Positions 1-64,000 of a DNA stretch of 64,000 bases are shown piece by piece. The notes beneath the pieces were generated by a model. The model saw only the letters and a program-made list of their open reading frames with translations, searched no databases and had not been told where the DNA came from. The stretch is from a candidate division WOR-3 bacterium (lineage in GTDB: Bacteria; Hydrothermota; Tepidihabitantia; B3-TA06). Location: contig CBFGKC010000001.1 in assembly GCA_965649265.1 (NCBI GenBank), forward strand, positions 77,119 through 141,118, given 5' to 3'. Within the stretch, counting starts at the first letter, position 1. Each line of letters opens with the position of its first letter. The position numbers and the translations under genes were made by a program.

Positions 1-118
1 TTATCACGTACTTCCACTCCGCGCCTTAATTGAAGGGATAATATGTATCCTGAGCCTTGGTGTAGTCAAACGCCGCAAGACACAAGACAACCGCTGTTAC
101 TGCAGGAAAACGACTCAT
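1..118 (-). pseudogene. 5' end of a secreted-protein gene with an in-frame TAA at 26-28 (pseudogene or sequence error); runs off the window edge
   Basis: AGGAGG RBS (124-129), ATG at 118, signal peptide MSRFPAVTAVVLCLAAF, then DTYYPFN*GAEWKYVI, which reads protein-like across the stop; promoter TTGACA-N16-TATACT at 166-193. Confidence 0.55.
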
Positions 119-248
119 GACATCCTCCTCATACTGTCGACGTTAGTTTACTTTTCTCGTTGGGTAGTATAGCATGTATGTACTCGGTGTCAATGGGGAA
201 AGTCAGCTTCTTGACATCTGCCGCGTGGGAGAGGCCTCGAGAGAGAAT

Positions 249-293
249 GAGACCCTCACGGCTAACGCCTCCGGCGTCAGACCTCAGGGTGAC
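249..293 (-). repeat. REP-like palindromic element (GTCA..CTGAG...GAG..TCTC family)
   Basis: gtcaccctgaggtctgacgccggaggcgttagccgtgagggtctc resembles copies at 5775-5810 and 47189-47228. Confidence 0.55.
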
Positions 294-396
294 TGACTCA
301 AGGAGGAGGGCGGGAGGAGGGCGGGGGGACCACGGAAAGTTACGAAGTAACTTCATGGCGTATCAACATGGTTCCCGGTAAAAACACAGAGCTTTT

Positions 397-3381
397 TTAC
401 CGGCTTACAATTACCATCGGCCTTGTAACCCCCGCGCGTATCTGCGTGCGGCCGGAAAGGCTCGCATGCCGGCCCTGGCACCCGGCGAGAAACTTCGCAT
501 AGTCATCGTTCATGTCGAAGCGTCCGAAGCCCTCGGTAAGGATGAGGGTGAAGGGTATTTGCTCGTCGCCAGTGAGCGCCACGCCCATCTCCTGTCCGTA
601 GAAGCGCACCCAGTCGGCGTTCTCGACGGACGGCGCTACGATGCCTGCAACCTCTATCTCCGCCGCCTTTCGGAGGAACTCCTCGTCAATGGGCTGAGCG
701 GTCACGACTATCTTTCCCTTGAGGCCGAAATCGATATCGGTGGATTTCGTCAAGACGGCGAGTTCGCCCCACGCCTCGCGACCGAACCCGAGGATGCCGT
801 AGAGTATTGTCCCTTCGCCTGAGATATGGGCGCTGAAGGCGGGCCTTATATGGGATACGGTGCCGCCTACGAAGGATTTCAAGGATACGGGCTTGATGTC
901 GTACTGTATGGTTACGGTTCCCTCTCTTGTGTCCATTTTTTTGAGCACGCCCGTTGACGGGGCTTTCACGAACGCAGCCTGTGAAAGATCCTGGGCTATC
1001 ACCTGATCCTTCTCCACGAAATCGCCCTCTCTTACCTTGAGATATCCGGAAACGTGCCTGGGCGCAATCCTGAGCGCCCTGGCGACTCCCACGACGTGCG
1101 GTTTCTCGTCGTAGTCCTGTATCTCCCGCATGATGATGAGCCCGCCCTTTTCGATGTGCGAGATTCGCGCGCGAAGGGGGGAGGAGATGAAATAGGGTAT
1201 CCCGAGCAGGTTGCCCTTCGTCGTCTTGAAGAGGTGGGTTCCCAGCTGCACCTGATCGCCGGCCTTCACGAGCATGCCTTCCTCGATTTCCTTTTCGTCG
1301 AGCGTGGTCTCATGGCCGAGGAAGCGGTAGATGTCTATTATGTAAAGCTTGGGTGGGCCGAAGCGGTTCTCACCTATGGCGGTATCGGGAGTTACGCTCT
1401 GGCCCTCGCGGACGAATATCTCGCCCTCGTAAGGAAGCCTGCGCTCGAAGGTGTAGGTGCCTGTGGCTATTTCGGATGCCCCCCTGCGCACATCCGTCTT
1501 AAAACCTTCCGCGGGGAAGAGATTCCAGATGCCGGATTTCGAAAGTGGGATATCGAGCATTCTTTCGCCCCTGCCCCTGCAGTCGAACAATACGGGCAGA
1601 GTCGTTTTTAGGGAGACTTGTTTGAGCCCGCCCGCCAGGCTCGCTTCCTTCGACAGGAGAATGGTGAGCTCGCCGTGATCGTTGAGATAGAGCGCTTGAC
1701 CTCCCTTGAGAGTGTGGCTCGTGCCTTTGTTGTCCTTGACGGTGAGAACCTCTCTTCTGGGGGATAAGTTGCCGAGGGGAGCGACAACGAACGCAAGATC
1801 CTCCAGGCATTGGCGGGAATAGAGGTCCAGCGCGAGCGCGGGGTCAAGGCGGGAGAGCGCGCCCATGTGGGGGCTCTTGAAGTTCTTATCGAGGGAAATT
1901 TTGGTGATGCCCGAGGGCTTGAAGCCTTCAACAAGAACCCAGAGCGCCTCTTCTTTTGATTTCGCATGCGACAGCACACCGCCCGCGCCTATTATCCTCT
2001 GGATATCCTTGGGCTGGAAGTAGGTGTCCTCCTGGATGAAGAAAAGCTCCTCGAACGCGTCCACGTCCTTGCGCAGCTTTCGCCTGTCGAGCCTGCCCAC
2101 GCGCGCTATCTTGAAGTTCATCTCCTTGTGCTGGTCCCACGCGATTGCGATGCCTTCCGCAGCCGCGGCTTGTTCGACTAATCTCTCGCAGTCGTGACGG
2201 GGGACGTAGGTCGGGTTAAGGGTCTTGTTGGCTATGTAGTCGCGCACCTCGTTCTCGGAGTATTCTTCAGGGAGGTGCCGGAGAATTTTGCCTATCCCGC
2301 TCTGGGCAAGGACGTTGGAAAGGGAGTAGCTGACGCCTATGTTAGCGGCCACCGTGCGGTGGTATGCCCCCATTATATTGGAGAAGATGTCGGTCGTCGC
2401 GCCGCCTATGTCGGCGGCGGCGATGTTCTCGCCGGTGCTCCGGCCGTAGAGACCAAGGATGCTTGCTACCCCGGCGGGCGTGGGAAGGATATCGGCCGCG
2501 ACCCAGCTCTTGAGCGCGGCATACCCGGGCGCGCGCTCCATTACGTTCTCCATGAACAGCTCGTGCACCTTGCGCTTTGCAGGCTCCGTGTTCATATCCT
2601 TCATGGAAGGCCTGATGTTGGCAACCGTGTGCACCTCGAAGTGCTCCTCGAGCACCCTCAGGACGAACCTCTGTGCGTCCACGTTACCGCAGAAAACGAG
2701 CGGTATGCGATCGGACGAGCGGAACTTCGGCTCTGGCTCTGCGAGCGACAAGAGCTCTGCCAGGTTTACGACGCCGGAGATTGCGCCGCCGTCTATACCG
2801 CCGGCCATGAGAACGAGGTCGGGGTGAAGCTCACGTATTAGCCGCATCTTTTCGACTACAGGTATGTGGTCGTCGATGGTCAGGGTCTTGAGAATGACTC
2901 CGCCCGCACCGTAGGCGGTCATCTGTGCCACGCGGCCCGTCTCGACCGCCGAAAGCCCGAACACCAGCATTCCCAGCCCGCCGCCCGCGGAGCTCGTCGT
3001 GATATAGGGGAAGGAGATACGACCGGCGCTATCGAGGAGTTTTATCCGGGACTTCTCCTCGAGCCCCTTCACGGCGTTGATGACTCCTATCTTCACGTCC
3101 TCGTATGGTTTCTCGACCGTTGTCGGCACCTCATGCTCGGCCGCGAGCGTGTAGGCGAGCATGGTTTCTGCCGGGGTCCCCACTGGAGCGCGAAGCGATC
3201 CTGCGGGGTGAACATCCGGGGTCCCCGAAGGAGTGCCCTGCAATCCTTTGGGGTGAATGTCCGGGGTCCCCGAAGGAACACGCGGCGATTCTTCAGGGTG
3301 TTTTTTTGAGAGGAGGAGAGCCTTGGTCGTCGTCGAGCCTATGTCGGTGATGATAATGTGATCGGCCTCGTTAATCTTCAT
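397..3381 (-). CDS. Glutamate mutase L (GlmL/MutL-like ASKHA reactivase) fused to a ~370-aa C-terminal accessory module; carries a 3x45-bp in-frame repeat insertion
   Basis: DIGSTTTKA, TSSAGGGL, LMAGGIDGG, DIGGATTDIFS motifs; C-terminal ERRLPYEGEIFVREGQSV...TQIRAGVTRP module; ATG 3381 has AAGGAG RBS (ORF track starts 3402). Confidence 0.75.
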   Translation of the reverse strand: MKINEADHIIITDIGSTTTKALLLSKKHPEESPRVPSGTPDIHPKGLQGTPSGTPDVHPAGSLRAPVGTPAETMLAYTLAAEHEVPTTVEKPYEDVKIGVINAVKGLEEKSRIKLLDSAGRISFPYITTSSAGGGLGMLVFGLSAVETGRVAQMTAYGAGGVILKTLTIDDHIPVVEKMRLIRELHPDLVLMAGGIDGGAISGVVNLAELLSLAEPEPKFRSSDRIPLVFCGNVDAQRFVLRVLEEHFEVHTVANIRPSMKDMNTEPAKRKVHELFMENVMERAPGYAALKSWVAADILPTPAGVASILGLYGRSTGENIAAADIGGATTDIFSNIMGAYHRTVAANIGVSYSLSNVLAQSGIGKILRHLPEEYSENEVRDYIANKTLNPTYVPRHDCERLVEQAAAAEGIAIAWDQHKEMNFKIARVGRLDRRKLRKDVDAFEELFFIQEDTYFQPKDIQRIIGAGGVLSHAKSKEEALWVLVEGFKPSGITKISLDKNFKSPHMGALSRLDPALALDLYSRQCLEDLAFVVAPLGNLSPRREVLTVKDNKGTSHTLKGGQALYLNDHGELTILLSKEASLAGGLKQVSLKTTLPVLFDCRGRGERMLDIPLSKSGIWNLFPAEGFKTDVRRGASEIATGTYTFERRLPYEGEIFVREGQSVTPDTAIGENRFGPPKLYIIDIYRFLGHETTLDEKEIEEGMLVKAGDQVQLGTHLFKTTKGNLLGIPYFISSPLRARISHIEKGGLIIMREIQDYDEKPHVVGVARALRIAPRHVSGYLKVREGDFVEKDQVIAQDLSQAAFVKAPSTGVLKKMDTREGTVTIQYDIKPVSLKSFVGGTVSHIRPAFSAHISGEGTILYGILGFGREAWGELAVLTKSTDIDFGLKGKIVVTAQPIDEEFLRKAAEIEVAGIVAPSVENADWVRFYGQEMGVALTGDEQIPFTLILTEGFGRFDMNDDYAKFLAGCQGRHASLSGRTQIRAGVTRPMVIVSR
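3171..3305 (+). repeat. Three tandem 45-bp GGGGTCCCC-N23-GGGGTG hairpin units inside the GlmL CDS
   Basis: Units start at 3171, 3216, 3261; translate as HP-x8-GTP peptides. Confidence 0.9.
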
Positions 3382-3743
3382 ACACCACTCCTTTGATTTC
3401 AAAAAAGACTTTCTTTTGCTGCTTGCGATAAAAACTGCTCACATGATACCTCTTAGCGTAAACTATAGGCTGGTGGAGGCGCTCGTCAAGGGGTTTTTCC
3501 CCAACTTACATATAGACGTAATTTCTGCCGTAATATTTCTTTATTTATTCTTTAATGTAAAATAAGGATTATTTTAGGCTTTCTTTATTAATCATAAAAA
3601 ACTGCACTTATGCGGAGATCCCCTTCCTTTGACTGCTGGGCCGGCGTACACTCTGGAAGATCGCCTGCTGATCGTGAGCGCTCGACCTCCTGGGAGCCCC
3701 CTCGCCCTTTGGGTAAGAGAAAGGTGAGGGTGTAATGGGGGAG

Positions 3744-3851
3744 GTGTGTTACTGAGGAGATGTGTTACGGGGGTGGTGTGTTACGGGGGGAGGGTGTGTT
3801 ACGGGAAGGAGGGTGTCACGGGTGTGTGTGTTACGGGTGTTATTTCCTTAG
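3744..3851 (+). repeat. Cluster of GTGTTACGGG short repeats (about 6 copies)
   Basis: Directly visible; reverse complement of the CCCGTAACAC array at 21261-21590, including the CTAAGGAAATAACAC end. Confidence 0.85.
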
Positions 3852-3958
3852 AACAAAGCTGCATATGAGAACCCCCCGGAGGGGGGCGGGTTTTACGGGG
3901 CGCTTGACACTTCGAAGAAAGCGGCTATGCTTGGCAGGATAACAGACTGGAGGTTCAC

Positions 3959-5578
3959 GTGAAGCGAGTGATTGTTACAAGCCTTTTCCTGTTCTTTTCG
4001 ATCTATGCAAAGTGGCAGAACCCAACGCCTATCTACGTAGGGCCGGGTGACCAGACGATAGATATGGTAATATCTGACGGCGCGGGCGGCGCTGCGGTGC
4101 TGTGGCATGACGGTCAGACCGGCTGGGAGTTCATGAACGTGATAGACTCTGCAGGCAACCTCAAGTGGGGTAAGCAGGGTGTGGCCGTGCTCGTGATGGG
4201 CGATACCACGACAGCTAACCCGGACATGTTCCTTGATTCCCTTGGCAGCTACTGGGTTGCGCTTGAGGCTGCAGCTGATATCCACGTACAGAAGATATCG
4301 CCAACGGGCCAGCGGCTATTCGGGGACAGAGGGGTGGCCGTTTGCACGGCGGAAGGAACTCAAACCTTTGCTAAGCTCTGTTATTCCGGAGAAGGGGCTA
4401 TTGTTGTATGGATGGATGAACGTGATGCATTGGACTATCGTAATTATTCACAACGTGTCAGTAGTGAAGGTATAACATTATGGGAAAACGATGGAATGCC
4501 GATTTCTGATTCTCCCTATGGATGGTTTGCTAACTGTGTTTCAGATGGAGTTAATGGGGCTTTTTATATCTTTAGACAATGGATTGATTCTCAAAATCAT
4601 ATTGCCCTCCAAAGATTAGATTCTCTCGGCTCAAGAATGTGGGGTGATTCTGGAATCTATTATGGGGTAGGAAAAATCTGGACGGAATCTGGCTTCCTTT
4701 GTGGTCATATGAATGAAGTTGAAGATAGTGGTTTTATTTTCTTTTATGAATCAGGCGGGTACTACAGAACTAACCGCGTTAATAGTTTCGGAATCATGCA
4801 ATGGGATACTTCAGAGGTTATTCTAGGAAATGATAACGACCACTACTTCGGCAACGTTTCACGACTTCCTTCCGGTGATTGGTATATAGTGAGGGGATCG
4901 GGAATAGCACTTCCTTTTGAAGGCGTTTATGCTCATATCGTGACACTTGATGGAGAAACCCCTTTAGACGATACAGGTAGAAGTGTTTGGAATAAATGGG
5001 CATATAATCCCCGCAGTTATATTATTCCAGACGTAACTGAAGAAGGCATTATCGCATGGAGGGATATCTATGACGAAGGAGAACCTTCTGGTGACAAGTA
5101 TATTGAACAGGGTATTATGGCTCAACGCATTGATAACTCAGGAAATATCCTTTGGCCTGAAGAAGTCCACGTTGCAGGTATTCAAGGACTTTCCCCTCAA
5201 GTTGTTGGAACTTTTGATAAGGCTGGAGTCATTGCCTGGAATGACAACCGTAACGGCAACCTTGACGTTTATACTACAAGGATAGATTCATCAGGTAAAT
5301 TGCCTCCTGGAATCGAAGAACAACCTGTTCTTCAATCTCCTGCGGAGCTTGAAACCCCATCAAACATTGCTTCTGGCAATGTCCTGCTTAGGTATTTCCT
5401 GAACCCAAGCGAGCGTGGCAGCCTCAAGCTCTTCGACGCGTCTGGCAGGATGGTTGAGAGCGTTTCAGTTCAAGGGCAAGGCGAGGTGAAGTTCGCGGCA
5501 TTTTCGGCAGGCGTCTACTTTGTTCGGCTCCAGGCGGGAGGTGGCGGGATCACGAAAAAGATCGTCGTGGTAAGATAA
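3959..5578 (+). CDS. Secreted beta-rich protein with T9SS type A-like C-terminal sorting domain
   Basis: Signal peptide; SDGxGGA/W-D-R repeats; GIEE linker and LFDASGRMV...AGVYFVRL...KKIVVVR CTD; promoter TTGACA-N16-TATGCT at 3904-3931. Confidence 0.8.
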   Translation: MKRVIVTSLFLFFSIYAKWQNPTPIYVGPGDQTIDMVISDGAGGAAVLWHDGQTGWEFMNVIDSAGNLKWGKQGVAVLVMGDTTTANPDMFLDSLGSYWVALEAAADIHVQKISPTGQRLFGDRGVAVCTAEGTQTFAKLCYSGEGAIVVWMDERDALDYRNYSQRVSSEGITLWENDGMPISDSPYGWFANCVSDGVNGAFYIFRQWIDSQNHIALQRLDSLGSRMWGDSGIYYGVGKIWTESGFLCGHMNEVEDSGFIFFYESGGYYRTNRVNSFGIMQWDTSEVILGNDNDHYFGNVSRLPSGDWYIVRGSGIALPFEGVYAHIVTLDGETPLDDTGRSVWNKWAYNPRSYIIPDVTEEGIIAWRDIYDEGEPSGDKYIEQGIMAQRIDNSGNILWPEEVHVAGIQGLSPQVVGTFDKAGVIAWNDNRNGNLDVYTTRIDSSGKLPPGIEEQPVLQSPAELETPSNIASGNVLLRYFLNPSERGSLKLFDASGRMVESVSVQGQGEVKFAAFSAGVYFVRLQAGGGGITKKIVVVR

Positions 5579-5583
5579 TCACC

Positions 5584-6472
5584 GTCATCTGCGAGCTAGC
5601 CGCTGGGGGCGGCATGGGCGGAAGCTTTGCTTCCGCAGTCAAGCGACTGTGGCGATCTCATGGCACAAAGCTCGAAACACATAGGATACTCCCTCAATAA
5701 ATGCGCTTGCCCCGGGGTCCCCAAGGAGGCGCAGAGCGACTTCTTGGGGTGGACACCCCCCTAACACTTACAACGTCATCCTGAGGGAGCGTAGCGCCCG
5801 TGAGGATCGCCTGGTTGATCCTGTATCTCATTACGAGAGGTCTCACCTTGCCCCCAACCCCTTCCCGTCAAGGGAAGGGGTTGCGTTCCCCTCACCCCAC
5901 CCTCTCCCGAAGGGAGAGGGTAAGCTAAGAAACCTCCCGCCCTCGGTGGGATGGATTGAGTTCGTAGGGGCCGACCTTCAGCGTGCCCCTTGGGATAAGC
6001 TTTATCCCATAGGGTATCAGGTCGGCCCGGGGCATTTCGACCGGCATCTTAAGGAGCATTTTCGTCAAGACGAAAATAGATGGCTCCCTGCGTTCGCCCT
6101 TTGGAGGCTTCGCACCGCCTGAAACGGCCACCTTCTCAAGTCGAGGGAATTAATCGAAGATCCCTGCGCCAAAGGTCTTCGAGGCCGTACACCTCACCTT
6201 CATAAGAGTGCCCCGTAACACACACCTTGTCATCTGCAAGCTAGCCGCCGGGGGCGGCATGGGCGGAAGCTTTGCTTCCGCAGTCAAGCGACTGTGGCGA
6301 TCTCCTGGCACAAAGTCAAAACTCACTGGATACATTTATAGATCAATGCGATTGCTTCGCCGGCTCTGCGCCGTCTCGCAATGACGTTGGTTTTTGTATA
6401 ATGAAAAGGGTTGTCTTTGCGAGTGTCGCTGTGAGCGACCGAAGCAATCTATTCCCGGAGGGAATGTACCTT
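5584..6472. repeat. Composite intergenic cluster of REP-like palindromes, including an 87-bp direct repeat (5584-5670 / 6229-6315)
   Basis: 87-bp copies with 3 mismatches; GGGGTCCCC-N23 unit 5714-5751; CCCTCTCCC..GGGAGAGGG hairpins 5857-5920; GTAGGGGCCGACC..GGTCGGCCC 5964-6028; GATTGCTTCG..CTCGCAATGAC 6350-6386. Confidence 0.8.
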
Positions 6473-6747
6473 ATAAGATCTTACCGGCAACTCAAAGCTC
6501 CCTCTTCTCGGGGCCCCCAAAGAACTGCTTCTAGCAGTCCTTTGGGGCAGAAAAAAAACCCCGAAAGGCCCAAAAATCGTCCGTTCAGGTTTTTGACTTC
6601 TAATTCACGGTCTTACTTAAGTTATATGCGATTTACCCCTCTTTTTGGCCGTTTTTTTGTCCCACTTTTTTTCCCGGTTTTTCACCCCGGTACAGCCGGA
6701 CTCCCCGGAAAATCAGTGTTCTAAGTTGTTTGTGGAAGGTAAGTTGC

Positions 6748-8283
6748 TTAAACCGCCTCGCGGAAGAAGCTGTCGAAAGCCTGCGGGCGGAGGTATTTTT
6801 TGAGTTTTTTAATGGAACGCTCTTTTATCTGTCGCGCCGCCTCGCGCGAGATGTTCAGCAAGTCGCCTATTTCTCGTAAGTTAAGCTCTTGCTGCGGAGG
6901 CGTAATGCCCCAGAAAAGCGCCATTATCTCGGTCTCGATGAGCTCGAACCCCTCGAACTGATCGGTCAGCATGGAGGCCATATTTTTTACAACCTTGCTC
7001 ATTACACGCAGCATAATTTTACGCGAGGCTTCATCCGTTTTTTTCAAAACCTCCGGCAAAGCCTGAAGCTGGACAGGGGTGAGTTTTGCGTAATGTCGTA
7101 AACCTTCGTCACCTATGCTGCGGCGCAGTCGTGAGATGAGTTTTCTTGATGCTGTGCAGAGCGTGTGCTGGATGTCCTCACTGCTTGAACCGAAGATATT
7201 TGAGATACGTTTCAAATTAAAGCGACCCTGCGGAAGCGGGATTCCAAAGTGCCGCGTAACCACGTACAGTTCCCTGTCGGCAAGCGCGTCGTAAAGCGAT
7301 GCACGCACGTCGCGCTCAATCTGCTCGCGACCAGAGAGCTCGGTGGGCAGGGGGGAGGTAGTGTCCTTGAGCACTTCTTCGAAGGTGACCTTGGAATCAT
7401 CGAACGGCAGGGCGTCTATTGAGAGTTCTGCGACTCCGCAGTCGAAAGCACACGAGACCTCCTCGGGCGATACCTCAAGCTCGCGTGCCAGCTCTTCTAT
7501 CGAGGGAGTCCTTCCGAATCTTTGGGCCAGGATGCCGTAACTGTCACGAATTTTTTTTGCAAGGTTACGCATCTTTATAGGAAGCTTTATGAGATGGCGA
7601 GAGGCAAGAGCAGTGACGATGTAGTAGCGTATCCACCAGTTCGAGTACGTGGTCAGTCGTGTCTTGCGGGCCTCGTCGAATTTTGAAACAGCCTGAATGA
7701 GACCGAGGTTGCCCTCGTTTATGAGTTCAGAGAGCGCGAGACCCCGGTTCTGGTACTGCTTGGCGATTGTGACGACCCAGCGGAGATTGTGAACAATTAG
7801 TTTGTCGCGAGCTTCGCGGTTATAATCCAGGAGACCCGCGTTGGCGGCGGGAGAGTCCGGCTCGACCTCGACCACGACAAGCCCTTGTTTGATGTTCCCT
7901 ATGGATTTCCTCTGTTCCGGGGCAATCTCCCCAAGCTCGATAAGTTTCATACCCAGGATGGAGACTGACCGATCGACCTTCTCTTTCATAGGGGGCATCA
8001 GGGCTGGAAGGACCAGCATCATCTCGACCTCTCTACCGGATCGAATGCATCCAAGGGAAACTTGTGAGCTTGCGCCCTCACGCTTGAGCTGCTTGATCAG
8101 GCTTGAACGGGAAGCCAGGGGCTTCCCGTTCAACGAGATTATCAAATCACCGAACTTGGCCTGCTTTGCGTACCCCTCCTCCTCTTCACGCGTGAGCAAC
8201 GGGTAGCGCATTATTTGCTTGAAATAGCGCCCCAGCGAGCGGTCGGATGCCCATCTAAGCATCGGTTCAACCCCTCCGTTCAA
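6748..8283 (-). CDS. RpoD/RpoS-like sigma70 factor with inserted PDZ-like domain and duplicated region 4
   Basis: Region 1.2 YFKQIMRYPLLTREEE; region 2 HNLRWVVTIAKQYQNRGL..ELINEGNLGLIQAVSKFD..TYSNWWIR; region 3 GRTPSIEELARELEVS; region 4 LNLREIGDLLNISREAARQI; start may be ATG 8262. Confidence 0.88.
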   Translation of the reverse strand: MNGGVEPMLRWASDRSLGRYFKQIMRYPLLTREEEEGYAKQAKFGDLIISLNGKPLASRSSLIKQLKREGASSQVSLGCIRSGREVEMMLVLPALMPPMKEKVDRSVSILGMKLIELGEIAPEQRKSIGNIKQGLVVVEVEPDSPAANAGLLDYNREARDKLIVHNLRWVVTIAKQYQNRGLALSELINEGNLGLIQAVSKFDEARKTRLTTYSNWWIRYYIVTALASRHLIKLPIKMRNLAKKIRDSYGILAQRFGRTPSIEELARELEVSPEEVSCAFDCGVAELSIDALPFDDSKVTFEEVLKDTTSPLPTELSGREQIERDVRASLYDALADRELYVVTRHFGIPLPQGRFNLKRISNIFGSSSEDIQHTLCTASRKLISRLRRSIGDEGLRHYAKLTPVQLQALPEVLKKTDEASRKIMLRVMSKVVKNMASMLTDQFEGFELIETEIMALFWGITPPQQELNLREIGDLLNISREAARQIKERSIKKLKKYLRPQAFDSFFREAV

Positions 8284-8299
8284 TCATATTCTTATCTCC

Positions 8300-9793
8300 T
8301 TACTCCTGACGCATCGTTACAAAGAAACGCTGGCCCGAGCGGTAAACCTGGACAAGCATCACTTCTTTCCCCGATTTCTTGATCTCCGCCGCGGCCTTCG
8401 CGAAGGATTCGGAATCCGAGACCGCGCGGTTGTCGATCTTCAGAACCACATCGCCGGCCTGGATACCTGCATGAGACGCAACTGACCCCGACTTTACGTC
8501 CGTGACCAGCACGCCAGAAGCTATACCCAGGTTTTCCATATCGGATGAGGAGAGAGTGCGGATTGACATTCCAAATGGAGTTTCTTCCTGCTCGTTCAGA
8601 CCGTTTTTCTGTGCAAGCTCGCCTTCTGGATACACAACAAGCTTTGCTTTGATGCTCATGGTTTTACCGTCGCGCCAGACTTTGAGATCAACCGTGGAAC
8701 CGGGCGAGATCGCGGCCACTCGTTCGCGGAAATCTTCTACCCCTCTGATATCATTTCCATTCAGGGCAAGTATTACATCCTGCTCTTGCAGTCCCGCCAT
8801 TTTGGCTGGCGTATCGGGAGAAACACTGCTCACAATGACCCCGGTTTTATCTTTTAAATTGAAACCAATAGCCTTCCGCATATCGCCGGTTAACTCCTGC
8901 GGCGCTATACCGAGGTAGCCTCGTTCTATCTTGCCTTTCTCGATGAGCTGGGTGGCGATGTTGCGGGCCATGTTCACGGGCACCGCGAAGCCGACGCCCA
9001 CGTTTCCGCCGTAAGGCGACGTTAAGGCAGAGTTTATGCCTATCACCTGTCCTTTAATGTTGCATAAGGGGCCGCCCGAGTTACCTGGATTGATGGCCGC
9101 GTCCGTCTGGATGAAATCCTGGTAGCGCTGCTGGGAGGGGAGGGGGAGGTTGGAGCGGCCTTTTGCCGAGATGACGCCGACGGTAAGAGTACCCTCTAAG
9201 CCGTAAGGGTTGCCGATAGCTATGGCCCAGTCGCCGACGCGGATCGAATCGGAGTTCCCGAGCGGGGCAACCGGCAGCTCATCGGTTGATTGAATCTTTA
9301 TGACCGCGATATCGGTCTGGGGGTCGCGGCCTATGAGTTTGACCTGTTTGCCAGTGAAGTTGCGGCCGTCGTGCAATGTAACTGTTATTTCGTCCGCGCC
9401 CTCGACAACGTGATTGTTTGTGATGATGTAGCCGTCCGGCCTGAAGATTACACCCGAGCCAAGACTCTGGCTCGTCTGCTCTCTCGGTGCTTCAGGGATC
9501 TCGTCGCCGAAGAAGCGGCGCAGTAAAGGATCGTCGAAGGGAAAAATCCCCTGAACCTTAACCTTGCGAGTGGTTCCGATGTTCACGACCGCTGGTATCA
9601 CGTCGTCGGCAACCTTTACGAATGGACTGTCTCCAGCCGCAATGCCTGAAAGGCTATGCGTGGTGGGTTGTTCCTGGGCCTGGGCGCGGGGGAATAGCCC
9701 TAAAACGCCTGCCAGAACAAGCCCAATGCTGAAGGCCGCAACCGCGGCCGACCCTACCATTATCCCGACCCATTTTGGTGAAAGTTCTTTCAT
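8300..9793 (-). CDS. degP: DegP/DegQ (HtrA, Do-family) serine endoprotease with two PDZ domains
   Basis: N-terminal TM/signal; TNNHVV, TDIAV, INPGNSGGPL triad; two PDZ domains; ATG 9793 has GGAGGT RBS. Confidence 0.92.
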   Translation of the reverse strand: MKELSPKWVGIMVGSAAVAAFSIGLVLAGVLGLFPRAQAQEQPTTHSLSGIAAGDSPFVKVADDVIPAVVNIGTTRKVKVQGIFPFDDPLLRRFFGDEIPEAPREQTSQSLGSGVIFRPDGYIITNNHVVEGADEITVTLHDGRNFTGKQVKLIGRDPQTDIAVIKIQSTDELPVAPLGNSDSIRVGDWAIAIGNPYGLEGTLTVGVISAKGRSNLPLPSQQRYQDFIQTDAAINPGNSGGPLCNIKGQVIGINSALTSPYGGNVGVGFAVPVNMARNIATQLIEKGKIERGYLGIAPQELTGDMRKAIGFNLKDKTGVIVSSVSPDTPAKMAGLQEQDVILALNGNDIRGVEDFRERVAAISPGSTVDLKVWRDGKTMSIKAKLVVYPEGELAQKNGLNEQEETPFGMSIRTLSSSDMENLGIASGVLVTDVKSGSVASHAGIQAGDVVLKIDNRAVSDSESFAKAAAEIKKSGKEVMLVQVYRSGQRFFVTMRQE

Positions 9794-10119
9794 TATAGTT
9801 ATACCTCCATCTTGAGGATCTCTTGATCCTCGGAAATCATCCAACGCCGGGGATTCACCGGGGAGCGGTCTCTCGAGAGCATGCCTCCCGGTGGAAGGTT
9901 TTTTCCAAGACATGATTCCCCGCGTTTATAATCTCTTTTCACGAGTACATGGTGTCGTGCACCAGGCACAAGTGATTAAGACGTACAAGCCTGCCTTCTG
10001 GTTGCCTCCTTAATGAAAACGGACGGCAACAGCGGTTTGCATCCCCTGTGAACGCCCCACCCTCTCCTCCTACAAACACTGGGTTTCTCTGCACCCGGTA
10101 TATTATCTATCTCCCCGGC

Positions 10120-10743
10120 TTACTCCTCGGCCAGGAGTTTTGTAATCTCCTGTTCGAGGTCCTTCTGCATTCCTTCTGCGAACCCCACGTGATCGGCCGC
10201 AATCCTTCCCTTCTTATCCAGTATTAGCGTTCTCGGAATGCCTCTTACCTCGTAAAGCCTGCCCGCCTCGCTTTTCTCGTCCACGAGAACGGTGTAGTTT
10301 ATACCGAGTTCGGCTTTTATTTTAGCTAAATTCGCCTTTTTATCAAGCCCCACACCGATTATCACTAACCCCTTGTTCTTATAAGCCTCATAAATCTTAA
10401 CGAGATGGGGTATCTCGGCCTTGCAAGGGGGACACCACGAGGCCCAGAAGTCAATGAGCACGACTTTCCCTTTATAAGACGAAAGTACGTGACTTGTGCC
10501 GTCAAGATCGAGAAGGGTGAAGTTTGATGACATCTTTCTGTCCTTGCCCGGGTCCTCGGTCTGCACGGGATTAACGACGTCTTTAGTATCCGTGATCATT
10601 TTCGTCGTATCGCTGCCGGCGGTCTCCGCGCGGCTCGCGTCCTGCGGTTGGCTCGAGATAACCTCGTCCTTGGGTTTCTGATTGCACCCCGAAAGAAGGA
10701 CAAAAATTACTGCAAAAATCGCAGCGGGAATTCCTTTTTTCAT
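10120..10743 (-). CDS. TlpA/ResA-family thiol-disulfide oxidoreductase lipoprotein
   Basis: Lipobox LLSGC; VVLIDFWASWCPPCKAEIP; GIPRT cis-Pro loop. Confidence 0.88.
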   Translation of the reverse strand: MKKGIPAAIFAVIFVLLSGCNQKPKDEVISSQPQDASRAETAGSDTTKMITDTKDVVNPVQTEDPGKDRKMSSNFTLLDLDGTSHVLSSYKGKVVLIDFWASWCPPCKAEIPHLVKIYEAYKNKGLVIIGVGLDKKANLAKIKAELGINYTVLVDEKSEAGRLYEVRGIPRTLILDKKGRIAADHVGFAEGMQKDLEQEITKLLAEE

Positions 10744-10758
10744 TATACTTATGTCTCC

Positions 10759-11742
10759 TTAAATATTTGACTTTTCGAGAGCAGCCGACGAAAGGTAATG
10801 CTCAACCTCAATGGCTGCCGAAGCACCCTGCCCCACAGCGACGGCAATCTGGCGGACGGAGTCCGAACGCACGTCTCCTGCGGCCCATACGCCTGCAAGA
10901 TTGGTCATCAACCGCTCATCTGTTCTGACGAACCCCCACTGGTCAAGTTCGACTAATCCCTTGAAAGGCTCGGTTTGGGGAATAAGGCCTACCCAGATGA
11001 ATACCCCCGAGCAGGATATTACACGCTCCTCGGACGTAGCTCGGGAACGGACTCGAACACCTGTGACCACGTCTCCGCCTTCAATAGCGACGACCTCGTG
11101 GTTGGTCACGAAGGAGCCGCGGCCCCAGGCAAGGAAGCGGTCCACCAGGATGCGCTCCGCCTGGATGGTGGGCAGGTATTCGACTATGGTGATTTTTGAA
11201 GCATACTTGGCAAGGAACAAGGACTCCTGAACACCCGAGTTCCCGGCACCGACTACAACCAGTTCCTTGTCCTTAAAGAACGGCCCGTCGCATGTAGCGC
11301 AGTAGCTGACCCCGCGGCCGCGAAATTCACTCTCGCCCGGAACACCTATCTTCTTGTGGGTAGTACCCGTTGCGATGATAACGGCGCGGCTGCGGACTTC
11401 CTTGCCGGCGACTCGGAGAACCTTGGGAGAGGATTCGAGATCAACTATCTCGGGCTCGGCGATTAAGACCTCTGCGCCGAAGCGTTTCGCCTGGCTCTCC
11501 ATCGCCCTGCCGAGTTCCGAACCGGAAACCCCTTCGGGAAAGCCTGGATAGTTCTCGATCCATTCGGTCGTCGTCACGAGTCCTCCGGTGACCCCTTTTT
11601 CCGCGACGAGGGTCGTGAGATTGGCGCGTGCGGCGTAGATGGCTGCAGTAAGCCCGGTGGGACCTCCACCTATGATGACTACATCGTATAACTCCTTGAG
11701 GAGTGAAGACTCGGGTGCCTTTACCTGGAACGAGAACTCCAT
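10759..11742 (-). CDS. trxB: Thioredoxin-disulfide reductase
   Basis: DVVIIGGGPTG, GVSYCATCDG, VVGAGNSG, VWAAGDV. Confidence 0.92.
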   Translation of the reverse strand: MEFSFQVKAPESSLLKELYDVVIIGGGPTGLTAAIYAARANLTTLVAEKGVTGGLVTTTEWIENYPGFPEGVSGSELGRAMESQAKRFGAEVLIAEPEIVDLESSPKVLRVAGKEVRSRAVIIATGTTHKKIGVPGESEFRGRGVSYCATCDGPFFKDKELVVVGAGNSGVQESLFLAKYASKITIVEYLPTIQAERILVDRFLAWGRGSFVTNHEVVAIEGGDVVTGVRVRSRATSEERVISCSGVFIWVGLIPQTEPFKGLVELDQWGFVRTDERLMTNLAGVWAAGDVRSDSVRQIAVAVGQGASAAIEVEHYLSSAALEKSNI

Positions 11743-11755
11743 GAGTGGGCCTTTC

Positions 11756-12421
11756 TCAGGATTTAGGTTCGGTCACCGCGGCCAGAACCTGCTCCACCAC
11801 CGCCTGATCGGGCAGTGCGCCCTCGAACTGCAATTTTTCGTTGATTATCGTTTTTGGAACCCCGTACACGGCGTAGCGGTTCGCAAGATGAGGGAACTCA
11901 ACCGACTCAATCATATGCGCCTTAATGTAAGCGGGGTTTGCCATAGCAATCTTGTGAGCGGCGCGAACGGCCTGAGGACAATAGGGGCAAGTGGGAGTTA
12001 CGAACACCTTTATGTCCACGGGTGTCGTTATGGCTGCAAGTTTGGCATTCAGCGCTTCATCGAGGTCGGATTTGCCTGTGGAGACATCAATGATGTCGGC
12101 AAGAAGAGAGGAGAATTCGTAACCCGAAGGAACCCCGAAGAATCGGATTCCGTAGTCTTTATCGCCCTCACCGAGAAGGATGATGGCCGGAACCTTGTCT
12201 ACGTTGTATTCCTTTGCGTCTTCGCTCTCGATCATAAGATTTCGAATATCAAGCGTGAGCTTAGTCGAAAGGGAGGCGAGTTCGGTCAATATCTCCTCCG
12301 TTGGTTTGCAGTACTCGCACTCAAGATTCTGGGAAAAGAGAAGTATTTTTACAGGACCCTTCAACTTTTCATTAAACTGATCGGAGATGTATTTCTTGTC
12401 TTCATCTTTTAAAATAGGCAT
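11756..12421 (-). CDS. Protein disulfide oxidoreductase (PDO / AhpF N-terminal-like, two thioredoxin folds)
   Basis: Two CxxC motifs (CEYC, CPYC); FFGVPSGYEFSSL; VYGVPKTII. Confidence 0.88.
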   Translation of the reverse strand: MPILKDEDKKYISDQFNEKLKGPVKILLFSQNLECEYCKPTEEILTELASLSTKLTLDIRNLMIESEDAKEYNVDKVPAIILLGEGDKDYGIRFFGVPSGYEFSSLLADIIDVSTGKSDLDEALNAKLAAITTPVDIKVFVTPTCPYCPQAVRAAHKIAMANPAYIKAHMIESVEFPHLANRYAVYGVPKTIINEKLQFEGALPDQAVVEQVLAAVTEPKS

Positions 12422-12494
12422 TTGTGATCCTCCATAGCATATTTGATTTTGATCGCACGCCAGATAACTTATGACGACAATCCTTGAAATCTTA

Positions 12495-12578
12495 TGCCGA
12501 AGGAGGGAGTCGAACCCTCACGGAGCAAGCTCCAACGGATTTTGAGTCCGCCGCGTATGCCAATTCCACCACTTCGGC
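12495..12578 (-). tRNA. tRNA-Leu (anticodon CAA), CCA end not encoded
   Basis: GCCGAAG acceptor, GGAATTGGCATAC D-arm, GCGGA-CTCAAAA-TCCGT anticodon arm, long variable arm, GGTTCGACTCC T-arm. Confidence 0.95.
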
Positions 12579-12695
12579 ATGCTTTAGAGTAACCTATTTT
12601 AAAACAAATAGTGGTCGTGTCAAGGTTTTCAGCAATCATCCCTCCCCAGTAAGGTCGAATTGTGCCCGATTAGAGACTGGAGAAGCTCGATTCAC

Positions 12696-13796
12696 TCAAT
12701 CGAGCAGTATGGGCATGAGCAGGTAGAAGCGGTTCTGTTCTTCTCTCGTACCTTTGCCGTGGATGAGTACTGCGGAGAGCGCCCCTGTTATATCGAAGAC
12801 GACCTCATCCGTCTCTATGTGGCGAAGGATATCGAGGAGGTAGGAACCGTTGTATGCTACCTCAAATGTCTCGCCCTTGTATCCGGCGGGCAGCTCCTCG
12901 TGAGCCTCCTCACCCTCCGGCGAAAATGAGGATAGCTCGAGATTCTTCTTTCCAAGCACGAACTTTATCTGCCTCGTTACCTGGTTCGTGAATATCATCA
13001 TCCTCCGGAGTGCGGCGTTCAGTTCATCCCGGTTAACGGTAAGCACGTTCTTTATCTCCTTCGGGATGACCTTCTCGTAATCGGGATAAGGACCCTCGAT
13101 AAGTCTCGAGACCACCTCGGTCGCACCGAAGGAAAGGCCGATCTTCGTCGAGTCTATAGACACGTCCACAGGGCCGTCAAGCTCCTTGGGAAAGAAGTTG
13201 AATATCTTGGTCGGCAATATCTGTGATCTATCTTCAATCTTCGGATAGTTCTCACGGTCTTCACTGACAGCCATGCGATGACCGTCGGTCGCAACCATGC
13301 GGTTCTTTTTTTCCTTAAGCTCCCAGAAGATACCGGTCATGGCAGGCCTGTCCTCGCCTTTCGAGACCGCAAACTCAACTGCTTCAAAGATGTGTCTCAG
13401 CTCTTCACCTTCAACAGAGAATTTCGTTTCCTTGGGAAGCTCAAACATCCTTGGAAACTCTTCGGCGTCGAGAATCGGCATCTTGAATACGCTTCTTCCT
13501 GCCTTGACTATGACGCGATTCTCTTCGCGCGTGAATTCGATGTCGTCGGCATTGCTTTCCCTGACAATGCTTAGAATCTTGCGGCCGGGAAGAAGGACCT
13601 TTGCTTCTTCCTTTGCTTTTATACCGGTCCAGGTCTTGACGTATATATCAAGATCGGTCGCGAGAAAGCTTAATCTATCTGCTTCGGTTGAACAGAGTAT
13701 GTTTTGAATTATCGGATAAGGCGTGCGAGAAGGAATGACTCCAACAACTCTGTTAATTAAATCTTCCAAGAGATTTTTCTCAAGTTTAAACCACAT
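12696..13796 (-). CDS. dnaN: DNA polymerase III beta subunit (sliding clamp)
   Basis: ATDLD, VATDGHRMA, SRLIEGPYPDY, YLLMPI; follows dnaA. Confidence 0.95.
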   Translation of the reverse strand: MWFKLEKNLLEDLINRVVGVIPSRTPYPIIQNILCSTEADRLSFLATDLDIYVKTWTGIKAKEEAKVLLPGRKILSIVRESNADDIEFTREENRVIVKAGRSVFKMPILDAEEFPRMFELPKETKFSVEGEELRHIFEAVEFAVSKGEDRPAMTGIFWELKEKKNRMVATDGHRMAVSEDRENYPKIEDRSQILPTKIFNFFPKELDGPVDVSIDSTKIGLSFGATEVVSRLIEGPYPDYEKVIPKEIKNVLTVNRDELNAALRRMMIFTNQVTRQIKFVLGKKNLELSSFSPEGEEAHEELPAGYKGETFEVAYNGSYLLDILRHIETDEVVFDITGALSAVLIHGKGTREEQNRFYLLMPILLD

Positions 13797-14026
13797 CTAT
13801 CCTCCTCTGTTTCAACAACAGTATAAATTTAATCTTACTCATGTTGTTGTTGTTGTCAATGTTGAAAAGGTGGATTTCACTGTAATTTATTTTTTTGCTC
13901 AACTTAGAAACCTTTGCCGTTGTTGAAAAATTTGTATATTTGTGGGGAGAGTTGTTGAAAATAATCCAGCTGAAGCTTTATTCCACATGCTCGTTCACAG
14001 GTTCTTAACAACTCTTTCCACATTGG
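13797..14026. other. Probable oriC unwinding region between dnaA and dnaN
   Basis: Near-consensus DnaA boxes (TGTTGAAAA at 13860, 13921, 13953; CTTTCCACA 14014-14022), AT-rich tracts and a GTT/CAA trinucleotide run (13843-13856) resembling DnaA-trios. Confidence 0.75.
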
Positions 14027-15349
14027 TTAACCCCTGTTTATCCTCTGTTCTATGCCTGTAAGCTGTTCCTTGAAATCGGCATCCTCCTCGGTAAGGCGCT
14101 TGACCTTTTCGATGGCGTGTATGACCGTCGTGTGATCCTTACCACCGAAGAAGCGTCCTATCTCTTTCAAGGGCAAACCGAGGAGCTTTCTCATCAGGAA
14201 CATCGCCGACTGTCTGGCAAGCGCAAGATTAGCGGCCCTCGAGCGCGAGAGCATCTCCTCAGTGCTTATGTTGAAGGTTCGGGCGACGTGTTTGGCGATT
14301 CTGTTTGGGGTGGTCTTCGGGCGGTTCCTTAAAAGTTCGTGAAGAACCTCCTCGGCAAGGGCGGTCGTCATGGAGCGACCGGTAAGGGAGGAGAGTGCCA
14401 GAAGACGTATGAGAGTGCCTTCGAGTTCCCTTACATTGGAGCGAACCCTTGAGGCTATGTAGTATGCAACATCCTGCGGAAGTCCCTGGCCCTCAGATTC
14501 GGCTTTAGAGCGAAGAATCGCAATGCGGGTCTCGAGGTCAGGAGGCTGGATGTCCACGACCAGCCCGCCTGAAAAACGGGAAGCAAGCCGCTCTTCCAGG
14601 GTGGGGATCTCCCTCGGCGGCCTGTCGGAGGTCAACACCACCTGCTTGCCGCCTTCGTAGAGATGATTAAACAGGTGGAAAATCTCTTCCTGGAGTGATT
14701 CCTTGCCGCGCAGGAAGTGTATGTCGTCGATGAGGAGAATATCCTTCGAACGGTAGCGATTCTTGAACTCCATGCGAGTATTCTTCTCGACGGCGTCAAT
14801 AAGTTCTATGAAAAGTGTTTCCGCCGGTATATAAGTAACCGATAGTTTTGGCTTTGTTCGAGCCAGGTAATTACCTATGGCCTGCAAGAGATGAGTTTTG
14901 CCGAGACCGACACCACCGTAAATGAACAGTGGATTGTAGACCTCGGACGGCGCTTCCGCCACTGCCAGTGCTGCTGCATGCGCAAAGCGGTTGTGCTCGC
15001 CGACGACGAAGTTGGTAAAGGCGTACCGCTCTTGCAGGTGCGAACCGTCCTGTGCGTAAACGATCCGACGACGCACAAATTTCGGCCTTGCCGCGCCGGG
15101 ATCAACCTTACGCGCCTGAAAGGCTACACGCAGTCCGCCCGAATTTACCTCGGTTAATGCTTCGGCAAGCGCCTTGCCGTAATATTCCTCGATCCATTCG
15201 ACGAAGAACGGATTAGGGACCTCAACGAGGATCGTATTATCGCGCACCTGGAGGAAACGCGTAGGTCTGAACCATGTGTTGAAACCTTCTTCAGTTATGC
15301 GGGGCTTGAGCCTTTCGAGTACCGCATCCCAAAGAGCAAGATCACTCAA
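14027..15349 (-). CDS. dnaA: Chromosomal replication initiator DnaA
   Basis: FNTWF, YNPLFIYGGVGLGKTHLL, LLIDDI, FGGKDHTTVIHA; likely TTG start at 15349 after GAGGAGG. Confidence 0.96.
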   Translation of the reverse strand: MSDLALWDAVLERLKPRITEEGFNTWFRPTRFLQVRDNTILVEVPNPFFVEWIEEYYGKALAEALTEVNSGGLRVAFQARKVDPGAARPKFVRRRIVYAQDGSHLQERYAFTNFVVGEHNRFAHAAALAVAEAPSEVYNPLFIYGGVGLGKTHLLQAIGNYLARTKPKLSVTYIPAETLFIELIDAVEKNTRMEFKNRYRSKDILLIDDIHFLRGKESLQEEIFHLFNHLYEGGKQVVLTSDRPPREIPTLEERLASRFSGGLVVDIQPPDLETRIAILRSKAESEGQGLPQDVAYYIASRVRSNVRELEGTLIRLLALSSLTGRSMTTALAEEVLHELLRNRPKTTPNRIAKHVARTFNISTEEMLSRSRAANLALARQSAMFLMRKLLGLPLKEIGRFFGGKDHTTVIHAIEKVKRLTEEDADFKEQLTGIEQRINRG

Positions 15350-15360
15350 GGCTCCTCCTC

Positions 15361-15381
15361 TTATCCACAAAGTTATCCACA
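15361..15381 (+). promoter_or_regulatory. Two perfect DnaA boxes upstream of dnaA
   Basis: TTATCCACA at 15361-15369 and 15373-15381; dnaA promoter TTGACA-N16-TATATT at 15460-15487 (minus). Confidence 0.9.
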
Positions 15382-15492
15382 CTCATACCAAACATAAATC
15401 ACCATTTGTTTAAGCTTAACCCTGTACTCCCGCTTAACGGGGTAATTGGGGATAGGTGAAATATACTCTTTCCTTGCCGATTGTCAAGTACT

Positions 15493-18093
15493 TTATTTCT
15501 CAACTCGCCCCAGACAGGCAAGTGCCGCAGCTATTTGAAGTTGCCCGGCGGCAAGTCCGCCGTCTGATGCCGGTATCGTCACCGGCGTGCGGAATTCGAA
15601 ACCCGCATTTCGTGACCCCTCCCTCAGGGACCAGAGCAGAAGCCGGTTTGCGAACACTCCTCCCGAGGCCGCAATCGTATTGCACCCTGTGACATCTCTG
15701 GCCGCGGCGGCCCAGCGTAAAAGCACATTTGCGAAACCCCCGTGAAACATGGCTGCAATCTCGGACTTGTTGACCCCTTTATCGAGATCGGCAATGATTG
15801 CCTCGAGGCAAGGTTTCGGATCAAGCACAAGGTCATCCGATAAATCAAAATCATAACCCTTTGACCGTTTAGCGGCGCTATCGGCAAGTGCCTCGAGAGC
15901 AATCGCCCCCTCCGCCTCGTATGTAATCTCGTCCACTATCCCTAAAAGCCCCGCAACCGTGTCGAAGAGTCTCCCGGCGCTCGACGCGCGAACAACGCCG
16001 AGTTCTGCATCAAGCTGGGCGCTTACTCGCTCACCCGTCTGGCCAAAAAGCTCGATCGCCTTCTCCCGGCCGAAGAAATCGGCTACAACACCCGCAGCCA
16101 TCCTCCGGGGCTTCCTGATCACACCCTCGCCACCCACAAGCGCAAGCGAGCGCATGCGGCCGAGTCTTGAGTAGTATGCACCCGAGTCGGTGACGTGGAG
16201 CAATTCACACCCCCAGATAGATGCCCCGACCTTTTGCTCCGCATTCTCCCGGGTGACCCTGTACTCTTCCTTGCCCTTAGTAGGGGTCCCCATAGAAACG
16301 CTTTGCGTTTTTATGGGGTAAATCCCATACCCGGTGCCGTCCAGTGAAAGCCCTATCACGGGTTCCTTTATCCCGTGTTCGAATATTACGGCCGCGATGT
16401 GCGCGTGGTGGTGCTGCACCGAAAGCAGGGGGATCCCCCTGGCCCTTGAATATCGTTCTGCCCAGCGCGAGGAGAGATAGTCGGGATGCATGTCCCTCAC
16501 GACGATCCTGGGCTCGACCCTGAACCATGCGAGATAGCGTTCGAGCGTTTGCTCGAAGAACTCGATCGTCTCGCGATTGGTGAGCTCCCCAATGTGCGGC
16601 GAGAGCCAGAGGTGCGATCCGTCCGAGATCGCGAAAGACCCCTTCATCTCCGCGCCGACCGCAAGCGCTCGTGGAAAGTCGAAACCCGTCTCGAAAGGTT
16701 CGGGCGCGTAGCCGCGCGCCCTGCGCACGAGATAAAACCTGTTACCCCGGGAAAACACTCCCTTACCCCGAGAGAGTACTTCGTATTCTCTCGGGGACCC
16801 CGGACCGCTCTCCTGCCGCGCCTTCGATACCGGTGTAACCTCCCTGTCGGTTCCATCCTCTGCTGAACTCTCCTTAAGAAAAAATACAATGGAATCGTCG
16901 ATGCGGTTCAGAATCCTGCGATTGTGAGCGAGCGCGAAGTCGAACACGCCGCCGAGTTTTTTGTAGAGCTCAACCTCATCGGCAATCAAGGGCTCGTCAC
17001 CGCGGTTGGCCGAGGTTGCAACTAAAACCCCAAGAAAATGATCCACATCTTCTCTGGGACCCCAATCACTTACCCCAAGGTAATTCTTCGTTTTCTCTTG
17101 GGGGCCCCGTTCGCTTGAGAGTTTCTCAATCGCCGCGAACAGGATGTGGTGAAGCGGGGTGTAGGCGAGCATGATTCCGACCCCCGGGTTGCGGGGCGCA
17201 ATCGCCTGCCTCAACTCTTCCGGGACCTCGTCCCTCCATCTCATTAAAACAATCGGTGCGGCCTGGCGGCTGAGCATCTCCTCCTCCTCGGGTTCCATCC
17301 TCGCTAACACCCTCGCACTCTCAATATCCCTTGCCATGAGAGCGAGCGCCTTTGTGGGCCGAGTCTTTCTACGCCTGAGTTCCTCGATTGCGGCGATATT
17401 TGAAGCGTCACACATCAGGTGGTAGCCGCCGAGTCCCTTCACGGCAAGTATCCTTCCGTCCAAGAGCCGACCCGCCGCCTCGCCGACCACGTCGCTTGTC
17501 GGCACCACCCTTCCTCTTGAATCGAGCAAAACAAGCTCGGGTCCGCAGCGCGGGCAGGCGTTCGGCTGGGCGTGAAATCGCCTGTTCCGGGGATCCCCAT
17601 ACTCCCTTAGGCAATCGGCACACATGTGGAACTCCCCCATCGTCGTCAGGGGCCTGTCGTAGGGAAGCTTGTCAATAATAGTGTATCTGGGGCCGCAGTC
17701 GGTGCAGTTCGTGAAAGCGTATCCCGCACGCCTGTCGCCTGCCTCCCCGATCTCCCTGGCACATTTCGCGCACGTCGCAATGTCCGCCGCTACCTCCAGC
17801 GCCTGAGATGCCTGGCCCTCCAGGCTCGTCCTTATTGTGAAATCCTTGAACCCCTGCTCCGCTATCTCCGCGACATCAATCCCTCTTATGCGCGCGGCTG
17901 GAGGGGGATTGGTCCTCAGTGCCTCGAGAAAACGTTCAATCCGCTCCCCCGGACCCTCGAGCACTATCTCCACGCCCCCGAGGTCGTTCAATACAAAACC
18001 GGCGAGGCCGCACTTCGCGGCCTCGCTGTAACAGAATGGTCTGAAGCCGACCCCCTGAACCGCTCCCGTTACTCTAACGCGGACGGCAGACAT
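15493..18093 (-). CDS. hypF: Carbamoyltransferase HypF with three in-frame palindromic-element insertions
   Basis: GAVQGVGFRPF acylphosphatase domain, two Zn-fingers (CAKC/CTDC, CADC/CPRC), KGLGGYHL, RRARGYAP, QHHHAH, DGGLAAGQ. Confidence 0.93.
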   Translation of the reverse strand: MSAVRVRVTGAVQGVGFRPFCYSEAAKCGLAGFVLNDLGGVEIVLEGPGERIERFLEALRTNPPPAARIRGIDVAEIAEQGFKDFTIRTSLEGQASQALEVAADIATCAKCAREIGEAGDRRAGYAFTNCTDCGPRYTIIDKLPYDRPLTTMGEFHMCADCLREYGDPRNRRFHAQPNACPRCGPELVLLDSRGRVVPTSDVVGEAAGRLLDGRILAVKGLGGYHLMCDASNIAAIEELRRRKTRPTKALALMARDIESARVLARMEPEEEEMLSRQAAPIVLMRWRDEVPEELRQAIAPRNPGVGIMLAYTPLHHILFAAIEKLSSERGPQEKTKNYLGVSDWGPREDVDHFLGVLVATSANRGDEPLIADEVELYKKLGGVFDFALAHNRRILNRIDDSIVFFLKESSAEDGTDREVTPVSKARQESGPGSPREYEVLSRGKGVFSRGNRFYLVRRARGYAPEPFETGFDFPRALAVGAEMKGSFAISDGSHLWLSPHIGELTNRETIEFFEQTLERYLAWFRVEPRIVVRDMHPDYLSSRWAERYSRARGIPLLSVQHHHAHIAAVIFEHGIKEPVIGLSLDGTGYGIYPIKTQSVSMGTPTKGKEEYRVTRENAEQKVGASIWGCELLHVTDSGAYYSRLGRMRSLALVGGEGVIRKPRRMAAGVVADFFGREKAIELFGQTGERVSAQLDAELGVVRASSAGRLFDTVAGLLGIVDEITYEAEGAIALEALADSAAKRSKGYDFDLSDDLVLDPKPCLEAIIADLDKGVNKSEIAAMFHGGFANVLLRWAAAARDVTGCNTIAASGGVFANRLLLWSLREGSRNAGFEFRTPVTIPASDGGLAAGQLQIAAALACLGRVEK

Positions 18094-18140
18094 CAGCCGG
18101 CGCCCTCGTCAAAGGGAGAGGGGGGCAGGCAGCAAAAAAA

Positions 18141-19448
18141 TCAGCCTTTCCTGGGTTTCTTCCCGGCAGCCTTCTTGAGAGCAGGCTTTTTTGAAGGCTT
18201 CGAGGACTTCTTCGGTTCCTCGGGGGCGCACTCCTCGGCCGCGGGAACCTCAAGTTTCTCCGGGATCTCCACCTCTTCATCCTTTATCTCGAGAAGGTTG
18301 CGGTCATCCTTCTTGCGGACAAGGATGAGGTACACAAGCGTGTTGCCGGAATACCATATCGCCATGCCGAAGCTCAATACGAATAAAATCACGGCGTGGT
18401 AAGCGACTGCGAAGAGTATCTTTCCGACGGTCACTGACCAGCTTGCGGCAATACCCACAACGTTTTCGGTGTGGATGAGACTCGGAAGATTGACGGTCTC
18501 TTTCATCCAGCCGAACACGTTCTGCACCTGCACGGGCAGCCAGAAAGTGAGATTCTGGAACCAGTGCGGGAGGACGAGTCTTACATAATCGGCGGCGCCG
18601 TTTATCATGAGGTCCAGTTTATAGAGCACCTGGGCCGAACTCTTTGCGGCACCCACGTTCATTAGAATGCCGACAACCCAGCGTCCCAGCTCGAGCGCCT
18701 TGACGCTCGCGAACGCGAGGAAGGCGATTCCCACGATCGAGAAAATTGCCAGGAGGAACTGGTACCAGATCAGGCGCCAGGGCTGGTCGTTCACGCATGA
18801 GAAGACCTCAAAAAGATTGTCGAAGGCGTCCGACTTCGTCGTGCCGATGACGGCAGGCCCGATCGAGAAGGTGAACGCGAATACGACACCGAGGTATACG
18901 ATAAAGAGCGAGACTGCGAATGCGGGTACGGCCAGGAGCCCCACCACCAACTCACCCGCGTATGGAATGCGGCCGATGAGTCCCAGAAGCAGACCCGCGC
19001 ACAGAAGTAGAACGATGAAGAGTCCCAGAAGGATCGGGGTAGCAATCAACGCGCCTGCGCTCTTGATCCCCTGCTTCCATGCTTCCTTCACCTCGAAAAA
19101 CTCGTCACCGCGAAGCTGTTCGTAGGTGAGTTTTGAGATAACGATTCCCGCTATCATGCCGACCAGCACGAGCCAGAAAACGCCGACGGCCCATATAAGC
19201 CAGAAGAGCCAGGCAAGATCCGGAGAGGGCCCGATTCCGGCCACGGCATCAGGCATCGGGAACAGCCGGAAGGTTTCCCAAATGGTAGCCAGTTTGGTGC
19301 CCGTCACGAAAAAGGCCACGTAGCCGAAAAGGGCATAGCCGAGCCACCCGAAGAGGAGCCCTACGAATCCGACCCATATCTTCTTTGCGGAGAAGCCGAG
19401 CCTGAAGGCCCGGAACAGGTCCTTGTAGTTGAAATGAAGTTTTGTCAT
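18141..19448 (-). CDS. Polytopic membrane protein with Lys/Pro-rich C-terminal tail
   Basis: 435-aa ORF with several hydrophobic helices, GGAGG RBS. Confidence 0.75.
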   Translation of the reverse strand: MTKLHFNYKDLFRAFRLGFSAKKIWVGFVGLLFGWLGYALFGYVAFFVTGTKLATIWETFRLFPMPDAVAGIGPSPDLAWLFWLIWAVGVFWLVLVGMIAGIVISKLTYEQLRGDEFFEVKEAWKQGIKSAGALIATPILLGLFIVLLLCAGLLLGLIGRIPYAGELVVGLLAVPAFAVSLFIVYLGVVFAFTFSIGPAVIGTTKSDAFDNLFEVFSCVNDQPWRLIWYQFLLAIFSIVGIAFLAFASVKALELGRWVVGILMNVGAAKSSAQVLYKLDLMINGAADYVRLVLPHWFQNLTFWLPVQVQNVFGWMKETVNLPSLIHTENVVGIAASWSVTVGKILFAVAYHAVILFVLSFGMAIWYSGNTLVYLILVRKKDDRNLLEIKDEEVEIPEKLEVPAAEECAPEEPKKSSKPSKKPALKKAAGKKPRKG

Positions 19449-19524
19449 CTCTCAAGCCTCCATCGGTTAAAATCCACTACTAAAAAAGGGATTTATCCTT
19501 GGATATAAAAATTAACAATTTGTC

Positions 19525-19713
19525 CTAACCCTTGCAACCGGGCATAAGGAAACGGAAAAATAATACAAGCACCAGGGCAAGGGAAATGATGGCGATTCCC
19601 ATAATCAACCGGTATGGGATGCGATGAACCTTGCGCGGGAAGAACTTGCGCCGGGTTCTACCATCTCCCATATGCTCCATGTGCTTACTTTCTCCGGCCC
19701 TGTACAAGAGCAT
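19525..19713 (-). CDS. Small single-pass membrane protein
   Basis: Basic stretch then TM helix; promoter TTGACA-N16-TAAGAT at 19724-19751; start may be ATG 19680. Confidence 0.55.
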   Translation of the reverse strand: MLLYRAGESKHMEHMGDGRTRRKFFPRKVHRIPYRLIMGIAIISLALVLVLFFRFLMPGCKG

Positions 19714-20062
19714 CCATTGTTATATCTTACTCCTGTTAGCCGAGTTGTCAAGAGCCTAACGCATCGTAAAAATCGGGGTTAGATCGCGTCCATGCCTCCC
19801 GGCCCCTCGCTCGCCGGGAATTGAAACTGCGCATTTCCCCCCCCGCAATCGGTGTCGCACAGTCTTGACACCCAGGTTTATGCGACTCTGTGGTCGGCCG
19901 AAGACAATTTTTCGACTTCAACGGAAGGCTGCCACTGAACTCTTCCGCGCATACAACGTAAATGCGCAAGTTAGTATGCAGATCGTACGACTTTGCTCTT
20001 CCGACAGTAGTACGACGAAAGTCCTGATCCTGTAAACTTCTTTAAACAATGACTTGTCCCTG

Positions 20063-20078
20063 TGTTTCACGTGAAACA
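20063..20078. promoter_or_regulatory. parS site (ParB binding)
   Basis: Perfect TGTTTCACGTGAAACA palindrome, about 5 kb from dnaA. Confidence 0.92.
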
Positions 20079-20178
20079 CCGACCCTATACTCCCTCGGCA
20101 GTTCGCTTTCCATATCAAAACACGATATCCTCGCAAGTCTCCCTGTTTGTTTCTTGTATATTTTATATAGAAGGATTT

Positions 20179-21114
20179 TCAGAATATTCTTCGGAGGATG
20201 ATGAGACCGAGTATCACGAGTGCAAATGCCAGATAAACGACCAGAATAAGACCTTCTACCAGCTTCATCCTCTTTTTTGCGAGAAGAACCAGCCCTCCCG
20301 ATATCACCCCGGCAGGCGCCGCAGCCCAGTAAAGGGGAAGAAAATTTAGAATCAGTGGGGTCGCGAGGTATGAAACCAGTACGAGCCCGGCGTTGACCCA
20401 CAGGCCGCGTTCAAGCCCTAGGATCGTGAATAAAGTCCTTACGCCCCTTGCCCTGTCGCCTTCGACGTCGGCCATGTCCTTCGTGCCGAAGGTCAGGGTC
20501 AAGGTTACAAGAATCAACACCATCATCCTTATCGGGAAGAGGGTCCAGTGTTCGTGAGTGGCAAAACCTGAGACCATCACCGCAAGTCCGGCAAGGGCGA
20601 GAAGGAACACGTTAAGGGGATATATCCTCTTTGCCCTGAGGATCGGGGTGGAGTAAATCAGGGAGATGAGGTGGGCGGCCAGCAGGAAAAGAAAGCACTC
20701 GAGGCCGCACCGTATCGCAACCACAAGAGAGAACAGCGAAAGGCCAGCTGCCAGCAACCAAGACGCTCTCCTCGTGAGTACGCCTTTTGTGAACGGGGTC
20801 TCCTTTCCTGCGAGCCGGTCGATCTCCGCGTCGAAGATATCGTTCAAAAAGACCGCGCCCTGAAAGGCGATGAAGGCGGCGATCGTCGACCAGAGGAGAA
20901 GATAGACATCCAGGGGTTTACCGCTCACCGCCGCGCCGATCACCGCCCCCCCCGCAGCGAAACCGCCGTAATGGATGAGCCTTAACGGACGCAGGAGCTT
21001 CACGATCCCGGCGAATCTCCTCGGTGATATCAACAACGGAAGAAGAATCCCGAGAGCTATCACCGAGGCCAGGATAATATCAAAGACGCCGGGAGGGGTA
21101 AAAGATATCCTCAT
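20179..21114 (-). CDS. UbiA-family prenyltransferase
   Basis: NDIFDAEID and KDMADVEGD Asp-rich motifs, multiple TM helices; ATG 21114 likely. Confidence 0.88.
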   Translation of the reverse strand: MRISFTPPGVFDIILASVIALGILLPLLISPRRFAGIVKLLRPLRLIHYGGFAAGGAVIGAAVSGKPLDVYLLLWSTIAAFIAFQGAVFLNDIFDAEIDRLAGKETPFTKGVLTRRASWLLAAGLSLFSLVVAIRCGLECFLFLLAAHLISLIYSTPILRAKRIYPLNVFLLALAGLAVMVSGFATHEHWTLFPIRMMVLILVTLTLTFGTKDMADVEGDRARGVRTLFTILGLERGLWVNAGLVLVSYLATPLILNFLPLYWAAAPAGVISGGLVLLAKKRMKLVEGLILVVYLAFALVILGLIILRRIF

Positions 21115-21260
21115 CTTATCGCCGTGTTGTCCACACGAGAAAGGCAAAAGTCTGAGAGGAGGGCGACGTTGCCTGTTCCTGAGGGGATGACTTTCGTATG
21201 CGAAGAACCCGTATCATGCATCGTCTAAGTCTATCCGATACATCCAGGAAGTCAACCCGT

Positions 21261-21590
21261 CCCGTAACACACCCATAACACACCCGTAACACCCGTCCGT
21301 AACACACCCGTACCCACAGGGCAGGGTCTGACCCTCGAGGTAAGTCTTTACCTCATAGGTCATTCTCATAATCAAACGGAGCTTCGCTCCGAAGTCTAAG
21401 GAAATAACACACCCGTAACACACCCGTAACACTCCCGTAACACTCCCGTAACACCTCCTCCCCCACCGTAACACACAGCCACCAGTCCCCACAGGGGAGG
21501 ACCTGACCCTTGAGATGAGCTTTTATCTCGCAGGTCATTCTGATGTGCAGTTCAGGTCAAAGAAAAGGCGCCCCGCCCGTAACACACACA
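21261..21590 (+). repeat. Array of CCCGTAACAC repeats (about 11 copies, mostly 11-bp spacing) with two ~57-bp structured direct repeats
   Basis: Copies at 21261, 21272, 21283, 21412, 21423, 21434, 21445 etc.; longer repeats 21313-21369 and 21488-21544. Confidence 0.85.
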
Positions 21591-21765
21591 GTCCCTTCCC
21601 TCTCCCCCCCTCCCCTTCCCTCCTTTCTCGCCGTACCTGTGACGGTACTCGTTGGTTGCAGGATAGGTCCAATCGGGCTTTTTTATTGCAGGGGGAGTTT
21701 CCCATAACAAGCAAACATCCGCTCCTCCCCCTGAATGTTTCCCTCATTTCCGGATGCGGATCCGA

Positions 21766-21781
21766 TGTTTCACGTGAAACA
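21766..21781. promoter_or_regulatory. parS site (ParB binding)
   Basis: Perfect TGTTTCACGTGAAACA. Confidence 0.92.
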
Positions 21782-21857
21782 TTCTTTCCTCCAAGAAATT
21801 ACTCTTTATCACCATATTGGGGTCCCCGCAAAGATGCGGAGCAGGTTTGTGGGGTAG

Positions 21858-21886
21858 AAAAAAAGGAGGCGGCCCAGGGCCGCCTC
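21858..21886 (-). terminator. Rho-independent terminator
   Basis: GAGGCGGCCC-TG-GGCCGCCTC stem followed by a T-run on minus strand. Confidence 0.8.
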
Positions 21887-21906
21887 AACAATCCGGGGAG
21901 TCGAGA

Positions 21907-24024
21907 TTAAAAGATCACAACCTTGCGTACCGCCGTGTAGTCCGGGGTCACAAGCTTGACGAAGTAAACACCCGAACGAGCGTTAAGGTTGAACGAATGA
22001 GTACCCATTGCCGCGGAACCCTGGTGCAGGGTCGAGACCAGCTTGCCGGTTGCGTCGTAGACCTTGAGACTCGCAGTGGTCGTCTTGGGAACGGTGAAGG
22101 TGATGCCGGCACCTGAAACCGAAAGGTTAGAACAGTAGAGATATGGCTTTTCACCGATGCCTGTCCAGGGTATACCGTTAAAGATCACAGACCTCATCGC
22201 ACCGTCGACTCCGGAAACATAGAAATCAGCCGTAAACGGGGTTTCGTCAAGAGATGTCCATTCAGCGAACTCGATAAATGTTGAATCTCCGGGCTGCAGC
22301 GTGTCTGAAACGCCCACGCTGTCGAAATATGCCAGGGTGGTTGTTCCAGGCGTTATGTCGCAGTGGCAGTAGAAATTGACGGCAGGTTCTGAGCCGACGT
22401 TGGTAAAGTACGCGGAAGGTTTCATCCTGTCGATAGTCGCCCCCTCTTCAGGCATCGTAATCGTTGTTGCAACAACCTGGGTTGCGGATGCGATGGTTGC
22501 GTACTCGAGTTTTGTGTTGTTTGTGGAGTCGAAATCGGCTATTGTCTTTTCGGGCCAGAGGTAGACGACAACCTCGATACGGTACTTGTCACCTGGGGCG
22601 CCTGTAGGTTCCCATTCGGGGAATGAGATCTGTTTCTCCTGACCGGGATCAAGATACACTATTCCTTCGAGATTGCCTTTGTTATAGTTGGTGCCCGGTC
22701 CGGATATATAACACTTTGCGTAGCCTGAATCCACGTTCTCGCCGAGATTGGCAATAACGGCTTGGGGTTCGATGCTTTCTTTCGAGATGCCACCCACGGG
22801 CTGAAGTATTCTGGTACAGGCAAGGTCTCTTTCGCCGCCGGGTCCGGGTCCGCTTGAAGAGGAATACCAGTTGTAATATATCTCGTAGTTCCCGTCGCGG
22901 TTGTCATACCAGCAGATGTGAACGTTGCCGTTGTCGTCCGCAGCGATCTGTCCGCGTCTGGAGTACTGGCCGTCGTTAGCGGTTAAAGCCTGCGGCCCGT
23001 CCCATGAACCGGTTTGGCCGTCCATGCGGTTATAGTATATCTCGTAGCTCTGACCCGAACGGTCATCCCAGCAGACCCAGATATTGTCGAAGGTGTCGCA
23101 GCAGGCTGAAGGGTAGTAAACATAAGCATACGTGCTTGCATCTACTTGGACCGGGGAGCCCCAATCGTCAGTGGTGCCAGAGATCACGTTAATATGATAT
23201 GGGGAGGGGTAGCTGACATAGGCGATATAAAGGTTGTCTTCAGAATCGTTGCAGATGGAAGTTGCGTAGGAATAATAACATGAGTTGGTGCCGGTCAGTG
23301 TCTCGTAATACCAGGTCGCGCCGTTGTTGGTGCTCCATGCATGATACAGGCGGTAGCCGTTGCTGTTACCGAAGGACATGTGGATTACGCCGTCGGACGT
23401 GATGCATATCGAAGGATAGTAGGAATAATAGTAAGAAGAGGCTGAGCCGCCCTCCCAGTGAGGGTCATAAACCAGCACCGGCGTGGTCCAGCCGCCGCCG
23501 GAGTTTCTTCTTTGGTACCACACACTGCGGCCGCGCATGTCGCCTGAGGTGGAACTGTATCTGTTGAATGCAACATGAAGGTTACCGTCGTCATCGAAGC
23601 ATGTGCCAGGATATGTGGCCATGGTACAGCCGCCACCAATTCCGTGGCTCTCGATGCTCCCCCAGGTTCCACTCTTGATTCGTGTATAAAGAACATCAGA
23701 GTTATACCAGGTAACGAAGGCAGAACCGTTATAAGTAGATACCACCGGTGTGTAGCCGTAAGTGGTGCTAACTTGTTCTCCATTGGGAGTTTGTGATGGT
23801 GTGCCTATAGGGAAGCTGTGGTATCGGACGTAATAGGGACTGGATGAATAATCATACCAGGTTATATAGACATCTTCCGCATCGGCTTCAATTCCACGAG
23901 TCCCCGTGTAAGGGGTGTAGGAAGAGCCTGTATTATTAGTGACCCTGAAATCGGAGTGCCATTGCCCAAAGAGAGGCAAAGCCACAAAAAAGAGCACTCC
24001 AATAAGGATTAAGGTTTTTCGCAT
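21907..24024 (-). CDS. Secreted beta-propeller (BNR-like) + Ig/CARDB-like protein with T9SS-A-like CTD
   Basis: Signal peptide, STNNGATW Asp-box, W-D-R-G-YEIYY repeats, GVYFVKL CTD. Confidence 0.8.
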   Translation of the reverse strand: MRKTLILIGVLFFVALPLFGQWHSDFRVTNNTGSSYTPYTGTRGIEADAEDVYITWYDYSSSPYYVRYHSFPIGTPSQTPNGEQVSTTYGYTPVVSTYNGSAFVTWYNSDVLYTRIKSGTWGSIESHGIGGGCTMATYPGTCFDDDGNLHVAFNRYSSTSGDMRGRSVWYQRRNSGGGWTTPVLVYDPHWEGGSASSYYYSYYPSICITSDGVIHMSFGNSNGYRLYHAWSTNNGATWYYETLTGTNSCYYSYATSICNDSEDNLYIAYVSYPSPYHINVISGTTDDWGSPVQVDASTYAYVYYPSACCDTFDNIWVCWDDRSGQSYEIYYNRMDGQTGSWDGPQALTANDGQYSRRGQIAADDNGNVHICWYDNRDGNYEIYYNWYSSSSGPGPGGERDLACTRILQPVGGISKESIEPQAVIANLGENVDSGYAKCYISGPGTNYNKGNLEGIVYLDPGQEKQISFPEWEPTGAPGDKYRIEVVVYLWPEKTIADFDSTNNTKLEYATIASATQVVATTITMPEEGATIDRMKPSAYFTNVGSEPAVNFYCHCDITPGTTTLAYFDSVGVSDTLQPGDSTFIEFAEWTSLDETPFTADFYVSGVDGAMRSVIFNGIPWTGIGEKPYLYCSNLSVSGAGITFTVPKTTTASLKVYDATGKLVSTLHQGSAAMGTHSFNLNARSGVYFVKLVTPDYTAVRKVVIF

Positions 24025-24444
24025 GATAACCTCCATGCTTTAGGTTCTCGCTGGTTTTAAAAGAAATTAAATCAATGGAATCCCGTATCACCTCCCTGCA
24101 TAATCCACTTTCTTCTAATTCCCAATAGTCATCACTATCCATCCTACAAATATCCTCCATCCATTAATTGACATTTACTAGTCAATTCCTAAACAACTTC
24201 TGATTTTAATCAGAGATTCACGTTTTGTCAAGTGTGTCATAGCGTCTATTATTTCATAATATCCATAGAAAGTTATTTGAACATTGGAAATCAAACTCAT
24301 GAGGGTGCACCGAAATCAAGCCTTCCCATGGATTCAAGAGAAATCACGTTATGATAAGGATAATCTCAAACTCGCACTTACTGGACCTAAATAATGGATA
24401 ACGCCCTAGACGATGTAAGGTCCGTAAACATTGTCAAGCAACAT

Positions 24445-24477
24445 AAAAAAAGAGGCGGCCATTTTCAAGACCGCCTC
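24445..24477 (-). terminator. Rho-independent terminator
   Basis: GAGGCGG..CCGCCTC stem followed by T7 on minus strand. Confidence 0.75.
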
Positions 24478-24492
24478 AAAAAGGAAAAAACC

Positions 24493-26706
24493 TTAACGGT
24501 ACTTGACCATCTTGAGTGTTGAAGACGCGTCGGGTGTGTCCATGCGAATAAAGTAACAGCCCGCGGCGACGTTTCTTCCCTTGTCATCGCAATTATGCCA
24601 ATCGAGGTTATACTTGCCTGCGGGTTTTTGCCCGGAAACAAGAGTTGTAACTTTTTCACCGGTTACATTGTAGACGGCAATGCTAACGTAGGTTGTCTTG
24701 CTCAGCTGATAACGCAGGGTAGGAATACCGTCCGGGTTTTGATTCACGAGGTATATGATGTTATCCTCATCAACCGCAGCTGTCTTCAGCAAGGTGGGGC
24801 GAAGTTTTCCGATGAAGGTTATCGGGGCTGCCATGTGTGTGTTGAGAGCGGGTGCCCAGTTGTGGGTGGAGACTGTCGTGTGCGAATCGAGGTTCTCAAG
24901 GAGCTTGTATGAGTATGTGTAGGCTATAGGGTAGCTGGCGCTGGTCGTGTCGACGTAGACGTAAGGATGAGCGTTATTCACACTGTCAATTTTGTAACCT
25001 ACAGTATCAGAGGGAGGGTTTTTTATTCTGCCCCAGATCCAGAGATCGTTCTCGTAGGCATTAAGAGTTATGGTGTTGTAATGAGCTTCTTCTTTATACC
25101 TTTCACAATTATATGTACCTGCGGGCCAGTAATCGTTCGGCGGTTCCGTAAAGGTTACCACATGCTCTCCCTGGTAATAGCCCACTCCTGCGCTGCCATC
25201 GAGACGAGTAAAGACGTACGGGGTATCCAAGTGACGAAGAGCCCACCAGGCGTCTATGCAGCCGTAGCCGGTTTCGACGTCGGGACCGGAGCCGTAGATG
25301 CAATCGTTATGCCGTGCGGAAAGCTCCATTATTCTTTTGACATCCACGTCTATCAGATCCCACCCTTTAACCATGGTTTTTTGATATATCAGGGCGGCTA
25401 CACCAGCAGCGTACGCGGTGGAGGGGGAGGTACCTGAGCCGTATGTGTAAAAGCCGTTCGCTTCATTCGTTGTAGACCAGATGGAATCGCCCGGCGCGAC
25501 GAAAGAAAGCTGTGGACCGTAGCATGAGAAATCGGCGCGAATGCCCACGGAATCGATTGCGCCGACTGCAGAGCAGATATCGTAATCGGCCCAGTATGCC
25601 GGGTATTCTACCGAGTTGGGCTGGGGAGTGGATGCGTTTCCGGAAGAAAAAAAGACGGACTGGTCGGAAAGGAAAGAATTCTCGATCGCTTCGTGCAAGG
25701 CGGGGTTGTCGGTGGCGCTCCACGAACATGAGGCAACTTTCGCAACGTTTGACTGGCTGGCAAAATAGTCCAGAGCCTCTATACACCAGGCCTCGATTGG
25801 AGCCGTCACGCCCACGACGCAGATCCCCAGGCTTGGTCCGGGGTCACCGGCGTAGTACCAGCCGCCGGCTACTCCGGCGATGCCGTGAACTCCTCCATGG
25901 CCCGGTCCGCTGTTTGTGCTGGCGGCCGCAACGCCTGTCATGAATGTCCCGTGACCGTTTCTGTCAACAACGTCACCGTAGGGGTTAGATTGCGAATACC
26001 ACTCGTCTACTACCCTGTTCTGAAACTCGTCACCTGGTTGATCGCGATGCAGCGGCTCGAGACCGGAATCGAGAATATAAAGCAAACCGTTATTGGCATC
26101 TTCTTGATCTGCTATGTCCCAGGCGTGGAATGCATCGATGTCCCAGCGGTAACTTTGATTATATAGTCCCCATTGCAACTCATAATCAGGATCATCCGGT
26201 TCGTAAATGTCAAAACTGCCTATGGCGTTCGGTCTTGCGTAAATGACTCCAGGAATTTGTTCAAGCTCCCCGGCAAGGGCGGGCATATCGCCCAGTGGGC
26301 CCATTCGCAAGAGGTACAGATCGGAAAGATCGTTGAGGGGGATAGTTTTGCCTGACTTGTCCGTGTATGTAGGATTACGCTTGCCGGCTAACCACTTGCA
26401 CAGCCTTTCGATGCTGAGAACGTTGTGGGAGGTAAAAAAATCTGCGACCTGAGCGTTATTGATGATAACCTGGTTTATGGGTGTTTCGGAATTAGAGGAA
26501 ACGGTCATGACACCGTGATCGAATTTGACAATTAACTCTCCCGGCACAAAGGCGAAGGATTTGGCTTCGCCTGCATAAGCAGGCAAACCGGCCAAGGCCA
26601 GGCTGGGGTTAGTATTGAATTGGACGGCTTCCGCAGAAACAGAAAGCACCAACCAAGCGACAGGTAGAGCCCTCAAGAAACACCTGAATAAACACCTGGT
26701 TTTCAT
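24493..26706 (-). CDS. Secreted S8 (subtilisin-family) peptidase with propeptide and FlgD-Ig/T9SS-like CTD
   Basis: LYILDSG, NGHGT, SSGN, GSGTSPS triad motifs; VPGELIVKF prodomain; AGCYFIRM CTD. Confidence 0.9.
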   Translation of the reverse strand: MKTRCLFRCFLRALPVAWLVLSVSAEAVQFNTNPSLALAGLPAYAGEAKSFAFVPGELIVKFDHGVMTVSSNSETPINQVIINNAQVADFFTSHNVLSIERLCKWLAGKRNPTYTDKSGKTIPLNDLSDLYLLRMGPLGDMPALAGELEQIPGVIYARPNAIGSFDIYEPDDPDYELQWGLYNQSYRWDIDAFHAWDIADQEDANNGLLYILDSGLEPLHRDQPGDEFQNRVVDEWYSQSNPYGDVVDRNGHGTFMTGVAAASTNSGPGHGGVHGIAGVAGGWYYAGDPGPSLGICVVGVTAPIEAWCIEALDYFASQSNVAKVASCSWSATDNPALHEAIENSFLSDQSVFFSSGNASTPQPNSVEYPAYWADYDICSAVGAIDSVGIRADFSCYGPQLSFVAPGDSIWSTTNEANGFYTYGSGTSPSTAYAAGVAALIYQKTMVKGWDLIDVDVKRIMELSARHNDCIYGSGPDVETGYGCIDAWWALRHLDTPYVFTRLDGSAGVGYYQGEHVVTFTEPPNDYWPAGTYNCERYKEEAHYNTITLNAYENDLWIWGRIKNPPSDTVGYKIDSVNNAHPYVYVDTTSASYPIAYTYSYKLLENLDSHTTVSTHNWAPALNTHMAAPITFIGKLRPTLLKTAAVDEDNIIYLVNQNPDGIPTLRYQLSKTTYVSIAVYNVTGEKVTTLVSGQKPAGKYNLDWHNCDDKGRNVAAGCYFIRMDTPDASSTLKMVKYR

Positions 26707-26866
26707 TTTACTGCTCCTTTCGCAAAAAAAAGTTCAAAATTAAAAGAATATCAGTTCACCTCCACATGTTAATTTATTACGTCATTATATTTTATCTTAA
26801 TATTTTTGTCAAGTAGGAATTTGCATAAAACGCTTGCTTTTTTTCGACTCATGAATAAAGTTACAC

Positions 26867-27850
26867 ATGCGCTTTATAGACGAAGTAACCATCCGCATCA
26901 TCGCCGGAGACGGCGGCTCAGGCTGCGCCAGCTTCAGGCGCGAGAAGTACGTGCCTCGGGGAGGGCCGGATGGTGGAGACGGCGGAAACGGAGGGTCGGT
27001 TTACTTAAAGGGGAACCTTCACCTCGCGACGCTCGCCGACCTGGAATACCATGTCACATATAAAGCACAAAAGGGTGTAAACGGCAGAAGTAAAAAGATG
27101 TACGGTGCTCGGGGCGAGGATAAAATCATAGAAGTTCCGCTGGGTACAGACGTCTACAAGGAAGAGTCAGGGGAGCTCCTCGGCTCGGTGCTCGGGCACG
27201 GCGAACGTCTTCTAGTCGCGCGCGGAGGAAAGGGAGGACGCGGCAACGTCCACTTCGTATCCTCCACGCACCAGGCGCCGCAAGAGTACGAGGAAGGAGG
27301 GCCGGGCGAGCGCTTCAAGCTCCGTCTCAAACTCCGGCTCCTTGCCGACGTCGGCCTCGTCGGTCTGCCCAATGCCGGAAAATCCACCCTTCTCAAAGCG
27401 CTCACAAACGCTGAACCCAAAATAGCCTCCTATCCCTTCACCACGCTCTCGCCCAATCTCGGCGTGCTGCGCGACGAGTATCTCTCCTTCACGCTCTCCG
27501 ACATCCCCGGGATAATCGAGGGTGCCTCCGAGGGCAAGGGCCTCGGCCTTCGGTTTCTTCGCCACATCGAACGAACAAAAGTCCTCCTTTTTCTCCTTGC
27601 CGCAGACGAGGAACCGGCGGCCTCCTTCCACACGCTTCTTGCAGAGCTTGAGGCGTATAATCCCGATCTCGTCGCGCGGCCTCGCATCGTTGTCGTCAAT
27701 AAGATGGACATCTTGACCAGGAAACCAAGAATCAAGGGCGAAAAGGGAGTCGTCTACATCTCTGCACTTAAGCGTGAAGGCCTGGACGAACTCAAGAAAA
27801 GATTGAGCGATTTGATCGGTAAAAAGAATGAAGAAGCCTTTAGGGAATGA
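26867..27850 (+). CDS. obgE: GTPase ObgE/CgtA (short, no C-terminal OCT domain)
   Basis: RREKYVPRGGPDGGDGG, GLPNAGKST, DIPGIIEGA, NKMD, ISA. Confidence 0.95.
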   Translation: MRFIDEVTIRIIAGDGGSGCASFRREKYVPRGGPDGGDGGNGGSVYLKGNLHLATLADLEYHVTYKAQKGVNGRSKKMYGARGEDKIIEVPLGTDVYKEESGELLGSVLGHGERLLVARGGKGGRGNVHFVSSTHQAPQEYEEGGPGERFKLRLKLRLLADVGLVGLPNAGKSTLLKALTNAEPKIASYPFTTLSPNLGVLRDEYLSFTLSDIPGIIEGASEGKGLGLRFLRHIERTKVLLFLLAADEEPAASFHTLLAELEAYNPDLVARPRIVVVNKMDILTRKPRIKGEKGVVYISALKREGLDELKKRLSDLIGKKNEEAFRE

Positions 27851-27934
27851 TTCCGGCCGCATCCCGCTCTTCGTATCCCTGAACGCGGGAAATACTTGTG
27901 CATACGGGTCAGCAGACACCCTAAGCTTGCAAGC

Positions 27935-29026
27935 ATGAAAAATGAGGTTTGCGTCGACCTTCTGTCTATTGAAGGTCTCGGTCAGACACGATTATCGAGA
28001 CTTCTGGAGGCATTCGGTTCCGCGGAAGCCGTGCTCGGAAAATCGAAGGGCGAACTCGCGGACGCAGGTGTGCCCGAAAAGATCGCGGAACGAATCTCCG
28101 GTTACAGGCGCTCGCCGAAAGCTATCGACTGCCTGGCCAAACTGGAAAGAATCGGAGCAAAAATCCTCTCCATCACGGACGAGAACTACCCCGCGCTTCT
28201 CAAATCTTCCCCTAATCCCCCGGCAGTCCTCTTCGTTCGCGGCATCCTGAATCCCGAAGAAAAACTCGTCATCGCGATCGTGGGGACTCGCCACCCGACC
28301 GGATACGGCAGGGCGGCCGCCGAGCGCCTTTCACGCGAGCTTGCGGCCCGGGGCGTCGTCATAGCATCGGGTGCCGCAAGAGGAATAGACACCATCGCAC
28401 ACAAGGGGTGCCTGGTCTCTGGCTCCCGAACTGTCGCCGTACTCGGCTGTGGGATAGACGTCACCTATCCCCCTGAAAACAAGGAACTTTTCGAACAAAT
28501 ATCCTTGCACGGGGCGGTTATATCCGAATTCCTTCCGGGCGTTGCCCCGGAGCCGGGACTTTTCCCGCGCCGCAACCGCATAATCGCCGGAATCTCGCAC
28601 GGTGTCGTCGCGGTCGAGGCAGGCTCCTCGTCCGGCGCGCTCATCACGGCCAAATGGGCCGCGGACGCGGGCCGGGAGGTGTTCGCGGTGCCGGGCGGAA
28701 TTTTTTCCAGCGAGTCGCAAGGCACGAACAAACTTTTAAAGGACGGCGCAAAGCTTGTCGGACGTGTGGAAGACATCCTGGAGGAGTTCGGCGCGGTCTA
28801 CCATCCTCCAACGCACGTATTATCTCAAGATACACCCCAGGGTCCCGAACTCTCCGACGATGAGCGCCGCATCTACCGTCTACTCGGCCCCGAGCCCTTG
28901 CATGTCGATAATCTTGTGGAAAAGCTGGGGACAACCACGCCTCTCCTGCTCCCAACCCTCCTTGATATGGAACTTAAGGGAGTCATCCGCCAGGTATCGG
29001 GCATGCGGTTCATCCGAATAATATAG
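27935..29026 (+). CDS. dprA: DNA-processing protein DprA
   Basis: AIVGTR, SGAARGIDT, FPRRNRIIAG, SGALITA, C-terminal winged helix. Confidence 0.93.
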   Translation: MKNEVCVDLLSIEGLGQTRLSRLLEAFGSAEAVLGKSKGELADAGVPEKIAERISGYRRSPKAIDCLAKLERIGAKILSITDENYPALLKSSPNPPAVLFVRGILNPEEKLVIAIVGTRHPTGYGRAAAERLSRELAARGVVIASGAARGIDTIAHKGCLVSGSRTVAVLGCGIDVTYPPENKELFEQISLHGAVISEFLPGVAPEPGLFPRRNRIIAGISHGVVAVEAGSSSGALITAKWAADAGREVFAVPGGIFSSESQGTNKLLKDGAKLVGRVEDILEEFGAVYHPPTHVLSQDTPQGPELSDDERRIYRLLGPEPLHVDNLVEKLGTTTPLLLPTLLDMELKGVIRQVSGMRFIRII

Positions 29027-29032
29027 CACCCC

Positions 29033-29100
29033 AAAAGCTGGACAAAAGTGGGACAAAAGATGGTCAAAAGATGGACATTTCGGGCAAAATCCGGGTCAAA
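29033..29100 (+). repeat. 11-bp periodic AAAAG(A/C/T)(T/G)GG(A/T)C repeats
   Basis: aaaagctggac-aaaagtgggac-aaaagatggtc-aaaagatggac; related copies at 46832-46868 and inverted near 6642-6685. Confidence 0.75.
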
Positions 29101-29237
29101 GCCGGTTGCTAATAATCAGCAAAAAGGTTTTCTCGGACTCTGTATAGGCCTCTTGCGAGCAAATGGTCTTGGAAATCTGACCCTTGACAAGCAGAAAAAA
29201 CCGCATAATAATATAATTCTTAAATCAGGAGGAGACT

Positions 29238-29873
29238 ATGGCCAAAACAACGGAAACTCTTACAATAATTATAAGTATTGTTTTCGGGGTTGTGGGGGTT
29301 GGCTTCGGCCTCCAGCAATGCGCAGATTCACAGCGACTAAGAAAAGATAATGAGATTCTTCAAAGAAAAGTCGAGGAATTGATTGCAAGGGCGGATTACT
29401 TCGAGGATGGAATGGTGAAATCCTCTTGGCAGGTTAGCAACCTTAATGCCTCGGTAGATTCACTGACCAGATTGGTTTCAATGACATCTATGCATTTGAA
29501 AGAAGACATGGATGAGAAGCTAGGGGAGAAACTCATAAACCAACCAACTGCTTCACCGGCATATATAAGTCCATCATACTCAAAGGCCCAGTCAGATATA
29601 GAGAATCAAAATTCAGAGATAATCGTTTCCTCGACAGGTGGTATTTATTGGGTAATCATAGGTTACTCATCTACGGCAGAAGATGCAGAAAGACAGGCGA
29701 ACCTTGCAAGGAGTAGAGGTTTTAAAAACGCCTGGTACAATGAGCCAATTAGAGGAAACCCTTATTATGGTATCTATGCAGCGGGGAATCTTTCATGGGA
29801 TGCAGCCGTAAAGCTTCGCGATCTAGCTAAAAATACCTTTTATGGAAGCGAGGCCTGGATTTGGCAACCTTAA
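29238..29873 (+). CDS. Membrane-anchored coiled-coil protein with C-terminal SPOR-like domain
   Basis: N-terminal TM, coiled coil, YWVIIG...AEDAERQANLARSRGF; AT-rich; AGGAGG RBS. Confidence 0.7.
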   Translation: MAKTTETLTIIISIVFGVVGVGFGLQQCADSQRLRKDNEILQRKVEELIARADYFEDGMVKSSWQVSNLNASVDSLTRLVSMTSMHLKEDMDEKLGEKLINQPTASPAYISPSYSKAQSDIENQNSEIIVSSTGGIYWVIIGYSSTAEDAERQANLARSRGFKNAWYNEPIRGNPYYGIYAAGNLSWDAAVKLRDLAKNTFYGSEAWIWQP

Positions 29874-29924
29874 AAAAACACTTACTCGCCTTGACAATGC
29901 GGGAAAAGTATTTATCATCTTATA

Positions 29925-30119
29925 ATGACTAAAAAGAATGGTGAAGTGATAACCATCCCTGTCACGGTGTGGGAGAGTGCCGAGACCAAGGAAGATATTG
30001 AGGATTGGCTCCTTGCTCACAACCCGGAGTTCGTCCGCCGTATGCTTGAAGCGAAGAAGGAAGAGGAAGAAGGGAAGCTGGTAAGCCTGGAAGAAGTCGA
30101 ACAAACTTTAAAAGAATAA
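29925..30119 (+). CDS. Putative type II antitoxin
   Basis: 64-aa acidic ORF, WES..ET..I..., EAKKEEEEGKLVSLEEV ending typical of RelE partners. Confidence 0.65.
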   Translation: MTKKNGEVITIPVTVWESAETKEDIEDWLLAHNPEFVRRMLEAKKEEEEGKLVSLEEVEQTLKE

Positions 30120-30450
30120 ATTTCTCAACCGCCATCCGTCGCGTCTTACCCAAAACTCAAAAATTCCTGTCTGAAAAAGTGACGAACCAGCATTGTGTCG
30201 GATTAGTAAAAAAATGCCGCGCCTCCTTTCTATAGGCTGCGTCAAGATAAAAGTAAAAAAGAGAAGGGAGCACCGCAATCAAAAAGCTGTTGAGCACGTA
30301 TGTGAGTGCAATCGCGGGAGTTACTAACTTGCTATTTCGAGTTTGGGTACCTTGACAAAATTAGATGCTAGTTATAATTAGATTTATGGACGGAAGAGAA
30401 ATGCTCAGTAAAGATTCAGGAACCGAGTCTAGTGGGAAAGAAATATAAGG

Positions 30451-30726
30451 ATGGTTAAAATACATTTTACTCCTCTAGCTTTCAAGGAACTAAAGGGTGT
30501 AGACAGAAAAGTATCATCCAGGTTGATCGAAAAAATCAAATGGCTCGGTGAACATACGGACGAGATAGTCCACCACCAGCTTACCTCCCTTCCCGACGGA
30601 CTAAAAGGCCTTTGCCGACTTCGCGTGGGTGATTGGCGTGCATTCTACAAGATTAATCTCAAAGAAGGAAAAATAATTATCTACGGAATAGCGCATCGAA
30701 GCGTGGCCTATAAAGATCTGCACTGA
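30451..30726 (+). CDS. RelE/ParE-family toxin
   Basis: IHFTPLAFKELK..., LKGLCRLRVGDWRAFY, IAHRSVAY. Confidence 0.85.
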   Translation: MVKIHFTPLAFKELKGVDRKVSSRLIEKIKWLGEHTDEIVHHQLTSLPDGLKGLCRLRVGDWRAFYKINLKEGKIIIYGIAHRSVAYKDLH

Positions 30727-30924
30727 ACGGTCGTATCAAAAGATCCACACTTTTCGCTTGACAGCGGCCTATCTTTGGTCATAATTAGGGGTAGAACGTT
30801 GGCCTCATGCGGGGCCACGAGTGAGGTTTCCCGGGAGTTTCGCGGGGTTTCATGTAAAGCCCGCCGCGCTTGTTGAAGACGGGCCAGGAGCAGGCTTAAC
30901 AAAGGAGTCATTTAGGAGGAAGAT

Positions 30925-31215
30925 TTGTTTTCAGGCTCTGTTGAAAAAGCACTTCTCGAATTTTTCTCTTCCACGACGGTTTCGGCCGCCATCGCAGACG
31001 CACTCGCCGAGGCACGTGCGCCCATGACCAGCGGGCAGATACTCACGGCCGTCCGGGAGATTCGCCACATGGAAGAGATACCGCTCAAAGCTATAGAAAG
31101 CTCGCTCATCATCCTCACCGATGCCGAGATCATCACGAATTCCAAGGCCGGCTACGAACTTACCGATCTGGGCAAGGAACTCGTAGAGAAGCTTCGAAAC
31201 TACCGCGGCTCATAA
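30925..31215 (+). CDS. Small winged-helix-like protein
   Basis: TTG start with AGGAGG RBS; YELTDLG wing motif. Confidence 0.6.
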   Translation: MFSGSVEKALLEFFSSTTVSAAIADALAEARAPMTSGQILTAVREIRHMEEIPLKAIESSLIILTDAEIITNSKAGYELTDLGKELVEKLRNYRGS

Positions 31216-31401
31216 CCGCCTTCCCCGGACCCATGCCCCCGATTCAGGGGGCGGGCTTCTTCTCCTCTCAACAGCCGCTGTTTTTACGGCACAAGTTTTC
31301 ATTAATAATTAGTTTCGCGAGTTTAGTGTTTGGGGGCTTGACCTTTTCCTGAAATACGGGATAATAGACCTGCTGATGCGACAGGTCATTTAGGAGGTTT
31401 A

Positions 31402-32523
31402 ATGTCTGTAGAGATTCGCGAAGTCAAGAATGCCAGAGATAAAAAGATATTTATCTATTTGCCCGAGATGATGTACGAAAACCGCTACCCCCAGTGGGTT
31501 CACCCGATATATCAAAGCGAGACGGAGTTCTTTGACCCCAAAAAGAACCGGGCATGGGGCTACTCCGACGGCGTGCTTTTCCTCGCTTTTAAGGACGGCA
31601 AGCCGTGCGGCCGCGTGATGGGGATGGTCAATCACAAGGTGAACAAGTTCCGCAAGGAAAACTACGCCCGCTTCGGGTTCTTCGACTCCGTCGACGACCA
31701 GGGCGTGGCATCGGCGCTCCTTGGCGCGGTAGAAGAGTGGGCGCGCTCGAAGGGCACCGAAAAACTCATTGGCCCCCTGGGCTTCACCGATCTGGACCCC
31801 GAGGGCATGCTCATAGAGGGTTACGACGAGCTTGCAACAATCACTACCTGGTGGCATCCGCCGTATGCAAAGAAGCTCATGGAGACCGCCGGCTACCAGA
31901 AGGAGATAGACTGGTTCACCTACAAGGTGGATCTTACCAAGCCCATACCCGAGGTCTACACGAAGATCGCCAAAAGGCTTCGCGAGCGCTCCGACTACAA
32001 ACTGCTCGACCCCCGAAAGCAGAACGACCTCAAGCCTTTCATAAGGCCTGTGTTCGAACTCCTCAACGAGGCCTACCAGCATCTCTACGGCTTCTCGCCC
32101 CTCGACCAGGAGGAGATAGACAAGGTTGCGGCCGACTACCTCCCTCTTCTCGACCCGCGCTTCGTTAAGCTCATCACGCTCGAGGGCAAACTCGTGGCGT
32201 TCTCCATCGGTCTGCCCGATATAAGCGTGGGCGTGCGCGCCGCTCGCGGCAGACTCTTCCCGTTCGGAATCTTCAAGATTCTCTCCTCGTCCAAGAAAAC
32301 CAAACAGCTGGACATGATGCTCGGGGCAATCAAAGAGGAACACCGCGGCAAGGGTCTCGACGTCCTGATGGCCGTTGATCTCTTCGAGAAGGCACAGAAG
32401 GCGGGCATGACCATCTCCGACAGTCACCACGAGCTCGAGACCAACACGGTCATGCGCGCGGAGATGGAGAAGCTGGGCGGGGTCATATACAAGCGTCACC
32501 GTCTCTTCTTCAAGAATCTCTAG
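31402..32523 (+). CDS. GNAT-fold N-acetyltransferase-like protein (YghO-like)
   Basis: GKPCGRV, RFGFFD, LIGPLGFTDLDPEG, EHRGKG, LETN motifs. Confidence 0.8.
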   Translation: MSVEIREVKNARDKKIFIYLPEMMYENRYPQWVHPIYQSETEFFDPKKNRAWGYSDGVLFLAFKDGKPCGRVMGMVNHKVNKFRKENYARFGFFDSVDDQGVASALLGAVEEWARSKGTEKLIGPLGFTDLDPEGMLIEGYDELATITTWWHPPYAKKLMETAGYQKEIDWFTYKVDLTKPIPEVYTKIAKRLRERSDYKLLDPRKQNDLKPFIRPVFELLNEAYQHLYGFSPLDQEEIDKVAADYLPLLDPRFVKLITLEGKLVAFSIGLPDISVGVRAARGRLFPFGIFKILSSSKKTKQLDMMLGAIKEEHRGKGLDVLMAVDLFEKAQKAGMTISDSHHELETNTVMRAEMEKLGGVIYKRHRLFFKNL

Positions 32524-32535
32524 GCGGCGTAAAAC

Positions 32536-33159
32536 ATGGGCATCCTTCTTCTCCTCTGTGTGGCAACCCCCCTCCTCCCCCAATCTTCAGGTTTCGGTAT
32601 TGCCGTTGAGGAGACCTTTGTCAGCGCGATGTTCTCCGTCGCGACCGGATTCATCACGGGTGAGCTGGGCTGGGTTGCCGCGCCCAAGGTTGCCGACACG
32701 AACACCAAAAGCCCGTACTACCTCGACACCGTATACCAGCACAAGTTTCCGGCCGCCGTCGGTTCGGCTTACGGCCTCGGGCTTCCGTTCGGGGCGGCAC
32801 TCGGGCTTCATCTCGCCGAGGGCGGCTATGGAGAACACACCTCGCTGTGGTCAAAGTGGCTGGGCGCCGAGGCGGGCGCTCTCGTCACGTGCGGGATATC
32901 ATACCTCCTCCTGCGACTCGACGGCGACAGGACCGACTCGAGCGCGGGTGTCATCGATAAAGCTCTATTCGCCGACACGCCGCTCGAAAAGGTCGCGTCC
33001 CTGCTTCCCCTCGTCGGTGCAGTGGGCGGCGCCTTCGCGGGCCGCGCCGTCGCACCAAGGCTCGGACTTTCCGCCCGCACTCCCCCTCCTCTCGAGATCG
33101 GCCTTGGATCGGTGAACAATCAGCCGGCTTTCTCTTGCAGGCTGAGACTTGCGTTTTAG
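32536..33159 (+). CDS. Secreted/membrane hypothetical protein with Gly-rich helices and C-terminal beta-signal-like RLRLAF
   Basis: Signal peptide, glycine-zipper-like segments, terminal Phe. Confidence 0.6.
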   Translation: MGILLLLCVATPLLPQSSGFGIAVEETFVSAMFSVATGFITGELGWVAAPKVADTNTKSPYYLDTVYQHKFPAAVGSAYGLGLPFGAALGLHLAEGGYGEHTSLWSKWLGAEAGALVTCGISYLLLRLDGDRTDSSAGVIDKALFADTPLEKVASLLPLVGAVGGAFAGRAVAPRLGLSARTPPPLEIGLGSVNNQPAFSCRLRLAF

Positions 33160-33244
33160 CCCCCTCTCCCTGCTCCTCAAATTATTGGTTTTCTCCCCCG
33201 TGTAAGGCACAACCGGGTGACGAAACTATCAAATATCCGACCCA

Positions 33245-35812
33245 TTACTTGACGACCAGCACCTTGCCTGTCACTGCGAGCGTTCCCTGAACGAGTCTGG
33301 CGAAGTAGACGCCTGAAGGCAGGAAGCCTGGGTCCCAGGTTCCCGAACCACTCACTACCAGACGCTCGACGCGCCTGCCGTCCACCGAGAAGATATCGAG
33401 AAGAGCCTCGCCGCCCATCGCGACGCAGTAGGATACCCGGTTCAAAGAAGTCGAGAGCGTTATCGGGGATGGGGTTTTTGAAGTCTCATCGACTCCCGGC
33501 ACCTCAAGATCGACCACCTTGGCGTAGATGTCCCAGCCCTTGTGCCGACGGTTGTCCTGCCACACGTATACTATCCTGTCCCCGCCCGCGGCCACCGAGT
33601 TGTAGTTCGCGGCCTGGTAGTTGAAGCAGAAGAGGTCCGGATCGTTCACCTGAACCTTGCGGCTCCAGGGCGTACCGTCCGGGTGGTAATACACCGCCGA
33701 AACGTCAGGGTTGTCCGTGGAGTTGGAGTAATCCGTCCCATAGACCAAGAAGCCCCCCTGGGGCAAAGCAGCCACGCTTATATCATTGTGGCCGCCCAGA
33801 AGGATACCCGTATTTTTGTTTTCTCCGAGTTTCTCTCCATGAGCATCGTAGAACTGAACAAGACCATAAGCCGAGTCCGCCCACGCAACGCAGATGGTTC
33901 CCTCGTCGTCTACGGCAATGGCAGGTTTCTGTGCAACGCCACTAGGAGCCTCGTTAATCCGAACCGTATCACCCAGGGGCTTGCCTGACGAGTTGAAGCG
34001 CTGCATCATGATCCCGAACTTCTCCTTCCACGCCGTGACGAAGCTGTTGTCGTCCTTAAGAAAGATTGCATGCGGAATGTAACCAAAACCAGAGACGACC
34101 GGAACGCCGAACAACACAGGCGTCGCGTCAATTGCAAGATTATCCTTGTCGAAGCGCCTGGCCTTGAGCGTGTTAGAGCCTTGTACCGTATCGTTCCATA
34201 TCACGGCGAACGCGCCCTTGCGGTTCACGGAGACGTCGCAGCAAGTATTAAAGAAATTTCCCGCACAGCTGACCAGTTTTTCGTTCCCTGAAGGATAACC
34301 ATATTTCGTGTAGCGCTGAACACATATCTGCTGAGGGTCGGAGGCGCGCTTAAAAACCAGGACGAAATCCCCGCTCTTGCGGTTCATGCTCGCGCGAGCA
34401 TAGTATTGGGGCACCAATCTCGAAACACCGGAGGTGTCCTTCAAAGGCAAGGCGTCGCCCAGCGAGTCGCCGTCGGCGGAAAACCTGCGGCAGTAGGCCG
34501 GGGCATGGTACCAGTCCTCACTCCAAAGCGCGGTAAAGTTGCCTTCATCGTCGGCTAGAACCTGCGAGTATACTTCGTTGACGGAACTCTCGTCGTCTGA
34601 TATCTTAATCTCATTACCCAGCATCGAGCCGTAAACCATTCCGCGGCGGCCGAGCATCTCGTAAAAACCGTTCCTCTGTCTTGAATAAACGGCCATCCAC
34701 TGGTCGGCATTGAGCGCAAGCGCCTTGAGCATGCAGCCCTCCTCCCAGTCCTCGCTCAATGTCAACTCGGGGCCCCTCGGCGAGCCGTCGGCAAGGAAAT
34801 TCTGCAGATAGGTCACCAGCTTGCCTGTACGCTCGTCGCTCCAGGCAACGGTGAAGCTTCCGTCCCAGCCGACAACCATCTGGTGAGGGGAGATGCTCGT
34901 GAGATTTGAGTACAACTTGTAAATGATCTTCACATCACCGCTTGCCGTGCCGTCCCAGGAATAGGTTCTGTAATAGAGAGCATAGGGAACGAGCTGAGAG
35001 GCTATATCCCGGACTACCCATGAAAGCACAAACATACCCGCATGGTCGCATCCAACCGCTAAAGAATTCACGAAGGGTGGGAAAAGTTCGTTTGAGAATT
35101 CGGCAACCTGAAACACCCCACCGCGAGGGTCGCCGTTGGGTTTGTAACAGCAAGCTTTTATTCTCGTTGTCTGGTCCGATCCTGAACCGTTGCGGTACCA
35201 TGTGACGATAACGGCGCCGTTGGATGCTATCGCGACGCACGGCTTAATGTTGGGATCATCGACCGTCGCGACTTCCGCGACCTGATACTTCACCTTGCCG
35301 TTCGCGTCGAATACTATTAACCCTATAACCGGCTGCGGATCGCGCCAGGTTATCGCAAACTCGCCCGAGGGATTCATGGCCAGATTCGCTTCGGAGGTTC
35401 GACCGATAGCAAACAGCAAGGTGTCTTTCATGAGCAGTTCGCCTGAGGGTGATACCTTGCGCAGCCAGAACTCGCCCGAATCGCCTGCCGCGCGCCAAAG
35501 AACCACTGTATTCCCCGCACTGTCCGAGGCGGCGCAAACCAGGACCTGGCTTTTGCGAGTCGAATCGGAAGTTATCATGCGGTTGCCGCCTGAGGGAACG
35601 AGCGAAGTCGAAAGAAACTGACCGTAGAGATCCTCCTCGCTCTCGCGTGCGTTGCGTGTGTCCTCCCACACGACAAACCAGCCATGCGGCAAAGCTGCGA
35701 CCGTCGCAATGTCCTTGGTGCATTTGTTGGGAGAACCGGGGTTCACGAGGAAATCATCCTTTACAACCCCGCCGGTCAAAAGAATCGCCAGCGCCAAACC
35801 CAAAATACTCAT
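33245..35812 (-). CDS. Secreted beta-propeller protein with T9SS-A-like CTD (paralog A)
   Basis: Signal peptide, G-x-F-V-V-x-W repeats, SGVYFARL CTD; collinear with 35992-38559. Confidence 0.82.
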   Translation of the reverse strand: MSILGLALAILLTGGVVKDDFLVNPGSPNKCTKDIATVAALPHGWFVVWEDTRNARESEEDLYGQFLSTSLVPSGGNRMITSDSTRKSQVLVCAASDSAGNTVVLWRAAGDSGEFWLRKVSPSGELLMKDTLLFAIGRTSEANLAMNPSGEFAITWRDPQPVIGLIVFDANGKVKYQVAEVATVDDPNIKPCVAIASNGAVIVTWYRNGSGSDQTTRIKACCYKPNGDPRGGVFQVAEFSNELFPPFVNSLAVGCDHAGMFVLSWVVRDIASQLVPYALYYRTYSWDGTASGDVKIIYKLYSNLTSISPHQMVVGWDGSFTVAWSDERTGKLVTYLQNFLADGSPRGPELTLSEDWEEGCMLKALALNADQWMAVYSRQRNGFYEMLGRRGMVYGSMLGNEIKISDDESSVNEVYSQVLADDEGNFTALWSEDWYHAPAYCRRFSADGDSLGDALPLKDTSGVSRLVPQYYARASMNRKSGDFVLVFKRASDPQQICVQRYTKYGYPSGNEKLVSCAGNFFNTCCDVSVNRKGAFAVIWNDTVQGSNTLKARRFDKDNLAIDATPVLFGVPVVSGFGYIPHAIFLKDDNSFVTAWKEKFGIMMQRFNSSGKPLGDTVRINEAPSGVAQKPAIAVDDEGTICVAWADSAYGLVQFYDAHGEKLGENKNTGILLGGHNDISVAALPQGGFLVYGTDYSNSTDNPDVSAVYYHPDGTPWSRKVQVNDPDLFCFNYQAANYNSVAAGGDRIVYVWQDNRRHKGWDIYAKVVDLEVPGVDETSKTPSPITLSTSLNRVSYCVAMGGEALLDIFSVDGRRVERLVVSGSGTWDPGFLPSGVYFARLVQGTLAVTGKVLVVK

Positions 35813-35991
35813 TTTCTCCTCCTTCCCCGTCCAGGGGGAAGCACTTAACCTCTCAGTAATCTATCCAAGCCCTCGACGACACGAGCCAGGGGCTGTTTAT
35901 AGTTCCAGAACCACCATCGCCCGCCCTATCTCACGAGCACAACCTTTTGCCACCCCAGGAGAGTACCCGGTACTCTCCCGGGGACCCCTTT

Positions 35992-38559
35992 CTACTTCAC
36001 TAAAACTATCTTAGCCGGAGTCATCTTCAAGTCATCAGGCATTATGAAGTACACACCCGGCCCGAAGCTCTCGCCCCACACGGCCGTACCCGTTGTCGCC
36101 GCCGACCGTATCTCACCAACCCTTCTACCTGAAGCGTCGAACACCGAGGCGTGGAAGCCGCCAGGGCAGTTCGTGTACCTCAGCGTGACGGTCGCACCGA
36201 CCGTCGTGACCGCCTCGAAGTCGAGGGGAGGAGGGGGTGTTACGGGCTCAACTACCCCCGGCACCTCAAGATCGACCACCTTCGCGTAGACGTCCCAGCC
36301 CTTGTGACGCCGGTTGTCCTGCCACACGTATACTATCCTGTTCCCGCCCGCGGCCACCGAGTTGTAGTTCGCGGCCTGGTAGTTGAAGCAGAAGAGGTCC
36401 GGATCGTTCACCTGAACCTTGCGGCTCCAGGGCGTGCCGTCCGAGTGGTAATAGATCGCCGAGACCTCCGGGTCATTTCCGAGTTCGGAATAATCCGTTC
36501 CGTAAACCACGAAGCCATCGCCGGGCAGGGCTGCGACGTTGACGGCGTCGTGGTTGGTTGCCTGGGAAGAATCCAGAAGAAAAAGTCCGGTGTTTTTATT
36601 CGACCCGAGCCTCGAACCGGATGCGTCGAAAAACTGTGCAAAGACGCAGCCGGTGACCGAGTCGGGCCAGACGACGCAGAAGTTCCCCTCATCATCCGCG
36701 GCCATGGCCAGAGTTTTCTTGTCCCAGGTAGCCAGGTCGTTTACCTTGAGCGCTTCTCCAAGAGGTTTCCCGGAGGAGTTGAAACGCTGCACGTCAATCA
36801 AGCCCTTCTTTTCCTTCCATGCGACTATGAAACCGCCGCCATCGGCAAGGCTGACAGCAGGGGAAACGTACTGAATGTTGGTTTTTACCACTATCGGCGA
36901 AGCGTCTATCGCGGCATCGTATTTGTCGAAGCGTTTCACGAAAAGCGTCGACTGATCGGCCCATACGGCGGCATATGCACCCTTGCGGTTCATAGAAACG
37001 CCGAAGAAGGAACCCGCATATTTTTTATCCAATTCGCCTATTACTTTCACGTTACCAGAAGGATAACCTGCGGATGTGTAACGTTGGCAACGAAACTCGG
37101 GCGGATTGCTGCGCTCCCAGGCAATCACGAATTCCCCGCTCTTGCGGTTTATGCTCGCAAGGGCTGAGTAATTGGGGTAGAGTCTGTTGATACCCGAGGA
37201 GTCCGTTATCGCCTGGGCGCCGGCCTTGGGCTCACCGTCTTTCGTGAACCTCGCGAACCAGGCCGGGCCCTTGGACCAGTCTTCGCACCAGAGAACGGTA
37301 AAGTTGCCCTCATCGTCTGCAAGAACCTGCGGGTACACTTCGTTGATGGAGCTCTCGTCGTCGTTTATCGCCACCTCAGCGCCCAGCATCGAGCCGTAAA
37401 CCATTCCGCGGCGACCGAGCATCTCGTAAAGGCCTCCTCTCTGTCTGGAATAAACGGCCATCCACTGGTCCGCATTGAGCGCAAGCGCCCTGAGAATGCA
37501 GTTATCTTCGGGACTTTCCTCGCTTACGGTCAACTCAGGTCCCCTGAGAGAGCCGTCCGCGTTGAAATTCTGAAGGTAGACGCGATGAACACCGGTGCGC
37601 GCGTCGCTCCAGGCAACGGTAAAGCTGCCGTCCCAGCCCACGACCATCTTGTGAGCGGTGATGGACGTGACTGCGGAATTCATCTTGTAAATTATCTTCG
37701 CCGGTCCAGTGGCCGAACCGTCCCACGAATAGCTTCTCGAGTAAAGGGCGTAGGGGTTGAGTGAAATGGGATCCCAGAGAACCCATGAGAGGATGAACTT
37801 GCCCGCATGATCGCTACCCACATCCACGGAGACCATTTGCGGGGTTGAGATGGGATTTACATAACCTGCGACCTTGAACCAGTCGCCCCGGGGGGTGCCT
37901 GAGGGTCTGTAAGTGCGGGCACAAACCATAACCGTATCCGATATCTCGGTGCTCCAGGCGGCTATGACCGCTCCATTCGATGCGATCGCGACCCTTAAAT
38001 TCAGACCGGAGCCCTCAATGACGTGCTGCACCTCTCCATTTGCCGTGCCATCCTCGTTAAACTTCAAGAGTCCCACATAGCCTGCGTCCTGCCACAAAAT
38101 CACGTATTCGCCCGAGCTGTTCATCGCCATGGTCGCTTCTTTGTCCGACCCCACGGCAAAAAGCATGGTATCTTTTCCTGTCGGCACGCCTGAGGGCGAA
38201 ACCCTTCGCAGCCAATACTCGCCTGCTGCTCCTCCGGCTCGCCACAGCACTACCATGTTGCCGGCGCTGTCTGAAGCCGCGCACACTATCTCCTGTCCGG
38301 GGTGCATCGAATCGGAGGTAACCATCAGGTTGATACCTGAGGGGACAAGCGATGTAGAAAGATACTGACCGAAAAGATCCCTGTTGCTCTCTCTCGCGTT
38401 TCGTGTGTCCTCCCATACGACAAACCAGCCCTGAGGCGACGGAGCTATAGTCGCATTGCCTTTGGTGCACTTGTCTGGTGAATCGGGATTGACGAGGAAA
38501 TCGTCCTTTACCACTCCACCGGTCAAAAGAACCGTCAACGTTAAAACCAAGAAGCTCAT
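35992..38559 (-). CDS. Secreted beta-propeller protein with T9SS-A-like CTD (paralog B)
   Basis: Same architecture, shared blocks such as ALALNADQWMAVYSRQR; PGVYFI CTD; promoter TTGACT-N16-TATACT at 38604-38631. Confidence 0.82.
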   Translation of the reverse strand: MSFLVLTLTVLLTGGVVKDDFLVNPDSPDKCTKGNATIAPSPQGWFVVWEDTRNARESNRDLFGQYLSTSLVPSGINLMVTSDSMHPGQEIVCAASDSAGNMVVLWRAGGAAGEYWLRRVSPSGVPTGKDTMLFAVGSDKEATMAMNSSGEYVILWQDAGYVGLLKFNEDGTANGEVQHVIEGSGLNLRVAIASNGAVIAAWSTEISDTVMVCARTYRPSGTPRGDWFKVAGYVNPISTPQMVSVDVGSDHAGKFILSWVLWDPISLNPYALYSRSYSWDGSATGPAKIIYKMNSAVTSITAHKMVVGWDGSFTVAWSDARTGVHRVYLQNFNADGSLRGPELTVSEESPEDNCILRALALNADQWMAVYSRQRGGLYEMLGRRGMVYGSMLGAEVAINDDESSINEVYPQVLADDEGNFTVLWCEDWSKGPAWFARFTKDGEPKAGAQAITDSSGINRLYPNYSALASINRKSGEFVIAWERSNPPEFRCQRYTSAGYPSGNVKVIGELDKKYAGSFFGVSMNRKGAYAAVWADQSTLFVKRFDKYDAAIDASPIVVKTNIQYVSPAVSLADGGGFIVAWKEKKGLIDVQRFNSSGKPLGEALKVNDLATWDKKTLAMAADDEGNFCVVWPDSVTGCVFAQFFDASGSRLGSNKNTGLFLLDSSQATNHDAVNVAALPGDGFVVYGTDYSELGNDPEVSAIYYHSDGTPWSRKVQVNDPDLFCFNYQAANYNSVAAGGNRIVYVWQDNRRHKGWDVYAKVVDLEVPGVVEPVTPPPPLDFEAVTTVGATVTLRYTNCPGGFHASVFDASGRRVGEIRSAATTGTAVWGESFGPGVYFIMPDDLKMTPAKIVLVK

Positions 38560-38747
38560 TTTCTCCTCCTTCCCCTTCAGGGGAATTCTTGGTTAACGTA
38601 ATAAGTATAGGCCGGAGAGAAAGCCAGTCAAGCCCCAAAATCGACGAAAAGATACTGCCCAGTATAGCAAAATATCATCTTTGTATGCGGGCGTTTCCTT
38701 CCGCCTTATGCCGTAGTTCATCGCTTCCTTTGTCCCTCCTCCACCTC

Positions 38748-38816
38748 CCCTCAGCCCTCCTCAGCCCTCCTCAGCCCCCCTCAGCCCCCTCAGGCCTCCT
38801 CAGGTTCCCTCAGATC
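38748..38816 (+). repeat. About 7 tandem ~10-bp CCTCAGCCC(T/C) repeats
   Basis: Directly visible in the divergent promoter region. Confidence 0.8.
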
Positions 38817-39169
38817 CTTCGGCCCTCCCCTGCGGCCAGACTCTTCCTTTCTCTTCTCAATACTTGAATGGGCTTGACAAATTTCTCATAATGACTAATA
38901 TCTCTGTGGATTTGTGTTGGGCAGGAGTAGTTATGAGCAGGGCTTGATACCTTCCAGCCGGGTTTGATTTGTAGTATCGGACTGCCGGGCGCGTCGAAAG
39001 AATCATTATGTGACGCATACATGAGGGGTATACAGGGCCGCTCAAGAACAAGAAGATAAGGATAACACAGGTTAATACGTTTTGGTTCTAACGAAAGGGC
39101 TTGGCATCATAAAAGATAGCAACTCAATCCTGGGCAGTTTCTCCAACAGGATAACTCGAGGAGGTTCTA

Positions 39170-39736
39170 TTGGCCGGGGTTAGAGGCAATTCCTTTGCCA
39201 CGATAAACCGCTGGCTTTCGAAGCGGCTCGCGGGCGAGGATTACGACGATCTCCTGGCAAACATGCGTCAGCCGGTCGCAAAAATCCTCACGAGACCCGA
39301 GGGCTGGTCCTGGTATCCCCTTGAATACCTCTCCGAGATACTCGAAAACATCCACACATCCATCGCGTCGGTCAACGGCGAAGAAATCGAAAGCCTGGGC
39401 TGCTTCCTTGCCGAGGAGGACCTGGGCGGCGTCCCTAAAGTCAACGGGTCGCGTCTTCCAATGCCCAGGGTTCTTGCCCGCATACCCTTTCTCTGGTCGC
39501 GCTCCATGGACTGCGGCGACTTTAACATCATCCAGATCAGTGAGAGTGAAAACAAGGCCTCGCTCTCGCTTTCGGGCTACAACGGCGGCATCATGCACTG
39601 CGATCTTATCCGCTCCTGGCTCAAGCGGTGTTTTGAACTCCTCAGCGGTGCCGTTGTAACGGTCACCGAATCAGCTTGCCGCTACAAGAACGCCGGCTCG
39701 ACTTGCACCTGGGATATCTCCTGGGAAACTCCCTGA
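39170..39736 (+). CDS. DUF2378/TIGR02265-like (V4R-like) protein, paralog 1
   Basis: VRGNSF, WSWYP, C-terminal ESAC...CTWDISW; TTG start with GAGGAGG. Confidence 0.6.
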   Translation: MAGVRGNSFATINRWLSKRLAGEDYDDLLANMRQPVAKILTRPEGWSWYPLEYLSEILENIHTSIASVNGEEIESLGCFLAEEDLGGVPKVNGSRLPMPRVLARIPFLWSRSMDCGDFNIIQISESENKASLSLSGYNGGIMHCDLIRSWLKRCFELLSGAVVTVTESACRYKNAGSTCTWDISWETP

Positions 39737-40038
39737 ACCTTATCCCTGAAGAGGACTCTTTCAACACAAACGAACCGCATTGAATCCTCCCCCTCCCCTG
39801 GTAAGTGACCGGTCTTAAACAGATACGCATTTCGTTCCGGGCAAAAGAGCTCTCTGTCGCAGCGCAGGGGGCGCCATCGAAGGCGCGCAAGCTTCCCGTC
39901 GAGTTCTGAATCCCCGCATTGCTCAATCGCCTGAACGGTTTCGGCTTAAACCCTCTCGCCAGCCGGTTCTTGACAAATTGGCATCAAGGAGTTATTATTA
40001 ACAATAACAAACCACCCTAATCAGGAAGGAGGTTTATA

Positions 40039-41421
40039 ATGAGGTTTTTGGTGCTTTTAGTTCTGGCAGGGATGACCGCCGCGGCCGCGGAAGAGGCGGT
40101 GGTCGATTGGCAAAGGACCTATGATTCAGGTAAAAAAGACGATGTGGCGGACGTTGCCGTTGACGGCTGGGGCAACATTTACGTCGCGGGCACAACCAGC
40201 GATGACGGCATAAACTCCGATTTCCTCATCCTCAAGTACGACAAATACGGCGGGCTGGCCTGGGACACGACCTACGACTCGGGCAATGAGGATTACGCCT
40301 ACGGAGTCGCCACCGATCCCGAGGGTAACGTGTTTGTCTCAGGGTACTCGCTCGTCGACACCGACCAGGATTTTCGTCTCGTAAAGCTCGACTCCACGGG
40401 CAGGCTGCTCTGGACCCGAAACTACAACCTCGGTTATGACAGGGCGGCAAAGGTCGCGGTGGACGGCGCCGGAGCGCCCTGCATTGCCGGGTACTCGACC
40501 GTCGGTTCCGACGGGCGTTTCCTTACGGTCAAGTTTACTAAGGACGGCAGCTTTCTCTGGTACAAGGACTACGGGGCAAATGCCGACGATCATGCGATGA
40601 GCGTCTGCTCCGATGGCCCTAACAATTTTCTGGTCGCGGGTTATTCTCGCAAGGGAGCGTCTACCTTCGACATGCGCGTAATAAAGTACGACGCATCGGG
40701 CAACGAGAAGCTTAATAAGACTTACGACATGGGAATATCCGAGTTCGCAACGGGCGTCGCGGCGGACTCGGCCGGCAACATATATCTTACCGGTTACGTC
40801 CCCGGCAGTGATTTTCTGACGGTAAAACTCAGCCCGGTGGGCAGCGAGAGCTGGGCAACGGTCTACAATCCAGGCAACGAGGCCAGGGACATTGCCCTTG
40901 ACCGGCAGGGTAACGTGTACGTCGTGGGTGAGTACAAATCGGGGGCCGACTACGATTTCACAACGATTAAGTATTCGAACGGGGGAATATTCCAGTGGGA
41001 AATCAGCGCAGGCGTCTACGCCCCGCGAGGGCTTTCGGGGGTCGCACTCGATTCGGACGGCGGCGTTTTTGCAGCGGGACCTTCTTTCAACGGCAGCAAT
41101 GTCGATTTCACGCTAATCAAGTACAGTCAAATCTCGGGTGTCGCAGAGCCGGACCCCTCTGCCGCGCTCCCTTCGCTTGTGCTCATCTCGACCCACGGTT
41201 CCTCGGCAACTCTCGCTTACACGCTCGCTCGCGATGAACGCGCCACTCTCTCCTTCTACTCCTGCGCCGGCGCCCTGGTCACGTCCCCCGTCCCCCTCTC
41301 AGCCTGCCAGGGTACCTACACCTGGGACGCAAGCCGCCTATCCCGGGGGGTCTACTTCGCAAGGCTCGACTCGCCTCAAGGCTCTCGAACGGTAAAGGTC
41401 GTAATCCTGACCAACTCATAA
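40039..41421 (+). CDS. SBBP-repeat beta-propeller protein with T9SS-A-like CTD
   Basis: Repeated VAVDxxGNIYVAG...DFLxxKY units; RGVYFARL CTD. Confidence 0.85.
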   Translation: MRFLVLLVLAGMTAAAAEEAVVDWQRTYDSGKKDDVADVAVDGWGNIYVAGTTSDDGINSDFLILKYDKYGGLAWDTTYDSGNEDYAYGVATDPEGNVFVSGYSLVDTDQDFRLVKLDSTGRLLWTRNYNLGYDRAAKVAVDGAGAPCIAGYSTVGSDGRFLTVKFTKDGSFLWYKDYGANADDHAMSVCSDGPNNFLVAGYSRKGASTFDMRVIKYDASGNEKLNKTYDMGISEFATGVAADSAGNIYLTGYVPGSDFLTVKLSPVGSESWATVYNPGNEARDIALDRQGNVYVVGEYKSGADYDFTTIKYSNGGIFQWEISAGVYAPRGLSGVALDSDGGVFAAGPSFNGSNVDFTLIKYSQISGVAEPDPSAALPSLVLISTHGSSATLAYTLARDERATLSFYSCAGALVTSPVPLSACQGTYTWDASRLSRGVYFARLDSPQGSRTVKVVILTNS

Positions 41422-41644
41422 AAACAAGAGGTGTTTTTTTGGCGACCCCTTTTTGCCCCTCCCCCGACTAAAGGGGTCCTTAAAAAAGTCGGTGCGGCTT
41501 TTTTTGGGGGGGGGGTAAAGATGCAGGAAAAAAAACCAACATCAAGTCAGGCTTCCGGTTTACATCTTCCTCCCCTCTTGACAAATGTTCACAACTGCAT
41601 ATCATAAAAAAGGTTAAATCGAAAAGAATGGAAGGAGGTTTCCA

Positions 41645-42985
41645 ATGAAATACACCCGTAACACCCGTAACCCCAAATCAATCGTCCTCGCGGTAATGCT
41701 GCCCGCAATCCTCACAGCTTCCTGGCAGAAGCTCAACATACCAACGGATGAGGGTTTTGTAGCCGTATGTGCGCTCAACGAGCAAATCATCTTTGTTTCT
41801 GGAGACGCAGGTCTCTGGAAGACCTTTGATGGCACGAGTTGGGTAATAGATAGCGGTTATCAGTCAAGCATGATCTATTTTGTCAATGACACCTTGGGGT
41901 TCCTTTGGGGCAGTATTATAACGATTGATGGAGGAAAAACCTGGGTTAAAGGCGATACCGTAAACGGCACCGTTGGTCCAATCTCCTTCCCTAAAGGCCA
42001 AAGTGTTATCGGTTACGGCTTGGGTTACGACCATGTGAGCAAGACCACGGACGGCGGCTGGCATTGGAGTGAGCTTTCTCCGTTTCCCGATGTTTACCCC
42101 GGGTTTGACGAGCATGTTAATCCAAAGCATATCTGTTTTCCTTCGGACCCGGACACTGGCTACGTGACTGCAGAGTGCGTGAAAAAGGTGGATGATTCTA
42201 CCTTCGAGCCTCGTATGAGCTACTTCAAGACCACGGATGGAGGCCAAAGCTGGGTGATTAACGAAGAAGTATTATACGACGATCACTTCAATTCCTATCT
42301 TGTTGATTTCCCCGAGAACGCAAGCGTGGGCTATATGTCAGGCAGCTACCTGCAAGGTACAACATGGATTGGTTGTCTCTACAAGACCGTCAACGGCGGA
42401 GCCACCTGGGACACGATATTAGTTGATACCTCGATGTCGATGAATGATATGAGTTTTCCAGAAAACGATCAAGTTGGCTATGTCATTGGTAGTAATAAGG
42501 CATATAAGACCGTCAATGCTGGCGAGACATGGAGAAAACTCGAGTTCGGTCAAGATACAATTTTGCATAACTGTCACTTTGTCGATAACAAATTGGGCTT
42601 CATCACTGGTATTAAAAACGTCGATGTTTGTTTGATGCCTTTCGATCCCGGCTTCGTTCTCAAGACAATCGACGGGTTGATAGGTATAGCCGAGGAGAAT
42701 TGGGTTGACGTGAAGCCGCAGCTAATCGAGTTGAGCACGACCGCTTTCTTTTCGAACGAACTTAAGGTAAGCTACAGCTCAAAATCGCCGGGTTATCTCC
42801 AGGCAAGTGTCTTTGACGCCTCGGGCCGCCAGGTTCGCTCGCTCGAGGGGCAGAACGTCTCAGGCCCCGGAACTATCTCCTTGCCATGCTCGAGTATTTC
42901 CGCGGGCGTCTACTTCGTGAGGGTGGAGTTTCGCTCCACCGGGGGGAATCAAGGCAAGACGCTACGAACCGTAAAGATTCAGTAA
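41645..42985 (+). CDS. YCF48/BNR-repeat beta-propeller protein with T9SS-A-like CTD
   Basis: Repeated KTTDGG-x-x-W Asp-boxes; AGVYFVRV CTD. Confidence 0.85.
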   Translation: MKYTRNTRNPKSIVLAVMLPAILTASWQKLNIPTDEGFVAVCALNEQIIFVSGDAGLWKTFDGTSWVIDSGYQSSMIYFVNDTLGFLWGSIITIDGGKTWVKGDTVNGTVGPISFPKGQSVIGYGLGYDHVSKTTDGGWHWSELSPFPDVYPGFDEHVNPKHICFPSDPDTGYVTAECVKKVDDSTFEPRMSYFKTTDGGQSWVINEEVLYDDHFNSYLVDFPENASVGYMSGSYLQGTTWIGCLYKTVNGGATWDTILVDTSMSMNDMSFPENDQVGYVIGSNKAYKTVNAGETWRKLEFGQDTILHNCHFVDNKLGFITGIKNVDVCLMPFDPGFVLKTIDGLIGIAEENWVDVKPQLIELSTTAFFSNELKVSYSSKSPGYLQASVFDASGRQVRSLEGQNVSGPGTISLPCSSISAGVYFVRVEFRSTGGNQGKTLRTVKIQ

Positions 42986-43308
42986 CCAACCCTAAATAAT
43001 CACTCCGTGCTTCTTTGGGGACCCCCTCCTCTGACAGGCAAAAGAGAAGCGCAATAACGCATCCATCTCGGGCAGGTCGCATGCACTAATGCCTTTTCCG
43101 GAGGCTGTTTTCTTAACAACTCTCTTGGCCTGTAAAGGGAGATCCACGGGCCATGCGGTCGGTCACATATGCCCGACTTGACGCGGCTTAAGACGTTACT
43201 ATAATCTATGTGGAGCCCATGAAAATCTGAAACTACAGATCCATGTGCGTTGAGCACGAGGCAGCCCTGTTCCTGCCTGGGTTACATTGTGCTCAAGAGG
43301 AGGAGCTA

Positions 43309-43872
43309 ATGTCCGAAATAAAGGGCAACTCTCTGGTAGCAATAAACAACTGGCTTGTGGAGCATTTGAAGGGTAAGTATTTCGAATTCCTGAGCCGTAT
43401 GCGCGAACCGGTGGCGCGCACACTCACCGACACCCGGGGGTGGGCATGGTACCCCGTGGCCTACCTCGTAGAAATTTACAACAAGATATCCGAGGAACTC
43501 GGCAACGACAACGGATGCAAGCAAGTGCTCGACGAACTCGGCCGGTATATCGCCGAAGCCGATCTTGCGAACCTTTCAAAGGACGACTGCAGGTTCCTGC
43601 CCATGCCGCGCGTGCTGGCAAGGCTGCCCGGGTTGTGGTCACGCTGCAAGAACTGCGGCCAGCTGGAGGTGCTGAAGGTTGACCCCAAGAGCGGCACGGC
43701 CGAACTCGTTCTTACGGGCTGCGGCGGCGGGCCAATGCACCAGGAGGTCGTCCGCGCCTGGCTCGAGAAAGTGATGGGCCTCATCGGGAACTGCAAGCTC
43801 AACCTCGAGGGGATGAGCTACCCCTGGGAGGCGGGCGACGAGGTCTACTACTGGAGGGTCGATTGGAAATAA
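43309..43872 (+). CDS. DUF2378/TIGR02265-like protein, paralog 2
   Basis: Collinear with 39170-39736 (MREPVARTL, GWAWYP, LPMPRVLAR); ATG 43309 has GAGGAGGAG RBS. Confidence 0.6.
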   Translation: MSEIKGNSLVAINNWLVEHLKGKYFEFLSRMREPVARTLTDTRGWAWYPVAYLVEIYNKISEELGNDNGCKQVLDELGRYIAEADLANLSKDDCRFLPMPRVLARLPGLWSRCKNCGQLEVLKVDPKSGTAELVLTGCGGGPMHQEVVRAWLEKVMGLIGNCKLNLEGMSYPWEAGDEVYYWRVDWK

Positions 43873-44331
43873 CCCGTAACAAACTTCTCCCAATTAAAAC
43901 CCCGGAGAGGTTTTTATTGGGGCCCCTTATAGACCCCAAAAGAAAGTGTGAATGTTTTTACTGGGCCTTCTTTCTCATCTCGAAAAAAGGCCATTCCTAA
44001 CCTCTTTAACTTCCCTTCCCTCTTCCCTAAAGGGTTGGGAGGAGCTTTTTGAGTACCCCTTAATGATCGCGTTGTGAACCGCTGTTGCTCTGGAGACACA
44101 TAAGGTGTTCTCTTGGGGGCTCCGTATCGACTCCAAAGGAAAACGTTAAGGATTATATTTGGAAACCCTAAAAACGGTAAAGGTGAAATGTCGTAAATGT
44201 ATCCGCGTAGTTAAATTGTTTGCGCCCGGCCTCCCCCGGAGGCCACCAATGCCATTCAAAAGTTAATTGGCGGAAGTACATCCACCCCTGGTGGGTCACT
44301 TGCGTCCGGCCTCCCCTGGAGGCCATTTTCC

Positions 44332-44360
44332 TTGACAACCTCCTCCTCCTCACCTATAAT
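44332..44360 (+). promoter_or_regulatory. Consensus sigma70 promoter of the riboswitch-btuB transcript
   Basis: TTGACA-N17-TATAAT. Confidence 0.85.
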
Positions 44361-44377
44361 CGTCCCGACAACTTGTA

Positions 44378-44596
44378 GTAAAGGCGGAGGCCAGGGAAGG
44401 CCGTGAGAATCGGCCGCGGTGCCGCCACTGTGATCCGGAAACTGCGTTTCCCCCGGGTACCTCTCCTTCATGGAGAGCCACGGGTCGATCGAAACAAGGG
44501 ACCATCCCTCGTTTCTCAAGTCACTTTCTGCCCAAAGCAGATGGGAAGGCTGGAGACGCAGCCAAGCCGGTAAGCCAGGAGACCTATCCGCCACTA
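44378..44596 (+). ncRNA. Cobalamin (AdoCbl) riboswitch
   Basis: AGGGAAGGCCGTGAGAATCGGCCGCGGTGCCGCCACTGT, GGGAAGG and B12-box AAGCCAGGAGACC, upstream of a TonB-dependent receptor. Confidence 0.92.
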
Positions 44597-44667
44597 TCCC
44601 GCATCATCCATTCCGGGCCAGGATGGAGATGTGGTTATCCTCTTATCTTACAACCTGGAGGTTCATC

Positions 44668-46761
44668 ATGCTTAAGGCCCTCATTATTACGTTAATCTTA
44701 AGCCGGAGCCAGGCGCCAGCGGCGGATACCGCCCTTTCAACACATCCCGAAAGAGACGGGCTCCCAATGGTTGCGGTAAAGGCAACTAGGGCGGATACCG
44801 CTCTTCCCGGCATTCCGGCGCTTCCTGCCGTTCCCGGGATGGTGGAGCTTCCCGAGGTCGTGGTAACGGCAACGAGGCTCTCCATGCCCGCATCCCTTTC
44901 CCCGTGGCCGGTCGAGGTAATCCGTCCCGCCGGTAGTATGGAGCTTTCCGGAGCACTCAGGCAGAGCGCCTCTAGCGACGTGCGCGCGTACGGACTCGAA
45001 GGTCAGCCTGCCTACTTTTTCCTCGGGGGCGTGACCTCGACCCGCGTGCTGGTGCTTGCAGACGGGGTTCCGCTCAACTCCCGGACCAACGGCGTTATCG
45101 ATCTCGGAATGCTCGCTCTCTCTCCGGGCTCCCGCATCGAGCTCGTTCGCGGGCCGCTCTCCGCGCTCTACGGCTCGGCCGCCATAGGAGGGGTCATCAA
45201 CGTCATTCCCTCATTCGACGAAGGGTTATCCGCATCTCTCGGACTGGACAGGCTCCTCGGCCTAGAGGCACAGGCGTCCGGGTCGCACAGGTTCGGTCCC
45301 TTGGCAGCCAGGCTTTCCGCATCCTGCCTCTCCTCTCCGGGAATTCGCAGCAACGATTCCACTCAGCGCTACAATGCGGACGCCGGGCTCGAACTCAAGC
45401 TCAAAAACGGCCTTACGCTGGGTGCTGGTCTCGGCTTCACCGACCGCGGCATCGGCGTTCCGGGACCCCAGCCCGACACGTCTCTCGGAATCCCCCGCTT
45501 CGGGGACGCGCTCTCCACCTCCCTCTACGACAAGGAACACGACGACCTCCTCTCCTCAAACCTCAAGGCCTCCTGGAACCCGGTCCCCGGCTTTTCCTCT
45601 GCCCTTAAGCTCTACGGATTGTCGCAGACGGTCATATATGATCAAAGATATGTAAGTTACAATCCTGACTGGACCGAGTACGTCGCTCTCGAGAATGACC
45701 GCTACCTTGACTCGAAGCTCGGGGCCGACCTCCTACTCAGCTCGAAACTCGCATTTCTCAACCTCGCTGCCGGCATAAACGTCGAACGTGAAGGGGTCAA
45801 CGTCTCGAACGTCAGTCGCGACAGCGCCACGCTCGACACAACGTCAAATATTACGTGGGATGCGTCCGATATCCATCTCGGTTCCTGGGTCGAGGGAATC
45901 GCAGAACTCGGCATCTTCACCCCCTCGCTTGCCTTGCGGCTCGACTGGTCGCCGCAGTATGATGCCGCACTCTCGCCCGAGGCTGGACTCGCTGTAACCC
46001 TCATACCAGAGCGCCTTAAGCTCTCGGCAGCATACGGGCAGGCGTTCCGGGCACCAACGTTCAATGACCTTTACTGGCCGTGGATGGGTGACTCCACCCT
46101 CAAGCCCGAGCACGGGCAGACCGCAACCCTTGCCGCCGATGCACAACTCCTCCACTTTCTGTCATTTACAGCTTCAGGTTCGTGGAAGAATATAAGAGAC
46201 ATGATTTCATGGCTTCCCGACTCCGCGGGCGTCTGGAAGGCGACCAACGTGGACAGGGTGCAAATCCTCGGAACCGACGCGACTCTTAAACTTAGAGTCG
46301 CCGACAGCCTCCTCCTTGTTTCCCTCGGCGCCGCCTACAACCACGCACAGGAGACGCGCACCATCGTAACTTACTCAGATGCCACTGGAACCCAGACCTC
46401 GGTCGTAACGCGGCAAGCGGCCTTCATTCCGCCGCTTATGCTCAAGGGCAGCATCACCCTCCGGGCATGGAAGGGCGGCAAGTTATCCACCTCAGCGACT
46501 TGGACCTCATCACGTGTCAACTACTACTCCGACTACTCGGCCTGGCCGGAAGTGGGCGTGCTCACAAAAGCCATAAATCCGTCATTTAAGCTCGACGCCT
46601 CCGTATCCCAGACGTTCCTCAAGCTCCTCACGCTCGAGGCGGGCGTTTCAAACATCCTCGATGACCGAACCGCGGAGCAGTTCGGAACCTATTACACCGA
46701 TCTCAACTATCCCACATCCGGCCGCAACTTGTACGCAAAGCTCTCAGTCAGTTACAGGTAA
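44668..46761 (+). CDS. btuB: TonB-dependent receptor, probable vitamin B12 transporter
   Basis: EVVVTATR TonB box, RIELVRGPLSALYGSAAIGGVINV plug, AFRAPTFNDLYW, GVSNILD; under a cobalamin riboswitch. Confidence 0.85.
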   Translation: MLKALIITLILSRSQAPAADTALSTHPERDGLPMVAVKATRADTALPGIPALPAVPGMVELPEVVVTATRLSMPASLSPWPVEVIRPAGSMELSGALRQSASSDVRAYGLEGQPAYFFLGGVTSTRVLVLADGVPLNSRTNGVIDLGMLALSPGSRIELVRGPLSALYGSAAIGGVINVIPSFDEGLSASLGLDRLLGLEAQASGSHRFGPLAARLSASCLSSPGIRSNDSTQRYNADAGLELKLKNGLTLGAGLGFTDRGIGVPGPQPDTSLGIPRFGDALSTSLYDKEHDDLLSSNLKASWNPVPGFSSALKLYGLSQTVIYDQRYVSYNPDWTEYVALENDRYLDSKLGADLLLSSKLAFLNLAAGINVEREGVNVSNVSRDSATLDTTSNITWDASDIHLGSWVEGIAELGIFTPSLALRLDWSPQYDAALSPEAGLAVTLIPERLKLSAAYGQAFRAPTFNDLYWPWMGDSTLKPEHGQTATLAADAQLLHFLSFTASGSWKNIRDMISWLPDSAGVWKATNVDRVQILGTDATLKLRVADSLLLVSLGAAYNHAQETRTIVTYSDATGTQTSVVTRQAAFIPPLMLKGSITLRAWKGGKLSTSATWTSSRVNYYSDYSAWPEVGVLTKAINPSFKLDASVSQTFLKLLTLEAGVSNILDDRTAEQFGTYYTDLNYPTSGRNLYAKLSVSYR

Positions 46762-46983
46762 TTGATATACCCCGGGAGAACACCTCGTGTTTTCCCGGGG
46801 CCTCCTTTACTCACTCCAAAAAACGGGGTAAAAAAGCTGGTCAAAAGTGGGACAAAAGATGGACAAAACAGGGATTTTTGGGTAAAAAAAGGGTAGATTT
46901 CAGGCCAAATTGAGGCAAAAAACTACGTTCAAACGATAGCAGTTTGATTTTGATAGCGGGATTAATTTTTTAAGAAACTGGAA

Positions 46984-48192
46984 TGTCATTGCGAGGGTGC
47001 TTCGAGCAACCGAAGCAATCTATTCACGGAGTGAATGCTCCTTTAATTGGGAGAAGTGGATTGAGCCATGAGATTGCGTCGCTGGCCAGAGGCCGTCTCG
47101 CAAGGACACTGGGGAGGACAACCGTAGGGGGGTCGAGGTTAGCGCCTCAGGCGTTCGCTGCACGTCAGGTCGGCCCGCACAGCCGTCTGTCATTCTGAGG
47201 AGCAACGAAGTTGCGACGTGAGAATCTCTTTTATGATCTGCCAACACCTTTGGCGTCGGTGTTCAATATGATGGGACATTTCATTTGTTCATCACATTTC
47301 TATTAATTCCATATTTATTAAGCCAGATAGTGACATTTGAAACCATCCAACGATTAAAAGGGTTTTCTAAGGAGGGATCAAGAGATTTTAGGCTTTGAAA
47401 AACAGCAATTATATTACTACAGGTAGTGAAGCTTAACGAAGCCATAACATTTAATACGAAGCGAACTTTATTCAAATCTAGAAAAGGCCCCCAATAGATG
47501 AAGTGGCCTTCATCGACCATAAGCATTTTCTTAATCCCATTCCACGTGGGATGGATGCCTAATGTGGATAAATATCCGTAGAGGACCCTTGCACCCTCAG
47601 CAATGCCCTTTGAATGTTCGTCTTCATTTTCTTCCAAGAACTTGCGTATTTCTCCAGGGGAGTATTCTTTTCCGTTCTTCCATTTTTGAATTGCCGATGT
47701 ATTTATCGAAAACATTTTTAGAAGCAAGGAGCTTTCATCAATATCCCTTGCGATCATTAGTGAAGCTTGATAAAATCCCGAGAGAACTAAACTCAAAGAT
47801 ACTGCAAGATCATTGTGTATCCTTGAAATAAGTACCTGGACAACCAGCTCGTCGTCAGTTTTGTGTTTTCGATCAATACCTATCTTTTTAATCCAATCAA
47901 TGGATTCATTCAGAACCTTCAAATGATCTCTGCACTCCTCGTCAGTGCCAATAGCCACAAGGATTTGCTCGCGCATCTTTTTCTCGGCTTCCAATATGCT
48001 CGCAAGTTTTTCCGGCAAGGGTGGGACTATTGCCATTTTCTTCCTCCTCTTTTTCGGTTCAGGTTATAGTATATTGCGAGTTGGGAAAGTCAATGCTTAT
48101 CGGCAAATGGACGGGTGTCGTAGAAATAAAAAAAGGAACATTCCCTGCGGGAATAGATTGCTTCGGTTGCTCGAAGCAACCTCGCAATGACA
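46984..48192. repeat. 42-bp inverted repeats (46984-47025, 48151-48192; 1 mismatch) bracketing an AT-rich ORF
   Basis: TGTCATTGCGAGG(G/T)TGCTTCGAGCAACCGAAGCAATCTATTC on opposite strands. Confidence 0.85.
47281..48036 (-). CDS. AT-rich hypothetical protein, DUF5677/HEPN-like
   Basis: R-x-x-x-E (ARDIDE) and LYGYLSTLGIHP motifs; GAGGAAG RBS; promoter TTGACT-N16-TACTAT at 48066-48093. Confidence 0.6.
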   Translation of the reverse strand: MAIVPPLPEKLASILEAEKKMREQILVAIGTDEECRDHLKVLNESIDWIKKIGIDRKHKTDDELVVQVLISRIHNDLAVSLSLVLSGFYQASLMIARDIDESSLLLKMFSINTSAIQKWKNGKEYSPGEIRKFLEENEDEHSKGIAEGARVLYGYLSTLGIHPTWNGIKKMLMVDEGHFIYWGPFLDLNKVRFVLNVMASLSFTTCSNIIAVFQSLKSLDPSLENPFNRWMVSNVTIWLNKYGINRNVMNK

Positions 48193-48199
48193 CTATGTT

Positions 48200-50266
48200 T
48201 TATGGGGTCAAGATCAGATACTGGAAGAGCTTTCTGCGCTCCTCCTCGGGCAGGAGGGAGTAGTGCGAGAAGTGCATGGCGAACGATGCGCGGCCCTGGC
48301 TGCGCGAGCGCAGGTTGGTCGCGTAGCCGAAGCTCTCGGCCAGGGGCAGGAAGCCCTTGATGAGCTTCTGTCCCTTGATGTCTTCGAGCTGCTCGATCTT
48401 TCCTCGTCTCGAGCCCAGGTCCGATATGATGTCACCCAGGTACTCCTCGGGCGTGATTATCTCAAGGTCCATTATCGGCTCGAGAAGCGCGGGCGAGGCC
48501 TGTTCGTATGCGTCGCGGAATGCCTGAGCGGCGGCTGCCTTGAAGGCGATGTCGGAGGCCTCCTCCTCCCTGAACTCCACGTCGGTTACGGTCACGCGCA
48601 TGTTGGTCACGGGATACCCGAGAAGGGGCCCGGCGGTGAAGGAGTCCGAAAGGCTCTGTTCGATAGCCTGCAGGAACTCCCGGGGCAGCTCGCTCCGCAA
48701 ACGAATCTTGACGTCCTTGCCGCCCTCGTGCGGCTCGACCTTCACCGTCACGGCGGCGTAGTGATTTTTTGTGCCTATCGCCCTCGCGAACACGGCCTTG
48801 CGCTCGATCTTCTCGGTCACGGTCTCCCTGTATGATACCTGGGGCTTGCCCACGCGCACGGGCACGCGGAACTCGCGCTGCAACCTGTCCGCCAGTATCT
48901 CCAGATGCAGTTCGCCCATGCCGGAGATGAGCGTCTGGCCTGTCTCGGGATCGATGCGGACGCCGAAGGTCGGGTCCTCCAGCTGCAATATCTCGAGCGC
49001 TCTTCCGAGCTTTGCCTCGTCGGCCTTGGTGTGAGGCTCAACCGCCTGGTGGATGACGGGTTCGGGGAAGCGCATGGCCTCGTATGCTATCGGGTGCTTC
49101 TGGTCGGAGAGCGTTGAGCCTGTCGAGACGTGTCGCAGTCCGGATATCAACCCGATCTCGCCCGCCTGGAGCGTCGCGACTTCCTCGAAGTGGTTGGCGT
49201 GCGGAAGGAAGAGCTTCTGCGCGCGCGAACGTTTTGCGCCTGGGAAACCAAGCACCGTCTCTCCCTGCTTGAGCGTCCCCGAGTAGACCCTCGTGAACGC
49301 CAGAGGTCCCATGTGCTGGTCGTAGGCAAGCTTGAACACGAGGCCGGAGAAGGGCTCCCCGGACAGGGGCTTGCGAATCTCGACTTTCGCCTCGTCTTCC
49401 GGATCGTGCCCGGCAAGCGGCGGCACGTCGAGGGGGGAGGGGAGGTAGTCAATGATGGCGTCCAGCAAGGGCTGCACGCCCTTGTTCTTGAGGGCCGATC
49501 CGCAGAGCACGGGCACTATTTTGCCCTCAAGGGTCAACCGCCTCAACGCTTTCTTGAGCGGTGCCGACTCGCTCTTGCGGCCGGCGAGAAAATCTTCTAA
49601 AATCTCCTCTTCCACCTCGCTCGCCTCGTTGACGAGGCGCTCGCGCCAGCGCCTGGCCTCCTCCACCAGCTCCCCGGGAATTTCCTCCACTATGTACTCC
49701 GCTCCCAGAGTCTCGTCCTTCCAGCGCAGCGCCTTCCACTCGACTAAATCCACTATACCCTTGAACCCCTGCTCTGCGCCCCACGGGATCTGGACGGGCA
49801 CGGGCTTCTGCGAAAAGCGCGCCTGCATCATGTCGACGACGCGCTCGAAATCCGCAGCCACGCGGTCCATCTTGTTTACGAGCGCTATCCTTGGAATATG
49901 ATACCTGTCCGCCTGGTGCCACACGGTCTCCGACTGTGGCTCGACGCCCGCGACCGCGTCGAAGATGACCACAGCGCCGTCGAGAACCTTGAGCGAGCGT
50001 TCCACCTCGATAGTGAAATCGACGTGGCCGGGAGTATCAATCACGTTGATGCGGAAATCTTTCCAGTACACAATCGTCGCCGCGGACGTAATGGTGATGC
50101 CCCTTTCACGCTCCTGCTGCATCCAGTCCATGGTGGTCGAACCCTCGTCCACCTCGCCCATCTTGTGAATCCTCTTTGCGTAGTAGAGAATCCTCTCCGT
50201 AGTAGTGGTTTTTCCGGCGTCTATATGCGCGGCTATGCCTATGTTTCGAAGCTTTAAAAGGTCCAT
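48200..50266 (-). CDS. fusA: Elongation factor G paralog, outside the str operon
   Basis: [34 protein letters not shown]; divergent domain IV. Confidence 0.9.
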
Positions 50267-50273
50267 TGTCGGA

Positions 50274-51725
50274 TTAACGGGCTATTTCCTTGGCTATTTC
50301 CTTGAGGATGCCTGCGGATTTCATCCGGTCCGAAGGCAGGCAGGTCATGGTTTTGGTGTTGCGAACCTCCACCGAAACCTTTATCTCAGGTTTTGTCGGG
50401 TCCGTATTGATGACGAACGCCGGACCGGTGACCCGCTCTCTTAAAAGCGAAAGCGCAAAATTAAGATTGGCAACTTCCTCCTCCACTCCCGAATTCGCGA
50501 GAAGTATGATTCCCTGCACCTTTGCCACGAACGTCTGCCAGAGGGGCGCGAAGCGCTTGGCTCCCGGAAGCCCGTAGAGGTTGAACTGGTAAGGGCCTAT
50601 CACCACCTTGCCGAAATTTAAAACCTTGTCCTCCGATTTAAGGGAGTCCTCCTCACCCGAAACGGTGTGGATGAAGATGTTTCGGGAATCCCTGTCGGTG
50701 CCTATAACGACAAGATTGAATACGTGCGTAATGGCCTGCGGCTTTAGCTCATCCCCGCCTGCCTCCTCGATATCCGCGCGCTGGCCCAGCTCCGCCACTC
50801 CCGCCGAAATCATCGTCTTGAGAACCTCGAGGGTTCCGAAATCGGAGAAAGGGCTTTCCGTAAGCAGCTGGCGCACCGTCAGCTTTCCGTCCGCGAGCTC
50901 GGCAATGTAACTCTGCTCATCATTGAGCTCCCGTCCGTTGGCATGAATCACCGGGACGGCGTCCAGATTAAGCTCCTGCTTTATTCGCTCCGCCTCGTCC
51001 AGCTCCCGCAGCGACTCGAATATCGCCTCGTCGGTCTGGTTCTGTATCGAAGGGATCACTGAAAGACTCTCCGTGAGCTTCACCTTGAAGGTACCCTCGG
51101 ACCACGAAAGCAGAGTGGGCAGAGCGGCGAGGCCGTGCTTGTTGCGGTAGTTGGCGGCTATGAGTTTTCCGGCGGCAAGGTAAAGGACTCCCTGCTCACC
51201 GGAGGATTCCAGATACACCTCGCCCGTCTTCTGGCCGAAGGAGAGCATCTGTAAAAGATCAATAACACCGAGATCCTCGATTCTTCCCGATGTCGCGACC
51301 TCGGACTCCTCCGAGCGCTTGAATGTCTCGCGGTAGCGCGCGTAGCGGTCCAGGAGAATTTCCATGCGCGCGAGCAACTCCCTGAACTCGAAGGGTTTCG
51401 TGAGATAATCGTCGGCTCCAAGCCTCAATCCTTTTACCTTATCCTGCGTGTCGGCGAGTGCCGAGAGAAATATGAACGGGATATTGCTCAGGTGCTCCGT
51501 TCCCCTTATGCGCTCGCAGAGCGCGTAGCCGTCCATTCCGGGCATCATTATGTCGGCAATCACTATGTCTGGCGCGTTTCCCTGCGCCTTCTCGAGCGCG
51601 ACGTTCGCCGATGACGCCACCGTGACGTCGAAGCCTTGCTCCGAGAGCCTTATCTCCAGGAGATTCAAAAGATGCGGATCGTCGTCAACGACGAGGACTT
51701 TGTATGTCGGAACCTTGGCGTTCAC
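50274..51725 (-). CDS. Receiver + DUF4388 (PATAN-like) + degenerate MglA-like small GTPase domain
   Basis: VVDDD..ADIMMP..KPF; [30 protein letters not shown]; [27 protein letters not shown]. Confidence 0.78.
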
Positions 51726-52108
51726 GGCTTGTTCCTTGCAGAGGTGCGTTCAAGAACCGCCGCTATATCCGCCGCCACCTGCCGCGTGTCTATGGGTTTG
51801 GCTATGAAACCGTCGCACCCGCACGCGTTGACTATCTCCTCGTCATGCCTGTCGGATATTGCCGTGACCGCTATCACCGGTATCTTCTTCAAATCCACAT
51901 CTCTCTTTATGATTCGGGTCGCCTCGTAGCCGTCCATTCCGGGCAGATGCATGTCCATGAGAATCAAATCGGGTTTGAGTTCCCTTGCCAGCGCTATGCC
52001 CTCATCGGCGGTCTGGGCGCATCTTACCACGTGGCCGACCATTTCCAGAAGCACGCGCAGGAGCTCCTGGTTGCCTTCGTTATCCTCAACCACGAGAATG
52101 GTGCTCAC
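51722..52108 (-). CDS. Single-domain response regulator (DivK-like)
   Basis: ILVVEDN, LILMDMHLPGMDG, IAVTA, IAKPID. Confidence 0.9.
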   Translation of the reverse strand: MSTILVVEDNEGNQELLRVLLEMVGHVVRCAQTADEGIALARELKPDLILMDMHLPGMDGYEATRIIKRDVDLKKIPVIAVTAISDRHDEEIVNACGCDGFIAKPIDTRQVAADIAAVLERTSARNKP

Positions 52109-53658
52109 GACTGTTTCTCCTCGGTCGTCTGGCGGCCCAGGAGCTCGCCGATCTTGCGCCTGAGCGATGTACGATCGAGCTGGGCCTTGGTGAATATATC
52201 CCTGATGTTGCGGCCAAGATTGGCGCGGTCTATCTCCGTCAAATCCTTCGCGGTAAACAAAATCACGGGCAGGCTCTTCGTAATCTCATCCGACTCGAGC
52301 AGCCGCATGACGTCGAAGCCGTCGAGGTCGGGCATCATCAAATCGAGAACCACGAGGTCGGGTTTCTCCTTGCGCGCCGTCTTTACCCCCTCCACCCCGC
52401 TCGCGGCCTTCAGCACCTCGTAGCCGTCAATCTTGAGCATCTCCTCGATGAGACTTATATCCGCGGGATTGTCGTCAATGACGAGCACGCGGTGTGTCTT
52501 GCGGCCCTTCTGGGCGAGCCGCTCAATCTTGGACAGGAGTTCGAGTCTTGCGACCGGTTTGACCATGTAGTCCACGGCTCCAAGCGAGAGCCCGAAGCTC
52601 TTGTCCTCCACAATCGAAACGACGATTATCGGAATATCCTTTGTCTCCGGAAGCTCCTTTAACCGGTGAAGCACGCGCCAGCCGTCCATCTCGGGAAGAA
52701 GAATGTCCAGCGTTATCGCGGCCGGCAGGAGGGTTATTGCCTTGCGCAGCGCCTCCTCCCCAGTCGTTGCGACCTCGACCTTGTAGCCGGCGTCCGCGAG
52801 CCACACAGACATGAGATTTGCCGCAAGCTGGTTGTCCTCGACCACGAGAACGGGCTTGTCGGTGGGCGGAGGAAGCTTTTCCTTCAACTCGCCGGCGGCG
52901 GCCTCCATTGCCGGAGTCTTGGGCTGCTCGAACTTGACGAACGGGAGCTTTATCGTGAACGTGGAGCCCTTGCCGGGTGCGCTCGAGACGTCAATGGACC
53001 CGCCCTGAATCTCAAGAAGCTTCTTTACGAGCGCGAGCCCGAGCCCCGTGCCCTCATATCTTCTTGTGGTAGATGCATCCACCTGATGGAATGCGTCGAA
53101 AACCTTTTTTATTTCCTCCTCCTCGATCCCTATCCCCGTGTCCGAGACCGAGACCACCAGCTTGTCACTTATCTTGCCGGCCTTGATGTTCACGTTGCCC
53201 TTCTCGGTGAACTTGACCGCGTTGGAAAGGAGGTTGTCTATAATCTGGGCAAGCTTGCGCCGGTCGGTCAACAAAGTCTCCAGAGGCTCAATCTCGACAG
53301 TTATCTTTATTCCCTTTCTCTCCGCCAGCACGTTGTATGCCTTCAGGACATCATCCACAATCAGCGCGAGATCGGTCGGTTCGTTGAATATCTCGAGCAT
53401 ACCGGCCTCGAGCCTTGAGAAATCCAGAATGTCGTTCACGAGACGCAGAAGGTGGGTTCCCGACGAGTGTATGATGCTTATATAATGAGATTGCTTTTCG
53501 TTAAGACCGCCGACAAGACCGTCCATGAGGAGTTCCGAGAATCCTATTATCGAGTTCAAGGGCGTACGGAGTTCGTGGCTCATGCTTGCTAAAAACTGAG
53601 ACTTGAGCCTTGCGGTCTCAATAATCTCCTGGGCTCTTTTGTTATCGTCCTGCTTCAA
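52105..53658 (-). CDS. Sensor-less hybrid histidine kinase with two receiver domains
   Basis: MSHELRTPL at residue ~28, NLLSNAVKFT, DTGIG, GTGLGL, two REC domains; TTG start with AGGAGG. Confidence 0.92.
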   Translation of the reverse strand: MKQDDNKRAQEIIETARLKSQFLASMSHELRTPLNSIIGFSELLMDGLVGGLNEKQSHYISIIHSSGTHLLRLVNDILDFSRLEAGMLEIFNEPTDLALIVDDVLKAYNVLAERKGIKITVEIEPLETLLTDRRKLAQIIDNLLSNAVKFTEKGNVNIKAGKISDKLVVSVSDTGIGIEEEEIKKVFDAFHQVDASTTRRYEGTGLGLALVKKLLEIQGGSIDVSSAPGKGSTFTIKLPFVKFEQPKTPAMEAAAGELKEKLPPPTDKPVLVVEDNQLAANLMSVWLADAGYKVEVATTGEEALRKAITLLPAAITLDILLPEMDGWRVLHRLKELPETKDIPIIVVSIVEDKSFGLSLGAVDYMVKPVARLELLSKIERLAQKGRKTHRVLVIDDNPADISLIEEMLKIDGYEVLKAASGVEGVKTARKEKPDLVVLDLMMPDLDGFDVMRLLESDEITKSLPVILFTAKDLTEIDRANLGRNIRDIFTKAQLDRTSLRRKIGELLGRQTTEEKQS

Positions 53659-54366
53659 CTGGCCTCCTAGGCGAAAAGCATAAAACCGTGGTAGATATGT
53701 AGTTTAAGCCGGGTTTAAGAATTGTCAAGATGTAACGTTTCTAAAAAAGCGAAAAATTAAACGAATATCCCGGAAACTTAACACCGTAAAAACTTGCAGC
53801 AAATAAACGCTCGAGTCTTTCCCTAGGTGTGTAAAAAAGTGCCTCTTATTTCATCTTCTGTGCCGCGTATATTCATCCTCTATATAATATGTACATACCG
53901 CACGAATCATTTTGGGACACTTAAAGCTGTCGGGAACCCCGTTCATCGAGCCCGTCATTTGGACCTGCTGCGGACCCCCTCCCCCCTGTCACTCGACTCT
54001 CACCGATCTCCATCGACGAACGCCGGCTTTTACCCTTTGCTGCAAGCTCCTCTAAAAACAAGGTTCATACGCCGTTTAGCTCGCAGCCTTCAAGCCCCTG
54101 ACGGTACTTAGCGCAGGCCGATTGTATCGGAGACATAATATTAATAGTTCTTGCTTGATTAATGTATTGTTTCTTAAATCGATACCGATTCGATACCTGC
54201 CTGTGGGGAGCATGGTCAAGTGGAATGGTGCTTACGAGTATTGACATCCAAAACTTACAGGGGTATACTATCCTTGAATTTGGATCGGTTGTATGAATTC
54301 CGGACAGGGGAATCACGCAACCTCCGTCTTAAACCAGGATTTGCACATCAAGGAGGGTAATGCCTG

Positions 54367-57300
54367 ATGGGCAGAAATTCCGGTGCGGCCGAAGGGCCTG
54401 TAACCGTCGAAAAAGAAAGGAAAATCAAGGACGTATTCCGCGTGAGGCTTATTCGTGGATTTCTGTTTTGGGGAGTGGTTGCAGGCGCGCTCATGTGGTT
54501 TACAGGGACCCTGATCGAGAGCGTCTTCTTTACTTACCGCCCGTATCTCGAGCAGCTGCTTTATCCGGCGACTTATACGCTGGTCGTTCACATCTCATCG
54601 TCTTTGATATGCGTCGGTGTGGGTGTCGCACTCGAGCTCGCCCACAAACGCTACCGCAAGAGCCAGAACCGGCGTGCTGAGGAACTATCCACCCTTTTCG
54701 AAACCAGCGCGGCGGTATCTTCGACTCTTGATGAGTCCGACCTCAGACAGTTGATTGTCGACAGGGCGGGCGAGCTTTTGCGCGCGGACGGCTGCATCTT
54801 TTACGGCTACGACGAGGTTCAAAAAGTGCTTGTGCCCATGGCCACGAGCGTCAACCTTTACCGGGAAGAGATAATGCGGTTCAACGTACCCATGGGCGAG
54901 GGAATCACGGGGCGCGCCGCGCTCGAGCGTCGTACGATTCTCGCGAATAAGGTGCATCTCAATCCCGAGGCAAAGCACATTCCGGGTACACCAAACAACC
55001 CGACGTCGATTCTTGCGGCACCTCTGGTCTCGGGCAGCGAGTTCCTCGGCGCCATGAGCGTTCTTCGCCTGAGCGAAAGGGATTTCAACGAGCATGACCT
55101 GGGCCTTTTCACCCTTTTCGTGAGCCAGGCTTCCGAGGCTGCGGGGCACTCAAGGCTCTTCAGCAGGCTGCGCGAATCGGAGAAGCGTTTCCGCAGCTTT
55201 GAAGGTGTGGTCACCGATATGATCTACCGGTACGATACCGGCCGCAAGGATTACGACTTCATCTCTCCTTCCTTCGAGACCATGACCGGATACACCATCG
55301 CGGAGATCCGGAAAAACCCGCCGCATTTCTGGGAGAACCTCGTGTACCCAGAGGACGCCCAGAGGGTGAAAGACGAGATCAAGACCCAGCTCTCCACCCG
55401 GGGGGGCGACGATTCGTACAACCTTGAATACAGGATCGTAGCCAAGTCGGGTGAGGTGCTTTGCGTGAACGAGCGCGGCAACTTCGAGCTGGACAGGGAT
55501 GGTAATATAGCGAGCTTTAACGGCGTCGTAAGAGACATAACGGAACGCAAACACACCGAGCTTCTTAGAGAAGTTAAAGCCAGGCTGCTCGAAAAGCTGC
55601 GCCAGGCCGGGAGCATCGAGGACTGCCTCAACCGGGGCTGCCAGGCCGTCAGTGAGGCAAGGCTCTTCAAACGCGCGATTTTCACCACGAAGGACGAGAA
55701 CGGTATGACCACCCACATCGGCCAGACCGGGATAGACCGGGCGCTGCTCGAAGAGATGAACAAAAAGCCGCCTGCTCCGAAAGAGCTGCTTGCGCGCGTC
55801 CTCAGGGAAGAGTTCAAGATAAGCCACTCGTACTTTGTAACCGCAGAATCGGGAGCCAACCTGGAGATAGCAAAAACCGGCCGGTATCTCTTGCAAGAGG
55901 AATCGTCCGGAGCGGGACCCAACGCCTGGCAAAGGGGAGACGAACTTCTCGTTCCGATGTTCGGTATGGACGGTTCGATGGAGAGTTTCCTTACCGTGGA
56001 CACGCCTTACAGCGGCGCGCGTCCCGACAAGGCTACGGTGTTATATCTCGAAGACATTGCCGATATTGTGGCACGCCAGATTCACGAGATTGAGAATCTC
56101 GAGGCACTCCGGACCTCGGAGGAGCTGAGCAGGACGGTAATTGAGCGTTCTCCTCTGGGGGTCTCAATACGAAACAAAAACGGCAAGCTTTTGAGTGCGA
56201 ACGAAGCCTGGAAGAAAATCTGGGCTATGCCGGAAGTGGAATACAGGGCGGATTTGAAAAGGGAGAGACAGGAGCTTCACTTTGAAAAAAGGGACTCGTA
56301 TCTTAAAACCTGGCAGCCGCAGGTCAGGGAGATATACGAGAAGGGCGGGTACCTGCATATCCCGGAGGTCCAGGTTCTGAATCCAAGGCCGGGCGGTGCC
56401 CTGTGGGTATCGCACCATTTTTACGCGATAAGGGGTTCGTCGGGTGAGGTAAGCAATGTGGTGATTCTCACGGAGGACATCTCGGACCATAAAAAGGCCG
56501 AAGAGGCGCTCATGGATTCGGAGGAACGTTACCGCAGCCTTACGGAGAGCGCTCTCGTGGGGATATACATCTTCTCGCCCGATAACCGCTTTCTTTACGC
56601 GAACCCGGCTACCGAAAAGATTTTCGGATACACGCGCGAAGAGCTTATGGCGATGGAGAACCCCTGGGGTGTCGTCCTCGAAGAAGACATTGAAAACGTC
56701 ATAAACGAACGTGAAAGGATGCGGTTGCGCGGAGAGTTCGTGCCTCCGACGTACGACCTTCGCATACGCCGCAAATCCGGCGAGGTGGCGGTTCTCGAGA
56801 TCAAATCGCACCCGATAATATTCGAAGGCAAAACGGCCTACCTGGGCAACTGCATCGACATAACCGAGCGTAAAAGAGTCCAGGATGCGCTTTCGAGGGA
56901 GCACAGCGCATTCAGGATAATAGCCGAGGCATCCATTCGCGCCGAGAATATTCCCGATTTGTGCCAGCGTGTGCTTTCGGGACTTGTTGACGCGCTCGGT
57001 TTCGACGCCGGAACCTTCAGGCTCTACGACGAGGGGGAAAGCGTTCTCGAACTGGTTGCATCTGTGGGCCTGAGGGAAGAGGAAAAAGCCAATCTCGTGT
57101 ACTTGCAGACTATCGACGACCCTCGTTACGTGGCCGCGTTTACGGCGCGTACGCGCAAGCCGTTGATTGTTCCTGACGTCGCTAAGGAAGAAATGCTCGA
57201 TCCTTACCTCGAAAGGCTGAATAAATTTTCCGAGCGCTCGCTCATATCATGGCCCATGCTCGGTGCGCGGGAGAATCTTCTCGGGATATGGCATCTGTGG

Positions 57301-59601
57301 TCGAGGGAAAGGGTCGAAATCTCAGGTACCGATCAGAGCTTCTTTGAACGAGTCTCAGGCATGTTCGGCGCTGCACTCGAACGCAAGCACGCGGAGGAGG
57401 CGCTTCGCGAATCCGAGGAGCGCTACCGCGCGTTCACCGAGGAGGCAATGGTCGGCGTTTACATATACCGCGAGGGCAGTTTCCTTTTCGTGAACCGGGA
57501 GATGGAGCGCATCTCAGGATACTCGAGGGAGGAACTCCTAGCCAACCCTCCCGACATCATGGTTCTTCCCGAGGAGGAGGAGAGTCTGAAGGCGCGTGAG
57601 CGCGACCAGAAGGAGGGCAGGGAGGTTCCGAGACAGTACAACATGAGAATCTATCGTAAGACCGGCGAGATATCGATGCTCGAGGTCCGCACGAGGCCCA
57701 TCATCTACGGCGGCGAAATGGCCTTCCTGGGCAACTGCGTGGACGTGACCGAGGTCCGCAAGATGCAAGAAGCGCTTAGTGAATCCGAGGAGCGCTACCG
57801 TGTTCTCACCGAGGAAGCCATGATGGGCATCTACGTCGCATCGGGCTCCAGATTCGTATTCGCAAACCCGGCCATGGAGAAAATAACGGGCTATTCGAGG
57901 GAAGAGCTTCTCGGGCTCTCGCTGGAGGATATTATCCATCCGGAGGAACTAGATGTAGCAAAGGAGCGCGAAAGTCAGCTTAAACCCGGTGAACCCGACC
58001 AGTACAACATGAGAATCAAGAAAAAGGACGGTGGTCTGGCAGTGCTCGAGGTGCGCACCAGGCCGCTCTCCTCGACAGGGGAAGGGTCAGTCTTTTTGGG
58101 CAACTGCGTGGATGTGACCGAACTCGTGAACCAGAGGGCGCAAATCGAGCACGCGAAGCTTGAATGGGAACGCACCTTCGATTCGATACCGGACATGGTA
58201 ATGATACTCGACATCCAGCAGAATATCATCAGGGCAAACAGAGCGGTGGCCGAATACATGGCAGTGGGCTTTCCGGAACTTTTGGGCAAGAAATACCTTG
58301 AAGTCTTTCACTTGAAAGGCAGGGAAAGCGCCGCGATCCGCAGGATACAGTCAAAGATTCCCGAGCACTTTGAGATAGCCGATCCCGTGACGAAGAGAAC
58401 GTTCTCGGTCTCTGTCGCCCCTCTTCTCGATCCATCGGGCGAGGTGCTTGCGAGGGTTTACGTGGCCCGTGACATAACGGACATGAGGAGCATAGAGGAG
58501 GCGCTCGTTCAGTCCGAAGCACAGTTCAGAGGGCTTGCCGAAAGCGCACAGGACGTCATATTCAGCCTCGATCATGAAGGAAAAGTCCTCTACATCAACC
58601 CGGCGCTGAAGGAGATTTTCGACTACGACCCCGCCAGTATAGTGGGGGTGACGGTAAGAGATCTTATCGAAACAAGGAACGTGCCGGCCTCGACGCGATC
58701 GGTCATATACGAGAATCTCTTTGAGCGAACACTTAAGGGGAAAACGGCCGTTTTCGAGATAGAGATAGAGGATGCGTCCAAACGCATCCACGTTCTTGAG
58801 GTCTCTGTAAGAAAACTCCCGAACCAGATTCTGGGAATTGCTCGCGACATCACGAATCGCAAGCGAATGGAAGAACAGCTCATAAGGGCTTCCAAGCTGG
58901 CATCCATAGGCGTACTGGCCGCAGGCATCGCGCACCAGGTCAACAATCCCCTCGCGATCATGCTCGCCACTTCCACCGTGCTGCGGGATATTATTTCTTC
59001 GAACTCCCAGATACCGCCTCAGGTGTCCGAGGAAGCTTCAAAATACCTCGATACCATGGAGATACAGGTCGAGAGAACTCGCAGGGTCGTTTCAGGTCTC
59101 CTTGAATTCACCCAGCCCAAGCGAAGCGAGGTCGAGCCCTCGGACGTTAACGTGATTGTCAGCGAAGCACTCGAACTGCTTGCCGATCCGCTCGATTCAT
59201 CCAACCTTGACCTCGACGTCACGTTCGACGACGATCTGCCGCTCGTACTGGTCGATCCTGTTGCCTTGCAGCAATCTCTCATCAACATTATCCAGAATGC
59301 CTATGAAGCCATGAACGGAAAGGGCAAGCTTGAGGTAAAAATAGAAAGATCAGGGAGCGATACCATCCGCATTACGCTCTCCGATAACGGCCCTGGGATT
59401 CCGCCTTATTTGAAGGAAGAAATATTCGAGCCGTTATTCACGACGAAGACTGACAGAAAGGGCACCGGTCTTGGGCTTCCAGTGAGTGTCATGCTCCTGG
59501 AACGCTTTGGCGGCAGTATTCGTCTCGAGGATACTCCCGGCGGCGGAGCGACGTTCGTTATAGAAGTTCCGATACGAGAAAAGGAGCAGGATGCAAGCTG
59601 A
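54367..59601 (+). CDS. Large membrane-anchored multi-GAF/PAS histidine kinase (NtrB-like)
   Basis: 2 TM helices, about 3 GAF and 7 PAS domains (DITERK-like linkers), AHQVNNPL, NAYEA, DNGPG, GTGLGL; promoter TTGACA-N17-TATACT at 54241-54269. Confidence 0.9.
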   Translation: MGRNSGAAEGPVTVEKERKIKDVFRVRLIRGFLFWGVVAGALMWFTGTLIESVFFTYRPYLEQLLYPATYTLVVHISSSLICVGVGVALELAHKRYRKSQNRRAEELSTLFETSAAVSSTLDESDLRQLIVDRAGELLRADGCIFYGYDEVQKVLVPMATSVNLYREEIMRFNVPMGEGITGRAALERRTILANKVHLNPEAKHIPGTPNNPTSILAAPLVSGSEFLGAMSVLRLSERDFNEHDLGLFTLFVSQASEAAGHSRLFSRLRESEKRFRSFEGVVTDMIYRYDTGRKDYDFISPSFETMTGYTIAEIRKNPPHFWENLVYPEDAQRVKDEIKTQLSTRGGDDSYNLEYRIVAKSGEVLCVNERGNFELDRDGNIASFNGVVRDITERKHTELLREVKARLLEKLRQAGSIEDCLNRGCQAVSEARLFKRAIFTTKDENGMTTHIGQTGIDRALLEEMNKKPPAPKELLARVLREEFKISHSYFVTAESGANLEIAKTGRYLLQEESSGAGPNAWQRGDELLVPMFGMDGSMESFLTVDTPYSGARPDKATVLYLEDIADIVARQIHEIENLEALRTSEELSRTVIERSPLGVSIRNKNGKLLSANEAWKKIWAMPEVEYRADLKRERQELHFEKRDSYLKTWQPQVREIYEKGGYLHIPEVQVLNPRPGGALWVSHHFYAIRGSSGEVSNVVILTEDISDHKKAEEALMDSEERYRSLTESALVGIYIFSPDNRFLYANPATEKIFGYTREELMAMENPWGVVLEEDIENVINERERMRLRGEFVPPTYDLRIRRKSGEVAVLEIKSHPIIFEGKTAYLGNCIDITERKRVQDALSREHSAFRIIAEASIRAENIPDLCQRVLSGLVDALGFDAGTFRLYDEGESVLELVASVGLREEEKANLVYLQTIDDPRYVAAFTARTRKPLIVPDVAKEEMLDPYLERLNKFSERSLISWPMLGARENLLGIWHLWSRERVEISGTDQSFFERVSGMFGAALERKHAEEALRESEERYRAFTEEAMVGVYIYREGSFLFVNREMERISGYSREELLANPPDIMVLPEEEESLKARERDQKEGREVPRQYNMRIYRKTGEISMLEVRTRPIIYGGEMAFLGNCVDVTEVRKMQEALSESEERYRVLTEEAMMGIYVASGSRFVFANPAMEKITGYSREELLGLSLEDIIHPEELDVAKERESQLKPGEPDQYNMRIKKKDGGLAVLEVRTRPLSSTGEGSVFLGNCVDVTELVNQRAQIEHAKLEWERTFDSIPDMVMILDIQQNIIRANRAVAEYMAVGFPELLGKKYLEVFHLKGRESAAIRRIQSKIPEHFEIADPVTKRTFSVSVAPLLDPSGEVLARVYVARDITDMRSIEEALVQSEAQFRGLAESAQDVIFSLDHEGKVLYINPALKEIFDYDPASIVGVTVRDLIETRNVPASTRSVIYENLFERTLKGKTAVFEIEIEDASKRIHVLEVSVRKLPNQILGIARDITNRKRMEEQLIRASKLASIGVLAAGIAHQVNNPLAIMLATSTVLRDIISSNSQIPPQVSEEASKYLDTMEIQVERTRRVVSGLLEFTQPKRSEVEPSDVNVIVSEALELLADPLDSSNLDLDVTFDDDLPLVLVDPVALQQSLINIIQNAYEAMNGKGKLEVKIERSGSDTIRITLSDNGPGIPPYLKEEIFEPLFTTKTDRKGTGLGLPVSVMLLERFGGSIRLEDTPGGGATFVIEVPIREKEQDAS

Positions 59602-60985
59602 AGAATCGAAAGAGAGGATAAGGGTTCTCCTTGTTGACGATGAAAGGTCCTTTCTCGAGGCGACGTCAAAGGCGCTGAACGTGAGAGGCTGCGATATTGC
59701 CGTTGCATCGAGTGCGATGGACGCAATGGTCGAACTGGAATCGAGGTTCTTTGATGTTGTCGTTCTTGATCTCCGCATGCCCGGCATGGACGGGCTCGAA
59801 CTCATGCGCAAGCTTAACGCCGAGCGCCCCACCCAAAAGGTAGTGATCGTCACGGGCCACGCCACGGTCTCGACGGCGGTGGAGGCAATGAAGCTGGGCG
59901 CATTCGAGTTTCTCTTGAAACCCGTGAGAATAGACGATCTCCTTCGCGTGATACAGCGCGGGGCCGAGCTGGGACATCTTGAGCGCCAGAACATCGCGCT
60001 TGCCGAGGAACTCGAACGGCAGCGCGGTTCGGACAAGATAGTCGGTGAAAGCCAGGCCATCAAGAGCGTCAAGGAGTTCATAGACGATGCGGCGGCATCG
60101 AATCTTCCGGTGCTCATAACCGGTGAAAGCGGGACAGGTAAGGAACTCGTTGCCCGCGCGATACATGCGCGGAGCAATCGCTCGGCGAACCAGCTCGTGA
60201 TCGTTGACGGCTCCACCCTTCGTGAAGAGCTCATCGCCTCCGAGCTGTTCGGACACGAGAAAGGCGCCTTTACGGGGGCCGTCACGAAAAAAGCGGGTCT
60301 GTTTGAGATAGCCGACAGAGGGTGTATTTTTCTCGACGAGATAGCCGAACTCTCCGCGTCCAACCAGGCCGCTCTGTTGCGCGTCATCGAGTACGGAACG
60401 TTCAGGCCGCTTGGAGGGTTAAGGGAGGTTCACACGAACGTGCGCATCATTGCCGCGACCAACCAGGATACAAAATGCCTTGTCGCCGAGGGCAGGTTCA
60501 GGGAGGACCTCTTTTACAGGCTCGCCGGCCTGATCATAAAGATACCGCCCCTGCGCGAGCGCAAGGAGGACATACCCGTTCTGACCGATTTCTTCCTTTC
60601 ACGCCACAACGTATCCAACGCGTCGCAGGTGAAAATATCCAGCCAAGCCCGGGAGGCTCTTCTCGAATACTCATGGCCGGGAAACGTGCGCGAGCTCTTG
60701 TACGTTCTGGAACGCGCCGCTCTCCTGGGCCGCAAGGAGGGTGTGATAACGGCCAACCTTGTTCCCGCGACCGACCGTAAAGATGAAGCGACCTCCGGCC
60801 AGCCTGCAGGGGAGTTTTGCCCAAAGGACAAGCCCACGCTCGCGGAGCTCTCGGCCCGTTACGAACAAGCCTACATAGGCAAGCTGCTTGCCGAGTTCGG
60901 CGGAAACAAGTCCGAGGTCGCAAGGGTGCTCGGGATAAGCAGATCCGTGCTCTACGACAAGCTGCGGAAGCTGGGACTGGAATAA
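59591..60985 (+). CDS. Sigma54-dependent response regulator (NtrC family)
   Basis: REC, GESGTGKE, GHEKGAFTGA, FLDEI, WPGNVREL, Fis-type HTH; overlaps the kinase stop. Confidence 0.93.
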   Translation: MQAEESKERIRVLLVDDERSFLEATSKALNVRGCDIAVASSAMDAMVELESRFFDVVVLDLRMPGMDGLELMRKLNAERPTQKVVIVTGHATVSTAVEAMKLGAFEFLLKPVRIDDLLRVIQRGAELGHLERQNIALAEELERQRGSDKIVGESQAIKSVKEFIDDAAASNLPVLITGESGTGKELVARAIHARSNRSANQLVIVDGSTLREELIASELFGHEKGAFTGAVTKKAGLFEIADRGCIFLDEIAELSASNQAALLRVIEYGTFRPLGGLREVHTNVRIIAATNQDTKCLVAEGRFREDLFYRLAGLIIKIPPLRERKEDIPVLTDFFLSRHNVSNASQVKISSQAREALLEYSWPGNVRELLYVLERAALLGRKEGVITANLVPATDRKDEATSGQPAGEFCPKDKPTLAELSARYEQAYIGKLLAEFGGNKSEVARVLGISRSVLYDKLRKLGLE

Positions 60986-60987
60986 AC

Positions 60988-61070
60988 CGCCCCATAAAAA
61001 TACAGGGTGTTTTTATGGGGACCCCAAATAAACATCCCAGGAAACCGCTTCGAGTTTCCTTAGGGACAAC
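60988..61070 (-). repeat. Two tandem N23 hairpin units with 45-bp period
   Basis: cgcccc-N23-ggggacccc at 60988-61025; catccc-N23-agggacaac at 61033-61070. Confidence 0.8.
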
Positions 61071-61449
61071 ACTACGTTATAGCTCCGAGAGTTTCATCCT
61101 TCAGAACTACCCACGGCAGCTGCACCTTCGAATGGAAGCCCGGAAATCAGTTCCTGGCTTTCGGGAACCTTTTAAAAAAAACCTTCGCGGGCTTGCGAAA
61201 GCGGTATGACGATCGATTTTAAAAGAGAACCATCCTCGCCTGAGATACCTTGAGTCTGTTCGCGATGCTCCAATGCTTGAGGAGGAGGGGGGGCGAAGCG
61301 AATCGAGCCGACGATTACATGTCCTAAAACCGGTCAGTTGCCCTAAAAACGGGCACCGTATGTACGGAATCCATACAAGCAAGTCCAGGAATTCGAAAGC
61401 GCCCCCTCCCCATGTCTCAAAATCCTGAGACTTATGCTCAAGCGAGTCC

Positions 61450-61465
61450 TGGCACGGAACTTGCT
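61450..61465 (+). promoter_or_regulatory. Sigma54 (-24/-12) promoter
   Basis: TGGCAC-GGAAC-TTGCT matches the consensus; 128 nt upstream of 61594. Confidence 0.85.
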
Positions 61466-61593
61466 CCTTTATTCGGGTGCGAGTTTTTGTGACGCGGTAC
61501 AGGTATTGTCTTAGGGAAGACAAACCATCCTGAGAGAGTGGCTAGGGGGGTGAGGGGATAGCTTGCAAGCCGTGAACTTTAAACGGAGAGAAT

Positions 61594-62307
61594 TTGAATA
61601 AGAGTAAGGCTAATATTCTATTTGTAGACGATGAGAGAGATTTCGCCGCAATGATGGCGAAGGTTTTGGAACTTCGCGGATTTTCAGTCGAAACTGCATT
61701 TTCCGGCCCCAGCGCTCTTAAAACCTACCAGTCAAAAAGGTACGATCTGGTGGTTTCCGATCTCAGCATGCCGGGTATGGACGGCATCGAGCTGATCCGC
61801 GAGATTCGCAGAATCAATTCCTCTCAGCGTATCATCATAATAACAGGTTTCCCGTCGCAAGCATCCCAGAGAGAGGCATTCAAACTTGGGACAATCAATT
61901 ACATCGTCAAGCCTTTTTCCGTTAACAGGTTCCTTGAGGTGATTTCGGAGTCGCTAGAAGATGATGAGGAGGGTTTGCTGGGGCCGGTTCGTCTTAAATG
62001 CGAGGATCTCATACAAATGTACGCGCTCGGCGCGCAAAACATTACCATAGAGATACTTAACGCTCGTACGGGCGAATTGGGCCGCGTTTTCATAGAAAAA
62101 GGCAAGGTTGTGCATGCCGAGGCGGGAAAACTCAAGGGCGAGCAGGCGTTTTACGAGATTCAGTCGTGGGACTCCGGTGTGTTCAGAACGGAACCTCTCA
62201 AGGGCAAGGTTCCCAGAACCATTGACCGCAGCCCCGATGCCCTCATCCTCGAGGCGGCGCGCAGGCTTGACGAAAGTCCTGGGGTACGCCGCAAGTCTGC
62301 AAGGTAG
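61594..62307 (+). CDS. Receiver + DUF4388 (PATAN-like) protein
   Basis: FVDDE..SDLSMP..KPF; DLIQMY..GRVFIEKGKVVHA..GEQAFYEIQSWDSGVF. Confidence 0.85.
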   Translation: MNKSKANILFVDDERDFAAMMAKVLELRGFSVETAFSGPSALKTYQSKRYDLVVSDLSMPGMDGIELIREIRRINSSQRIIIITGFPSQASQREAFKLGTINYIVKPFSVNRFLEVISESLEDDEEGLLGPVRLKCEDLIQMYALGAQNITIEILNARTGELGRVFIEKGKVVHAEAGKLKGEQAFYEIQSWDSGVFRTEPLKGKVPRTIDRSPDALILEAARRLDESPGVRRKSAR

Positions 62308-62316
62308 GAACTCCAG

Positions 62317-62640
62317 ATGCAAAAAAAGAAACAAGGCTTGAATTCATTCCATACCCTGGAGAAATTCGTGGCTCTGCTCGAGAATCTTCCCGGCGCCTAC
62401 GAGGTGTACTTAACGTCCGAGGCGGGGGAGGAGGGGGTCCTCTTTTGCGGGAACAAGATAATTCGTCATGCCGCATGCAAGGATCTCTCCGGCATGAATG
62501 CGATGAGCGAGATTCTTTCATGGAACGGGGTCAATTTTAACATCCGTCACGTTCCAACAAGCCCCGAACGCGAGATTTACATACCCCTGAACTACCTCCT
62601 TAAGGTTCTCAAGGAAAAGGTCGGGGCAGGGGTCTTCTAA
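62317..62640 (+). CDS. Stand-alone DUF4388-like domain protein
   Basis: GVLFCGNKIIRHAA..SGMNAMSEILSWNGVNF..I..PLNYLL parallels the DUF4388 pattern of the upstream gene. Confidence 0.65.
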   Translation: MQKKKQGLNSFHTLEKFVALLENLPGAYEVYLTSEAGEEGVLFCGNKIIRHAACKDLSGMNAMSEILSWNGVNFNIRHVPTSPEREIYIPLNYLLKVLKEKVGAGVF

Positions 62641-62755
62641 GGGCCGGTTTTCCGTCGTCTACTGAAAGCATAACAGACGTTTTTGACGAAAACATCTTGC
62701 GTCCCTCATTTTTTCCATTATAATATAGCAGTAAAGGATAAAAAGGAGGGCGTAA

Positions 62756-63607
62756 ATGCCCGAGGAGATTAGTAAACAAACGATTCCCAGCGTTTTGTTC
62801 GTCGATGACGAAGTGGATTTCGCTGAGGCCATGTCAACACTCCTGGGGGCTGAGGGTTTTGAAGTAAGCGTAGCACATTCAGGTGCCGAGGCTTTGAATA
62901 CATACTCGAAAGGGAAGTTCGACCTGATAGTGACCGATCTCAAGATGCCTGTGATGGACGGGATCGAGCTCGTGCGTAACATACGCAGGCAGAACCCGAC
63001 ACAACCCATCGTTATCGTTACCGGTTTCCCCGGCCAGCTTACACCCTGGAACCGCCGGTTTAACGATAAGGATGAGGATCTGGTGGAGCTTGGGTCACTT
63101 AATTATCTCGTGAAGCCGTTCCAGCCAAAAAGACTCGTCGAGGTTGTCCGCGGCGCAATCGAAAAGCAGAAGGCAAGGCTTGCTCGCGCCAAAAGAACCC
63201 CGCCTCTTTCGGTTGCCGTTGCCGAGCAGTCGGGGTTGAGCTGGGTGTCAAAGGTAGCCCAGAAGACCCTTGAAGAAAGCGCGGACGCCATAGACGGTCT
63301 CATGGCTTCAGGCATTGCCGATACATCGGGCCGCATTCTTGCCGAGATTAACCCGGCCTCGATCCCTCAGAACTTGTACTGCGGCCGCTTCGCGATAGTC
63401 ATGGCCATACTGCGCGAGACCGCCCGCGACATGGGCAACGGCAAGGTGGTCGAGACAATCGTCGAGTCGGACTCGCACTGGAGCGTGGCTCACTTCATAG
63501 GCCAGAGCAACTACTACCTCTGTGTCGTGGCCTCGCGCCAGACAACGCTCGGCAACCTGAGAACCCTTGTCCGCAAACTGGCGGAGCGTTTCGAGAAGGT
63601 GATATAG
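62756..63607 (+). CDS. Receiver + Roadblock/LC7 (MglB-like) domain protein
   Basis: REC motifs; C-terminal IDGLMASGIADTSGRILA...VVETIVES...YLCVVA..TTLGNLR; promoter TTGCGT-N16-TATAAT at 62697-62724. Confidence 0.78.
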   Translation: MPEEISKQTIPSVLFVDDEVDFAEAMSTLLGAEGFEVSVAHSGAEALNTYSKGKFDLIVTDLKMPVMDGIELVRNIRRQNPTQPIVIVTGFPGQLTPWNRRFNDKDEDLVELGSLNYLVKPFQPKRLVEVVRGAIEKQKARLARAKRTPPLSVAVAEQSGLSWVSKVAQKTLEESADAIDGLMASGIADTSGRILAEINPASIPQNLYCGRFAIVMAILRETARDMGNGKVVETIVESDSHWSVAHFIGQSNYYLCVVASRQTTLGNLRTLVRKLAERFEKVI

Positions 63608-63610
63608 CTA

Positions 63611-63745
63611 TTCCCCGTAAAAGTATGTCGTACTTTTGCGGGGACCCCGACGACTTTGCACCCCGGGAATAAACCCCGCATTTTTTCTCCGCAAACGTCG
63701 TCATTTCATGTCCGGGGACCCCGACGACTTTCAGAGAAAGTCGTT
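63611..63745. repeat. Cluster of GGGGACCCC-N23 hairpin units
   Basis: ttcccc-N23-ggggacccc 63611-63648; ggggacccc-N23 63714-63745. Confidence 0.75.
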
Positions 63746-64000
63746 CAGAAGTTAATCTTCACTTCCTATTCAGGAAGATAAACTTCACCTGAGAATGATG
63801 GCTCTTCTTGTAATCGATGTCTTTCCAGCGTCACGAAATATTCGCTCCTGCGGAGCGTTGGAAGTTTAACTCCTATAATCCCAGGAGGTTAAACTTCAGT
63901 CTAAAACAACGGCTTTTCTGACTATGCTTGAATGGCCAGTCTCTAGCCTGATAAAATACACTCCTATTGCCAGCCCCGCTTTCAAGCTCACGCTTCCCTC

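Follow-up and report, generated by a model that had tools for sequence, protein, structure and literature searches.

The conversion of selfish palindromic repeats into protein loops is already known from Rickettsia, from some REP-rich proteobacteria and from Opitutus. Rickettsia palindromic elements (RPEs) are described as dispersed palindromic repeats, about 150 bp long and forming ten families each with a conserved peptide, that lie in frame in unrelated conserved genes and are thought to be compatible with the protein fold (PMC10969869); CGTC is given as the tag at one of their ends (PMC3733652). Intragenic GTAG- and CGTC-tagged REPs are portrayed as stem-loops of 20-40 bp that usually follow ORFs, in many cases right next to the stop codon; others are contained entirely in ORFs, singly or clustered, where they encode 20-82 aa, the same gene site is used by REPs in related species, and such intragenic copies were already reported from several phyla (PMC3733652). 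QMITE2 of Coxiella is presented as a MITE of 150-190 bp that favours 3' UTRs, has variable direct repeats (7-11 nt) and sometimes inserts in frame (PMC5896051).

Here, we analysed a window of 64,000 nt (i.e. the whole stretch of DNA, 64 kb) from a candidate division WOR-3 bacterium and describe a small hairpin element lying within hypF, within a second gene and between genes. The phenomenon is thereby extended to an uncultivated FCB-type lineage. A literature search returned no paper linking WOR-3 and palindromic repeats, the co-mentions being, as judged from titles only, virus, defence, epigenome and metagenome surveys. Cyanobacterial small dispersed repeats, reportedly described by Elhai et al. 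in 2008 as hairpin-forming, mobile and present in genes and inside one another, are tiny hairpins as here, a likeness drawn by description only; their sequence and host differ.

The hypF product carries all expected domains, i.e. acylphosphatase, two Zn-finger pairs, YrdC-like and Kae1-like domains (Pfam), and keeps every column that is invariant across a 94-sequence HypF alignment. When aligned with the 761-aa chain 3vth_A, it is interrupted at three places: insert A stands opposite chain residues 322-324 (31 extra residues), insert B opposite 374-378 (43 extra) and insert C opposite 513-514 (31 extra). The surplus amounts to 31+43+31 = 105 aa, and 866-105 = 761 is the length of 3vth. An initial annotation, made from the letters alone, had proposed three in-frame insertions between 16225 and 17115 in an ORF that stays open with its motifs intact; this three-insert observation is confirmed, the intervals obtained here (Table 1) agreeing with it. 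The AlphaFold model of HypF has a mean pLDDT of 87.7 and a TM-score of 0.90 to both 3vth and 4g9i, and its only segments with pLDDT<50 (residues 339-342 and 344-347, and those listed in Table 1 for inserts B and C) all fall within the inserts, at loop or linker positions. The inserts add about 105 residues, which are probably floppy judging from this model, and leave the conserved HypF core untouched.

Table 1. Positions of hypF, its inserts and the element copies in the window (CM, covariance model)
Feature	Position	Strand	Context	Score or prediction
array of three 45-nt units, head to tail	3168..3306	-	within glutamate mutase L-like gene (397..3381, -)	
intergenic copy	5709..5757	-		CM 49.6 bits
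intergenic copy	6505..6555	-	5-nt loop; outside seed alignment	CM 38.9 bits
hypF	15493..18093	-	complete ORF, 866 aa	
insert C	16225..16323	-	residues 591-623, turn following DGTGYG strand, Kae1-like domain	pLDDT<50 at 592-622
unit in insert C	16278..16326	-	sense to hypF	CM 52.4 bits; RNA fold -20.8 kcal/mol, z -4.6
insert B	16735..16878	-	residues 406-453, YrdC-like/Kae1-like interdomain linker	pLDDT<50 at 412-449
half unit (5' tag and 5' arm)	16742..16759	+	just ahead of insert-B unit; direct repeat of that unit's 5' half	
unit in insert B	16758..16806	+	antisense to hypF; inverted repeat	CM 55.6 bits; fold -24.5 kcal/mol
insert A	17026..17127	-	residues 323-356, YrdC-like domain loop	pLDDT<50 within 339-347
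unit A1 in insert A	17028..17063	+	antisense to hypF; degenerate	CM 34.9 bits
unit A2 in insert A	17065..17113	+	antisense to hypF; inner pairs 6 Watson-Crick and 1 G-T of 10	CM 46.7 bits
intergenic copy	21814..21862	-	directly behind terminator-like hairpin with T run	
intergenic copy	35945..35993	+	between two tandem paralogs; stop codon 8 nt away	
intergenic copy	42982..43030	+	stop codon 4 nt before; outside seed alignment	CM 38.1 bits
weak copy	43881..43931	+	stop codon 15 nt before	CM 20.4 bits, E 0.003
intergenic copy	46762..46810	+	8 nt past stop of TonB-dependent receptor gene	
intergenic copy	60982..61030	+	4 nt past stop; 7-nt direct repeat on flanks	
intergenic copy	63605..63653	+	5 nt past stop	
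longer variant	63658..63727	+	end tags alike; ~50-nt non-palindromic interior; 9-nt direct repeat flanking	CM 16.7 bits

The element has the form YACCCC-N23-GGGGACCCCG and is a repeated hairpin with a 14-bp stem. Its 31-nt core is bounded by CCCC and GGGG, between which a 3-nt loop separates two 10-nt arms, the first rich in purines and the second in pyrimidines; the end tags YA (5') and ACCCCG (3'), read from the aligned copies of the window, bring the unit to 38-40 nt, and the period in arrays is 45 nt. The tag pattern, its interior left free, matched 12 times against 1.22 expected, a number reached in 0/100 shuffles, and at least 7 of the 10 inner positions were paired in 10 of these 12 matches. 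Likewise, GGGGACCCC occurred 12 times (0.79 expected), each time within an element. The CM gave 15 matches of at least 33 bits in the window with filters off, i.e. the 13 seeds and two new ones (6505 and 42982), and, run with default filters on 80 unrelated HypF loci (1,196,822 nt) as a control, a single match of 19.4 bits. In the covariation alignment of 13 units, whose rows were partly picked by eye (two degenerate units together with all CCCC-N23-GGGG matches but two, i.e. 11 of 13, the pair left out having 3 and 4 pairs and no tags), 89 % of 182 cells were paired and 9 of the 14 stem pairs showed changes on both sides, i.e. the arms vary among copies yet remain complementary. The covariation score was reached by 0/500 shuffles, slid controls were at most 54 % paired, and fold z-scores of six single units ranged from -3.0 to -5.4. 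The element family is real and lineage-specific.

Within hypF, the inserts hold four full units, which are exactly those matched by the CM, and one half unit, oriented both ways and read in three frames. The sense unit of insert C translates as Tyr-Pro-x8-Gly-Thr-Pro and the antisense unit of insert B as Gly-Ser-Pro...Arg-Gly; this unit and the two of insert A, all antisense, use two different frames, which bears out the mixture of orientations and frames initially reported. The half unit that had been placed near 16743 was recovered as well: it matches the copy at 46768-46800 in 14/14 and 15/16 positions (blastn-short, E 0.003 for the former), its CM score of only 2.1 bits not being significant. 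The proposal that the inserts are built from the element needs one correction: the three intervals span 345 nt, of which matched units account for 183. In the remainder the CM found nothing, and blastn-short against the window gave nothing significant apart from the half unit, so that about half of the inserted hypF sequence is without recognisable element origin.

Compared with RPEs, the element is similarly dispersed, palindromic and in frame within conserved genes; it is unlike them in its size (38-45 nt against about 100-150 bp), in its arms and hence its peptides, which are variable where those of RPEs are conserved, and in its host, which belongs to another phylum. Its ends read YAC... 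and ...ACCCCG in 13 aligned units, and CGTC is absent; on the strand with GT.. behind the stem, GTAG is present in only one of the 13 (copy 21824), the others having GTAA, GTGA, GTGG or other tetranucleotides. Both tag tests having failed, the element stands outside the two described tag superfamilies. The word "independent" that had been applied to it with respect to RPEs has these differences in size and end tags as its whole basis. With REPs it shares a short imperfect palindrome in many copies, mostly downstream of ORFs, whereas its stem of 14 bp exceeds the 5-13 bp given for REPs, and the head-to-head dimers in which these are said mainly to occur (PMC3733652) contrast with adjoining units that are here all head to tail (3168-3306, 17028-17113 and 63605-63727); this also sets it apart from REPINs, in which two inverted units form one larger hairpin. 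A MITE-like reading finds terminal inverted repeats, trivially the two 14-nt arms. Unlike QMITE2, the element has nothing beyond them, and flanking direct repeats (7 nt and 9 nt) occur at just 2 of 15 non-array units, two more cases being due to the tandem arrangement. No transposase was found in the 64-kb window (Pfam, 36 ORFs), RAYT (IS200/IS605-type Y1) included.

We consider it probable that the element is a REP/RPE-like palindromic repeat, itself probably mobile, which is translated as Pro/Gly-bounded loops and whose genic copies are tolerated. It would be selfish DNA of the REP/RPE or minimal MITE type, spreading by transposition and landing mostly directly behind stop codons, occasionally inside genes. 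Alternatively, the palindromes could have arisen in place, through slippage or template switching where motifs are G/C-rich, with no shared mobile element. In nearly all copies the arm sequence is peculiar to that copy, some copies are arranged head to tail, and the neighbours at 3178-6547 are the most alike, all of which would suit a local origin; we nevertheless regard it as quite improbable in view of the fixed 10+3+10 geometry, the conserved asymmetric end tags, the loop-closing pair and purine/pyrimidine arm pattern conserved at >15 loci, and the hypF half unit that is nearly identical to a copy 30 kb away.

Intergenic copies sit 4-15 nt past a stop codon in 6 of 9 cases and are oriented like the upstream gene in 7 of 9, a placement that would also be expected if the hairpins were kept for a role as nucleic acid (i.e. 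as 3' stabilisers or terminators, or within genes as pause or regulatory structures) or as useful loops, the genic copies being adaptive. The arms are complementary even in coding DNA, units within a single array differ on both sides of pairs, and the hairpins of sites B and C are stable in the mRNA strand. This reading seems distinctly unlikely to us: the hairpins have no U tract behind them, both orientations are found inside one gene, and the units of site A are decayed (fold z -1.2); moreover, arm-to-arm repair, or the copying of intact hairpins alone, could preserve complementarity.

The comparison with relatives, made at the protein level, bears on the same question. The loops of orthologs are short at the insert sites. 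At site C, all 73 outgroup HypFs have 7 residues, as do 12 of the 21 clade members, the other 9 having 12-53; site B has 11-13 residues in 65/73 outgroup HypFs; and site A is long in only two of the 21 clade members, with 43 residues in the window and 57 in its nearest relative. Identical loops in orthologs from genomes without the DNA element, which the initial annotation had named as refuting it, were not seen, judging from sites B and C of the outgroup HypFs. Among WOR-3/TA06-like HypFs, inserts are present, absent, of another unit number or in the opposite orientation at the same sites, their assignment to the same hairpin element being made from peptide patterns judged by eye. Site A comprises 2 units in the window and 3 in the relative, site B exists as two unlike alleles with a patchy distribution within a tight 11-member clade, and site C of P0018 is down to a 5-aa remnant, against a 15-aa unit in its sisters. 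Such gain and loss among close relatives speaks against a nucleic-acid role. Between the window and P0002, the core has no gapped positions, whereas inserts A and C have 29. Insert B, by contrast, is 90 % identical (43/48), exceeding the 85 % of the core, as suits a segment under constraint, possibly a useful one, more than it suits neutral junk; this counts in favour of adaptive copies. In a search for DNA of close relatives, a protein query gave no match and a clade-alignment query, whose two patterns are universal, returned only distant HypFs (at most 41 % identity).

Repeats can mislead assemblers, and assembly or binning artefacts would be a trivial source of inserts. We find this hardly credible: a relative of 83-85 % identity, assembled independently, has inserts at the same three sites, a recurrence that speaks against such an artefact; the frames remain open; and many proteins in the databases, drawn from several sources, carry related insertions.

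The hypF case owes its clarity to three sites in one enzyme, to their reuse clade-wide, to arms that co-vary, and to close relatives between which units can be seen to have been gained or lost and hairpins deleted. A second case lies in the glutamate mutase L-like gene, in which the array adds 45 aa after the first strand. This insert is missing from 17 of the 18 orthologs compared and measures 33 aa in the relative; a protein search with the 47-aa array peptide yielded 86 candidates, of which the window's own protein was the only match.

Under the palindromic-repeat reading, a genic copy would survive only if its length is a multiple of three, the used frame is stop-free and the site is a tolerant loop, as may have happened at three sites of hypF and one of the glutamate mutase L-like gene. 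Of 16 units, 10-14 lack a stop in any given one of the six frames, and the G/C clamps encode Pro and Gly in most frames; because of these clamps, a ribosome translating through the unit would add a disordered loop bounded by Pro and Gly to an enzyme that is intact in all other respects, presumably at near-neutral cost. Later on, arrays may gain or lose 15-codon units, hairpins may be deleted and copies may decay into the unrecognisable remainder of the inserts. The suggestion of an RPE-like source of new loop peptides, put forward in the initial annotation, is thus supported by a dispersed, lineage-restricted repeat, by insertion at short-loop sites, by variable unit numbers and by predicted disorder.

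Translation itself could be questioned. Ribosomes bypass hop elements in phage T4 gene 60 and in yeast mitochondria, and Lang et al. reportedly described in 2014 short G/C-rich hairpin bypass elements within ORFs of Magnusiomyces mitochondria. Short G/C-clamped hairpins in ORFs, with matching CCC codons on either side, could similarly be spliced out or bypassed here. The Magnusiomyces elements break the frame and are skipped, whereas the present element keeps it: all inserts, in the window and in every relative, are a multiple of three and stop-free in the used frame, which argues against removal, since removal would need neither. A CCC-to-CCC hop over the hairpin would leave out 31 nt and put the ribosome out of frame, and no Rfam family was matched on any unit. 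We therefore judge untranslated units very improbable.

Another alternative, unlikely in our opinion, is that the element is built for genes, as a codon-phased 15-codon module. The clamps would then serve as Pro/Gly hinges in most frames, the module would revisit the same loop hot spots whichever its orientation, and a structure-reading enzyme or RNA-level selection would maintain arm complementarity in coding DNA. If so, it would constitute a standing generator of hypervariable surface loops across the WOR-3/TA06-like clade. Whichever their origin, such inserts lengthen proteins and split alignments in metagenome annotation, and the peptide signature Tyr/His-Pro ... Gly-Thr-Pro could be used to flag them.

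Two other candidates were rejected. Inteins are excluded by size, the inserts being much too short, and by the absence of a Hint domain (Pfam); a CRISPR-like array does not fit units that are mainly solitary and whose variable parts are themselves palindromes. Finally, the 70-nt variant at the end of the window (63658-63727) shares its tags with the element.

The hypF product of the window contains the full set of HypF domains by Pfam (acylphosphatase, two HypF zinc fingers, YrdC-like and both Kae1-like subdomains). HMMER alignment to 3vth, a HypF of 761 aa with a solved structure, was broken at three points (inserts A, B and C, see table), whose extra residues (31 + 43 + 31 = 105) equal the whole length difference; these coordinates agree with the initial annotation, which had placed three insertions built from a short repeat element there. 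Exactly four units of this palindromic element were identified in hypF by covariance model, in both orientations and in different frames as had been claimed. The three insert intervals total 345 nt, of which matched units represent 183. For the rest, no relative was detected within the window by covariance model or sequence search, and these stretches may be decayed element copies or ordinary loop sequence.

Coordinates of hypF, its inserts and other features of the window
Feature	Position	Strand	Description
hypF	15493..18093	-	866-aa product
Insert A	17026-17127	-	query 323-356 versus 3vth chain 322-324
Insert B	16735-16878	-	query 406-453 versus 3vth chain 374-378
Insert C	16225-16323	-	query 591-623 versus 3vth chain 513-514
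Unit in insert C	16278-16326	-	sense to hypF; read Tyr-Pro-x8-Gly-Thr-Pro
Unit in insert B	16758-16806	+	antisense to hypF; read Gly-Ser-Pro...Arg-Gly
Two units in insert A	17028-17063, 17065-17113	+	antisense, frame unlike that of B; read Gly-Pro...Leu-Gly-Val
Half unit in insert B	16742-16759		directly before the site B unit; matches copy at 46768-46800 (14/14 and 15/16 positions)
Glutamate mutase L-like gene	397..3381	-	MutL PF13941 (Pfam); units at 3178, 3223, 3268
Non-seed copies	6505-6555, 42982-43030		at least 33 bits
Weaker matches	43881-43931, 63666-63727, 320-403, 41407-41454, 61036-61067		covariance model
Terminator-like hairpin	21855-21906	-	G/C-rich, with T run
Tandem paralogs	33245-35812, 35992-38559	-	855 aa each, 56% identical
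Copy with 7-nt direct repeat	60975-61030		left repeat covers stop of NtrC-like gene
Unit and 70-nt variant	63605-63727		9-nt direct repeat flanks the variant
Sigma-70 factor gene	6748-8283	-	
tRNA	12495-12578		
dnaN	12696-13796		
dnaA	14027-15382		
Cobalamin riboswitch	44369-44605	+	Rfam RF00174, 50.1 bits

Every hypF insert holds the motif YACCCC, 23 nt, GGGGACCCCG. Within the 23 nt, a purine-rich arm of 10 nt and a complementary pyrimidine-rich arm of the same length flank a 3-nt loop, and the 14-bp stem is closed by CCCC...GGGG. A tag-only search of the window, which tolerated one mismatch and set no constraint on the interior, gave 12 matches for 1.22 expected, a number attained in 0 of 100 shuffles; although the interior was left free, at least 7 of the 10 inner pairs were formed in 10 of these 12 matches, so the hairpin is not a product of how they were selected. 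CCCC-N23-GGGG was found 13 times (versus 1.9 in 100 simple shuffles), with at least 8 inner pairs in nine cases and in none from the shuffles, and GGGGACCCC, the central 9 nt, was found 12 times for 0.79 expected, always within elements.

Covariation was assessed on 13 units, i.e. 11 of the 13 CCCC-N23-GGGG matches (the two left out lacked the tags and formed 3 and 4 pairs) and two degenerate units picked by eye. Paired cells amounted to 89%, both-sided changes affected 9 of the 14 stem pairs, and the covariation score was attained by 0 of 500 shuffles; sliding the partner by 1-3 columns left a pairing of only 33-54%. Single units folded as RNA at -18 to -27 kcal/mol (z-scores -3.0 to -5.4), and no Rfam family was found over any unit. 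Such arm complementarity could be maintained if only intact hairpins were copied, if the arms corrected each other through templated repair, or if the hairpin were under selection as RNA or DNA.

The covariance model built from this alignment, run on the window with filters off, retrieved 15 copies of at least 33 bits. Only one match (19.4 bits) was obtained in the 1,196,822 nt surrounding 80 distantly related HypF genes of other phyla, searched with default filters. Among the nine clear intergenic copies, the core lies 4-15 nt after a stop codon in six, and seven are oriented like the gene upstream of them. One copy is preceded by a terminator-like hairpin, situated between it and the stop of the upstream gene, which places this copy behind a terminator rather than acting as one. 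Another occupies the 180-nt gap between two tandem paralogs for which no Pfam family was found.

Comparison of 94 HypF sequences (73 outgroup and 21 clade members), using the residues between fixed anchors as loop lengths, bore out the claim that these segments are extra relative to typical HypF. Site C measures 7 residues in 73/73 outgroup sequences, 7 in 12 clade members and 12-53 in the other nine (38 in the window); site B measures 11-13 in 65/73 outgroup sequences and 21-55 in all 21 clade members (55 in the window). At site A, lengths are 12 or 18 in 59 outgroup sequences and 13-24 in 19 clade members, for 43 in the window and 57 in its nearest relative. Three distant HypFs outside the clade (P0120, P0067 and P0065) also have long site A loops (31-39 residues), indicating that this loop is permissive in further lineages.

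The closest HypFs in a set of 5.8 billion proteins are 55-83% identical over their full length, and those named belong to candidate division WOR-3 or TA06; T9SS sorting domains, detected by Pfam on two window ORFs, would fit an FCB-group organism. On a quick IQ-TREE phylogeny from which the insert columns had been left out (support values from SH-aLRT only), site A is filled in the window and its sister only. Site C holds a single 15-aa unit in three near-identical proteins, among which a nested fourth retains a 5-aa remnant. Two dissimilar alleles of site B, one of sense and one of antisense pattern, occur within a tight 11-member clade; their distribution is at odds with the tree, suggesting recombination or repeated hits. 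Between window and sister, identity is 85% in the core, where there are no gaps, and 70% in the inserts, where 29 positions are gapped, each of them in A or C; insert B is identical at 43 of 48 positions. Judging from peptide patterns alone, the relatives' inserts would derive from the same hairpin element. A fourth variable site, seen in the HypF of relatives (P0003, P0005 and P0008-P0024, alignment columns about 915-945) and absent from the window, is filled with short tandem peptide repeats of Val-Leu-Arg or Arg-Gly type, unlike the hairpin pattern.

An AlphaFold2 model from the 94-sequence alignment (mean pLDDT 87.7, pTM 0.89) matched the 3vth and 4g9i HypF structures with a target-normalised TM of 0.90. 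Values of pLDDT below 50 were restricted to residues 339-342, 344-347, 412-449 and 592-622, within the three inserts. As expected for loop insertions, the model and Pfam domain ranges put site C in a predicted strand-to-strand turn that immediately follows the conserved DGTGYG motif, site B in the link between the YrdC-like and Kae1-like domains and site A in a helix-to-strand loop of the YrdC-like domain. All the columns invariant across the 94 sequences are retained in the window protein.

A second gene, glutamate mutase L-like, contains three head-to-tail units spaced by exactly 45 nt, all read in the Tyr/His-Pro...Gly-Thr-Pro frame. The resulting 45-aa insert, directly after the conserved N-terminal DIGSTTTK motif, is missing from 17 orthologs (identity at most 62%); the nearest relative (81% identity) has a 33-aa insert. 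Directly behind the stop of this gene, two weak element-like matches (14 and 12 bits) occur at 320-403 on the minus strand.

The simplest account is that the element is a REP/RPE-like palindromic repeat, probably mobile. Each of its six reading frames is stop-free in 10-14 of 16 units, and selection would leave only those genic copies that are in frame, lack stops and sit in tolerant loops; these would then be translated. In the window as in all relatives, each insert is open and has a length divisible by three, which supports read-through and disfavours RNA-level removal or ribosomal bypass, as these would need neither in-frame length nor an open frame. Given how conserved insert B is and that copies lie after stop codons, a functional reading is still tenable. 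No transposase was found by Pfam among the 36 window ORFs scanned. The 7-nt direct repeat around one copy looks like a target-site duplication. Elsewhere, a regular unit precedes a 70-nt variant, which shares its end tags, has an interior that is not palindromic and may represent the element in a less reduced state; together, the two flanking repeats and this variant offer thin hints of a MITE-like origin.

In-frame genic repeats are already known. According to Di Nocera et al. 2013 (PMC3733652), intragenic REP clusters encode 20-82 aa, related species reuse one intragenic REP site, and REP ends can adjoin stop codons or provide them; a 2024 review (PMC10969869) covers RPEs that lie in frame within Rickettsia genes. 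Compared with the REPs of Di Nocera et al., the window element lacks the GTAG and CGTC tags, has a longer stem and groups head-to-tail, not head-to-head. Relative to these two papers, what is new is an element with a longer stem and without such tags in an uncultivated lineage, for which our literature search found no report on palindromic repeats.

Directly adjoining hypF are dnaA and dnaN, with a tRNA nearby, so the window may lie near the replication origin; no further hyp or hydrogenase genes were seen among the window ORFs scanned. In the sigma-70 factor, regions 1.2 and 2 are separated by a PDZ-like stretch and regions 3 and 4 by about 135 residues, the latter a spacing far above usual; no element units were found in its gene, only a 23-nt palindrome (8107-8129, E 3.6). 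Finally, a cobalamin riboswitch that precedes the gene of a TonB-dependent receptor extends over the annotated start of this gene (44470), the true start being probably further downstream.
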